Shown one piece after another: positions 1 through 64,000 of a DNA stretch of 64,000 nt. The position numbers and the translations under genes are program-made. Below the pieces are notes generated by a model, which worked only from the letters and a program-made list of their open reading frames with translations, was not told the DNA's origin and searched no databases. The number at the start of each line of letters is the position of its first letter. The first letter of the stretch is position 1. The DNA is taken from assembly GCF_006345805.1 (NCBI RefSeq), contig NC_043005.1, forward strand, positions 89,714,001-89,778,000, read 5' to 3'. Source of the DNA: Octopus sinensis (taxonomy: Eukaryota).

Positions 1-1515
1 TCCATGAATAAATGGCAGACACTGCTACAGCTCCAAACAAAAGAAGGACTCATAAAAACCAAAGCCATTCTCATTAGAAGAGGAATATTCCAGGGAGACT
101 CGCTCTCTCCACCCCTTTTCTGCTTGGTACTGACACCTTTCTCTGACTTGCTAAACAGAACTGGATGCGGATACAAATGTTACGACAAAACAATCAGCAG
201 CCTTTTATACATGGATGACCTAAAACTGTATGCTACAAATGATAAACAGCTGGAAACATTAGTACAGACAGTAGATGGATTTACCAAAAAAATAAACATG
301 AAATTTGGCTCAGGAAAATGTACCAAAGTAACCTTGGAAAGAGGAAAACTAGTTAAGAGTAACAAGATCACACTAGATAAAGCAAATGAAATAAGAGAAT
401 TAGACCAAAGCCAGGCATACAAATACTTAGGAATCAATGAACTAGATACGATACAAAACACACAAATGAAAGAGAAAATAAAAAAAGGATACTGCAGATA
501 AGGTAGATTAATACAGAAAATGGAGCTCAATGCTAAAAACAAGATAATAGGTATCAACCCGCTACCTGTCCCAGTTATAAGTTACAGCTACAATATCCTT
601 ATCTGGACTCTAAATGAACTAATCAAAATAGACAGGAAAAAAACCCCATATGATTTAGGATGCACCACACAAGATCTGACATAGAAAGGTTATATATAGA
701 ATGTATAGAAGGTGGTAGAGGCCTTATACAGCTAGAAAACTATTACAAAATAACCACAATAGGCAACAGAAATACCTATTTCAGAAGCAAGGAAAACTAA
801 TACAAATAGTCACAAAACGCGAACAAAACAAAAGAAAAACTGTTTTCAGTCTTTAAGGAAGCTGACAAATACAAAAAAGAAGTCATAGTACCTAACAACT
901 ATGAAGAAGAAGAAGAAACAATAAAAGCTGTAAAACAGCTGAAATCCAAACCAAAACTGGACCAGCAACGGATCATGATAAAACGATGACAAGAAAAGCC
1001 CCATCATGGCGAATACTGGGTTAAACTAAACAGAAAATAAGCAGACAAAGCAAAATCTAAAGATTGGGTGAGAAGATCAGGGCTCAAAGCAGAGACTGAA
1101 GGATTTTTAATTACAGCACAAGACCAAAGCCTCCCACGAGATATTACGAAAAACATATAACGAAAAGAAACATAACAAGTAACTGCAGAATATATGGAGA
1201 TGGACAAGAAACGATAAACCATATTGTCTCAGGCTAAGAAGGAATATATTCATGGGCACGACAGAGTTGGGACCTATATACACTGGAAGCTATGCCAAGA
1301 CTATGGAATAACAACAGAAAAGAGATGGTATATGCATACACCAGAAAAGGTCACAGACAATGAGAAAGCAACCTCACTCTGCGATATGCCAATACACACA
1401 GATAGAGAAATTAAGGCCAATAGACCGGATATAATTATCGGAGATTATTAAAAAAATGCTTTTTAATCAATGTATCAATACCAACAGATGACAACGTTGG
1501 TATATTCCAACAAAA
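1..1515 (+). mobile_element. R4/Dong-type non-LTR retrotransposon, decayed RT to REL endonuclease region
   Basis: RGIFQGDSLSP, YMDDLKLY, HDRV..IHWKLC and ANRPDIII motifs across broken frames. Confidence 0.85.
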
Positions 1516-1556
1516 CCTGTGATAAAAAGAAATAATAATAATAATGATTTGTTTAC

Positions 1557-1783
1557 CTTTAGTGCCATAGAGGATGGGAAATATTCCAGCGATACAAATG
1601 ACTCCAGCCAAAACCATCATGCTAGTTTGCAATTTTTTTCTTCCAACACGATTTAACAGAAGGATGCACAGAATGTAGCCTGGAAACTCGGCAACCGAAT
1701 TCAAAAAATAATTCACGTAGAAATTGCCATACAATTTGCCAACATTAAGAGTAAGGCCGTAATATACCAAGCTCACAATCACC
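1557..1783 (-). CDS. SLC22: SLC22 exon 7 (gene continues beyond the window start)
   Basis: ttttatag| acceptor. Reads W-VIVSLVYYGLTLN...AEFPGY...NRVGRK. Donor G|gtaaa; 227 nt. Confidence 0.92.
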
Positions 1784-3329
1784 CTATAAAAAAGAAATAA
1801 AACATTTTATATAACGTACAAAAATGCACAAAAATTGCAGATCAAACCCTGGTTAGATGATTGCGTAATTTCTTAGAGAGAATTATGATAATTTGAACGT
1901 TGAGACCAACAGCAAGTAAAGTTATACAACTATCTGTCTAATATAGACAACTAAGACAACTCAACAGCTGAGACAGAGTTAGCCAATGAGAGCCAATTGA
2001 TGGGGGCAACTTTAGTGCGTTGGATAAATGGTGAGTAGATGGTTTGTATGTATATGTGGCCTTTTCTTTTAGTTTATGTGTGTATAGAGTGTTTATGTTT
2101 ATGGAGTAGAAAATATTGTGATAAGCAGAATTCACTGATTTGTCTGTAGTCTCTGACACTTGTTAGCCAACGGTAATTCTTAGTGAAATAGTTTTCTAAA
2201 TTTGATGAAGGGCCCTGCCTAAATCCTCATATCCTTCCTCTTCCTCACAGTAAAGAAATACCTAAAAAGGTTTGTCAGTTTGCCTCATGATTGCAGCAAA
2301 GTAGAAAAGGTGTTCCCCCAGATAGTGGTGAGCAGGGATATGGCCCAGGGGCTAAGAATGTTGGAAGTCTCCACTGCTACAGGCTTGACCACAAACCTGT
2401 TAAAGAGTGACCAATACTTTAATAACCTACTTTTAAAGGCATTAGACAAATTCAACACTTTTGCTACCATATTTTGCTAAAATACGTTAATTTTATCTGA
2501 ATGAGTTTTGAAAATAACGAAAAATTTAATGAAATAACTTACCCATAATTAAGCTGGCGTTTGGAGCACAAATTGACATGAAATTTTATCAGTAAATTTC
2601 AAATTAGGTCAAACAGGAAGTTTGTATGGAAGAACAAGAGACATTTTTATGTGGGATGACCCCTAATTTGCCATTTCTATATACGAAGACCACGAAGAAA
2701 TCTTGTGAAACAGAATTTATTTTAGCGAGATACCTATAGGAATCAGCTGAGAAGACACATCTACACCGTTGGATATACCTAAAACTAATGTTCGGAATCC
2801 CAGCCAAAAGGGACGAATGCTTGACGGGTTGAAACAACTGTAGTGATCAATAAACATTCCCGTAAATTCCATATTCTGTTTCTCTCATTAATCAAATATT
2901 AATATACATACATGAATAAAATCAAAATAAGCAACAAGATATCCAGAGGTGATGCAGTACGACCGTTCCAAGCGGCTCCATTTAATTGAACAATGCAATC
3001 ATTACATCAATTTAAATGCAGGGCTATCCTCAGTTGCATAAATAGATAAATAGCCCTGATGTAATGATTGCATTATTCAATTAAAGGAGCCACTTGAAAT
3101 GGTCGTACTGCATCACCTCTGGACATCCTGTTGCTTATTTGACTTTATTTACCTTATTTTGAAGTTGTACGGATAATATCACACTAATTTTTTATGCTTC
3201 AACTTAAGTACGTAATTCATCTGAATCTCAATTATTTTGCTTAACACATCAACAAAACCTATACAACACTTCTGGTACTTAACTTCAACAGGATGGAAAA
3301 GATAAATATGGAATTTTCTCAGAAGGACA

Positions 3330-3700
3330 TTCCCTTACATAATAATGATACCTAAATATGGCTGCTAATCCATAGGACAAATGAGTTTGTTTGGAGGATG
3401 AGGTGGATAGCTTACCATCATGAGACTAAGAAGAAAAATAGAATCTTAGAAACATATGATAAAAATTATTATAAAAAGATATTGAAAAGCAGAAAAAAAT
3501 CCTCCACCTAGCCCACGACTAGAAAATTTTTGAAAAAAACTTATTTGAACTAATAGCTAATGTAAAATTCAATGAATACCCACTTCGAAAAAAAAACCAA
3601 CTTACATCTGAGGAAACTTAGGCATTTATTGAATCATTGCAGAACAATCCAGAAATACTTGTACCAGCAGATAAAACTGGAAACTTCTTGTTGAAGTTTT
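3330..3700 (+). mobile_element. Possible Penelope-like ORF relic
   Basis: gtaccagcagataaaactggaaac = VPADKTGN resembles the PLE pre-RT ADK motif. Heavily decayed. Confidence 0.35.
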
Positions 3701-3989
3701 GTAGTACACTTATCCCAAGAACGCATACTTAAATTTTATGTATCTTCCATGAAAAGTAAATGTGTTTGCACTTTCAAAGAGGCTCTGTCCCGTGTTATAA
3801 ACCCTATGAAGGGGGTTAAATAATATTGTAAGATGGTTAAATTTTGGAAATCATCTTTATTTAGTACCTGGTAGTTATGTTGTTATTTTCATTGAAATCG
3901 GAGGTATCTGAAATTTCACAGGGGGTGTTTGCCCCACTTTAAGCACCTTAATGGCAATGGAAAGTAAATTTTATGTAGCTGATCGTCTT

Positions 3990-6512
3990 TCTCGTAAAAT
4001 TTTACATGAGAACACATACTTTGTCTTTACGTACCATCTACTCAACCTCACCAACGCCTTATTCATGGAGCAAGTTGTACTCAAACCAACTAGGGCGAAT
4101 AACATTCCGGATCTCTGATGTGAAAGTGACACCGACATTAGTTTTGGACCACAACATAATAGAGCTGTCTATGTTTGGGCCAAAAGTAACCAGAGATATA
4201 CAGCCTAAAGGAAGCACCCAAAATCTCTCCAATCTGAACTTCCACAAAGCAGATTGGAAATCGATCCAAAAAGAGATCCTCAGAGAGGACTGGCCGGAAT
4301 GTCTCTCCACACCAGACATTGACATGAAACTAGAATGTTTCATGTCTTCTGTGCAAGCTGTATGCCAGAAATATGTCCCAGAGCACAAGGCCAAAACAAA
4401 TAAGAGCAAGATTTGAAAAGACAGGAAGATCCTCGTGAGACGACGGACGAAGGTTGCAAATCGTCTCAACCAACATCCCAAAAGTAGCGAAACGTCCCGC
4501 CTAAAAACAACACTGATGGAGATCGAAAAAAGGCTGCAACAATCCTATGTGTGAGAGAAAGCAGACAAAGAAGCCTGGGTTATAAAAAACATTAAATCAA
4601 ACCCAAAGGCCTTCTTTTATTACGCGAAAGAAACAGTCTCAGTGCACTACAAGATAGGACCCCTCCGCCAAAAGGATGGCTCCCTCATAGACAGTCCAAC
4701 TAAGATCAGTAAGATGCTGAATGACCAGTTCAAAAGTGTCTTTACCATCCCATTGGAACACAGACAAGTGAACGAACCAGTGGACTTCTTTGCCGCCTCA
4801 CCTATAACCAGCGAGGCGGTTACAATAGAATGTACTGACATTAGCGAAGATGTCCTACTAGCCATAGATGAAGTGGACACAAACTCAACTGCTGGTCCAG
4901 ATGGTTTCCAGCAATCCTCCCCAAAGCGTGTAAGCATGCCCTGGCAAAACCCCTCAAGATTCTCTTCCAGAGCTTTCTTGCGAATGGCAAACTCCCAAGA
5001 AAGCTGAAGGAGGGAATAATATGCCCAATACATAAAGTGGGAAGTAGAGCAGATGCCAAAAACTATAGGCCTATCTCTCTGACTTCACACATCACCAAAG
5101 TCATGGAACAGATAGTCAGAAAGAAACTAATCGCATTCCTTGAGGAAAATAACTTGCTGAGTGATACTCAGCATGGTTTTCGACCAGGTAGGAGCTGCCT
5201 GACCCAGTTCTTACAACATTATGACTGGGTGTTGAGGCAGTTACTCAACAAATCAAATGTGGACGTAATCTACCTTGATTTTGCAAAAGCTTTTGACAAG
5301 GTGGATCATGGTATGATATGCCACAAACTGCGTGACCTCGGCATAGCTGGAAAACTTGGAGTGTGGTTACATGACTTCCCGAAAGATAGGAGTCAGGCAG
5401 TAGTGGTTAATGGAGCCGCCTCTATGAACACACAAATAGTGAGCGGTGTTCCACAGGGCACTGTCTTGGGACCACTGCTTTTTATAGTGGCCCTCTCAGA
5501 TATGCCCTCAGATATGCCCTCAAATGCCCGGATAGCCACTCATACGAAAGTCTCGCAGAAAATACAGAACCCCAGCGATGTTGCACACCTGCAGCAGGAG
5601 TTGGACTCAATCTACAGATGGGCTGAGGATAATAATATGCAGTTTAATGCTGAAAAATTCCAGGCCCTGCGCTACCAGCATCCAAAACTGAATATTAAAC
5701 TTACAGGATACACCGGTCCACAGGGAATTTCAATCCCAAAGCCTAAGTCTTTGAGGGACCTGGGTATCAACATGAGTGATGATACCTCTTTCCAAGTGCA
5801 CATTACCAGGATGGCGACAAAGTGCAGATGACTGGCTGGATGGATCCTAAGAACATTAAGAACCAGAGATAAGGAAACCATGATGGTCCTCTGGTAGACA
5901 TTCGTCCTCAGCCGCCTGGATTACTGCTCACAGCTATGGTCACCCACCAGTGTAAAATTAACAGCGGACCTTGAAACAATCCAGAGAAGATTCACAAAGA
6001 AGATCGTCTCTTTGGAACAGCTCAGCTACTGGGAAAGGTTGAAACAGCTAAGACTCTACTCCCTAGAGAGAAGACGGGAGAGGTATGCAGTAATATATGT
6101 CTGGAAGATCCTGGAAGGAATTGTGCCAAATTTTGGCATTGTAAGCCACACCAATGCTAGAATGGGACGACACTGCATAGTGCCAAAGATCCCAGCAATG
6201 CCATCACGCTTCAGGACCAACTTCTGCAACAGCCTGGGTTTTAAGTGCACACAGCTTTTTAATATTCTCCCAAAGAGTCTGAGGAACTTGCACAAAGTAG
6301 ATGTAGCAGTTTTTAAATCAAAGCTGAACACCTTCCTGTCGAGAGTCCCGAATGAACCTACCTCACGGCAAGAGGTGCAAATGAGAGTAGCTATGTCAAA
6401 CTCCATTCCTCACCAAGTGCCACATATTAGAGGAGGTTCTTCGTAATAACAGTGTAGCACAAAACGGCGGTGCATCAGCATGGCCGCAGCTCTAAGCTGA
6501 AACAAGCAAAAA
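3990..6512 (+). mobile_element. CR1/L2-clade LINE (family A), 5'-truncated, frameshifted
   Basis: NYRPISLTS, QHGFRPGRSC, DFAKAFDKVDH, GVPQGTVLGP, LYSLERRRERY. 3' tail gcatggccgcag...ctgaaacaag followed by (TA)n. Confidence 0.9.
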
Positions 6513-6603
6513 CAATATATATATATATATATAATAAATATATATATTTATAATAAATGCATATATTTATAAATATATATATATATATAATAAATATATA
6601 TAT

Positions 6604-6712
<109 letters not shown>

Positions 6713-6822
6713 ATAAGTATATATATATTATAAATATATATATATATAATAAATATATATATTTATAATAAATAAATAAATATATATATATATATAAGAA
6801 ATTTATATAAACTTAGATATGT

Positions 6823-8895
6823 TTTGACCAAAGATTGGTCCAGGCCATGTCTAACTTAATAGCACCACCTGATAGAATTATTTGAATCCTGTTTAATTCA
6901 AGTTGTGTTTATGGTCCATTCAAGTAGTGAGTTTTTGTTGGGTGAGTTGTATCCAATAATGGGTGGCTTATCTGGTATTCCTTGAAGGAATCTATCCAGA
7001 CTCCGTTTAAAGTTGATGGGATCCTTTTCCTCTTTGATCTCTTTCGGGACAATGTTAAATAAGGCAGGGCCTGTTGAAGAAAAGAAATTATGTTGCAGTG
7101 TACATGTACATGTATGCTGTGATCTTGAATTGGGCAGGGGACGTATGGCCCGTGGTCCCAGTCTTGGATGAACCTTGAAGCTAATGTTCAAGTTGGCGGT
7201 ATATTCTCCACATCGTACAAATGATGTACCGCTCACGGCGACACTGGAGAGAGTAGAGTTTCAAGGCTTTAAGGCGATCCCAATAATCGAGAGCAGCCAT
7301 GCCTTCAATTCGTTTTGTCTTGTATGGGGAGACCACAGTGGGCAGCAGTATTCGAGGTGTGGCCGTACAAAGGAGGAGAAAAGTGGTATGATGACACCTT
7401 GTTCTCTTGACTGGAAAGTTCTTAAGATCCAGGAACTCATCCTACGAGCTATATCGACCTTCTTGTTGATGTGTGCACTCTAACTGAGATCGTCATCAAC
7501 AATTACACCCAGGTCTCTGATATTGTTAGAGGCTGTGAGCGGTTCCCCTGAAGGAAGAGAGCATGGCTGTTTTAGTGAGGAATTTCTTCCAAAATGCATC
7601 AGCTCAAATTTTCCCTTGTTCAGTTGCATTTTGTTTCTGTCTGCCTATTGACTCACAGCATATAGATCAGACTGGAGTTGAGTTCGGTCTGCTCCTTCAT
7701 TGACGATTTGCTGGAGCTTAGTGTCATCAGCAAATATTTTCACTTTGCAGTAATGTACGACACTGGAAAGGTCGTTTATGTAGGATGGAAAATAGCACAG
7801 CGTCCCTTGTTGTTGGTGTCGCTGGGGCCAAATCTACAGTTGCCTTGAGAATAGTAATGGCAGACTGTTTGATGTGGGTGTGGTAGTGGTTTTTCTATTC
7901 TGGCAGGCTCGTTGGTCAGTGGTCCTATTGTAGTAACAGTAGCAGAGTGTTGTTGTTGTTGTTGTTGTTGTTGCTGTAGCAGCAGTGAAACTTGACTTGC
8001 AACAGTAGGGCTGGGTGGAATTGGGTCAGATACTGGTGCTAAACAAGGTGCTTCCAATGTAGTAGTAGAAGCAGTCTGTTGTTGTTGTGATAGTGAGTCC
8101 TGGCTTGCCAAGGTAGTGTTGGGTGGAATTAGGTCAGATGTTTGTTGTTGGCTATCGGGTCGTTGAAGTGACCCCTGACCTGTTGGAGTTGGGTCATTTG
8201 GTGCACTACATTCATTGACAAGGATGGCTTCTAGTGTTGCCATGTGCGTGTGGAAAATAGGAAATATTCTTACAGTCTCTTTTATTTTACTTTCGATCTG
8301 TTTTACAGATCTGTGAAAGGATTGTTTTGCTAATTTTTCAGCTATTTTACTGTAAACATTAGCTTCGTTGTGGTGAGTGTACCAAGCGTTTATCAGTGCA
8401 GTGATTTCATTTTCAACCCAGTGGCGTTTTTGAATATTATTGGCCATATTCAGTGGGACAGTATTATACATTGTACGTCAGTTAAATTGATGGCTTGATG
8501 TATAATAGTGAATACACCGTTGAAAAGTTTGTGTCGATATATTCGGAAATGCGTGGCTATATCTGAGTGTGCGTGGGAGAGTTCAGTGTATTTAGTACAA
8601 ATCAGGATGAGCGGTGTGTTTAATACATATCAAGAAAAAAGAATTGTACTCACGGGACTAGTTTTAGAACTAGTCTTGGGTTTAGTTTTGGTTTATATTT
8701 CTTTCTCCAGGTTGTATATAGATTTGTATAAATTTATCCTCCGATGGTAGTAAAAGAGTAGAATAGTAGAATTGTAGAATTCAAAAGTTCTGGGACTAAA
8801 AACAAGGAGAGTTTCTGCTGGGTTGAGTTGAAATATGCTTCTTTGGCTACTGACTTTGACCGGAGCTATGAAAAGTACGTCTTGTCACAACGAAT
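6823..8895 (-). mobile_element. CR1-clade LINE (family B), internally deleted: 5'UTR + ORF1 start joined to the RT C-terminal region
   Basis: ORF 8471-7776 with a CCCH finger (CHYYSQGNCRFG...CAIFHP) runs directly into RT remnants (ADDTK-like, HPRLGP, FKRSLDRFL). The 3' tail ggtggtgctattaagttagacatggcctggacc also occurs at about 23200. Confidence 0.75.
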
Positions 8896-8914
8896 GCCCA
8901 GCTACGTATATATC

Positions 8915-9327
8915 ATAATCATCATCATCATCGTTTAGCGTCCGCTTTCCATGCTAGCATGGGTTGGACGGTTCAACTGGGGTCTGGGAAGCCAGAAGGC
9001 TGCACCAGGCCCAGTTTGATCTGGCAATGTTTCTACGGCTGGATGCCCTTCCTAACGCCAACCATTCCATTAGTGTATTGGTTGTTTTTTACGTGCCACC
9101 GGCACAGGTGCCAGACAAGTCTGGCAAACGGCCAAGATCGGATGGTGCTTTTTATGTGCCACCGGCACGGGGGCCAGGCGAGGCTGGCAACGGTCACGAA
9201 CGGATGGTGCTTTTTACGTGCCACCGGCACGAGGCCAGTCGGGGCGGCGCTGGCAATGGCCATGAACGGATGGTGCTTTTTACGTGCCACCGGCACGGGG
9301 GCCAGGCGAGGCTGGCAACGGCCATGA

Positions 9328-9330
<3 letters not shown>
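8915..9330 (-). mobile_element. RTE LINE 3' end with about 60-bp tandem subrepeats and (GAT)n tail
   Basis: Matches the 3' ends of the RTE copies at 40440-40945 and 46268-46990. Confidence 0.75.
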
Positions 9331-9384
<54 letters not shown>

Positions 9385-9389
<5 letters not shown>

Positions 9390-10005
9390 TTTTATCCTTT
9401 TACTTGTTACAGCCATGCAACTGCAGTCATGCTGGGGCACCACCATGGTCCTCTTGATTTCCTCAGTCTGAGGTGTTTCACATCACCACTCCTGTATGTG
9501 CCTTCGTCCCAGCTGTTGACCCATTTGGTGTATAAGGGAGTTTGATTCCGCTTCCTTCATCCGTACCTCATGTCGGTCTGTTGGTTCATCCGATATTGTG
9601 GAGAGGAGGATGTCTAGTTTCTTTTTGAAGACATCTACTTCCACCTTATGCAGATTTCTTAATTTTTGTGGCAGAGCATTGAAGAGCTGTGCACCTTTGA
9701 ACCTGAAACTATTGCAGTACCTGGTCCTGAATTTAAATGGAGTGGATGGTACCTTTGGTACAATACAATAGTGGCCAGTTCTGGCATTTGTATAATTCTC
9801 AATGCTGAAATCAGGTACTAGCCCTTCTAGAATTTTCCATATGTGAATTAGAGAATATCTCTCACGCCTTTGCTCCAGGGAATAAAGTTGCAGTTTTCTC
9901 AGCCTATCCCTGTAGCTCATCCACTGCACTGTTTCAATCTTTTTAGTGTAGTGGTGTTGGACTGCTTCAAGCCCCAGTTAGTTTGGCACTATATGGCGAC
10001 CATAA
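9385..10005 (-). mobile_element. CR1 family A 3' fragment
   Basis: LQLYSLEQRRERY...FKKKLDILLSTISDEP is paralogous to 6012-6446 and has the same 3' tail type. Confidence 0.85.
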
Positions 10006-11844
10006 CTGGGAGCACTATATATATATATAGTGTTTATAAATGACCAATTAGTTGGTTGTTATATTTAACCAACTGACTAGCAAAAAAGAAGTGATATTGG
10101 ACCGGTGCATGTGTCATTATTGTTGGCATAATGACCCTCCCAAGACACAAGATGCATATGTGTGTGTGTGAGAGAGAGAGAGAAAGAGAGAGAGAGAAAC
10201 ATCCTATTCATAAAACTTAAACCCTGAATATTTTATAACTATACAGAAATTTAAATGTCAGACAGTTAAAGGACATACAATTCTCTACTTTCCATGGCAT
10301 CTGAAGTCTCATACTAACCTTTTAAAAGATACAATTTTTAAATGATCAGTGTTAATAACTATAGAGTTTCAATATATGCTATGTATTGCTGTGTAAAGGA
10401 GAGCAGTGAAAAAGTGTGTGTCTGTGTATGTGTGGATGACAAACAGAGAATGGGAAAGCTCAAGAGAGAAGAAAAACATAAGAAAAACTGAAGGAAAAAG
10501 AAACACAGAGTTCATCATCATAAATTGACATTTCTCTGCCTCACACTGACATTCTTACTCTATTACCAACTCCATTACAACTATCAGTATTTCAGCAGCC
10601 CTTTTCTTGAATCCTCTCCGTTTTAACCAAAAATGACCATGAACCCATGATTTTTTTTCTTTGTGTATTATTCTGGGGTGACTTTGTTTTCGGGTGCAAA
10701 TTTGGAAGCGATTTGTTGAGAAATGACATTGTTTCAAGACAAACAAACAAAACTCTTATCACTATAGATTTAAAACTACCATGCATATATCTCACTTCAA
10801 CATCATGAAAAATTTCATTTTCATTTAATGGAAACTACTTTGAGAGATAACAAGAAATCAAAGTCTGGAGTGGGGGGGGGGCAGGGTTAGAGTTGTGTAG
10901 ATATGTATGGGTGGTCTGAAAGTTACATTATTGACTAATCTTGTCTCATTTATTTTTGAGAAGGTCTGCTACACTAATTAGAAAAACTAGTATATTATTA
11001 CTGTTGTTGTTATTATTATTAGTAGCAGAATTATTAATAATAATGTTTAAAAAAATGGTCACTAAATTAACTTAAAAATGTGAATGATGAAACAGTAAGA
11101 ATGATATGGAGGTAGAATACTGAGAGAGAGGGAAATGTGAGAGACAGGACGACTGACATTTCCAAATTATATATGCATACATATAAGTATATGAAATAAA
11201 AATTTAATATTTTGATTCTGGTTTATAATTTTTCAATAAATAATTAGGATTTTAATAATAAACTAAAATAACATGTTTTCCTTCATTTTGAAAGTTTTCT
11301 TTTTCATTTTAGTTTAAATTTAGAAAAGCAAGTCTGCTATAAATGTTTAAATCCAAGATTGATGGTAGTTGCTGTTGTCCCTAGAAACCCCAAAACCCTT
11401 TTTACCATAAGTCTAATTTCAAAGATAAAGAGTGATTCTTCACTTAGGATTGTATGCCAAGTTGTGTCTAAGTCCTGGTCACAGTAAGTTTTATATATAT
11501 ATATTTTTTCAAGTCAGGTCAGAAGTAACTGTTTTCAGCAAATAATTTCAAGACCAAGGAAGGAGATGTAAAGAAGAAAAAAAAAAAAAAAGGAAAAAAA
11601 AAAGAATTTATGATTTTGTTTTGTAATTCTCCTCAACTTTAAATAAAGAGACTGGATGTCAGAAGCAGGAGAGAGGAAGGAGTGAAGAAACAAGCACATA
11701 AAATATTCCTTTGGTTGTTTCAGTGAAATTCATGAGAGGATGTCCAGCAGAGTCTTACTTAGACCTGATGTGATGTATGAGTTGAAATGGTCAACGGCAA
11801 TGCAGAAAGCAGTATCTCCTCCCCACCCCTAGTCGTTCTTGTCA

Positions 11845-13676
11845 TCATCTACTCTGGTGCCGATGTTGTAATGTTTCCTGCAGTTGGGATAATGATAATT
11901 TAACTTGATCTACTAATATAACAGCCGCTGATAGAATTTCTCTCCATCGTTCTAGTTCACTTTCATGTAATACTTGTTGTTTTAACAGCTCAGCCCACTC
12001 TTCCTGATTCTGTGGGTAATTATCTTTATTTTGAAGACCATTCTTTAAGTATGGTAAATATATTGTGTTGGCATAACTTTCTAAAGACCATAGTTTATAA
12101 AACAATACTGCATTAAACATGACAAGCAGTACCAATACAAAACAAACTAATCTGATCATTGTGTCAGCATTGAGTTTAATAATCTTTTCATCATTTGATA
12201 ACTGACTTTTTGAAGGTGAGGAAGGAGTGACTGATTTTGCCTTTGACTTAGAATCGGCACCTGGTCGTTGTACTGGTGTTTCAGATGTACTACCTATTTG
12301 CCGACGACGTTTGCGTACTTTTTTCTTTGATACAGAATGACTACCTGAATGGTTCTGTTCCAATTTTTCAGATTCTGCTTGCAATTCACAAGCTAATGAA
12401 TGAAAATATTCTGAACAACCATGAGCAGCATTTTTCTCAATTATATTTTTTACAATGCGCCACAATGTTTTTCTATAACGTACATCACTTGTTACTTTGA
12501 GTCTACATTTGGTATAAGACGCTCTAGTGATGCAATACCGGTGCTCAACATAAAATGATTCAGTGTAAGGTACAGAAGCCATTGTGGTAGAAGTGTCGAT
12601 GACATACAACATTCCAGGTTGACTCTGTTTGTAACACACCTGATTCTCAGTAGCTGTTGAGTTCTTTGGCTCCAGAGATGCTCCCAGTGCCAGAGTATAT
12701 GTTATTGTACGCTCTCGGTTTCCATCAGCATCAGGTTCTTCTGGCCAAGGAGGAAGGACAAGTTCATAAGTTTTCCTGACTTCAGCAAAATGCCTGAAAA
12801 ATGGAGAATCTGTGAAGAGATATTCAAACATCTTGTCCACTGGAATACTGAAGACTTCATTCATGTAAGTCTTAGAAAAATGTTCATGTCCAGTACAGAT
12901 AATTTTTCCTGTTTCCTCTGAAGGGCATTTAACAGGGTTACAACAAGATGGTAGACCTTCACCGTCATCACTCTCTTCTGTGGTATCTCCAAAATCTGTT
13001 AATGGTTCATCCCCATTAACAATGGGATCCTGGGAAGGCTCAAAGGCATCATCAGTAGCAACGAGATCAGTATCATCAATCATTTGTAATGGATTCTGTT
13101 TGAACCACATGCTGATCGGAGGAATCAGTTGGACAGTCCTTTCCAGCTATACTGCCATCTTCTTTGGTAATATGTCGATCTCTCAAATAATCAAGACCAG
13201 GAGGAGGAACATAATCATCATCACTAGAAGTTAATCCAAGTTCTTCTCCGTAGCTGATGTAAACCCAATGCCATTGCTCTTGCGGTGTCATTGGCTGATC
13301 CATCAGGGCATTTTGCCAAATCCTGAACAACATCATAAAAGTTTTGTCTCGAGTCCCAAAAGAGGTGAAAAAATATTTGTCTTTTTCTGTAGCAATTTGT
13401 ATAGCATTTGGTATCACTCGGGCAGTTTTCTCTTTGGTAATAGCACATATTTCCTTGCATGGAATAGTTAACACAGTTTCCCATCTAAATATGTTTGCAT
13501 AGAAGCAGACCCAGTTCTGAGAAATGAACATGCGACCATGCACAAGTATGTCTTTTTGAAGCGCACAAGAATAATCTACAATTAACCGTTCATCATTTGG
13601 TATTTCTTTGAAAATTTTCTTGTAATCCTCACTGCGTGATTTATAGGTAGGACTTAAAACCGGATATAAACATCAT
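11845..13676 (-). pseudogene. GRAMD1: Intronless GRAMD1/Aster (GRAM + VASt + TM) retrocopy with two 1-nt frameshifts
   Basis: VLSPTYKSRSEDYKKIFKEIPNDERLIVDYSCALQKDILVHGRMFISQNWVCFYANIFRWE (GRAM), then the VASt domain, a TM segment and the C-terminal helix, with no introns. Removing one T at 13668-13670 and one at 13078-13079 gives a 1830-nt ORF from the ATG at 13676. Confidence 0.85.
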
Positions 13677-14079
13677 TTTTATATCTCCCAAATGCACATA
13701 GATTTTAAAGTTGTGGTATTTTTTTGTTAGTGGTACGTGGAATAACAAAAACGCCGTTGAAACTTATTTGCAAAAAGAAAACATTACATAGCTTCGGCTT
13801 TTCGTTCTGGCTTCAAATCCTGCCAAAGTCAACATTGTCTTTCGGCCCTTCGGGGTCGGATAAAATAAAGTACCAGTCAAACATGGAATCGATATAATCG
13901 TCTAGCACCACTCTTAACAAATTGCTGGCCTTGTGCCCAAAATTGAAACAATTGTGTAATCTCGCTATTAGTATTTTTCTTTCTTGAATTAACGACAACT
14001 TTGAACAAGCGATATAATAAATCTATATATCTATAATAAATATATATATACATATACATGCATACATATATCTCTTTTA

Positions 14080-14295
14080 CTCTTTTACTCTTTTACTTGT
14101 TTCAGTCATTTGACTGCGGCCATGCTGGAGCACCGCCTTTAATCGAGCAATTCGACCCCGGGACTTATTCTTTTGTAAGCCCAGTACTTATTCTATCGGT
14201 CTCTTTTGCCAAACTGCTAAGTAACGGGGACATAAACACACCATCGGTTGTCAAGCAATGCTAGGGGACAAACACAGACACACAAACACACACAC

Positions 14296-14356
<61 letters not shown>

Positions 14357-14519
14357 TACGACGGGCTTCTTTCAGTTTCCGTCTATCAAATCCACTCACA
14401 AGGCTTTGGTCGGCCCGAGGCTATAGTAGAAGACACTTGCCCAAGGTGCCACGCAGTGAGACTGAACCCGGAACCATGTGGTTGGTAGACAAGCTACTTA
14501 CCACACAGCCACTCCTACG

Positions 14520-14520
<1 letters not shown>
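14080..14520 (-). mobile_element. tRNA-derived SINE (head, internal (TA)n, body, CR1-like tail)
   Basis: Head ggcgtaggagtggctgtgtggtaag...ggttccgggttcagt has A/B-box-like motifs. Paralogous to 17353-17840 and 36957-37105. Confidence 0.8.
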
Positions 14521-14576
<56 letters not shown>

Positions 14577-14927
14577 GAGACAGAACCGCCATAAAGTAAT
14601 TCAATTAAAATTGAAAGATATTATCTATAATAAAATATAAATTTAAATATATTATTATTAATATTGTTCTAAAATTTTCTATATTAAATAATACACATTA
14701 AAATGACGACGTGCTTTTGTGACAATGTATTCAAATCAACAATATTAAGATCAATAATCTCAAAGATTAATATTTCTTCTGTCCAACAATATATAGCCAC
14801 TCTTCAGGTCTCTATAACATAAAATAAATGAGGACGTTATAATTAAACTATACATTTATAAATAATCGATAAGATTTAACCATATTAAATAAAAGTAGGA
14901 GCATGACTTATCTTATTGATGAGCATC

Positions 14928-15020
<93 letters not shown>

Positions 15021-15026
<6 letters not shown>

Positions 15027-15283
15027 AAATTTAGAGGATTGACCACTAAAAGTGGACAGCCTGTATGCTAGATATAGACGTCAAAATCGCCATTTTCCAC
15101 AGAGAATGTGTTCTCAAGAAAAAATTCAGCAGAAAACCAAAGCGTAAAAATAAGCAAGAAAAATGAAAATATACGAAATAAAAAACAATTACCTATGTAC
15201 TAATTACTTTGGCGATTTTGACGTCTATATCTAGCATACAGGGTGTCCACTTTTATTGGTCAACCCTCTAAATTTTGTATGTA
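15021..15283. mobile_element. MITE-like element with about 70-bp imperfect terminal inverted repeats
   Basis: caaaatttagaggattgacc...gacgtcaaaatcgcca pairs with tggcgattttgacgtc...ggtcaaccctctaaattttg. Confidence 0.65.
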
Positions 15284-15375
15284 AAAAACAAGTTTTAATC
15301 TTCGAATTTTTTAAATATGCTAGGCCACTGGTTTTTATTGATTAATATCAATTTCTACCCTTATTTAATTATATA

Positions 15376-15419
<44 letters not shown>

Positions 15420-15439
15420 GCTATGTGTGTGTCTATGTG

Positions 15440-15640
15440 TATGTGTTTGTCCCCCACCATTACTTGATGACCAGTGTTGGTTTGTCTATGTCCCCATAAC
15501 TTAATGGTTAAAAATAAACCAATGGAATCAGCACCAGGCATAAAAAAGTTCTGGGGTCAATTAATTCAAGTAAAAGTTTTTCAAGGCAGTGCCCCAGCAT
15601 GGCCGCAGTCAAATGAGAGAAACAAGTAAACGATAAAAGA
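15440..15640 (+). mobile_element. SINE body and tail
   Basis: Same body and gcagtgccccagcatggccgcagtc tail as the other SINE copies. Confidence 0.7.
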
Positions 15641-15680
15641 TAAAGAATACACAGAAAATGGTAAATGTAATATCACTTAC

Positions 15681-15893
15681 CAGTTTAGCGTCAAAATTAG
15701 GGTCCGTTTTCGAAGCTGAGGAATGGTAAACATTTTCCAGGTTTCTACTCTTTTATTGTTCGATGAGGAAATGTTGACGATTTCTGTTTGAGGCAAAACT
15801 TTTTCATTCAGTTTGGCGATGTTGCTAAGAATTATGTTGGCATCTTTTGTTCTCTTTTTATTGAGGAGCCATCGGGGAGACTCGTCTAGGAAA
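15681..15893 (-). CDS. SLC22: SLC22 exon 6
   Basis: tttgcaag| acceptor. Reads FLDESPRWLL...FTIPQLRKRTLILTLN (ESPRWL motif). Donor TG|gtaag; 213 nt. Confidence 0.93.
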
Positions 15894-16476
15894 CTTGCAA
15901 ATAAAAAACGGAAAATCTCATCAATACAACCGCATATACACACATATATACGTACACATATTCACATACATACATACATACATACATACATACAAACATA
16001 AAGATATTGGTAAATCGATAGATTGGTAGATAGGGAGATAGACATTTGTTGAAGGTGCCATACAATGAGACTGAACCCAGAACCATGCAGTTGGGAAGCA
16101 AACTTCTTACCACACACCCACACCTGTTAAAAATCAAGTGAAGTCTATATTTAAAGCGTCCTAAAGTACCCGTCCATAAACAACGAATGTTTTCCCCGCA
16201 AAATTGGATTCAGACGGAGGTATAGGTGTTAGATCGGAGGTTTGCTTCCCCGAGAGAGATATCTAAACAAAGACTAAGGGTTCCTCACCCCCAACTGCCC
16301 TTTGATGGGTTTATGTTTCTCATCCTGGAGGGTGTCCGTCATAAACCCCCACCTCACTCCCATCCGCCTTCCCAAGCAAGCTTGTTAGGGTTGCAAGTTT
16401 AGCCGCCAACTATGTGACGAGTTGTACATGCATACAGACACACACACACATCCGTCCATCTACCCATACATACGTC

Positions 16477-16508
<32 letters not shown>

Positions 16509-16719
16509 CATATATACATACATCCATACATTCATGTACTCACAGTACATACATACACACATCCAACCATACGTATACATAGACGTCCATACACACATAC
16601 ATACATAGATCCATTGTTCATATAACCATATATGTATATACACATCCATCCATCCATCCATCCATCCAGTCAGCCTGCCAACCAGCCAGCCACCCACCCT
16701 TACATACCTTCATACCTAC

Positions 16720-16891
16720 CAGATATAGACGATGGCGAACACCAGTGACGGGATTGATATTATGATCATCAAAGTCTTCCAGGTCCTCACAAAGTAAGTC
16801 AGAGGAAAAATGATCACTAGTCCGGTGGCAAATATCATGTGGGTGGCCACGTTAGATTTCATTCTATTGTTCGCCGAAGAGACTTCAGCAG
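16720..16891 (-). CDS. SLC22: SLC22 exon 5
   Basis: aattccag| acceptor. Reads AEVSSANNRMKSNVATHMIFATGLVIIFPLTYFVRTWKTLMIIISIPSLVFAIVYI. Donor TG|gtagg; 172 nt. Confidence 0.92.
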
Positions 16892-17352
16892 CTGGAATTT
16901 GAAACAATGATGACAACATTTAAGCAAGATGATGATATAAAGAGGGAATTTATAATATACACACACATGCACGCGCATATGTGTGTGTATATGTATATAT
17001 ATAGATGTCATTAAAACACTTGTCTTTAACCGAATTTGGTTAACAATATCCAGCAATCAGACACCAATCAATGCAAGTAGAATACACATCGAAAGTAATT
17101 CCTTACGGATGACGAATAGATCTAAATAGCATTTAGAAGAATTTCAAGAAATTCAGAGTATTAGACCACAAAACTAGGGATAGAGAAAATCACATCTTTA
17201 ATTGTTGAATTCACCAAAGAAAGCCGTCGACCGTTTCTGTTGTATCGCCATATATAGATTCAAGGAATATCATTCAAACTGATACATCTGAAAATACATG
17301 TTAACACGTTTCCAAGGTAATCATAAAATTAGTTAAATGCAAAGTGAGCAAT

Positions 17353-17515
17353 AGGCGCAGGCGTGGCTGTGTGGCAAGAAGCTTGCTTGCCAATCACGTG
17401 GTTCTGAGTTCAGTCACTCTGCGTGGCACCTTGGGCAAGTGTCTTTTACCATAACTCCAGACCAACCAAAGCTTCGAGACTGAATTTGGTAGACGGAAAC
17501 TGAAAGAAGCATGTC

Positions 17516-17563
<48 letters not shown>

Positions 17564-17840
17564 AGGGAGAGAGAGAAAGAGAAAAGATGAAAAATACTAA
17601 AATATTTTCTACCTTATATATATGTGTGTGTGTATATATGTATGATTGTGTGTCTTTGTGTCTGTGTTTGTCCTCCATCCCTGCTTTACAACCGATGTTA
17701 GAGTGTTTGCTCCCTGTAACTTAATGGTTCAACAAAAAAGAACTGATAAAATAAGTACCAGGCTTTTTGATTTGTTCGAATAAAAACATTTCAAGGTGCC
17801 CCAGCATGGACGCAGTCTAATGACTAAAACAAATAAAAAC
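17353..17840 (+). mobile_element. tRNA-derived SINE with internal microsatellite
   Basis: Head ggcgcaggcgtggctgtgtggcaag at 17353-17518, (TA)n/(GA)n spacer, then body and tail. Confidence 0.75.
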
Positions 17841-18591
17841 TAGAAGTGGAGAAAATATCTCCGGTACACAAACACACACTAGGAGAACGTTGAAAAGAAA
17901 TATAACATTCTAAGAAAAGCCAACCTAGCATTAAACCTTTGATTACATCAGTCGATAACGAAAGAATAAAAATAAACATATGAATTCTACGTCACGGCAT
18001 CCAGAAATATTGAGATCCTACATCACAACAATCAGTTATCTATATATTAAATATACTAAACATTTTTAGAAAAATCATGCTTATTATATAAAATGCAATT
18101 GTAATTAAGAATCGAAATATTTAAATGTTTTCCAAAATTTGCGACATTTAATTGTAAAATTACCATTAAAATTTGATAATGTTAATTTAGAAGTAATTAC
18201 ATAATACATTTGTTTTCAAGGGAAAGATCACGTGTAGAATTTCCAATATTTTACAATAATGGAACACTTTAAATCATACTTAATGTTCCTGACTTTTAAA
18301 TCCCAAGTGATTTTACTAAGATTTGTAGAATTACTTTTTCATCTATACTTGAATGACACTGATTATGAAATCTAGATTTCCAATTGTTTGTAGATGAACC
18401 TGTGTAATAATAATTATGATCCCCTTTTATTACCTTACATTGATACACAATATTTTTCATTAAGCACTGATTTCCTATAGGACAAACGATTGTGGTTTTA
18501 GAATCACACAGGCATTATTCACTTGTATTTGGTATTCATGATTAAAAGAAGTTTGATTAGTCCTCATCTCAGAATTAGGTGCTAAGGCAGG

Positions 18592-18627
<36 letters not shown>

Positions 18628-19008
18628 ATTATTATTATTATTATTATTTTTTCCTTCTTTCTTCAAACTCTCTTCCATTTCTCGTCCATACATCTAGGGC
18701 AGAGAAGGACATTGTATGCATTCCCAGATTACACGCGCAAATTCACAGATAAAATATGTATTTAAAAATTAATAAATAAATAAATTCATGGATGGATGTT
18801 ATTTTCACAGCGATAATGCTCTTCTCAGTACATGAGCCGTTCCAGTTAATACGATTTTTTGCACTTCCTGTAGGGATGGTGAGCCTGGAATTATTTTCAA
18901 ATAGGTTTCAGTACCTTTTTTTATCATTCCTAGAGATCCTACAATCACTGGTACTGTAGTCGCCTTGAGATGCCACAGATTTTTTCAATTTCTATTAGCA
19001 GGTCTTTA

Positions 19009-19321
19009 TCTCTCTATATATAAACGGCAGTTTGTCTGTGTGTGTTTCTGTGTGTCTGTTAGGTTGTACCCTCACCCTGACCACGGCTTTCAACCGATTC
19101 TGATGAAACTTGACACACACATAGCCCAATGTCATAATTCAAAACTAACGCAGCGAAAATTTTGAAAACACAAACCACAGACTGTCTAGGGGACGCAACT
19201 CGACCTTTTTAACTAAAAAAATTTACCATCATTTTTTTTCCAGTTTTTGGCTATAACTCTCTAAAAATGCTTTATAGTTATTTCCCTTACAAACCCGAGC
19301 AACGCCGGGCGATACTGCTAG
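19009..19321 (+). mobile_element. Non-autonomous Helitron
   Basis: A|TC...CTAG|T termini and a 3' hairpin cccg-agcaacgc-cggg. Shares its 3' end with 54605-55241. Confidence 0.75.
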
Positions 19322-19329
19322 TATTTACT

Positions 19330-21480
19330 AATCTTGTCAAATTCTTTCGCCGCTATATTGTGATCACAGGGAATACTCATGTCAATTTATTAATCCTTTT
19401 TGTCTGATCTTTTATAATAATATCCAGTTTATTAGCTTTTATAGTCTTGTCGGTCTGCACGGGGAAGTCCCATAGAATCGACACATTTTCTCCCTCAGTC
19501 ACAGCTTCAGGATGATGTTTATACCATTTGTTAGCGGTTTTGATTTTATAATGCCGACATATTATCCAGTGTAAATACTGGCCAACTCTGTCATGTCTTG
19601 CTTTATATTCTACAGGTGCTAAGACTCTACACCCTGAGATTAGGTGGTCTATTGTTTCAATTTCATCGTTAAAGAATCGGCATTTTGGGTCAGCTCCATT
19701 TTTCATCACTTTGGCTTGGTAGTTCCAGGTAAATAAGCTTTGGTCTTGAGCAGCTAATATGAAACCTTCACTCTCTGCTTTTAGCCCTGAGCTTCGTAAC
19801 CATTGGTGTGTGTGTTTCTAGTCGACATCAGCTTATTTGCTACCGGCCACATACTTGCCATGGAGAGGTTTCTGTTCCCATCTGCTAGCTAAATTTTCAT
19901 GTGCTTTTGTCTTTGCAATTAATTTTATTTTCTTTGCAGCTGCAGTTGGCGTATTTCCTTCAGCCTGATCAATCTGGTGGGTATCTAAGAGATCAGCAGC
20001 GAATTTTTTGCTCTCTTTGAGAATAGAGTGAAGTCTTTTCAGTCTTTCATGTTTTCAACAAGTTTTAGCATCCAATCGTTGGTTGCTTCAAGGTATTTAG
20101 CCAGTCCGATTGTAGTGGTTTTGTATGTAAGTTCAAGCTGGATCAAATTTCGACCTCCCTGAGCTCTGGGAAGGTAAAGGCGATCCACGTCTGCCTTTGG
20201 ATGGTGCATCTTATTACAAGTCAGTAGCTTGCGGATTTTTCTGTCAATTTTCATTATTTCACTGGTATTCCAGTTAAGCAAATTGAAGCTATATAGAACA
20301 ACTGGTACTGCTAAGGAATTTATGGCTAACACCTTATATGCATTCAGCTTAGACTTCAGGACTGCTCGAACTCTTCTATAACATTCTTTCCTAACCTTCT
20401 CTTTCATGCTTGCATGCTGGATACCAGAGCCTTCATTTATTCCTAGGTATTTATAGGTTTGTTCCTACTCAAGTTCCTTTATTACTATTTCGACATCTAA
20501 TTCAATTGAACTAGAATTTACCAATTTCCCTTTCTTAAAAGTGGCTTTGGCACACTTTTCAAGGCTAAACTCCATCCCGATATCATCACTGAATCTTTTC
20601 ACAGTATGTAATAATCCTTCAAGCTCTTCATCATCTTTGCCATATAGCTTTAAGTCATCCATATAAAATAGATGGCTTATTTTTCTGTTGTCAATTTTGT
20701 AGCCATATCCTGTTCTATTCAGTTCACTTGAGAGTGATATTAGTGCTATGCAGAAAATTAGTGGTGAAAGTGAGTTACCTTGTAAAATTCCACAGTTTAT
20801 GCTAATGTTGTTTGAGTGCAATACTCCATTAGAATGATATAATTGGAGCTTCGTGTTCCATAGTGACATATTATACTTTAAAAAATCTGAAATCACAGGA
20901 GAAATTTTGAAAATGTCCAGCGATTTCAGAATCCACGAATGTAGTATGCTGTCAAAGGCTTTTTTTATAATCAATCCACGAAGAGCTGAGATTTCTGCGC
21001 TTGTTATGGCAGTTCTCAAGGATCATGCGATTAATTAGGATCTGATCTTTGCATCCGTATGAGCCTCGTCTGCATCCTTTTTGTTCCCTACTAGAATATG
21101 TTTTCCCTACTAGAATAGATGTCAAAATCTTATAGGTAGTAGATAAACATGTTATAGGCTGGTAGTTTTTGGGGTCTTTCGTTTTGTTATTTTTGGGGAG
21201 GAGGTAAGTAATACCATTTGCCATCCAATGTGGTGTTTTTTCCGGGTCTTTCATAAAACTATTAAATAGTAATACTAACATTTTGTGTGCTGACGAGAGT
21301 GATGAGAGCCAGAAATTTGGTACTCTATCAATACCAGGGGATTTCCACTTATGAGCCTTCGTTAGTGCCCTCCTTAGGTAGGCGATTGACATGTCTTCCC
21401 ATACCTGTTCTTGTAGATTTTTGCAGTCATCTTGGGTGCGTTTGATCCACTCTGCATTTTCATTGTATGGTTTCTTTGTA
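19330..21480 (-). mobile_element. R4/Dong-type LINE, decayed, abutting (AAT)n
   Basis: HKWKSPGID, YQPITCL, GILQGNSLSP, FYMDDLKLY, ARHDRVG..LHW, ANKLDII. (AAT)n at 21482-21552. Confidence 0.88.
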
Positions 21481-21482
21481 TG

Positions 21483-21553
<71 letters not shown>

Positions 21554-22014
21554 ATCTAGGTGCTAACTGTTATCAGAATCGGAATTAATTTTACTTATAG
21601 AAATCGAAATCTACTTTAAAAAAATTATCATTACAATTAATTTCACAAATCACACTATCGATTCTAGTCTTCTTTACAGATTATGAGTTACGCTATTCTC
21701 TAATTTCCCGTTTGTTATGTGCTGCTAAAATCTCAGCTAAATTTCTGGTGGTTGAATACAAAAGTTTTATACTATGGCGATTAAATAATTTCCTGTATAT
21801 ATTTGAAGGTGGGAAATATTTATCTAACGCAGCAAAGAACTTTTAAGGAATATTGGTAGCTATTGAATATGTGAAAGGTGCATTATGCCATATAATATTC
21901 CTTGATTCATTTGTTTTATTATTTATATATATGCTTCCTTTTGTATTAACATTATTACTATTTGATTTTTTTCTCACTGTAAATAATATTCTTAAATTTA
22001 TGTATATCAATAGA

Positions 22015-22166
22015 TTCTTCTTCTTCTTCTTCTTCTTCTTCTTCTTCTTCTTCTTCTTCTTCTTCTTCTTCTTCTTCTTCTTTCTTCTTCTTCTTCTTCT
22101 TCTTCTTCTTCTTTCTTCTTCTTCTTCTTCTTCTTCTTCTTCTTCTTCTTCTTCTTCTTCTTCTTC
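22015..22166. repeat. (TTC)n microsatellite
   Basis: About 50 units seen directly. Confidence 0.95.
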
Positions 22167-22467
22167 TGTTCTTCTTATTCTTTATGCTAAGCATATATTT
22201 GGTATCTACAGAGTTGGATCCATGCTTTTTAATAATGCGTTCATCTTCAAAACTCCGATCACATTTGTATCATTTTTCTTCTTGCTTTTATTTACCTTAG
22301 TTAAAGAAGATTGTTTGATGCTTTTATTTCCATCTTTATCTTTTTTACACTCACCTTCATGTTCCAGTTTATTTAATATTCCCAGAAATGACAGAATAAG
22401 TTCTCTCAACCTCTGGAACATCCTTAGTGAAACGTGTGGAAATGTATATATATATATATGTATATGT

Positions 22468-22560
<93 letters not shown>

Positions 22561-22812
22561 CTAGAGGGCATTACTATACATAAATGCCACACGCTAAGAG
22601 GGACTCTTAAAGTCAAAATTACCAAAATAAATAAATTTTGGTAGTTTTGATTTTCAGAGTCCCTCCTAGTGTGGCATTTATGTATAGTAATGGCCTCTAG
22701 ATAATATAAATAAATATATTTAAGAGAAAAATTGATGTTTTTTTTGTCTCTTATGAGGTTTTTTGTGCTAACTACTTGATAAATTCTTATAAAGATTTTA
22801 TCCTATTTTTAA

Positions 22813-22855
<43 letters not shown>

Positions 22856-23194
22856 CAATTCGAAAAATCACTTAGTTCAATTTGAAAAATCCACCAGAAT
22901 GGACGAAAGCGCTAATATATGATATATGATATAAGTTATATGATGTATAAAAACATGTAATATACAAATAAATATCTGTGAATATAAAACCATCCGAATT
23001 TCTGAGTACCTCATTTCTTCTAATATACAATACCTGTACATCATCTCCAAACACATATATGTATGTGTATGTATGTTTATGTATGTATGTATGTATGTAT
23101 GTATGTATGTATGTATGTATGTATGTATGTATGTATGTATGTATGTATGCATACAGATGTATACTTTGATGCTTTTATACTTTGATAGGTTTCA

Positions 23195-25660
23195 GCCAGT
23201 ATTGGTCCAGGCCATGTCTAACTTAATAGCACCACTTGGCAAAGTCATTCAAACCAGGAATCGGACAACATGGCCAGCTCAAGTAGAGAGTTATTGTTTA
23301 GGGAGACATATCCGGGTGTAGGAGGTTTATCCGGGATTTTTTAAAGGAATTTATCTAAAGACTTCTTGAACATTATGGGGTCTGTTTCTGCTTTAATATG
23401 TTTTGGTGTAATGTTAAAGAGAGCGGGGCCAATTGAGGTGAAATAATTGTGCTATATAGTTATGTGATGCGAGTATGATTTTTGTCCTGGGCAGATAGCA
23501 TGGGGCCCAAGTCTTGGGTGTATCTTAAAGGTGATGTGAACATCATTTGGACAATGCTTATTGAATATTTTCCACCTCATGCAGATGATGTAGTGTTCAC
23601 GGCAGTGGTGGAGAGAATAAGGTTTGAACTTTTCTAGTCGACCCCAATAGTGAAGGCCTGTCATGCCATCTATCTTTTTTGTAATTGACCTTTGCAGTGC
23701 TTCAGTTTTCATGATACTTTGTTTCGTGTAGGGAGACCACAGTGGACAACAGTATTCAAGGTGGAGGTCAAAAGTGGAGAAGAGAAGGATAAGGGAGTGG
23801 ATATCTCTTGACTGGACAGTTCTGAGAATCCAGGATCACATTGTGCGGGCCATATCGACTTTGCTGTTTATATGTGTGGCCCAGCATATAATGTTGTTCA
23901 CAATTGCTACCAAGTCTCAGATGTTGTTGGATGCCATGAGAGTTTTATCTGAAATAGGATACCCCGAGTTTCAGGGTATCCTATTTTCCGAAGTGGAATA
24001 ACTCAAATTTGTCCTTGTTCAGCAGCATAATATTCTTTCCCGCCCATCGGATTATTACAGCCAGTAGGTCTGACTGATGGCATGTCCGGTCACCCACTTC
24101 TGTGACGACCCTCTGGATCTTGGAATCAAAGATTCTTATGTTACTGTGCTTGATGATGTTAGTAATGTCATTGATATAGTGGGCCTGACACAGTGCCTTG
24201 AGGAACACCACTACTGACTTTGGCTGGCGTTTGATTTTACTGTTTCAACTACAACGTGATGGGTTTTGCTTGTCAGGATCCATTGTAATGACTTTGCAGA
24301 GACACGAATTTTGGATAGTATTTTCCAAGAGGATCTTATGATCCACTCGGTCAAAGGCCTTGCAGAAATCAAAGTAGATGACATCAGTATCTGATTCCTC
24401 TCCCAAAGCTCTCAAAATGTCATCAAAGTGATGCAGGAGCTATGTTAGACAGTTCCGTCCATTACGGAACCCATGTTGGTTGGGGTTCAGCACTCTGTTG
24501 CTTTTAAGAAAGTGGATTATCCGTGATCTCACCACCTTCTCAAATATCTTGATAATTGAGAGGTGAGTGAGATCAGATGGTAGTTCGCTGCAACGGGACT
24601 TGTTTCCCTTTTTGAAAACTGGGACAACAGACTGGAACAGAAAGTTTTCAGGAATATAACCATCATCCAGTGAGTTCCTCCACTCTTTAGCAAGAGATGC
24701 AAGTTGGTGTCGGCACACCTTCGGGGCACAATCAGGGAACCTATCAGGGCCTACTGATGAATTGTGTTTGATTTCGTTTATTGTCGCTAAGACATCATGG
24801 GCACCAAACGTTATGTCCGATATAGTGCGTTGATACAGTCCAGATCGGCCATATCAGGGTTTCTTAAAACAAAGCAGTACTGTTTCTGCAGTATCTCACT
24901 CATGGTTTTGGCATTATCTTGGAGATTGCCAATTTCATCAATTAGAGAGTCAACAGTGGAGACAGTGACCCTGTTTTGTTTTCGCAAAACAGAATAACTC
25001 TTTGGGGTTGAGTTTGATTTTCTCAATGACACATTTCTCCTCAGCTGTTCTTTGGTTATTGATGATGGCCGTAATGCATCGTTGGAGGTTATATGTTTTT
25101 TTTATTCGAGCAGGGTGATAGCTGTCGAATATATATGTGGTTGTCGGAGGTATTTTAGTTTGTTAATTTTTTTCTTTGTTCTTTTTATTTTTCTGATAAT
25201 CGTTTTTCTGTTTTGGGGAATTCTGCACTTAGTTTCCTTAATAGGTCTTGGTGGGGTGTGTTTAGCACATATGTTTGTGACGGTGTGCATGTGTCAAAGA
25301 CCACTCAACATGTGAGAGACCATTTATGATTGCGCCCCAGTCGGCATCATAGAGATCCATAGTATCTAATGGGTGGGCTGGAGAGAGGTCGCTAGGGTTA
25401 GCTTTCGGCTGGAGAAATCTCAGATTACAGAGAACCATGTCATGGTCTGAAAGAAGGGTTTTTTCCCCACTGAAATATTGTGTATTGTGTTAGTGAGGTT
25501 ACTGAATACAAGGTCTAAAATGTTCTGATATCTTGGTGCAAAGATAAGTGGGGATAAGAAAAACTCATTCATAAAGTCGAGAAGTGACTCTACTGCTTCT
25601 TTGTCAGCAATTGAAGTGGGAGGGTCTGATTTCAAACTGTTTGTAGACCAATCAGCACAT
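23195..25660 (-). mobile_element. CR1 family B LINE, decayed
   Basis: NQHGFRNGRNC, DF(C)KAFDRV, HPRLGP. Tail shared with 6823-6870. Confidence 0.8.
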
Positions 25661-25962
25661 GAAGCTAGCATGCCTCACTGCACATGCAACCATGTGCTGG
25701 CATCTGTTGGCGTGCTACAGAAGTAGTCCGGGAACTTTTTGATACCACTTCGTATGTGTTTGCGTAACCTGTGCTTTTCTGTTTTGCCATGACTATTGCC
25801 CTTCCACTCAGAGCAACGTAATATTTCTTTTCAGTAATGGGATGAACTAAAGTAGCTGATATGATTAAAACCCCTCAAAGGTCTCTTTCTAATGGAAGGG
25901 AGCAGATAAAGAATAAGAGACAGAAAATCATTCAATTTTAAAAATGGACGTTGTTTGCTTAC

Positions 25963-26117
25963 CAAAGACAACTGAGGGAATGTAGGATCCAGAACCACCA
26001 ACCGCATTGAGAAAACGTAACACATATATGGCATAAATGTTGGAGATTAAAGCATTTGCTATTCCAGATGACCCTTGCAAAAATAAACACACAATTATCA
26101 CTTTTTTGCGACCAAAT
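25963..26117 (-). CDS. SLC22: SLC22 exon 4
   Basis: tttttcag| acceptor completes the MFS motif A (SDRFGRK). Reads FGRKKVIIVCLFLQG...LRFLNAVGGSGSYIPSVVF. Donor G|gtaag; 155 nt. Confidence 0.93.
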
Positions 26118-26177
26118 CTGAAAAACATTGAAGAGAAAAACTTAAAAATTCATCTGATTAAACACACACGCGCACAC

Positions 26178-26217
<40 letters not shown>

Positions 26218-26227
26218 ACACACACAT

Positions 26228-26710
26228 GAGGTGTACTCAAAAGGTATCCAAATCTAATGTTTTTTCCTCCAAATCTAATGTCACGTGGGCAAAATACTTT
26301 GGATGGGGGGATAACACTGCCCTTCCTGCGCCTGTAGGTTGCATCAGTTCTCGGCTGTTATGCCTAAAGTACAGATATGTGGTTCTCACTCTGATTTTCG
26401 TCTTACCGTCAGATGGCCAAGTGCACCAAGCAGAGATATTGCATCATGTTTGGCCAAAATCTTGGGGGTACTCAAGCTCAAACCATCCAGAGAATTCAAC
26501 AAACCATTGGCGATATGATACCATGGACAAAACTCAAAGTAAGGAGTGGTATAACTGTTTCAAACACGGCTTCTACTGAGTGGTGAGGGAGGCATGTGAA
26601 GGCAGGCCATCCACAAGCGGAAACGAGGTGACTGAGAAGATTCGGCGAATAGTTATGGAAGGACATCATGTAACAATCCAGGAAATTACTTATGAAATAA
26701 GTTATCCATG
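26228..26710 (+). mobile_element. Mariner 5' fragment (TIR + HTH region)
   Basis: TIR-like gaggtgtactcaaaaggtatcc. Translation MAKCTKQRYCI...EWYNCFKHG...GRPST in broken frames. A related TIR end lies at about 25725-25755. Confidence 0.6.
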
Positions 26711-27539
26711 AATTCCATAGAATCTTTAAATCATCAAATCTTTTGTCCCCCATTTTCCCTTTTGTGTAATTACTTTGGTGAAGAGTTCTTTTATATTATT
26801 TGCTTATATTTTCATATATTTTTTGCATTATTTTTACTTCACGTCTTTTTATTTCTTCTTGTTATTTTGCTTAAATTAAGGATGGGGAATTCCTGAATTT
26901 CTTTCTAGCATTTGAACTTAATTGATATGAGGATATCCAAATGCGATGAACATTTTTTTTCTATAATAATAGCAACACAATATATCTTCACTTTGATATT
27001 TACTTCTATGGCCCAAATCCATGTAATTTCGTCCAATTCTGGCCTTAAGTACACTGTATATATAAAGAGTGGACTTTATTGTGTATATTTAAAGTTCAAC
27101 AGTTGATATTCCGCTAATCAGATGAGCTAGCTTTCTTTATTTGCTTTAATTTGTGAAGAAACGGTTGTACTGTTTATTCATGTGTCTTTTACCTGTTTCA
27201 GTCTTTCGACTGTGGCCATGCTGGGGCACTGCCTTGAGGAATGTCTAGTCAAATGAAACGATCCCAGGACTTTTTTCTCAAGCCTGGCACCAATCTTATG
27301 GTATGTAGAAATTTATAAACGTTTAGGTATTTCTCAGCCAGAGTTTACCATCTACCTACATTCTTTTGTTAGAAACAAAACGTTGAGGCACCCAATTACC
27401 AAGGACTTGAATACTGGACTTTGTACCTTTGACCTTTGCATTGTCAAATCCAATACATCCAATAATACTAAAAGCAACAACAATACTCTCACAACTCGTG
27501 CCTATCTAACAAAAGAGAAACACCTACACACTTGTCTAC

Positions 27540-27666
27540 GTTACTTATATTGGATGGACATTTGTCCTCATCTTGTTTGTTGTTAACACAACGTTTCGGC
27601 TGATATACCCTCCAGGTTTCATCAGGTGTCTTGGGGAAATTTTGAACCTGGGTTCTCATTTTTCGA

Positions 27667-27729
<63 letters not shown>

Positions 27730-27902
27730 CATTATTATTCAGGTCACTGCTTGGAATCTAATTTGGAATCTTGTGGTTAGTAGCCTGCACTCTTAACCAC
27801 TATGCCATATGCCTGGGCATATGGCATAGGGGTTAAGAGTGCGGGCTAACCCCAAGATTCCGAATTTGATACCAGGCAGTGACCTGAAAGATAATAATAA
27901 TG

Positions 27903-27992
<90 letters not shown>

Positions 27993-28177
27993 TCGAAAAA
28001 TACTTTAGGAATGAGAACCTAGGTTCAAAATTTCCCCAAGACACCTGATGAAGGCTGGAGGGTATATCAGTCGAAACGTTGTGTTAACAACAAACAAGAT
28101 GAGGACAAATATCCGTCAATTTTAAATAATGTAAATAATGTACATAATTCCTCATCTCTTTAATATAGAACTGTATT
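27540..28177. mobile_element. Fold-back element: two head-to-head tRNA-head/(AAT)n/hammerhead units with 18-bp TSD
   Basis: Arms 27550-27813 and 27816-28119 are reverse complements. acctacacacttgtctac is duplicated at 27522-27539 and 28178-28195. Confidence 0.8.
28040..28085 (+). ncRNA. Minimal type I hammerhead ribozyme (mirror copy at 27585-27630, minus strand, with stem II mismatches)
   Basis: GACAC-CUGAUGA-A-GGCUG(loop)CAGUC-GAAA-CG-UU^GUGUU. Stem III region AACGUU is palindromic (dimer type). Confidence 0.7.
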
Positions 28178-28560
28178 ACCTACACACTTGTCTACAAATT
28201 TCTACCTGCATGAATAAATTCTAAACAATAACATCTTCCCAAATTTAATCAATAAAAATTTCTCCAAAACACCTCTCCATAATAACTAGCCATAAACACG
28301 TGATTATCACTCCACTCAAACCGACAGACCCAAGGAAGATTCTAGCTCAAGAGACTATATAAAGGCAAGACTAACTCTAATGTATTGCAGTCTGACTATG
28401 GCTTAGCTACCCGAGACTTCGAAGTCACTGTCAACAACATTCTTGCTTAAGAATAATAAATATTCATTTATATATATAAAAATATATATAGGCGTGTGTG
28501 TAGAATCATCATTATTTCTAATTCTCTCTAAAGGAGACTATGGCAGCGGTACTGCATATT

Positions 28561-28899
28561 AATAGTTATCGCCAAGCTAATATGGCAGTCCAGATAAATA
28601 GGACAAGCCATCAGCTCTAAGCTAGCTATGTGACACACAAACCTGTGTCCATTATAAACTTCGAACAAGGGAGGTCAGCAGCTTCCCCTTGCTGGTCAGA
28701 TAAGAGGCAAACACCTCAACACTAGTCTGTGGATGCCAGCCCAGCAAGGGGAAGCTGCTGATCTCCCTTGTTCGAAGGTTATAATGGACACAGGTTTGTG
28801 TGTCACATAGCTAGCTAGAGGCGATGGCCTCTTGGTGCTAATCAACGGCAGCATTTGTCCTATTTATCTGGACTACCATGTTAGCTTGGCGATAACTAT

Positions 28900-28900
<1 letters not shown>
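28561..28900. repeat. Fold-back of a diverged relative of the 362-bp HHR monomer family
   Basis: Arms 28561-28695 and 28741-28900. The sequence gttatcgcc...cttcgaacaagggaggtcagc is shared with 41022-41955 and 61719-62515. Confidence 0.8.
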
Positions 28901-28935
<35 letters not shown>

Positions 28936-29432
28936 GACAAAGAACAATTTTTGCCTCTTTTTATGGAGACAAAAGGGTTTTTAAGACTGCAAAAGAGTGC
29001 TCAAATGAAATTGAGACAGATTAAAAATTTAAAAAACATTGATTAGAGTACAGCCATCAAATTCGAGTCGATGACTTTATATAACACCATGCTTCATATA
29101 TAAATATAACCATAACCTTCAACATATAAAGAATACATATATAAAAAAAAAACACAAAAGGTAATATATATATATAAGCATATAAAAATACAGATAACTG
29201 CCTATCACAAAGTTACACAATTGAATAAAAATTCTAAAGTGTGTCAAGCAACAAAACGTCTAAATAAAATATAAATAAGCTAAATTTTTTTATTCCCCTG
29301 AATTAAAAATATGTCAAAAAAGTTCATTTCATTAAAACCATTGGTAGGCTGGAGTTAAATTTTTTTAGTTAATTGATATTTTTATTTAGGTTTTTAGTTG
29401 TATGACATGCTTTAGAATTTTTACAATTCTAT

Positions 29433-30305
29433 AATTGTATAAACCTTCTTGATAGGCCGTTCTATATATTCGTATTTTTATTTGCATATATATTTTTTAC
29501 CTTCTGTGTGTTTTTTTATATATGTATTCCTTTTAAATCCATGTTTGTTCTCTAACCAATGTTTTTCTCTATATATACATATTTTCAACTAACGGTTTTT
29601 CCAATGACCGGTTAAAATGCAATGAACAAAATTCAGTATAAAATCATCTTATTATAAAATCGAAGAAAACCTTACATCAAAAATAGCTTATAAAGAAGGA
29701 AAGAGTCTAAATACCCAGGGTCAATAATTATTTGTAAAATATTAATCAATACATTAAAAGTCATATCTGTTAAAAAAAATTTAGACTTTTTCCTTCTTTA
29801 TAAGCTATTTTTGATGTAAGGTTTTCTTCGATTTTATAATAAGATGATTTTATACTGAATTTTGTTCATTGCATGTAACCGGTCATTGGAAAAACCGTTA
29901 GTTGAAAAGACCAATGAAACAAAACCATTTTTAAATGTGTATCTATCAAACTAATTGTATGTTTGCTTATAACCTTATCTTTGTTCCACTCTAAACAAAA
30001 CTGTCTGACAAATGGGAACGTGAAACTCTGAGTAACAGTTTTTGTGATATTTTTGCTGCTTTTTAATAAAGCATATTACTCTACCTCTGGTATTCGAGCA
30101 CTATTTTTTCCACCTTGTTTCGCATTTATGTGCTTACTCTGGTACGTATTATATATATATGTATATATAGAGAAAAACATTGGTTAGAGAACAAACATGG
30201 ATTTAAAAGGAATACATATATAAAAAAACACACAGAAGGTAAAAATATATATGCAAATAAAAATACGAATATATAGAACGGCCTATCAAGAAGGTTTATA
30301 CAATT
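29433..30305. repeat. Fold-back with about 250-bp pLTR-like insert in the right arm
   Basis: 29433-29712 pairs with 29775-29905 plus 30158-30305. Confidence 0.75.
29997..30042 (+). ncRNA. Degenerate hammerhead (G8->A); paralog at about 47626-47673 on the minus strand
   Basis: AAAACUGU-CUGACAA-AUG(GGAA)CGU-GAAA-CUCUGAG-UA^ACAGUUUU. The 47.6-kb paralog has CUGACGA but a damaged cleavage site. Confidence 0.55.
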
Positions 30306-30447
30306 CTTGTTGGGTTACATATACATTTAGCAGTATATGCACATACCAAACCATCTATAATATACATATATACACTAAAACATACACATGTACATAGCTA
30401 CATACATATACAAGCATATATAGGCAAGACATAAATATATATACAAA

Positions 30448-30486
<39 letters not shown>

Positions 30487-30678
30487 AATAAGCAACAAGA
30501 ATGACTCCGGAGTCATTCTTGTTGCTTATTTTGATTATAATCACCCCACGGATTTTTATGGATAACACCATACAGAATTCTGGTGCATCTAAATTAAGTA
30601 CCATATTCATTTGAATCTAAATTTTCGCTGAACTTATATATATATATATATACAAATGCATACACATGCACACATTTT

Positions 30679-31150
30679 CTAGCAGAGATGCCCGGCATTG
30701 CTCAGGATTAAAATGGAAATAGCTTGTATATAACATATTACAGTTATGTTGAAACAGGTGATATGGGAGAATGCAGCATTAACAACAAAACATTTGTGGA
30801 GTAAATGCCGGGCTAATCCGACTCAGTAACATGCTATGCGACCGTTTGGAGTATTTCAGACCCTAACCTGTTATGGAAAACTGGAGATGGGGGTTATGTG
30901 ATTTTTGAACGCACCGAAATTTGCAGCAGTCAGCACTATGTCTAGCATCACCCATCATCTGAAATTTTAACACCTTCTTCAGGTTTGTTACCCTACATCA
31001 CTCATAAAGTCAATTTGGAGGAACTGTGGTTGTTCATTTGTGGGTAAGAGGGAACCAATGAGGTGATAGACCTGCCCTTGAACTTTGACGTCGATGTAAA
31101 TTCATGTTTATCTATCTTCTTAGATGTACCAAACGATGTCATTTGAAATA
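30679..31150 (-). mobile_element. Probable non-autonomous Helitron 3' part
   Basis: Minus strand cctgagcaatgccgggcatctctgCTAG resembles the 3' ends at 19321 and 54605. The other boundary is uncertain. Confidence 0.45.
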
Positions 31151-33154
31151 CAGAGTTGTATTGTCTGATATTGTTCAGAAAATCCTTTCACTGGAGTGAA
31201 GTGCCTTCTAGAAGATTCATAAGAGTAGTGCTGGCAATGTTACCTGACCGCCTGAGCAACACATACCATTTGTTCCATTTGAAAATTTTAAAGCTCTACA
31301 TAAACGACAATTTGTGCTCAGCACACCAATTTGGACAGAGTTATCATTTTTATAAGAATGGGATGGATCTTGAGAAAATCTCATCTCTCTTCAAACTTTT
31401 GCCTTCGGTTTTCTACAATCCTCCTTGCTTTATACTTGTTTCTGGAGAGATTACATCTTTTCTGTGTTTCTCCCGCTCATTCCATAAAAATTTATTTGAA
31501 GAGAGCAGAAATTGAAAGAAGAGAAAGCGAAAAGGACAGAGAAAGAAAGTAAAAGATGTATGTACGTCTATATGAAATGGACAGGTGTGTGCGCGTGTGT
31601 GTGTGTGTGTGTGTGTGAAAGAGAGAGAGAGAGAAAGAGAGTGACAAAGAAAGATAGAGTGAGTGAGTGAAGGTGTGTGTCGTGATGATTGATGTCTTTT
31701 AAGGTACACACACATATACAGAATGTGACGTCATCGTATAACATGTTTATGAAAGTTGATTTATGGAAAAGATTATAATGTTAAATTTTTGAAATGCAAA
31801 TATGTGAATGGAAATTACGTTTAATTTGAGCTTTAAAATTATCTCGCATTACAATTTGAGCTTTAAAATTATCTCGCATTACAATAGAGACATAATATCG
31901 AAATAATGTAAGATATAAGAGATTGTTATGGGTTTGCATTAGGCAAGAAGTTGGAAATTCTTTTGGCCCATGACACTGCATTGACCTTCGCTTTTGTATT
32001 TGACGACTAAGTATTTTATTTCGATTTTATGTATATGTGTATGTATGAGTCAATGAGGGAGACCTCTACATGGTAGCTAGACCTGGTAGAAATAGCAGCC
32101 AAATCTCCCTCAAAACACCCTACTGTCTTAATCCGACAATTCTGACTATTATGTAGTTTGAATGAGAAACTGTAACTAAAGATTAAGATTATTAACCCCA
32201 AAAAGGTTATGCGTTTTAATAGCAATCAATTTTTTCTCTTTTTTGCGTAGTTTTTTCCTGTCGGCTGTAAAGGTGAAAAGGGTTAAGTTGGACGGTGTTA
32301 AGTAGTGGAGATGTTGGGTGATTGTATGTGGTGGTTACTTTTGATTGTTTCATCTCAATTACGATAATTGATTGTTAACGAATCTTAACAGTGTGTATAT
32401 ACAACTTCAAGTGGAATCGGACATCAAAAGAGAGACAGAGAGAGGAAAGAAGAGAGACACTATAGCGACGGTTTTGGCTAACTGTCATCCTGTACTACCC
32501 TTTTTAGTAGTGAAATGGTATGTGCTGGCTGTCTGAGTAAACTCATTGCTTTTAATGGCGGAAAATATAGGACAAAAAGATTACAAAAATAGAAATTTTC
32601 ACTTTGAAACTAACAATTTTGAAAATCTTTTTAGATTACGGAATGCCCTGCTCTCTCATGTAGCCTTGTTTAAAATTTCAGTGCGGTCAGATGAACAATA
32701 CTCGAGTTATAAGCGCACAAACAGACAGAACGGAATTTATATATTTGATATATGTACACACACATGCACCCGCTTTAAAATCTCCTGGCATATGCTTATA
32801 CAAGTTAGTTGTTATAGGCGAAAGAAAGAGAAGTAAAAAAAAAAAAAATCAGAGACTATTAAGTATGGGAAAAATAAAAGAAAGAGAAACAGAGAACTAG
32901 TGAGAGAGAGGGGGAAATAGATAGGGGCAGAGAGCGCTATATAATGACACCCGAAAGTAACCAACAACATTTGGAGACTTCATATGGCTTGTGTAAGAAA
33001 CACACACAAAATTACATCTATATTTGCATAAGCATAAATATACATACATATATACACACATATGGATACGCAAACAAAGATTCAAAAATATGTACGCAAA
33101 TACATACTCACATATAAAAATATACACACATATACATAGACATGCATATATGTA

Positions 33155-33199
<45 letters not shown>

Positions 33200-33224
33200 C
33201 ACACAAACACACACACACACATAT

Positions 33225-33930
33225 ATATGCCTCGTCCCAGGGTCTCAAGGGCCCATACCTCCCACACTCTCAGGGTTGGCACTCTCAACGTTGGCACACT
33301 GAAATGAAGGCCTGGTGAGATTGTTGAGATGCTTGAATGGAGATTTGTCGATATGTGCTGCATCCAAGAAGTAAGATGGAGGGGAGGTTCCGCTAGGTTT
33401 CCTACAGGCAAAGAACACACGTACAATATTGTCTGGGCAGGGAACACTGACGGGGTCGGGGGCGTGGGTATACTTCTTGCGGAGAAATGGGTGGATAAGG
33501 TGATCGAGGTAGTCAGAGTATGCGACAGAATACTTAAGATTAGATTAGTGCTTCATCATGGGTTAGCAACCATTATCTCAGCCGGGGCTACCGGATGGGC
33601 AGAAAGACCGATTCTATGACACCCTACTGCAGACTACCTTGTTGACGAATGACAGGGACCTTCTCTTTGTGGCTGGTGATTTCAATGGACATGTTGGACA
33701 ACATGCAGGGGGCTTCCATGGCGTACATGGAGGCTATGGTTTTGGTTCCCGCAATGAGGAGGGAAACAGACTGCTGGAGTTCTGCGATGCAAATGATCTC
33801 ATGGTTTGCAATACCAACTTCAGGAAACCTGCCAAGTGGATGCCCAGAAGACAACCAGCATGGAGGAGAAGGGTCTGGAAGCTTAAAGATCCTGCGAATG
33901 GACAGGGATTTAGAGACATATTACTTGAAG
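33225..33930 (+). mobile_element. RTE LINE APE-endonuclease fragment
   Basis: CCIQEVRWRG, GVGILLAEKW, VAGDFNGHVG. Confidence 0.85.
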
Positions 33931-34845
33931 CGTAATAATACATATACATACCTACAATACACACACATAAATATATAGAGACATATCTACATCATAACGT
34001 ATATATGCAAACAATTTTTTAAAAATAGTGTTCGGTGTGCATAATTTTGTAAAATAATGAAATTGTACATTAATTTGGTGTAACATAATTAAATACGTGA
34101 GTAAAACTAAAACTAAAACGAAAACTAAAACTAAAAATAAACCTCGGCAAAGCTTAAGCTTAAAATAAAAAATTTAAATATTTGAATTTTAAATTTTAGA
34201 GTCTGAGAGTAAAGGGTGGCTATGAGAGAAATCCAGGTGAGCTGATATGGAGACAGGGATGCAGACAGACACCAAGGCAGCTTTACCTGTATCACTAGCT
34301 CTCTTTCTCTGTGTGTGTGCGTATGAATGTATATATATATATATACAAATGTGTGTCCATATTTGTGTATATATTTAAACTATTCGTCCCAGATCTGATC
34401 TGCGATAGAAGCACCTGTCAGGGTCCCAGATATGGTTTAATTAGCATGTAAATCACTGGGAATGAAGGACCCCTACTTCTTGTCAGAACTTCCTCTTAGG
34501 CAAAGGTAAACTTGTATAAAAAAGCATTGAAGTGCAGTTGGCTTCTGGTCATCTCAGCCTCTGTTGTGCCTCTGGTTTTATGGCAGTTTGCTCAGAAAAG
34601 TGGTTCTTCTCAAACCAAATCCATGCACAGGAACTTCTTGGATTCTCAGAACGTTTGCAAGGAAGTTTTGAACTTATGAAGTGGTCATGCTCGGTCATGA
34701 GTTAACATCCACAACCATATATACAGATTCATGCACTACACACACACACACACACGCACAAACATATATATAAAATATGCAAAAATGCAAAATGTAGTGC
34801 AAGCACTAAACACACCAGCATGCAGATACGACACACAGAACTTAC

Positions 34846-34949
34846 CTGTCTGATAAAATTCCACAGCTGACCATGGCCAAAATGCTGCCCATGAAGTAAA
34901 ACGTAAAGGTGTGCCTTGCCAGAATCGCTTTATCGCAAACGAGATTTAG
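34846..34949 (-). CDS. SLC22: SLC22 exon 3
   Basis: cattgcag| acceptor. Reads LNLVCDKAILARHTFTFYFMGSILAMVSCGILSD-R. Donor AG|gtaag; 104 nt. This exon is absent from the ORF track. Confidence 0.92.
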
Positions 34950-35343
34950 CTGCAATGAGAAATAGGAAAACTATTTAATGTATACATTTTATAATTTTGA
35001 TAATAATAATTTTATGCTTTGGAAATGTAGAAACAGTGTTTCTTGGAGACCCCTTTCATAGTGTGTATTCAAAGGTCTTTGTTGTAGGAACAACGGTCAT
35101 GTGACACTCCCAGAATCGATTGTATAATAGGGAAGGAGCCACTGTCAAAGGGACCACTGTTCATTGGCTCGGGAACAGTGCGAGTACACCTAGTAAAATT
35201 TAGTGGTGCAGGGGCAAAGAAAACGCTTTAAACGATCTCCTAAAAAGCTTCATCACCAAAACGAATGAGCATAAAATCATTTTTGGGTTAATTTCAAAAA
35301 TTATCTTTCATGATTGAATGTATCCGAATTGACTGATGTACAA

Positions 35344-35397
<54 letters not shown>

Positions 35398-35797
35398 TTA
35401 TTATAACTGAGTTTGTTTCAATATTAAGATTGAAAAAAGATTGAATTCATTTTATAAAATATTTTGGACCTGGGTTTGCACCCCTAAGCAAATTCCATTC
35501 CTGCAGTTATGTCACTGTTGGATGTTAATCCAGAATCTTTTGTGTGGAGGGACTTTGTTGTAAAGATTGTTTTCAAGAATTAGTCTCAGAATCTATTCTG
35601 ACCCAGGAGTTATATTGGAAATATTATCAATAACCATTGCCAGAACACTTCACGCTATGGCGACAATGTCTTGGAACCACAATCAATATCCTGTCCCAAC
35701 ATACATTGCATCATAGAGATGTACTTTTGTAGAAAACTCTATCAATAAAACTCCAGAACGTATTCCATTTTCTTCACTCTTTCACCCTCCATATACT

Positions 35798-35930
35798 CAG
35801 ATATCTCCCTGGATAAGATGGTGTCTATACCCAGATATCTCTCTGGATAAGATGGTGTCTATACCCAGATATCACCCTGGATAAGATGATGTCTATACCC
35901 AGATATCTCCCTGTATAAGATGGTATCTAT
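35798..35930. repeat. 34-bp minisatellite, about 4 copies
   Basis: Unit cagatatctccctggataagatggtgtctatacc starts at 35798, 35832, 35866 and 35900. Confidence 0.9.
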
Positions 35931-36956
35931 CTTTGTCCTCGACCTTGTCAACCTTGGATCTTGTAGGAATTATCCTAAACCCATTCTGCCAGTTGCCATG
36001 GTTTTCATCAACTCCTTTGGTATTAGGCATAACCCTGCAACCTTCCATTTCCACTTTGATGCCAATTGATGACACCTTCAGGTCCCAACTGTCCCTTATT
36101 CTATGATTTCTCTTGTTCAGGCATGAATTGTTGACCTTGGTAATTGATGGGATTTTGAAGGATGGCAGAGATTTCAGAGCTGTGTAAAAGAGCTCTCCTG
36201 ATTGTTAATTAGTAATAAAGTGACTGGTGGTTCCAGACAGTAAGAAATAGAATTTTTCAACCATCTTCTCTTCGTCTTGCATCATGGAACTTGATTTGGT
36301 TGGTTGTAAGTCTTTCTTGGTAAAGTATGTCTTGCAATCGTCACCAACTGTTTGGGACTAATGTCACCAATGTCAGCTATAAATACTCTTACTGGGGGCT
36401 GTCCAACCCCTGGCTTAGATGAGGATCTCCCTTATTTCGCCTTCGTCCACTTGGTAACTATATTTATGGCAAGGGCTAACAGGAGAAGAAGCTGATGCTT
36501 GTCTGATGATTTAACTCCGAAGCGATCAACAGTCAGAAATTCCTGAAGAAATCAAAGATCGGGTGGACACATAGTGATGGTGTAGTGTACATTCGGTTTT
36601 GCTTTTACACATGCATGCAGACACATGCGCATATATGAATAAGATCTTACGACTGAATTGAAAATAGAATTTAGGAGCAATGTATATAACAAAGATCTTA
36701 GTACAACATAACAACCTTAGCTAATTTATTTACATTGATATCCCAGCCTAATTGTTTAAGCTCTCCTCATTGGATACTTAACATATACACACAAATACTA
36801 CATTCATAGTTCCCGACATTTGCGTTTCTATGTGTACATGTGGCAGTGATATTGCATTGGTGTGTACATCTAATATTAAGCTTCTCATGATGGTTGTATA
36901 CATGTACAATAATTGAATGCTGTGACCATGAAAAATCTTTCTTGCATGGTTCTGTA

Positions 36957-37105
36957 GGTGCAGGCATGGCTGTGTGGTAAGAATTTTGCTTCCCAAGCAC
37001 ATAGTTCTGGGTTCAGTTCCATTGCATGGCCCCTTGTGTAAGTGTCATCTATTGCTTCAGGTCAACAAAAGTCTTGTGAGGGGATTCGGCTGACGGACAC
37101 TGAAA
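36957..37105 (+). mobile_element. tRNA-derived SINE head
   Basis: Paralog of 17353-17518. Confidence 0.7.
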
Positions 37106-37212
37106 GACACTTGTCATATATATGTGTGTATATATGTGTGTATATATGTGTGTGTGTGCATGTATGTGTGTGTGTGTATGTGTGTGTGTGTATGTGTGTG
37201 TGTGTATGTGTG

Positions 37213-37570
37213 TGAGGCGCAATGGCTCAGTAGTTAGGGCAGTAGACTCGCGGTCATAGGATTGCAGTTTCAATTCCCAGACCGGGTGTTGTGAGTGTTT
37301 ATTGAGCAAAAACCCCTAAACCTCCATGAGGCTCCAGCAAGGGGTGGTGGCAAACCCTGCTGTACTCTTTCGCCACAACTTTCTCTCACTCTTTCTTCCT
37401 GTTTCTGTTGTACCTATATTTCAAAGGGCCAGCCTTATCACACTTTGTGTCATGCTGAATCTACCCAAGAACTACCTCAAGGGTACTCGTGTCTGTGGAT
37501 TGCTCAGCCACTTGCACGTTAATTTCATGAGCAGGCTGTTCTGTTGATCAGTTCAACTGGAACCCTTGTC
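37213..37570 (+). mobile_element. Second tRNA-derived SINE family
   Basis: gaggcgcaatggctcagtagttagggc...gtttcaattccc has A/B-box-like motifs, followed by a non-tRNA body. Confidence 0.55.
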
Positions 37571-37574
37571 ATAA

Positions 37575-40500
37575 CCAACAAAGTTCCAGACAAAGCCATT
37601 AGAGCAAAGGAACAGGCCTGGAAAGCCTGGAGGGATGGGGGTAGCAGGGAACTGTACCAGATAGCCAAAAGGGAGGCTGGTTGGCAGGTATACATATCCA
37701 AGGGTGAAGCAGAAAAGAAGAAGTTTGCCAATGTCCAGCGACGTGAGGATCAAAGAACTGTGGTATTTCGGATTGCAAGACAGTGTTTGAGAGAAAATTG
37801 TAATGTCACAGGAGAGAAATGCGTCCGCATGGATGATGGTGCACTTGCTTTCAATGTTTCTGAAAAGAAAGAGACTTGGAGAAGCCATTATGAGAGACTG
37901 CTGAATGTGGAGAATGAATGGGAGGAGGAGAGCCTGCCAAATATTGACCCAGTAGAGGGACCAGCTATCCCAATAGACAGCTCCCTAGTAGATAAAGCAA
38001 TTAAGGGTATGAAGCCAGGAAAAGTCCCCGGCCCATCAGGAATCACTGCTGAAATGCTTAAAACATCTGGTGGTGTGGGCTATGGCCTAGTCACCTGCAT
38101 TGTAAACCAGGTAGTTCATAATGAAGTCATACCCAATGACTGGCGTAGCAGCACCATAGTCAAGTGCTACAAGGGTAAAGGTGATGCTCTAGATAGAAAT
38201 AACTACAGGGGTGCCAAACTGCTGGATCAGGTGATGAAGGTCATGGAGAGGGTCAGAGCCTATCTGATTAGGGAGATAGTCTGCCTAGATGAGATGCAGT
38301 TCGGTTTTGTGCCGGATAGAAGCACCACTGATGCCATATTCCTGGTTCGACAACTGCAGGAGAAATACCTAGCTAAAGATAAGCCCCTCAACATAGATTT
38401 CGTGGACTTGGAGAAAGCCTTTGACAGGGTCCCCCGGTCCCTTATCTGGTGGGCGATGCGGAAACTGGGGATTGATGAATGGTTAATAAGGGCTGTACAG
38501 GCCATATACAGAGAGGCCGTCAGCAAGGTTAGGATTGGCAACGAGTATAGTGAATAATTCCGGGTAGAAGTAGGGGTCCACCAAGGTTCAGCGCTCAGTC
38601 CCTTTTATTCATCATAGTCCTCCAGGCAATAACAGAGGAATTCAAAACGGGTTGCCCCTGGGAGATCCTCTATGCTCAGAGTGAAAGGTAGATTGTACGA
38701 CGCATGTGTGTGAACTGCCATGCTTCACGGATAGAAGCACCACTGATGCCATATTCCGGTAGTGAAACATGGGCTGTGACTGCAGAGGTCATGCATAGGC
38801 TTGGAAGAAATGAAGCTAGCATGATCTGCTGGATGTGTATTGTCAGTGTGCACAGACGACAGAGTGTAAGCGCCCTGAGAGAAATGCTGGACATAAGAAG
38901 CATTGGATGTGGCGTGCAAGAGAGACGTCTGCGCTGGTATGGTCATGTACTACGGATGGATGAGGAGAGATGTGTGAAGAAGTGTCACTCTCAAACAGTT
39001 GAAAGAATCCGGAGTAGAAGTACGAGGGACGTTCAATAAGTAATGCCTCTGACCCACTTGCAGTTGTTTGATCTAGCTGAAATTTTGCATGTGCAATCAT
39101 TTATATCTCTATAGAGTAAGTGGCAAATTACAGCTCTGAATTAATTGTGGTTTCTGATTTACAGGTGTTTGAACCGAGTCAAGTGTGAAATGGAGCCTGT
39201 TGAGTGTCGAGCAGTGATCCGGTTTTTGTATTTGAAAGGACGCACACCACGGGAGACTTTTGATGAAATGAAAGTAACTTATGGTGATGATGCCCCATCA
39301 TATGACCTTGTAAAACGCTGGCATCGTGAATTCAAACATGGTCGGAACTCTGTGGAAACAGCTCCCAGATCTGATCGCCCCCTTCTGCCATTGATGAGGC
39401 ATCTATCCGTCAAGTTGAGGCTGCCATTTTGGAAGATCGACGCATAATTATTCGCCAAATAGCCCATGAGGTCAAGATTAGTACCGGGTCTGTGGAAACT
39501 GTCATTCATGACCATTTGCATATGCAAAAGGTGTCTGCCAGATGGATTCCCAGGTTGCTCACGCCTTTCCAGAAGCAAGAACGCGTCGAGTGCTCGAGGG
39601 TGAATTTGGAGATGTGCCAAGATGAGTCAAAATTTTTCAAAAGACTGATTACACAGGATGAAACCTGGGTCCATCACGATGATCCAGAGACCAAAGCCCA
39701 GTCAATGCAGTGGAAGCACCGTGACTCACCTCCTCCAAAGAAGGCAAGGGTGCAGCCCTCCGCTGGCAAGGTCATGCTCACAGTCTTCTGGGACCAGGAC
39801 GGAGTAGTGATGACAGATTTCCTGGCAAAGGGTACCACAATTACAGGAGCCTATTATGCTTCACTTTTGAGGAAATTAAGAGAAGCTATCAAAATCAAGA
39901 GGCGGGGCAAGATCAGCAAAGCATCCTCTTCCTGCAGGACAACGCTCCGGTCCACAACTCGCGTGTCGCCAGATCAGAAGCACAGGCGTATGGCTATGAA
40001 CTCCTCCCCATCCCCCCTACTTTCCTGACCTTGCACCCTCTGATTTTCACCACTTCCCAATCATGAAGTTGTTTTTGAAAGGAAAGCGTTTCCCAGATGA
40101 TGCAGCCTTGATTTCTGAAGTCACGTTGAGGTTGGAGGACCAAGCTGGGTTCTTCTACAAAAACGGTCTCCAGAGCCGCATCAAACGATGGGAGAAATGC
40201 GTAACTCTGGGTGGTTCCTATGTAGAAAAAGACTAATAACTGTGCCAAGTTTCGTTGTTCTACTGCTATGGGAAGTGGGTCAGGGGCATTACTTATTGAA
40301 CGCCCCTCGTAGACCCAGGAAGACATGGAATGAGGTGGTCACGCATGACCATCGAACATTGGGTCTCACAGAGGCTATGATGAAAGACCGAGACCTCTGG
40401 AGATATGCTGCGACTGCGAAGACTCGACAAATAACGTGAATTCATGGCTGTTTCCTGCACCAGCTTCACATAGAAGCCCCAGCCTATCCAAAGTGCCTTG

Positions 40501-40945
40501 GATCGCAGGACAGCCTGCTGTGCTTACCTTGGATCGTTGGGTGACTTGCTGTGCTTGAGGAGACCTATTGAGTCAAGTACATCAACATCAAAAAATCAAA
40601 TGAAAATTGTAGTTGTGATACCTGTGCTGGTGGCACGTGAAAAGCACCATCCGAACGTGGCTGATGCCAGTGCCACCTTGACTGGCTTCCGTGCCGGTGG
40701 CACGTAAAGAGCACCAACCGATCGTGGTCATTGCCAGCCTCCCCTGTCACCTGTGCCGGTGGCACGTAAAAAACACCCACTACACTCACGGAGTGGTTGG
40801 CGTTAGGAAGGGCATCCAGCTGTAGAAACACTGCCACACCAGACTGGAGCCTGGTGCAGCCTCCTGGCTTCCCAGACCCCGGTCAAACTGTCCAACCCAT
40901 GTTGGCATGGAAAACGGACGTTAAACGATGATGATGATGATGATA
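37575..40945 (+). mobile_element. RTE LINE (RT to 3' end) interrupted by a mariner
   Basis: KGKGDALDRNNYRG, QFGFVP, DLEKAFDRVPR, VHQGS. The C-terminal GRGRPRKTW codons are split by the mariner at a TA. (GAT)n tail. Confidence 0.9.
39023..40309 (+). mobile_element. Mariner DD34D transposon, full length, frameshifted
   Basis: About 35-bp TIRs cgagggacgttcaataagtaatgcc, TA TSD at 39021-39022 and 40310-40311, ATG at 39190. TQDETW, QDNAPVH and PDLAPSD give 34 residues between the 2nd and 3rd Asp. Confidence 0.93.
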
Positions 40946-40962
40946 TATATATACATATATAC

Positions 40963-41021
<59 letters not shown>

Positions 41022-41026
<5 letters not shown>

Positions 41027-41947
41027 GAAATATTAAAATAACTAAGTCTCTCTAAAAGAGAACAGCGGCAGCGTTCCCGGAAAATAATAGTTATCGCCAT
41101 ACTAATATGGCATTCTTATAAAAATAAGAAAAAAGCTGTCCGCTTATTAGCTCCATGAGGCCATCGCCTTAAGTTAGCTATTTGATACACAAACTGTATC
41201 CATATAACCTTCGAACAAGGGAGGTCAGTCGCTCCACACTACTTGACCGGCAGCTACAGACGCGTTTCGGGGTATTGCCCCTTTTCAATGCAGCGTAGCC
41301 AGCCAGTAGGTGTCGCTTCCGACAATCTCTGTTCGATGGTTTTATTTACCTAGTTTCGGTGGAATACATCCACTTGTTTTCAATAATAGAAATATTAAAA
41401 TAACTAAGTCTCTCTAAAAGAGCTGCCGGTCAAGTAGTGTGGAGCGACTGACCTCCCTGTTCGAAGGTTATATGGATACAGTTTGTGTATCAAATAGCTA
41501 ACTTAAGGCGATGGCCTCATGGAGCTAATAAGCGGACAGCTTTTTTCTTATTTTTATAAGAATGCCATATTAGTATGGCGATAACTATTATTTTCCGGGA
41601 ACGCTGCCGCTGTTCTCTTTTAGAGAGACTTAGTTATTTTAATATTTCTATTATTGAAAACAAGTGGATGTATTCCACCGAAACTAGGTAAATAAAACCA
41701 TCGAACAGAGATTGTCGGAAGCGACACCTACTGGCTGGCTACGCTGCATTGAAAAGGGGCAATACCCCGAAACGCGTCTGTAGCTGCCGGTCAAGTAGTG
41801 TGGAGCGACTGACCTCCCTTGTTCGAAGGTTATATGGATACAGTTTGTGTATCAAATAGCTAACTTAAGGCGATGGCCTCATGGAGCTAATAAGCGGACA
41901 GCTTTTTTCTTATTTTTATAAGAATGCCATATTAGTATGGCGATAAC

Positions 41948-41955
<8 letters not shown>
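41022..41955. mobile_element. Palindromic concatemer of a 362-bp hammerhead-containing monomer (retrozyme-like)
   Basis: Period 362 (41022/41384), inversion point about 41421, (TA)n on both sides. Confidence 0.85.
41743..41784 (+). ncRNA. Minimal type I hammerhead with U3-A8 core (mirror copy at 41253-41294, minus strand)
   Basis: GCUGCA-UUGAAAA-GGGG(CAAUA)CCCC-GAAA-CGCG-UC^UGUAGC. Predicted cut after 41778. Confidence 0.8.
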
Positions 41956-41996
<41 letters not shown>

Positions 41997-42021
41997 GAGA
42001 GAGCGAGAGGGAGGGAGAGAG

Positions 42022-42265
42022 AAGAAATGGAGGAAAAATAACAATGAGAAGTGGGTCTTTGGTGCTAAAAACCATTATTTAATTAGTTAAGAAAGGTAAG
42101 AGTGAGTTTACAGCTGTTTCTGTGTACTTTGCTGTATTTACCTCAGCATGGTACACAGAAACAGCTGTAAACTCACTCTTACTCTCACCTTGCTTAACTA
42201 ATTAAATAATGGCATTTTTTAGCACCAAAGACCTACTTCTCATTGTTATTTTCCCTCCATTTCTT
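42022..42265. repeat. Imperfect fold-back (about 105-bp arms, 23-nt spacer)
   Basis: aagaaatggagg...tgtgtac pairs with gtacacag...ctccatttctt. Confidence 0.8.
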
Positions 42266-42859
42266 ATTACCTATACATGCATGAAACTACGGTTTACGTT
42301 TTGAATTACCCGCGGATGTATACCTTATATCAAAGACCATACCTGCTGAGGTAATTACCAGGAGTGCCTCTGGATACATTTATGCCTTAGAGGATTTAAA
42401 CACCTCTACTTATACCTCCCGTTCATGTGCTCCTGTTTCTGCGTAGATCATAACCCCCCACCCATTCGTTCCTTATTATCTATCTATTTCTTTACCATGT
42501 AAACATAGTTCCGATAGCTTCGTCTCTCTTGTTTGTCTTAAGGTCATGCATATCCGTTAATCACCATATTTTATTTATTTTATTCAAGTTTATCGTTTCG
42601 TTAATTCATTCTCTCTAAATTTGTCTAACCATAGTATACAAGTGCAGAAGACGATGCTCTCGTCTATATTTGCTGGTTCGCGGTACACCCTCCCACCCCC
42701 TCCATACTCACCGGAAGTTTCTATCCTCTGTCATCCTTGGTTGTCTCCCGCGAACACTTCTAAGGGCCTCTGCCATCCCCTCACCTACCTAGGGTTTATT
42801 GATCATATGGCGCACAAAAATGGTGTAGTGTATGCAGGTTGTAGTCTAGTGTTTATTTA

Positions 42860-44951
42860 TGAATTCTGCCAAATGCAAGCTTTCTTTTCAGGTACACGAC
42901 ACTGCTGTCCCTCATCCCAGGGTCTCACAGGCCCACACCTCTCACACCCTCAGAGTGGGCACACTCAACGTTGGCACACTGAAAGGTAGGTCTGGTGAGA
43001 TTGTTGAGATGCTTGAACGGAGGCGTGTAGATTTGTGCTGCATCCAAGAAGTAAGATGGAGAGGAGGTTCCGCTAGGTTCCCTACAGGCAAAGAACACAC
43101 GTACAAGATTGTCTGGACAGGGAACACTGACCGGGTCGGAGACGTGGGTATACTTCTTGCGGAGAAATGGGTTGATAAGGTAATCGAGGTAGTCAGAGTA
43201 TGTGACAGAGTACTTAAGATTAGATTAGTGCTTCACCATAGATTAGCTACCATTATCTCGGCCTATGCCCCTCAGTCGGGACTACCGGATGTGTAGAAAG
43301 ACCGATTCTATGACACCCTAATGCAGACTACCTTGTTGACGAATGACAGGGACCTTCTCTTTGTGGCTGATGATTTTAATGGACATGTTGGACAACATGT
43401 AGGGGTCTTCCATGGCGTACATGGAGGCTATGGTTTCGGGTTCCGCAATGAGGAGGGAACCAGACACACTAGCCAAATTGACTACATCCTCGCAAGAAAA
43501 AGGGAAAGAGGGCTGCTTATAAATACCAAAACCTTCCCAGGCGAAGAATGTACCCCTCAACATAGATTAGTAGTTAGTGACTTCGGGATCAGGGCTAAAT
43601 GGATGCCCAGAAGAAGACCAGCTTGGTGGAGAAGGGTCTGGAAGCTTAAAGATCCTGCAAATGGACATAGATTTAGAGACGTATTACTCGAAGCCTTCGA
43701 CGAAATAGAAGGGGATATAGCTTCACATAATGTGGGAGACAACTGGAGGTTTCTACAGGACAACTTGCTGAGAGCCACTGACCAGATCTGTGGATGGTGC
43801 AAAGTTCCCTCTCGACCCAAGGTAACGTGGTGGTGGAACAATGTGGTTGACGGCTATTAGACAAAAGAAACAGGCTTGGAAGGACTGGAGGAACGGTGGT
43901 AGCAGGGAATTGTATCAGACCTCCAGAAGGGAAGGTAGGAGATAAGTTTATTTAGCCAAAGGGGAAGCGGATAAGAAAAAATTTGCCTATGTTCTGCGCC
44001 GTGGGGACCAAAGACTTGAGGTATTTCGTGTTGCAAGACAGTGTGTGAGAGAGAATCGTGATGTAGGAGAGAAATGTGTTCGCATGGATGATGGCTCACT
44101 TGCGCTAAATGAGGCTGCAAAGAGAGATTTTTGGAGACGCCACCATGAAAGGTTGCTGAATAAAGAAAATGAATGAGAGAAAGAGAGTTTGCCGAATGTC
44201 AACCCAACAGAGGGACCAGCTATCCGATTTGACAGTACCTTGGTAGATAAAGCAATTGAGAGTATAAAGACAGGAAAAGCCCCCGGACCTTCAGGAATCC
44301 CTGCAGAGATGCTCAAAATATCTGGCAGTGTCGGCTATAGCCTAGTCACCCGTATAGTTAACCAGGTGATACACGAAGGATTCATACCCAATGACTGGTG
44401 TAGCAGCACCATAGTCAACTGCTACAAAGGTAAAGGTGACGCTTTAGATACAAATAATTGCGTAGGTATGAAGTTATTGGATCAACTAGTTAGGGAAAGA
44501 GTCAGTTTAGATGAGATGCAGTTGGAGTTCGTGCCAAGGAAAAGCACCACTGATGCTATATTTCTGGTAAGGCAGCTGCAGGAGAAATACCTAGCCAAAG
44601 ATAAACCTCTGTACCTGGCTTTCGTTGACATGGAGAAAGCTTTTGACAGGGTCCCCCAACCCTTATCTGGTGGTCAATGAGGAGACTAGGGATAGATGAA
44701 TGGTTAGTGAGAGCTGTGCGAGCCATGTACAGGGACGCTGTCAGTAAGGTGAGGGTTGGCAACGAGTACAGTGAAGAATTCCGGGTAGAGGTAGGGGCCC
44801 ACCAAGGTTCAGTCCTCAGCCCGCTCATATTTATCATAGTCCTCCAGGCAATAACAGAGGAATTCAAGACAGGATGCCCCTGGGAGCTCCTCTATGCTGA
44901 TGACCATGCCCTAATTGCTGAGTCACTATCAGAACTAGAGGAGAAGTTTCA
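42860..44951 (+). mobile_element. RTE LINE (APE + RT), decayed
   Basis: VGTLNVGTL, SAYAPQ, QIDYIL, DMEKAFDRV, HQGSVLSP, LLYADD. Confidence 0.9.
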
Positions 44952-45989
44952 GAGTTTCTACCTACACTTTTTCTACAGATCGAGCAGGGCTATCTACCTG
45001 AAGGGGTTTGTGGTTTGTCTACCTTCCTACTTATTAGGACTTTGGTTTTAGCTAGGTTGACTCTCTATATATATATATAGGTGTGTGTGTAGATAAAGAT
45101 AGATTGTTGTGTCTTTCTGTCTATCTATCAACCCAGTTATCTACCTGTCTGTCCATCTCCCTACCTATCTCCCGTCTACCTCTATGTCCACAAGCCTTTT
45201 ATACATCCTAAGACTTTTAAAACTTTTATATTATCCACGAACCATTAAGGCCTTTATGTCCGTGATCCTTTAATCCGCGATCCTTTATATCTGTGATCCT
45301 TTATATCCCCCCAACCAATTACAGAAACTTAAACCTCCTTCGACTCTGCTCCCTTTTTTATATATTCTATATCATTTCACTTTATTTTCTTTCGTTTCGC
45401 TTCCCCTCTATATTGTATCTTATCCTGCTTTATTTTATTTTACGTCTTGTCATCTTCTTCTCTGTCAATCCTACAAACAGCATTACCGTGTTATCTTACT
45501 AAAGTATATGAGTGTATATATAGATGTATACACGTATATATGTGCGTATGTATATGTGTGTGTGAATGTTTATGTATTATGTGTGTGTGTGTGTGTAAAG
45601 TTGTTAGCTATGCACCATGAGAAGCATTCAAGTTGTTTATAGAAAGAAGTACACTTTACCTCTTCAAATCTTGAATATTGAAAATTTCTCAATAATATAA
45701 AAAATACAGCAAGTTATAATTTTCGCTTTAGTTGACACAGAGCTTTTATAATAAAAAAATAAACATTGAAATGTTAAAGATATATGAAAGAAGAATTCAG
45801 AAATTGTCACTGTGTGAATAGATACAATTTCATGGCGTCTGCATTTTATAAAAAGAGGGGCGTTGCAATATTTAACGTTAGACCAACTTCTTTTCACTCG
45901 TTTGTTCAATATAATTTTGATCCAGACTTTGCAACCTTCAGAGATAAGCATTTACCTCACTTATCTTTTATCATTGGCTTGTTCTAGAT

Positions 45990-46200
45990 ATTAGACTGTG
46001 GCCATGTTGGGGCATTGCTTGAAGAATTCTTCTTGAACGAATCAACACCAGTAGTTATTGCTTTTTCATAAAGCCTGGTACTTATTCTATTGGTCCCTTT
46101 TGCTGAACTGTTAAATTGCGGGGCCATAAACACACCAACATCGGCTGTCAAGCAGTGGTAGGGAACAAGCTCACACACACACACATACTCACACACATGC
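45990..46200 (-). mobile_element. SINE body and tail
   Basis: Paralog of 14080-14295. Confidence 0.65.
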
Positions 46201-46267
46201 ACACAAACACATACATACATATGTACATACATACATACATACGTACATATATATATATATATATATA

Positions 46268-47465
46268 TCATCATCATCATCATCATCATCATTTAACGTC
46301 CACTTTCCATGCTGGCATGGGTTGGACGATTTGACTGAGGACTGGCAAACCAGATGGCTGCACCAGTCTCCAATCTGATCTGGCAGAGTTTCTACAGCTG
46401 GATGCCCTTCCTAATGCCAGCCACTCCAAGAGTGTAGTGGGTGCGTTTACATGCCACTGGCACAAGGGCCAGTCTGGCGGTACTGGCAACGGCCACGCTC
46501 AAATGGTGCTTTTTATGTGCCACCTGCATAGGAGTCAGTCCAGAGGCACTGGCAACGACCTTGCTCGAATATTTTGTTCATGTGCCACTGGCACCAGTGC
46601 CAGTAAGACAACGCAGGTAACGCTCATGCTCAAATGGTGCTTTTTACGTGTCACTGGCACGGAAGCCAGACAGCTGCTCTGCAGTGATCTTATTCGGATG
46701 GAGCTGTTACCGCTCCACTGGCACGGGTGCCAGTCATCGAATTTGGTTCAATTTGGTTCATCGAATTTGGTTCAAGAGGTCTTCGTAAGGTTGGCATGGG
46801 TGCCAGTCGAATTTGGTTCGATTTTGATTTCGATTTCTCTTGCCTCAACAGGTCTTCGCAAGCAAAGTTTAGTGTCCAAAGGAAAGTTACGCATAAGTGG
46901 GCTGGCTACACCCCTGGTAAAGGCCACGGGTTATGGTCTCACTTGTCTTGCCGGGTCTTCTCAAGCACTGCATATTTCCATTAGGCCTCGGTGAGGCCTA
47001 ATGTTCGAAGGTCATGCTTCAACACCTCATCCCAGATTTTCCTGGGTCTACCTCTTCCACAGGTTCCCTCAACCACTAGGGTGCGGCACTTTTTCACACA
47101 GCTATCCACCTCCATTCTCGCCATATGACCATGCCACCGCATGTGCATTCTGTCTAGTATGCACACTGACATTACACATCCATCGGAGCATACTGGCTTC
47201 ATTCCTTGCGAGCTTATGCATGTCCTCAGCAGTCACGGCCCATGTTTCGCTGCCATGTAGCATGGCTGTCCGTACACATGCGTCATACAGTCTACCTTTT
47301 ACTCTGAGCGAGAGGCCCTTTGTACCAGCAAAGGTAAGAGCTCTCTGAACTTTTCCCAGGCTATTCTTATTCTAGCAGCTACACTCTCAGTGCACCTTCT
47401 CCCGCTACTGACTTGGTCACCTAGGTAATGGAAGCTATTAACTACTTCTGGTTTTTCTCCCTGAA
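46268..47465 (-). mobile_element. RTE LINE 3' portion
   Basis: FHYLGD, RWHGHMARM, GRGRPRKIW, then the RTE 3'UTR and (GAT)n. Confidence 0.85.
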
Positions 47466-47510
47466 ATGTGACAGAAGCTGTTCTCTGCGCATTTTCAGTA
47501 TTTATATACA

Positions 47511-47597
<87 letters not shown>

Positions 47598-47760
47598 TTT
47601 ATTAATAAAGCTGCAAAGACGTCACAAAAAATGGTTCTTCAGAGTTTCATGTTCCTGTTCGTCAGATAGTTTTAGATAAATAGATAAATAGCTTGGTAGG
47701 TAGATAGACGGATAGATGTTTTAGCTTACATGTGGGAAGTGACTTGCAAAATAACCTTAC

Positions 47761-47983
47761 CTGAGTGGTGATTGAGGTGTGTGTGTTGGTTTTATCATAC
47801 ACCCAAGAACTGCACTTCTGTGTAGTTCCATTTCCATTTTCTGTGGTATTGGAATATATCAAACATTTTTCATAAACCACCTCTCCTTTATCCTCAATCT
47901 TTGGAATATATTCGTTGATCAGTTCTTCATGGATTTCACTTTGGATTTTATACGTGTCATTGTCGTAACCAGGAATAGCACAC
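47761..47983 (-). CDS. SLC22: SLC22 exon 2 (large extracellular loop)
   Basis: ttttcctag|G acceptor. Reads CAIPGYDNDTYKIQ...EKCLIYSNTTENGNGTTQKCSSWVYDKTNTHTSITTQ (C..W-x-Y-D motif). Donor CAG|gtaag; 223 nt. Confidence 0.92.
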
Positions 47984-48449
47984 CTAGGAAAATATACAAA
48001 ATAGGTTTCTTTGATCTTTCATTTAAATTTAGTTTAGTCTTCTGTGGCTTTCAGACTTGTGGGCCTTACCATACATTTGAAAATATTTCGTTTGATGAAT
48101 TTTATATACAGAAATAAGTATTCTTGTCTCGCTGCAGAGGTCCAGTGTACTGTCTCTCACTTAAGGCGACTGAATTATACTGAAACACTGGCTGTTTCAG
48201 AGTCTGCCATGTCACTGAATTCTGCATTGTCAGCACACATCGTCTCAAAGGGAGAAACGTTTATTCAGGCAAAGTCCAAGAACGCGAAACATTATTTACT
48301 TTTCAGGTCTGCTGGAATACACGCATCAGTGATCTGATTCTCACTGATTTCCATGCTCTGGGTAATTTAATATATAATATGCATACACACGCACACACTT
48401 ACACACGCATATGTATGAATGTATACAAAGTGTTTTCCACTAATATATG

Positions 48450-48529
<80 letters not shown>

Positions 48530-48532
<3 letters not shown>

Positions 48533-49059
48533 TGTGTCCCAAAAAAATGTATACACTTGCTGCAACAGTCTGTCATGCCAAGCATTAGAGAGGACTTTGA
48601 ACAGGAAGAGTTTTATTTCTAGCAAGATGGGGCACCTCCACACTACCATTGCGATGTTAGATCCTTTCTTGATGGGATCTTGCCAAACAGGTGGATTGGA
48701 CGGAGAGGTTTTGTCGAATACTCTCCACGTTCACCAGACCTCACACCACTAGACTTCTTTTTATGGGGATACCTAAAGGACAAAGTCTACGCACAGAAAC
48801 CTGCAACAGTCGTTCAATTGAGGGCAACCATTGAACATGAATGTACGAATATACCAAGGGAATTGTTCCATGATGTGTGCCATTCCATCGCTTCGCGTTG
48901 TCAACAGTGTCTGGAGCAGAACGGACATCAGTTTGAGAACATGCGATAACAAGACAATAGAATGATATTTGTAAATTCTTTTACATGTTGAAAATTATTC
49001 GAATTATAATAAACCCCAAATTTACAATTATTTAAGGTGCGTATACATCTTTTGGGGAC

Positions 49060-49064
<5 letters not shown>
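48530..49064 (+). mobile_element. Internally deleted Tc1/mariner of rosa (DD41D) type
   Basis: TIRs cagtgtgtcccaaaa / ttttggggacaccct within (TA)n. QDGAPPH...WIGR...SPDLTPLDF has 41 residues between the Asp residues. One in-frame TAG. Confidence 0.8.
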
Positions 49065-49143
<79 letters not shown>

Positions 49144-49290
49144 AAATAGAAAGATGAATAATCTTGTAGCAGATTAATCAAAAGTTTAACCGATACCTTG
49201 GTAGCAAAAATCACAGCAGAAGACAGTACGGTTGGAGGTACAACCATATGGTGTTGCAACCGTGCGTTGGTGCGGATAATTGAAATTAAA

Positions 49291-50358
<1,068 letters not shown>

Positions 50359-50359
50359 T

Positions 50360-52850
50360 TGGTCATTTGCCAGTTTAGCCAATAAAAACACACGCACTAT
50401 GTATATTTGGTGTTACTTTGCTTCAGTGTTATTTATTTTTTACATTAATCTTAATCTTATTTCGGCCAGAGTTCTTTCGTCACACTCCTGTGACCGCATC
50501 AGTGGTCCTTTGTTTTCTTCTTTCTTATTTGTGTCTCTCCTTACTAACCGTCAGCCATTTTGTATTTCTATTGTATGCCTTCTTTTGCGCATGCTTATAT
50601 CTCTATGTGCGTCTATGTTTATTTAGTGTGTGTGTGGGGGGGATGCCTGTAATATTTGTATCTTCTGTTTATATACGTTCATGTAATTTGTTTTTGTTGT
50701 TGTCGTTTTTGTTTATTCTTATTTTGTCTATGTGTTTAAATCCACTTATTATTATTATCATTACGTATGCTTGTATGTATGTATGTATAACAACAATGCT
50801 TGTAATAATAATAATAATAATAAATAAAAAAAAATCTTTTAAATAAAAAAAAATATATAGTTATTTATTTCTATTTGTTTATTTATCTGTGTATTTTATT
50901 TATTATGTTTTCAGTTTTGTTTATATTGTAACTAATTTATTGGGATCCTCTACCGTCATATGTTGTAGTGTGTTAGTGATTCATTCCAGTTTCCTATTCA
51001 GGCTAGGTTTATCTTCTATTATGTGTGTAGCTTCTGTAATTTGTCTGATTGTTGCATCTTTTCTATGTGTGGACAATATTTTAATTTCTATGTCGTTGAT
51101 TGATCCCCCGTGTTCCTGTTCGGCGTGTTGGTACAGAATCGATGAGCTTTTACCTTCCTTGAGTTCTCTCCAATGTCATTAACCCGCTCTCCTACGCTTC
51201 TTGCCGTTTCCCCTACATATGTCGTTGTCTTGTTACTGCATCGTCCCTCTATACATCTTATACTATAGACTACATTTCTGGCTTTACAGTTTGTTTGTGG
51301 GCTAAATCTACATACAGTACAGTACTTATCCGTACAGGGGGTTCTACTAAAAGGATAGGTTCTACCGATTATAGATTTGATAGGGTTGCCAGGCTTTTCA
51401 ACAACCTTAATCCTTAGCTTAAGTGTGTCTAGGGTCCTTCTAAAGCGGTACGCCAGTTCACCTCCAGGGGTGGTGTCAACGAACATGACACTCTGGTATT
51501 TATGGCTATCATACCAAGAGTTGGCCTTCCCTATTTTCTTTTTTGTCCTTTCTATAGTGTTCCATGACTTGTTCCTATAGAGTGGGCAAATCCCATTCCT
51601 ATCATTACATAATATATTATCAAATTTCTTCATGGCTCCTTTGTATACTCTGATCCTTTCTTTATGGCTGTAACCTGAGAACTGCATGCGGTGAATGAAA
51701 TATTGTATATGTATCTTTAATTCTGTAGGCTCGCACATGCGTGACACATTTCTCATTATTCTGACGAGGTCTGCCATCAAAATATTGAATTTGGCATTGT
51801 CCGCAATGGCTGAGTTCTGGTGGATCAAGTATTTGAGGCCATAGGTTTAGCATAGTACTAATGAAGGATTTGGGTTTTATTATTCTCAATTTCTAGCCAG
51901 AGTTCTGTGTCTAGTACTGGTAGTCTATGGTTGGGGTGTTTAGTGGGGTAGTCTATTGTGACCTTAATACTCTGGTGGATGGAGTTAGCTATTTGCTTGA
52001 TGCTCTCCATAGTATTAGTTTCTATTGCTATATCAACAGTACTTTCTCGTGGGGGTGCCTTTACCACTATGTTGATATCATCAACATAGCGAGAGTACAT
52101 GTTTACGAGTATGGAGTTCTGTGTTAGGCGTTCTTTAAGCCTTCTGTCCCACCATACCATGAAAAGGTTGGCCACATCACCAGCGATACTAACGCCGATG
52201 GCTGCCCTCTCGTCCTGGGCATATATTTTATTGTTAAACTTAAACGTGTGGCCTTTTAGGGTAACTCTTATACTAGCTCCTAGTGCATGTGCGATCATTT
52301 TCTTTACCTGATGGATATTTGCGGGGCTCCGTATGGCTCTGGTCGATCCGCGCCATCTTTCTATATGTGTCTTCTTAGCCATAGAAGTAATTGTGGGCGG
52401 TCTACCTCTTAAACATCTACTGGGGCAGAAACTACTAAGATTATGTTTATCTAGGTATTCATTGTCACATGTCAGTCTAAGTAGGAGGCCCAGTTCCTCT
52501 GTGTTGACATTACGGAACTCCACCTGGCTCTCGTTGATCATCTCCACGCACTTCTCCACCGCAAAATCTACGTCGATCGATGGGTATAGGGATACCACAT
52601 CCATGCTACCCACCATACATCCTGTCAGGTCACAAGTGTTGTTACAGTCATTGATCCTGCTGAGGAGATCTGTGCTGTCACAAACATCAGGTGACATCCG
52701 GATTATAGGGCGTATGATCATTGAGAGGAAGTAGGAGATTCTGTAATTGCTAGCGATATTCGCTCCACAGACTGGTCTTGTTGGTGGTCCTGCTATAGGG
52801 TCAGTGGTTACTTTATGGTTCTTGCGAAGTCCATACAGTGACCTATCGGT
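50360..52850 (-). mobile_element. Penelope-like element (RT + GIY-YIG), 5'-truncated and inactive, with 3' pseudo-LTR region
   Basis: YGLRK, GSMDVVSLYPSI, AIGVSIAG, RYVDDI. Cys-rich linker CTDKYCTVC..NC, then VVYSIRC..YVGET. One TAG stop and frameshifts. Confidence 0.9.
50464..50508 (-). ncRNA. Degenerate minimal hammerhead in the PLE 3' region (A9->C)
   Basis: GGACCA-CUGAUGC-G-GUCAC(AGGAGU)GUGAC-GAAA-GAAC-UC^UGGCC. Confidence 0.55.
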
Positions 52851-52883
52851 ACTATGTTTACGTGATAAAGAAATAGATAGATA

Positions 52884-52958
<75 letters not shown>

Positions 52959-53188
52959 TAATAATAGAGAACGAATGGGGGGGGGGCATTAGGGTTACGA
53001 TCTACGCGTTAAACATGGAGAACATGAACGAGGTTGAGAAGTCAAATTTTTTCTTATCTCGGCATCTTCTGAGATCCGTGTTCTATCAGCAAAGGAATTG
53101 AATTTATTAAATGATTACAAACATATGTATGAGTGGTACAAATCATGAAATGGAAAAAGGCAATAACTGCATAAACAGACATGTACGC

Positions 53189-53828
<640 letters not shown>

Positions 53829-53830
<2 letters not shown>

Positions 53831-54385
53831 GCCCTGATGCAGTACCAGGCAGTGGTTTTCATGGCTTCTGATCTTAACTGATTGGAAGTGTTATCATGTA
53901 CATTGTTTTGTCTTGGTATAAAAGATGGGTTACAGCAAATATTCTGCTCAATACCACAGATTTGCTTGTCAGTTGTTTGACCTTAACCAGTTGAGCATAT
54001 CCCTTAGTGGCTGACGATATGTGCATCTCTGATCACGAGCAGAAGTAGTGGGGGAGCATCATAGCCATGTGTTGAGAGGGATTCTTTGGGGTTTGAATAA
54101 TTCACCTCTAGAAACATGGGTGGTTCTTTCAACATCCTTAAACAACCCTTATTCAGGGACCTTTTGAGCGGGATGGGTTACTCGACCAGAAGAAAATTCT
54201 AACTGGGCCCCCACCTGCAAGGTCATGTGCTGTTTATCTTGATATGAGATCACCATGTCGCGCACATATGGTTGTGATGCATGTGCCTGGTGTACCCTTA
54301 TCAGACGGGTAGTCATGATGGGTATACTGGGCCTCGTATATTTTACCCCAGTGTCACTTTGATTGCATGCACTGCTCTCTCACTC

Positions 54386-54388
<3 letters not shown>
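53829..54388 (-). mobile_element. Putative non-autonomous element inserted in (AAT)n
   Basis: About 560 bp of GC-richer, non-coding sequence bounded by (AAT)n on both sides. Family not established from this window. Confidence 0.35.
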
Positions 54389-54416
<28 letters not shown>

Positions 54417-54435
54417 GGGAGTAAATCCAAACTTA

Positions 54436-54553
54436 CAGGTAAAAATTAGATTTAGGATTAAATCAAATTTCACAGTATAAATATAAATTAAATTAATTTA
54501 ATTTATATTTATACTGTGAAATTTGATTTAATCCTAAATCTAATTTTTACCTG
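54436..54553. repeat. 118-bp perfect spacerless palindrome
   Basis: caggtaaaaattag...aattaaatt|aatttaatt...ctaatttttacctg, centre 54494/54495. Confidence 0.9.
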
Positions 54554-54604
54554 GGGGTATTATCTCTAATTTAATTTATATATATATATATTTATATATA
54601 TATA

Positions 54605-55241
54605 CTAGCAGTATCGCCCGGCGTTGCTCGGGTTTGTAAGGGAAATAACTATATAAGCATTTTTAGAGAGTTATAGCCAAAAAATAGCAAAAAATGCATT
54701 AAAAATGGAAAAAATATGATGGTAAATTTTTTAAAAAATCGTTGACTCATCGTAGACATTTTTAGAGAGTTACTTCCCTTATATAATAGCGAAAAAATGC
54801 ATTAAAATGGAAAAAAAAACAATGGTAAATTTTTTTTAAATCGTAGACTCATGTAGACGCTTTCTTAGCCATTTCTGTTTTGGTGTCTTCAAGCCATGAA
54901 GTCGTTGTTCTAAAAGAACACTGGTCTCCTTGACAACGCATTACGACGTTGATTTCCTTACACTCCCTTCCCCACAGGTGCAGGTGTGAGCGTGGACGCC
55001 AACTCCGCCGCCATCGACACACGAAAAATTATGCATTAAAATGGAATAAAAAATGATGTTAAATTATTTTTAAAATCGTAGACTCATCGTAGACGCGCGC
55101 TAATATTCAGACGGGCTCGATATGAATCACAACTATAAGCTACCCGAATTTGGTTAAACTGCACCGCAAAATGTGGGAGTAGTTAGGAATCTAAATCGAA
55201 GGGGACAGACACTCACACAACTACAGTTTTATATATATAGA
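54605..55241 (-). mobile_element. Non-autonomous Helitron
   Basis: A|TC at 55241, CTAG|T at 54605, and the same subterminal hairpin as 19009-19321. Confidence 0.75.
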
Positions 55242-55254
55242 TATACATAGCGCA

Positions 55255-55650
55255 GAAGTGGTGAGATGTGACAGCAAAGAAAAGCATACATTCACTCTCT
55301 GCATGCAATTAGACTCGGAAAGTTCGTGAGGAACCCATTGACCCAATTTGCTGACTTTTCCGATAGCACACAGGTCTCAATGAATGGTTGAATGACCAAA
55401 TCCAAGCTTCTCTGCTAGTTCCTCAACAGTTACGATGAGATTTTGTTCCACTAGGGTTTTCAGGATGTCCTTGTCGAGTTCTACAGATCTTTCAGGATGA
55501 GGCTCGTCTTCTAGGCTGTAGTTTATGGCTCGGGATTTCTGGAACCACCATTGACACTGCCTTACGCTTATTGTCCAATCCCCATATACTGCATTAATAT
55601 TTCTTGTACTTTGCACACATTTATATTCTGTTATTCTTTTATATGTTTCA
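55255..55650 (-). mobile_element. Mariner transposase N-terminal fragment
   Basis: QWWFQK..SLEDEPHPER..TVEELAEKLG..HSTIH (HTH region). Confidence 0.7.
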
Positions 55651-55913
55651 GCCTTGAGGTTGTGGCCATGCTGGATCATGTGTGTGTGTGTGTGTCTATC
55701 TGTCTGTCTGTCTGTATGTATATATGTATATGTATGTGTGTGAACAATAATATTTTCAACAGATGTGTTGCAAATGTATCTGATTGTTCTCAAGCTTCAA
55801 TACTGTGTGTGTGTGTATGTGTGTGTGTGTATGTATGTATGTATATGTATGTATGTATGTATATGTATATATGTATGTATGTGTGTATGTATGTATGTGT
55901 GTGTGTATGTATG

Positions 55914-55952
<39 letters not shown>

Positions 55953-56816
55953 ATGTATGTATGTATGTATGTATGTTTACTTTATTACTAACACAAGCCA
56001 CTACGGTTATTTAATGTAAAGTCTTCGTCAAATCACTCTCTCTCTCTCTCGCTATTTACTCTCTTCCAAGAACATTTTCACTCACTCTTAGCTCTTAGCT
56101 TCCCATACATTTTACTCATGTATCTATCAGCGTCATAGACAGAATACTTTCAGTTTAGTCTTCCTCAAATCACTCTGTCGCTATTTACTTTCATTTTATT
56201 CGTTGCCCACTGTGTGTGTGCGTTTGCGTGTGGTGTAAACCAGACTAAGAAAAGCATTTGACACGCACACCAAAATGTGAGTTTTCTGTAAATTTTGCTT
56301 AATTGGAGTTTAAATTTTAAAAACTGGACCTGGCATGACGCGATGCATTGTACTGTTAAAAATGCTAGGTAAATTGTAATTGAAGAAATCCTATATTGTA
56401 GATTTGTATAACTCCCAAAGGGAGGCAGATAAAATCTGCCTTTTATAATAAGAGATTACGGAGATGTACTCGCATAGCAAGTGATTTGATCTGAGATCGT
56501 GTGCTGAAACGAAAACAATTGCAGCGTGGAAGGTGTTTGTAAGCCATTTAAGAAACACACAAAAGCCGTTCGATTCACTTTAACATTTAAGTTTAATTTG
56601 TCAAAATATTTTCGTCGCTAAAATCCGCGACCTGTTCACTGACAAAAATCCGTGCTGCATCTGAGCAAGTAACAGTTGGTTCGTCATATATATGTACGTA
56701 TGTATGTGTGTATGCATACACATATGTATGCATGTATGTATGTATGTATGTATGTATGTACGTACATACGCCTGTGTATGCATGTATGTATGTATGTATG
56801 TATGTATGTGTGTGTA

Positions 56817-58085
56817 CGAGGGGCGTTCAATAAGTAATGCCCCTGACCCACTTGCATTTGTTTGATCTAGCTGAAATTTTGCATGTGCACTTATTTATAA
56901 CTCTATAGATTAAGTGGCGAATTACAGCTCTGAATTAATTGTGGTTTCTGATTTACAGGTGTTTGAACTAAGTCAAGTGTGAAATGGAGCCTGTTGAGTG
57001 TCGAGCAGTGATCTGGTTTTTGTATTTGAAAGGACGCACACCACGGGAGACTTTTGATGAAATGAAAGTAACTTATGGTGATAATGCCCCATCATATGAC
57101 CTTGTAAAACGCTAGCATCGTGAATTCAAACATAGTCGGAACTCTGTGGAAACAGCTCCCAGATCTGGTCGCCCCCTTCTGCCGTTGATGAGACGTCTGT
57201 CCGTCAAGTTGAGGCTGCCATTTTGGAAGGTCAACGCATAACTATTCGCCAAATAGCCCATAAGGTCAAGATTAGTACCGGGTCTGTGGAAACTGTCATT
57301 CATGACCATTTGCATATGCAAAAGGTGTCTGCCAGATGGATATCCAGGTTGCTCACACCTTTCCAGAAGCAAGAACGCGTTGAGTGCTCGAGGATGAATT
57401 TGGAGATGTGCCAAGAAAATGAATCAAAATTTTTCAAAAGACTGATCACACAGGATGAAACCTGGGTCCATCACTATGATCCATAGACCAAAGCCCAGTC
57501 AATGCAGTGAAAGCACCGTGACTCACCTCCTCCAAAGAAGGCAAGGGTGCAGCCCTCCGCTGACAAGGTTATGCTCACAGTCTTCTGGGACCAGGACGGA
57601 GTAGTGATGACAGATTTCCTGGCAAAGGGTACCACAATTACAGGAGCCTATTATGCTTCACTTTTGAGGAAATTAAGAGAAGCTATCAAAATCGAGAGGC
57701 GGGGCAAGATCAGCAAAGCATTCTCCTCCTGCAGGACAACGCTCCGGTCCACAACTCGCGTGTCGCCAGATCAGAAGCACAGGCGTGCAGCTATGAACTC
57801 CTCCCCTTGCACCCTCTGATTTTCACCTCTTCCCAGCCATGAAGTTGATTTTGAAAGGAAAGCGTTTCCCAGATGATGCAGCCTTGATTTCTGAAGTCAC
57901 GTCGTGGTTGGAGGACCAAGCTGGGGTCTTCTACAAAAACGGTCTCCAGAGCTGTATCAAACGATGGGAGAAATGCATAACTCTGAGTAGTTCCTATGTA
58001 GGAAAAGACTAATAACTGTGCCAAGTGTCGTTGCTCTACTGCTATGGGAAGTGGGTCAGGGGCATTACTTATTGAACGCCCCTCG
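56817..58085 (+). mobile_element. Mariner DD34D transposon, second copy of the 39-kb family, more decayed
   Basis: Perfect TIRs cgaggggcgttcaataagtaatgcccctgacc, TA TSD, several stops and a deletion near the third Asp. Confidence 0.93.
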
Positions 58086-58706
58086 TATATGCACGCACAT
58101 ACACACTATAAACATAAAGCTATAAACCTGTAGTGATGGATAGATGTAGAGTGACCACTCATCACAATAATATCAAATTTCAACCTCCCCCGCCGAAACT
58201 AGGAAGTGATTTACGACCCTCACACCCCAAACTAACCCTAAAACCTATTATCAGACATTTATGTCTATATCACAGAACTTTTGTTTTACTATTGTGCGTA
58301 TGTATGTATATATGTATGTACATACATACGCATGTGCGTATGTATGTATACGCGCACGTATGCATGTGCCCATGTATGTGTGTGTGTACATGTACGTGCG
58401 TATGTACGTGTGTATGCCCATACGTAGGTATGTATGTATGTTTGTACTCATGTGCTACGTATGTATGTGAGTGTCTGGGAGAATGGGCAGACGCGTCTGT
58501 GAGAGTGTGTACATGTGTATGTGAACGTATGTCCGTGTACTGGCATGTGTCCGTCCAAGTTGTGTACATGACTGTTACTTTGTTGAAGGTTGTATACATA
58601 CTCACATATATGTTTGTATAGACGTACACACATATATATATATGTGTGGGTGTGTGTTTGTTCCTCTCATCACCGTCTACCTGTGAATGGATACAACGCC
58701 TAAGTG

Positions 58707-58905
58707 ATTGGGACTATACAGTTTGTTGTCAAACTTAAAAATACCTCAGCATACAGGACTCACTGTGAGCGCTGGCAGGGATGGACAAAGCCGGACTACC
58801 CACCTTCAAGTGCACACGACATTCGAACCACCATCGCACATTCTATCGGTGTCAGCCTGAGAATTACGCTAAAAACACATATTTTTAAGTTTGACAACAA
58901 ACCGA
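58707..58905 (+). mobile_element. Penelope RT fragment
   Basis: HCERWQG...IAHSIGVSLRITLKTHIFKFDNK aligns by eye to HIERWRG...IAHALGASIRVTLKGHTFKFNNK of the 52-kb element. Confidence 0.75.
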
Positions 58906-60012
58906 TGCAATGTTGAGACAGGTCACAGAAGCTGTTTGTATACAAGAATACAAACCTACTCTCAACCGAAAATCCGAATGGAGCAACATCCAGATCCCAT
59001 TCAGAAGGACTATTCTATAACCACTCCCCTCTCTCTCTCTCTCTCTCTCTCTCGTTTACTTGTAATCCTTACATACATGTTGCAATGCGTATGTGCAGTT
59101 ATATATAACCGTATGAGCGTACGTTGTTTGATACGTACAGTTGCACTTAGGCGTTGTATCCATTCACAGGTAGACGGTGATGAGAGGAACAAACACACAC
59201 CCACACACATATATATATATATATGTGTGTACGTCTATACAAACATATATGTGAGTATGTATACAACCTTCAACAAAGTAACAGTCATGTACACAACTTG
59301 GACGGACACATGCCAGTACACGGACATACGTTCACATACACATACACATGTACACACTCTCACAGACGCGTCTGCCCATTCTCCCAGACACTCACATACA
59401 TACGTAGCACATGAGAACAAACATACATACATACCAACGTATGGGCATACACACGTACATACGCACATACATGTACACACACACATACATGGGCACATGC
59501 ATACGTGCGCGTATACATACATACGCACATGCGTACGTATGTACATACACACATACATACATACATACATACATACATACATACATACATACATACATAC
59601 ATACATACATACATACATACATACGCACAATAGTAAAACAAAAGTTCTGTGATATAGAGATAAATGTCTGATAATAGGTTTTAGGGTTAGTTTTGGGAGT
59701 GAGGGTCGTAAATCACTTCCTAGTTACGGCGGGGGAGGTTGAAATTTGATATTATTGTGATGAGTGGTCACTCTACATCTATCCATCACTACAGGTTTAT
59801 AGCTTTATGTTTATAGTGTGTATGTGCGTGCATATACACACACATACATACATACATACATACATACATACATACATACATACATACATAGGCGTATGTA
59901 CGTACATACATACATACATACATACATGCATACATATGTGTATGCATACACACATACATACGTACATATATATGACGAACTAACTGTTACTTTCTCAGAT
60001 GCAGCACGGATT

Positions 60013-60062
60013 TTTGTCAGTGAACAGGTCGCGGATTTTAGCGACGAAAATATTTTGACAAA
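60013..60062 (+). ncRNA. Minimal type I hammerhead with G3-C8 core (mirror copy at 56597-56646, minus strand)
   Basis: UUUGUCA-GUGAACA-G-GUCGC(GGAUUUUA)GCGAC-GAAA-AUAU-UU^UGACAAA. 7-bp stem I, 5-bp stem II, palindromic AAUAUU. Confidence 0.7.
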
Positions 60063-60138
60063 TTAAACTTAAATGTTGAAGTGAATCGAACGGCTTTTGT
60101 GTGTTTCTTAAATGGCTTACAAACACCTTCCACGCTGC

Positions 60139-60189
<51 letters not shown>

Positions 60190-60547
60190 TCAATAATAAT
60201 ATAGGGTGAAATTAATTAATTTGGAATAATCATTAATTTCACCAAGTAGATTTCGGTATGTAAAAGCCCCATTCAAGGAAGGTTTAAGTAATTAAGGGTT
60301 TAGCAACGATTTGCCTTACCACACACCGGATTTAGAAATAGCAGTCAATTAATTAATTTCACCCTATATTATTATTGATAATTATATTTCGAAAACCCAT
60401 GATGTGGGTGGGTGTTGGAGTGAGAAAGGTTTTTAATCCAAACAACAAAAGAAAAAAATGTCGCAAGGAATTTTGGGTTTGAAGCACCACCATTTGAACC
60501 ACCCACCTGGAATAAATAATAATACGAAGAAATCATTATAAACTTAC

Positions 60548-60690
60548 CTGTAATCTAAGTCAGGTGTAATAAAAACCATGCTTCCAATGTGTAAACCATC
60601 CATAATGGTTGAAGAGAAGAGGAAAGCTAGCATCAGTTTCTGATAAAGTCCACATCCTCCAATTGTCCCAATCACTTCTTCGTAGTCCAT
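60548..60690 (-). CDS. SLC22: Duplicate of SLC22 coding exon 1 (coding sequence identical, donor intact)
   Basis: The 143 coding nt are identical to 62836-62978 and the gtaag donor is kept. The copy lies in a 655-bp duplicated block (60390-61044 vs 62677-63349). Whether it is used is unknown. Confidence 0.6.
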
Positions 60691-61273
60691 GGTGAACAAA
60701 CCTCTCAGAACAAATGTGTCGTCAGCTTCAAGCAATTTCTAATTGTGTCTGTTAGCGAATATGTCTGGCTACTTTCATGCATACTTACATAATATATGTA
60801 TCAATTGAGCAAGTGAGAGTAGCTGTAGGAGTGTAAGTGGTGGTAAGGGGGAGGAGGGGAGGCATGGGAGTGAAGGACTAGCATTTGGGATTGGGTGTTG
60901 TATGGAAGTGAGAGGAGGAGGGGAAAAGAGAACAAGAGAAAGAGTGTGGGGGAGGGGGGATTAAATGCGAGTATGTCTCTATCTATATATATCTCTAATT
61001 TATAAATCTGAAATGCCAAAAGTTTGTTTGTTTGAGAACGGGTTGATTTCACCCTATATTATTTTTCATCCCAGTAAAAAACCTTACTTATTTTGGCAGC
61101 ACACTGACGGGAGGAGGATGGTGACATACTTTCATTCACAGTTTGAATTTGGTGGTACTGGTAATGGCTTACACTGGCTGTGATACTACGAGTTGATGTG
61201 ATGTCTTCTAGTGCCTTCAAATTTAATACACAATTATTAATGATTGAGACGCAATTATTTATAATTGTAGAGT

Positions 61274-61364
61274 CCTACGCTGAGGAGGAAAATAGTTGGG
61301 TAAGACATAATTATTTAATTTTTGTGCTTTTCTATGGCTTAATTCCGAAACGTACGACCGTAGG
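61274..61364 (+). ncRNA. Hammerhead with long stem II insert and damaged cleavage site (U16.1->A)
   Basis: CCUACG-CUGAGGA-GGAA...UUCC-GAAA-CGUACG-AC-CGUAGG. Confidence 0.6.
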
Positions 61365-61652
61365 TGACCTAATGTAGAATGATTATCGTCATTTCTTTCT
61401 CTTTTGTCTGCGTTGTTTGCCTTTTAAGTGCTGTGGTTTTACTGGGATCTCCCTTTTAAGTAGAAAGAATAGCCAAAACTCTTTTGACTGCTAATTCTAA
61501 ATCCGGTGTGTGGTGAGGCAAATCGTTGCTAAACCCTTAATTACTTAGTATTACTTAAACCTTCCTTGAATGGGGCTTTTACATGCCGAAATCTACTTGG
61601 TGAAATTAATGATTATTCCAAATTAATTAATTTCACCCTATATTATTATTGA

Positions 61653-61718
<66 letters not shown>

Positions 61719-61723
<5 letters not shown>

Positions 61724-62510
61724 GAAATATTAAAATTACTAAGTCTCTCTAAAAGAGATTACGGCAGCGTTACTGGAAATTAATTGTTATCGCCATATTA
61801 ATATGGCAGTGTTATAGATATAAGACTAAAAGCTGTCGCTGATTATCTCCATGAGGCCATCGCCTTAAGATAGCTATTTGACACACAAACTGTGTCCATT
61901 ATAACCTTCGAACAAGGAAGGTCAGCCGCTTCACACTGCTAGTCAGACAGCTACAGACGCGTTTCAGGGTATTTGCCCTTTGTCAATGTAGCGTAGTCGA
62001 CCCAGCAGGTGTCACCACTGATCGTCTCTTCGAAGGTTTTATTTACCTAGTTTCGGTGGAATACATCCACCTGTTTTCAATAATAGAAATATTAAAATTA
62101 CTAAGTCTCTCTAAAAGAGATTACGGCAGCGTTACTGGAAATTAATTGTTATCGCCATATTAATATGGCAGTCTTATAGATATAAGACTAAAAGCTGTCG
62201 CTGATTAGCTCCATGAGGCCATCGCCTTAAGATAGCTATTTGACACACAAACTGTGTCCATTATAACCTTCGAACAAGGGAGGTCAGCCGCTTCACACTA
62301 CGCTACATTGACAAAGGGCAAATACTCTGAAACGCGTCTGTAGCTGTTTGACTAGCAGTGTGAAGCGGCTGACCTCCCTTGTTCGAAGGTTATAATGGAC
62401 ACAGTTTGTGTGTCAAATAGCTATCTTAAGGCGATGGCCTCATGGAGCTCATCAGCAACAGCTTTTAGTCTTATATCTATAACACTGCCATATTAATATG
62501 GCGATAACAA

Positions 62511-62515
<5 letters not shown>
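61719..62515. mobile_element. Second palindromic concatemer of the 362-bp HHR monomer
   Basis: Period 362 (61719/62081), inversion point about 62299, (TA)n on both flanks. Confidence 0.85.
62302..62344 (+). ncRNA. U3-A8 hammerhead, second subfamily (mirror copy at 61950-61992, minus strand)
   Basis: GCUACA-UUGACAA-AGGG(CAAAUA)CUCU-GAAA-CGCG-UC^UGUAGC; the mirror copy has CCCU in stem II. Confidence 0.8.
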
Positions 62516-62564
<49 letters not shown>

Positions 62565-62835
62565 CAAATGAATAATAATAGATGAATGTATGTGACCCTT
62601 CCATGAATTATGAGCAGAGAATATACAGGGATTATCTCAAAAGGTCGATAAAATCAAGTGTAAAGATTTCAGGTAACGAAAACCCATGATGTGGGTGGGT
62701 GATGGAGTGAGAAAGGTTTTTAACCCCAAACAATAAAAGAAAAAAATGTCGCAAGGAATTTTGGGTTTGAAGCACCACCATTTGAACCACCCACCTGGAA
62801 TAAATAATAATACGAAGAAATCATTATAAACTTAC

Positions 62836-62978
62836 CTGTAATCTAAGTCAGGTGTAATAAAAACCATGCTTCCAATGTGTAAACCATCCATAATGGTTGA
62901 AGAGAAGAGGAAAGCTAGCATCAGTTTCTGATAAAGTCCACATCCTCCAATTGTCCCAATCACTTCTTCGTAGTCCAT
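62836..62978 (-). CDS. SLC22: SLC22-family transporter, coding exon 1 (native copy)
   Basis: ATG at 62978 gives MDYEEVIGTIGGCGLYQKLMLAFLFSSTIMDGLHIGSMVFITPDLDY, a typical SLC22 N-terminus. It ends AG|gtaag (phase 2) and joins exon 2 in frame (AG+G = Arg, then CAIPG). Confidence 0.9.
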
Positions 62979-63804
62979 GGTGAACAAACCTCTCAGAACA
63001 AATGTGTCGTCTGCTTCAAGCAATTTCTAATTGTGTCTGTTAGCGAATATGTCTGGCTACTTTCATGCATACGTACATAATATATGTATCAATTGAGCAA
63101 GTGAGAGTAGCTGTAGGAGTGTAAGTGGTGGTAAGGGGGAGGAGAGGAGGCATGGGAGTGAGGGACTAGCATTTGGGATTGGGTGTTGTATGGAAGTGAG
63201 AGGAGGAGGGGAAAAGAGAACAAGAGAAAGAGTGTGTGGGAGGGGGAGATTAAATGTGAGTATATCTCTATCTATATATATCTCTATATTATAAATCTGA
63301 AATGCCAAAAGTTTGTTTGTTTGTCTGGTTTTGGCATTGAGAACGGGTTAAAGGCCACTAGATCTCGTCGGATTGACTCCAAAATTTACAGGGACATGTA
63401 AAATGAGGTGAGGTTGCTAGGGCCAAAAACGTACTTTGACAAGTCTACTCTCATTCTTTTATGTATCTGTCTTCCTCCGTCACTCACTCTCTTTCCTCCC
63501 TTCCCATCACTTTCTATATATAACGTTGTTTCACGGCGTCTATCTCCCTTACCTTCACTTTCTCTTTATGACGTCGTGTCACGGCGTCCTCAATCTCCCC
63601 CTCCTCCCCGCCTTCGACAGCGCTTTCACACACACTCTCTCTCTACGTCTGTCTGCATTCATAGAGAGAATTATCATCGCCACATCCACCACACAATCAT
63701 GAGAACAAATAATATGAATCAGATATTTATTGGGTTAATTTATATATGTGTGTGTGTATATGTGTGTGTGTGTGTTCTATATATAAATATGTATATATAA
63801 TGTC

Positions 63805-63921
63805 TTGAGAGGAAGTAGGAGATTCTGTAATTGCTAGCGATATTCACTCCACAGCCTGGTCTTGTTGGTGGTCCTGCTATAGGGTCAGTGGTTACTTTAT
63901 GGTCCTTGCGAAGTCCATACA
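63805..63921 (-). mobile_element. Short Penelope fragment near-identical to 52721-52837
   Basis: YGLRKDHKVTTDPIAGPPTRP...; only a few substitutions by eye. Confidence 0.85.
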
Positions 63922-64000
63922 AAGTGTATATATCTGTATTGATGTATATTAAACTTTTTAATACTTTTTGATAATTATATATATTTTTAAAAAAATTATA

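What the first reader, a model, noticed from the sequence alone, without database searches (positions are those of the whole stretch)
60183..61659. HHR-bounded composite that has captured the host's first coding exon
A 655-bp copy of SLC22 exon 1 (about 350 nt upstream, 143 coding nt, 158 nt of intron) lies between inverted pLTR-like arms, 2.3 kb from the native exon, with the motif ttcaccctatattatt at both junctions. The retained intron sequence implies an unspliced RNA or DNA template, which fits template switching during integration. The coding part and donor are unchanged while the flanks carry several substitutions and a 13-bp indel, so it may serve as an alternative first exon. Identity over 143 nt could also be chance.
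Basis: partly seen in the sequence, partly recalled or inferred. Interest (0 to 1): 0.8.

Follow-up and report, generated by a model that had tools for sequence, protein, structure and literature searches.

The report
Retroelement insertion carrying a copied first exon
In intron 1 of an octopus organic-cation-transporter (SLC22-like) gene, a Penelope-like retroelement insertion carries a 657-bp copy of the gene's own upstream region, first exon and intron start; the copy is shared by two octopus species, is intact, and may serve as a second first exon.

Summary
The window is Octopus sinensis chromosome CM016867.1. A 657-bp copy (60389-61046) of the SLC22-like gene's 356 nt upstream, 143-nt coding exon 1 and 158 nt of intron lies 2288 bp from its source (62677-63350). 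It sits between inverted arms (60181-60348 / 61484-61661), and the motif TTCACCCTATATTATT touches both junctions.

O. vulgaris has the same structure, so it is not a mis-assembly and predates that species split. Paralog comparison shows the upstream copy is the source and the copy between the arms is derived.

"HHR-bounded" is inaccurate. Rfam finds no hammerhead and the arms carry none. One type-I hammerhead motif lies inside the composite (61274-61364). It is intact in O. vulgaris and mutated at U16.1 in this genome.

The arms are the 3' module of a family that ends in (TA)n microsatellites. Head-to-head copies, a junction palindrome and an intron-containing host piece match known Penelope-like insertions.

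A 273-nt core (exon plus adjacent bases) is identical in both copies of both species, while the flanks collected about 22 changes (P about 1e-4). Both public annotations start the CDS at the captured copy. RNA versus DNA template, and actual use as a first exon, remain untested.

The parts
60139..60182 (.). (TA)n tract, left remnant of the microsatellite target
   Evidence: Read directly; repeat families D3/D6.
60181..60348 (-). Arm A: inverted, 5'-truncated copy of the element's ~170-nt 3' module. Its 3' terminus (T1, 60181-60221) faces the left (TA)n.
   Evidence: Reverse complement of arm B (I5/I13, 5, 49). Diverged relatives at L005 38826-39010 and L004 19700-19905 also end at (TA)n. A conserved 3' hairpin is present.
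60347..60387 (+). T2: 41-nt direct copy of the element's 3' terminus. It is a perfect inverted repeat of T1, joined to arm A through the palindrome AATTAATTAATT, and it abuts the captured segment.
   Evidence: 41/41 match with 60181-60221; motif hit at 60358; junction read.
60389..61046 (-). Captured copy (A) of the host gene's 5' end: intron piece 60390-60547, exon 1A 60548-60690, upstream 60691-61046.
   Evidence: 97.8% identical to 62677-63350. Derived status shown. Present in O. vulgaris. The annotated CDS starts at 60690.
60447..60719 (-). 273-nt core identical in both copies of both species: 101 nt of intron, 143 nt of CDS and 29 nt upstream.
   Evidence: Four-way alignment and event tally; scan statistic.
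61043..61069 (+). T3: 27-nt partial terminus motif (24/27 to T2/T4) directly at the other junction of the captured copy.
   Evidence: junction.
61070..61483 (+). Inner part of the full-length unit ('mid'), with no other copy in about 410 kb of octopus DNA sampled.
61274..61364 (+). Type-I hammerhead-like motif: helix I CCUACG/CGUAGG, core CUGAGGA, helix II GGAA/UUCC with a ~52-nt loop, GAA, helix III AC-GUAC-G(A/U), then C17. Position 16.1 (61357) is A here and U in O. vulgaris.
   Evidence: Descriptor scan. A strict descriptor gives 0 hits in 60 shuffled windows and hits the O. vulgaris copy. The difference at 61357 is. The centroid fold shows helices I and II. Rfam is negative.
61484..61661 (+). 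Arm B: 3' module of the full-length unit. Its terminus T4 (61621-61661) faces the right (TA)n.
61660..61717 (.). (TA)n tract, right remnant of the target.
62677..63350 (-). Source segment (N) in its ancestral context. Exon 1N is 62836-62978.
   Evidence: The paralog L005 intron is homologous beyond the boundary (62593-62676). A dispersed repeat (63274-63420 = L005 21656-21806) runs uninterrupted across the upstream boundary.
47983..47983 (-). First base of exon 2, the acceptor shared by both first exons.
   Evidence: ttcctag|GTGTGCT; agrees with protein P0001.

Best explanation
A non-autonomous, hammerhead-bearing retroelement of Penelope-like (PLE / retrozyme-like) type inserted into a (TA)n microsatellite in intron 1 of an SLC22-like organic cation transporter gene. 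This happened in an ancestor of Octopus sinensis and O. vulgaris.

As is typical of PLE insertions, two copies lie head to head. One is a full unit (61043-61661, plus-strand sense). The other is an inverted, 5'-truncated copy (60181-60348). Their 3' ends face outward into the (TA)n.

At the head-to-head junction the polymerase left the element template and copied 657 nt of nearby host sequence: 356 nt upstream of the ATG, exon 1 and 158 nt of intron 1. The synthesis then joined back to element termini (T2 and T3) with 0-2 nt of microhomology.

Shown:
- the anatomy;
- which copy is derived;
- the age relative to the species split;
- the element's retroelement-like 3' module;
- the (TA)n targeting.

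Inferred:
- that it was one event;
- that a template switch made it;
- whether the template was the gene's unspliced RNA, which has the same sense as arm A, or the adjacent DNA. The source starts only 116 bp from the ancestral target once the insertions are removed.

The captured exon keeps its ATG, reading frame and consensus donor, and it encodes the same 48 residues. It probably acts as a second, downstream first exon (possibly with its own proximal promoter) spliced to exon 2 at 47983. That would change regulation, not the protein.
For: - Duplicate and arms.
- Same structure in O. vulgaris, with 8 substitutions and 3 indels fixed between the copies and shared by both species.
- Polarity (N is the source, A is derived and carries a derived 16-bp deletion).
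- The copy's two boundaries coincide with element termini, and homology does not continue outside the arms.
- The arms are the 3' module of a dispersed family. The relatives in L005 and L004 abut (TA)n at the same terminus, and the L005 relative has no inverted partner within 65 kb.
- A conserved 3' hairpin, z = -3.2 to -4.7, in three diverged members.
- A hammerhead motif with metazoan type-I architecture, intact in O. vulgaris, with 0 strict hits in 60 shuffles.
- Arm A-arm B divergence (2 shared substitutions and 1 indel in 166 nt) is of the same order as A-N divergence.
- An autonomous PLE copy and another repeat family in this window also end in (TA)n.
- Literature: PLE insertions form inverted 5'-truncated copies, carry 30-40-bp tails, prefer (TA)n, retain introns and can carry host genes framed by one inverted and two direct pLTRs, with palindromes at inverted junctions (PMC8557442, PMC3846280). 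The metazoan HHR architecture is described in PMC4209133.
- Function: the 273-nt core is invariant in four sequences, against about 22 events in the 380 flanking nt (P = 9e-5 by scan statistic). Both annotations start the CDS at copy A.
Against: - There is no RT/GIY-YIG ORF in the composite.
- No autonomous PLE sharing the 3' module was found in about 410 kb sampled.
- Only one hammerhead motif exists. It is not in the repeated arms, it is mutated in this genome and Rfam does not see it.
- No target-site duplication can be read in (TA)n.
- T3 is too diverged (24/27) to be a same-age copy of T2, and the origin of T2 is unexplained.
- The copy reaches -356 and ends inside a dispersed repeat. That is an unlikely natural transcription start, so a pre-mRNA template is doubtful.
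- The source lies only 116 bp to 1.6 kb away, which fits a purely DNA-level repair event equally well.
- Exon 1 and the proximal intron are 90-100% identical among paralogs. Gene conversion, rather than selection on copy A, could therefore keep the core invariant.
- The annotations' choice of copy A may only reflect the shorter intron.
- No transcript data could be obtained.
Confidence: 0.55

Rival explanations
1. A DNA-level local duplication, independent of retrotransposition. A break or stalled fork in the fragile (TA)n / inverted-repeat region was repaired by synthesis-dependent or microhomology-mediated template switching (SDSA / FoSTeS / MMBIR). This copied 657 bp of the neighbouring sequence into pre-existing element copies.
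For: The source is very close: 116 bp from the ancestral (TA)n once the insertions are removed, and 1.6 kb as the sequence stands. The junctions have 0-2 nt of microhomology. The copy includes probable promoter sequence upstream of any likely transcription start and ends inside a repeat. The region is full of inverted repeats and (TA)n.
Against: Both breakpoints fall exactly at 3'-terminus motifs of the same element family and in the same orientation. That is not expected for random microhomology. Arm-arm and copy-source divergences are similar, which suggests one event. The layout matches described PLE captures (PMC3846280).
Confidence: 0.25
2. Capture by a cut-and-paste DNA transposon (Pack-MULE-like transduplication). 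The arms would be long terminal inverted repeats, and 60181-60387 would be a 205-bp MITE with perfect 41-bp TIRs.
For: There are perfect 41-nt inverted termini and 166-176-nt inverted arms. The TA-rich flanks are compatible with a TA target site.
Against: The related copy in L005 shows a single terminus at (TA)n with no inverted partner within 65 kb. The L004 relative also ends at (TA)n, but its other side is cut by an assembly gap. Homology between family members is limited to one end, a 3' module with a conserved hairpin. A hammerhead motif sits in the unit. No transposase-related sequence was found, and no clear TSD follows T2.
Confidence: 0.07
3. An ordinary tandem duplication later invaded by two independent elements, or an assembly artefact (haplotype duplication).
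For: Two near-identical segments lie 2.3 kb apart in a repeat-rich intron.
Against: The spacer 61046-62676 has no counterpart after 63350, so there is no tandem unit. The homology ends exactly at the element termini. The same structure, with shared fixed differences, is present in an independent assembly of another species.
Confidence: 0.03

Closest known systems
Penelope-like element insertions that carry intron-containing host sequence between pLTRs (Adineta vaga Pen3a / NRPS case, PMC3846280; general PLE architecture, PMC8557442)
   Same: Both have an inverted 5'-truncated copy next to direct copies, a palindrome at the inverted junction, and a host fragment with intron sequence lying between element terminal repeats. 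Both show microsatellite (TA)n targeting and a hammerhead motif in the element.
   Different: Here only a gene's 5' end is captured (upstream region, exon 1 and part of the intron), and it lands in the same gene, 2.3 kb from its source. The carrier has no ORF, and no autonomous partner was identified. No TSD is readable. The upstream 'direct pLTR' is only 41 nt long.
Non-LTR (metazoan) retrozymes: hammerhead-bearing non-autonomous PLE derivatives (bioRxiv 10.64898/2026.07.22.740005; HHR architecture in PMC4209133)
   Same: A short non-coding unit carries a type-I hammerhead with a 6-bp helix I, a 4-bp helix II with G10.1-C11.1, and a 2-bp helix III capped by a palindromic GUAC loop. True tandem arrays of 490-bp hammerhead units lie about 2-6 kb beyond the window's end.
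   Different: The unit here is a single ~1.05 copy plus an inverted fragment, not a tandem array. Its loop 2 is about 52 nt long. The core is mutated in O. sinensis. There is no sequence similarity to the neighbouring arrays.
Chimeric retrocopies made by reverse-transcriptase template switching (U6/L1-type chimeras), recalled from general knowledge and not tested here
   Same: A host segment lies 5' of, and in the same sense as, a retroelement 3' end (arm A), joined with little or no microhomology.
   Different: The copy is intron-containing and probably promoter-containing. A 41-nt inverted terminus lies between the two parts. The source is adjacent in cis.
Pack-MULE / Helitron-type gene-fragment capture by DNA transposons
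   Same: A host gene fragment lies between inverted terminal sequences.
   Different: The element family behaves as single-ended 3' modules at (TA)n and carries a hammerhead. There is no TSD and no transposase relation.

Membership tests
Penelope-like element (PLE) insertion | ORF with a PLE-type reverse transcriptase and a GIY-YIG endonuclease | tested here: not met
   No ORF lies in 60181-61661 apart from the captured host exon. The composite could only be non-autonomous. A separate PLE copy lies at about 52880-50390 (weak RVT_1 hit; GIY-YIG-like motif read by eye).
Penelope-like element (PLE) insertion | Pseudo-LTR architecture: partial tandem and/or an inverted 5'-truncated copy flanking the unit | tested here: met
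   Arm A is an inverted 166-nt copy of the 3' end of the unit that ends in arm B. T2 is a 41-nt direct copy of the terminus.
Penelope-like element (PLE) insertion | Hammerhead ribozyme motif in the terminal repeat | tested here: inconclusive
   There is one motif, at 61274-61364. It lies outside the part that is repeated in the arms. It is intact in O. vulgaris and mutated at 16.1 here. Rfam is negative.
Penelope-like element (PLE) insertion | Insertion bias for microsatellites such as (TA)n | tested here: met
   Both outer ends of the composite, and the termini of the L005 and L004 relatives, abut (TA)n.
Penelope-like element (PLE) insertion | Target-site duplication | not testable with these tools
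   The flanks are (TA)n on both sides, so a duplication cannot be read.
Penelope-like element (PLE) insertion | 3' end shared with an autonomous PLE of the same genome | tested here: not met
   The arms and the inner part show no similarity to the PLE copy in the window or to anything near RT-coding sequence in about 410 kb sampled. The sample is 0.015% of the genome, so this is a weak negative.
Hammerhead ribozyme, type I | Conserved core (C3 U4 G5 A6 N7 G8 A9, G12 A13 A14, A15.1-U16.1, H17) with three helices | tested here: inconclusive
   O. vulgaris has all core positions, a 6-bp helix I, a 4-bp helix II with G10.1-C11.1 and a palindromic helix III. In the window, position 16.1 is A, which gives an A-A mismatch. 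Rfam covariance models do not match. They also miss the well-formed tandem-array motifs nearby.
Hammerhead ribozyme, type I | Self-cleavage activity | not testable with these tools
   This needs an in vitro transcription and cleavage assay.
Non-LTR retrozyme | Head-to-tail tandem monomers, each with a hammerhead | tested here: not met
   There is a single unit of about 584-nt period, present as ~1.05 copy, plus an inverted fragment (D12, 5).
TIR DNA transposon / MITE | Terminal inverted repeats, a TSD and two-ended copies elsewhere | tested here: not met
   TIR-like ends are present. However, the L005 relative is single-ended (the L004 relative is cut by an assembly gap), and no TSD follows T2.
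SLC22 / MFS transporter gene (host) | Sugar_tr / MFS_1 domains and a conserved N-terminal exon | tested here: met
   P0001 (XP_029641021.1) is encoded by this locus and carries PF00083 and PF07690.
Alternative first exon | Intact start codon, reading frame and splice donor | tested here: met
   These features are identical to the source in both species.
Alternative first exon | Transcripts that start at the copy and splice to exon 2 | not testable with these tools
   No transcript contigs for this gene were found in the protein collection. The annotations start the CDS at the copy, but the two copies cannot be told apart by CDS alone.

The most novel reading that the evidence does not exclude
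A Penelope-like integration copied the promoter-proximal region and first exon of the gene it landed in. The template would have been either the nascent unspliced transcript or the DNA next to the break. The copy has since been kept by selection in two octopus species as a working second first exon/promoter. That would make retroelement template switching in cis a route to tandem alternative first exons.
Probability: 0.3. Interest if true: 0.65.

Novelty: new member of a known kind. Interest (0 to 1): 0.45.

Why it matters
Penelope-like elements are the one retroelement class known to move intron-containing host sequence, and the documented cases are whole genes in rotifers.

This would be a cephalopod case in which the captured piece is a gene's own 5' end, placed inside that gene. 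That is a concrete route to duplicated first exons and promoters without any change to the protein.

The locus is clean and datable. It is shared by two species, and the source and the copy are distinguishable by fixed variants. Template choice and the fate of a duplicated first exon can therefore be tested here.

It also shows that octopus hammerheads with a very long loop 2 escape the Rfam models.

Tried and rejected
- **Rfam.** Searches of the whole window (gathering threshold and E<=1), of the locus (E<=10), of the O. vulgaris motif and of the neighbouring tandem arrays gave no hammerhead hit anywhere. The arrays have well-formed helices and are still missed, so the negative is uninformative for this class.
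- **MFE folding.** Folding of the O. sinensis motif does not give the hammerhead fold (z = +0.55). Only the O. vulgaris centroid shows helices I and II.
- **Transcript evidence.** A search with the exon 1+2 peptide for short products from read assemblies found only genome-annotated octopus proteins.
- **Empty site in an outgroup.** The only O. bimaculoides locus reachable (L004, via P0138) has a single exon 1. However, it is alignable only over exons 1 and 2, it contains 9 kb of gaps, and it may be a paralog. One paralog look-up failed and one gave no DNA.
- **More copies of the element.** None were found in L001-L006, apart from two diverged 3' modules.
- **RNA editing footprint.** Only 2 of 9 fixed differences are A-to-G on the sense strand, which is not informative.
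- **HHR-like strings at 27625 and 28045.** These are plain hairpins, not hammerheads.
- **Pfam on the PLE endonuclease ORF.** No hit.

Full report
**What the window is.** The 9 kb around the finding is 100% identical to Octopus sinensis GCA_006345805.1, chromosome CM016867.1, reversed (locus L001; window x = 70691 minus the L001 position). The gene on the minus strand encodes XP_029641021.1, 'organic cation transporter protein-like' (P0001, 550 aa, Pfam Sugar_tr and MFS_1). It is one of a cluster of SLC22-like paralogs on this chromosome. Exon 2 starts at 47983 behind a ttcctag acceptor.

**The observation.**
- Copy A (60389/60390-61046) matches 62677-63350 at 97.8% over 647 nt, with an offset of 2288 bp.
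- On the minus strand it holds 356 nt upstream of the ATG, the 143-nt coding exon (60690 down to 60548, ending CAG|GTAAGT) and 158 nt of intron.
- It lies between inverted arms, 60183-60348 and 61484-61659. These are 97-99% complementary apart from a 10-bp indel.
- TTCACCCTATATTATT occurs four times in the window, all at this locus, against 0.02 expected. Two occurrences touch the two ends of the copy.
- The indel is 16 bp here, not 13. In O. sinensis the identical run is 277 nt, not just the coding part.

**Not an artefact, and older than the species.** The orthologous O. vulgaris locus (L002, GCA_951406725.2) is collinear at 97.3% and has both exon copies, both arms and the inner part. In a four-way alignment, 8 substitutions and 3 indels separate copy from source in both species alike. 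Each of the four sequences also has a few private changes. The duplication therefore predates the split, and the flanks have evolved independently since.

**Which copy is the original.**
- Paralogs L003, L005 and L006 (O. sinensis) and L004 (O. bimaculoides) each have a single exon 1.
- The intron of paralog L005 stays homologous to the upstream copy for a further 84 nt beyond the duplication boundary (62593-62676).
- A ~150-bp dispersed repeat (63274-63420, 93% identical to L005 21656-21806) runs uninterrupted across the other boundary.
- Copy A is cut inside that repeat and carries a derived 16-bp deletion.
- So 62677-63350 is the source, and the copy between the arms is derived.
- Homology does not continue outside the arms, and the spacer has no counterpart after 63350. 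This rules out a tandem duplication that was invaded later.

**What the arms are.**
- The ~170-nt arm sequence has diverged relatives at L005 38826-39010 (67% identity) and at O. bimaculoides L004 19700-19905. In both, the same terminus abuts (TA)n. L005 has no inverted partner within 65 kb, and homology is limited to this end.
- A hairpin about 25-35 nt from the end is predicted in all three members (z = -3.2 to -4.7), although the stem sequences differ.
- This is the behaviour of a retroelement 3' module, not of a TIR transposon.
- The composite therefore reads, on the plus strand, as follows:
  - (TA)n;
  - an inverted 166-nt 3' module (arm A);
  - the palindrome AATTAATTAATT;
  - a 41-nt direct terminus (T2);
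  - the captured host segment;
  - a 27-nt terminus-like motif (T3);
  - 414 nt of unit body;
  - the 3' module (arm B);
  - (TA)n.
- Another repeat family next door (61718-62515), and the one autonomous-looking PLE copy in the window (about 52880-50390, minus strand), also end in (TA)n.

**The hammerhead question.**
- Rfam finds nothing, and the arms have no CUGANGA.
- My descriptor scan finds one motif, at 61274-61364 (+). It reads CCUACG-CUGAGGA-GGAA(~52 nt)UUCC-GAA-AC-GUAC-GA-C-CGUAGG.
- In O. vulgaris the triplet is GUC, which completes the core. In this window, position 61357 is A.
- A strict version of the descriptor has 0 hits in 60 dinucleotide shuffles of the window. In real octopus DNA it hits the O. 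vulgaris copy, one site in L006, and arrays of 490-bp units. Those arrays lie just beyond the window's end (L001 289-4578) and in L003.
- Rfam also misses those arrays, so its silence is uninformative for these long-loop-2 motifs.
- The architecture is that described for metazoan type-I hammerheads of PLEs: a 6-bp helix I, a 4-bp helix II with G10.1-C11.1, and a 2-bp helix III with a palindromic loop (PMC4209133).
- 'HHR-bounded' is therefore wrong in detail. There is one motif, it is internal, and it is decayed here. The element is nevertheless hammerhead-bearing.

**Mechanism.**
- Described PLE insertions show an inverted 5'-truncated copy next to the unit, 30-40-bp tails, palindromes at inverted junctions and (TA)n targeting. 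They retain introns and can carry host genes, or unrelated sequence, framed by one inverted and two direct pLTRs (PMC8557442, PMC3846280).
- The present layout matches this. The host piece sits exactly at the head-to-head junction.
- Arm A and the captured segment share the same sense. A DNA strand primed at the left (TA)n, extended through arm A and then switched onto host template would give the observed order and orientation.
- That template could be the unspliced SLC22 transcript or the adjacent DNA. The source begins 116 bp from the ancestral (TA)n once the two insertions are removed.
- The copy ends at -356, inside a dispersed repeat. That argues against a natural 5' end of a pre-mRNA.
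- I could not separate RNA from DNA. The origins of T2 (a perfect inverted copy of T1) and of the diverged T3 remain unexplained.
- Arm-arm divergence (2 shared substitutions and 1 indel in 166 nt) is of the same order as copy-source divergence. This is compatible with one event but has low power.

**Function of the captured exon.**
- Across the four sequences, about 22 mutational events fall in the 380 flanking nt and none in 60447-60719. That core comprises 101 nt of intron, the exon and 29 nt upstream. A scan statistic gives P = 9e-5 for 22 events.
- Since the species split, copy A's flanks gained about 7 events. About 5 would be expected in its core, and none is seen.
- Both public annotations begin the CDS at copy A: L001 and L002 position 10001, with the exon-1 peptide hitting at 7713/10001 and 7770/10001.
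- Caveat 1: the two copies are indistinguishable by CDS, so annotators may simply have taken the shorter intron.
- Caveat 2: exon 1 and its first ~100 intron bases are 90-100% identical even among paralogs that are only ~80% identical as proteins. Concerted evolution could therefore maintain the core.
- If the copy is used, the protein is unchanged. The effect would be on regulation, or on competition between two identical donors.

**Verdict.** This is a real, shared and precisely bounded capture of a gene's 5' end inside a Penelope-like, hammerhead-bearing composite in a (TA)n microsatellite. It is a new instance of a known PLE behaviour, with an unusual cargo and landing place. The mechanism and the function are plausible but unproven.

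Noticed in passing
L001 289-4578 (window-equivalent about 66100-70400, just beyond the window's end); also L003 about 29900-33500: Tandem arrays of ~490-bp units, each with a well-formed hammerhead-like motif: an 8-bp helix I, a 5-bp helix II with a ~55-nt loop and a palindromic helix III (CGGUAUACCG). One inverted unit is present. They look like non-LTR retrozyme arrays, and Rfam 15 does not detect them. Their 10.1-11.1 pair is A-U rather than G-C.
   Followed up: partly
window 62836-62978 and 60548-60690 with about 100 nt of adjacent intron; L003, L004, L005 and L006 around position 10001: Exon 1 and the first ~100 nt of intron 1 are 90-100% identical at the DNA level among SLC22-like paralogs, and between O. 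sinensis and O. bimaculoides. The proteins overall are only ~80% identical. This points to a nucleotide-level constraint or to concerted evolution.
   Followed up: partly
window 11848-13672 (-): Two long ORFs in different frames with GRAM (E = 4e-29) and VASt (E = 6e-38) domains lie inside an intron of the transporter gene. This is an Aster/GRAMD1-like gene or an intron-poor copy nested in the SLC22 gene.
   Followed up: partly
window about 50390-52880 (-): A 5'-truncated Penelope-like element: an RT ORF (weak RVT_1 hit) followed by an ORF with a GIY-YIG-like motif read by eye. Its 3' UTR holds a decayed hammerhead-like string (CUGAUGCGGUCAC...GUGACGAAAG). Its 3' end runs into a 300-bp (TA)n, and (ATT)n/(TA)n lie on the 5' side. 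A 117-bp fragment of the same RT is at 63805-63921.
   Followed up: partly
window 61718-62515: A second composite repeat sits between two (TA)n tracts. A ~362-bp unit is present as a direct pair (61718 / 62080, 99%) plus an inverted copy (62297-62515, 97-98%). Other copies of this family in L001 also mostly abut (TA)n. This is the same tandem-plus-inverted style as PLE insertions, but no hammerhead was found.
   Followed up: partly
window 56517-60142: A large nested inverted-repeat complex. 56517-56813 pairs with 59850-60142 (96.6%), and 58085-58706 pairs with 59144-59837 (83-96%). It is interrupted by a 1.27-kb repeat (56814-58087, 94% identical to L001 30380-31671). A diverged PLE RT fragment lies in the loop (about 58749-58901). 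The complex directly adjoins the left (TA)n of the finding.
   Followed up: no
window 63274-63420: A ~150-bp dispersed repeat lies in the transporter's upstream region, with a 93% identical copy in an intron of paralog L005 (21656-21806). It was useful for showing which exon copy is ancestral. Its own nature (SINE or MITE) was not examined.
   Followed up: no
window 19380-21569 (-) and 23455-25700 (-): Long ORFs with the look of reverse transcriptases of non-LTR (LINE-like) elements lie inside the transporter's introns. They were not examined.
   Followed up: no
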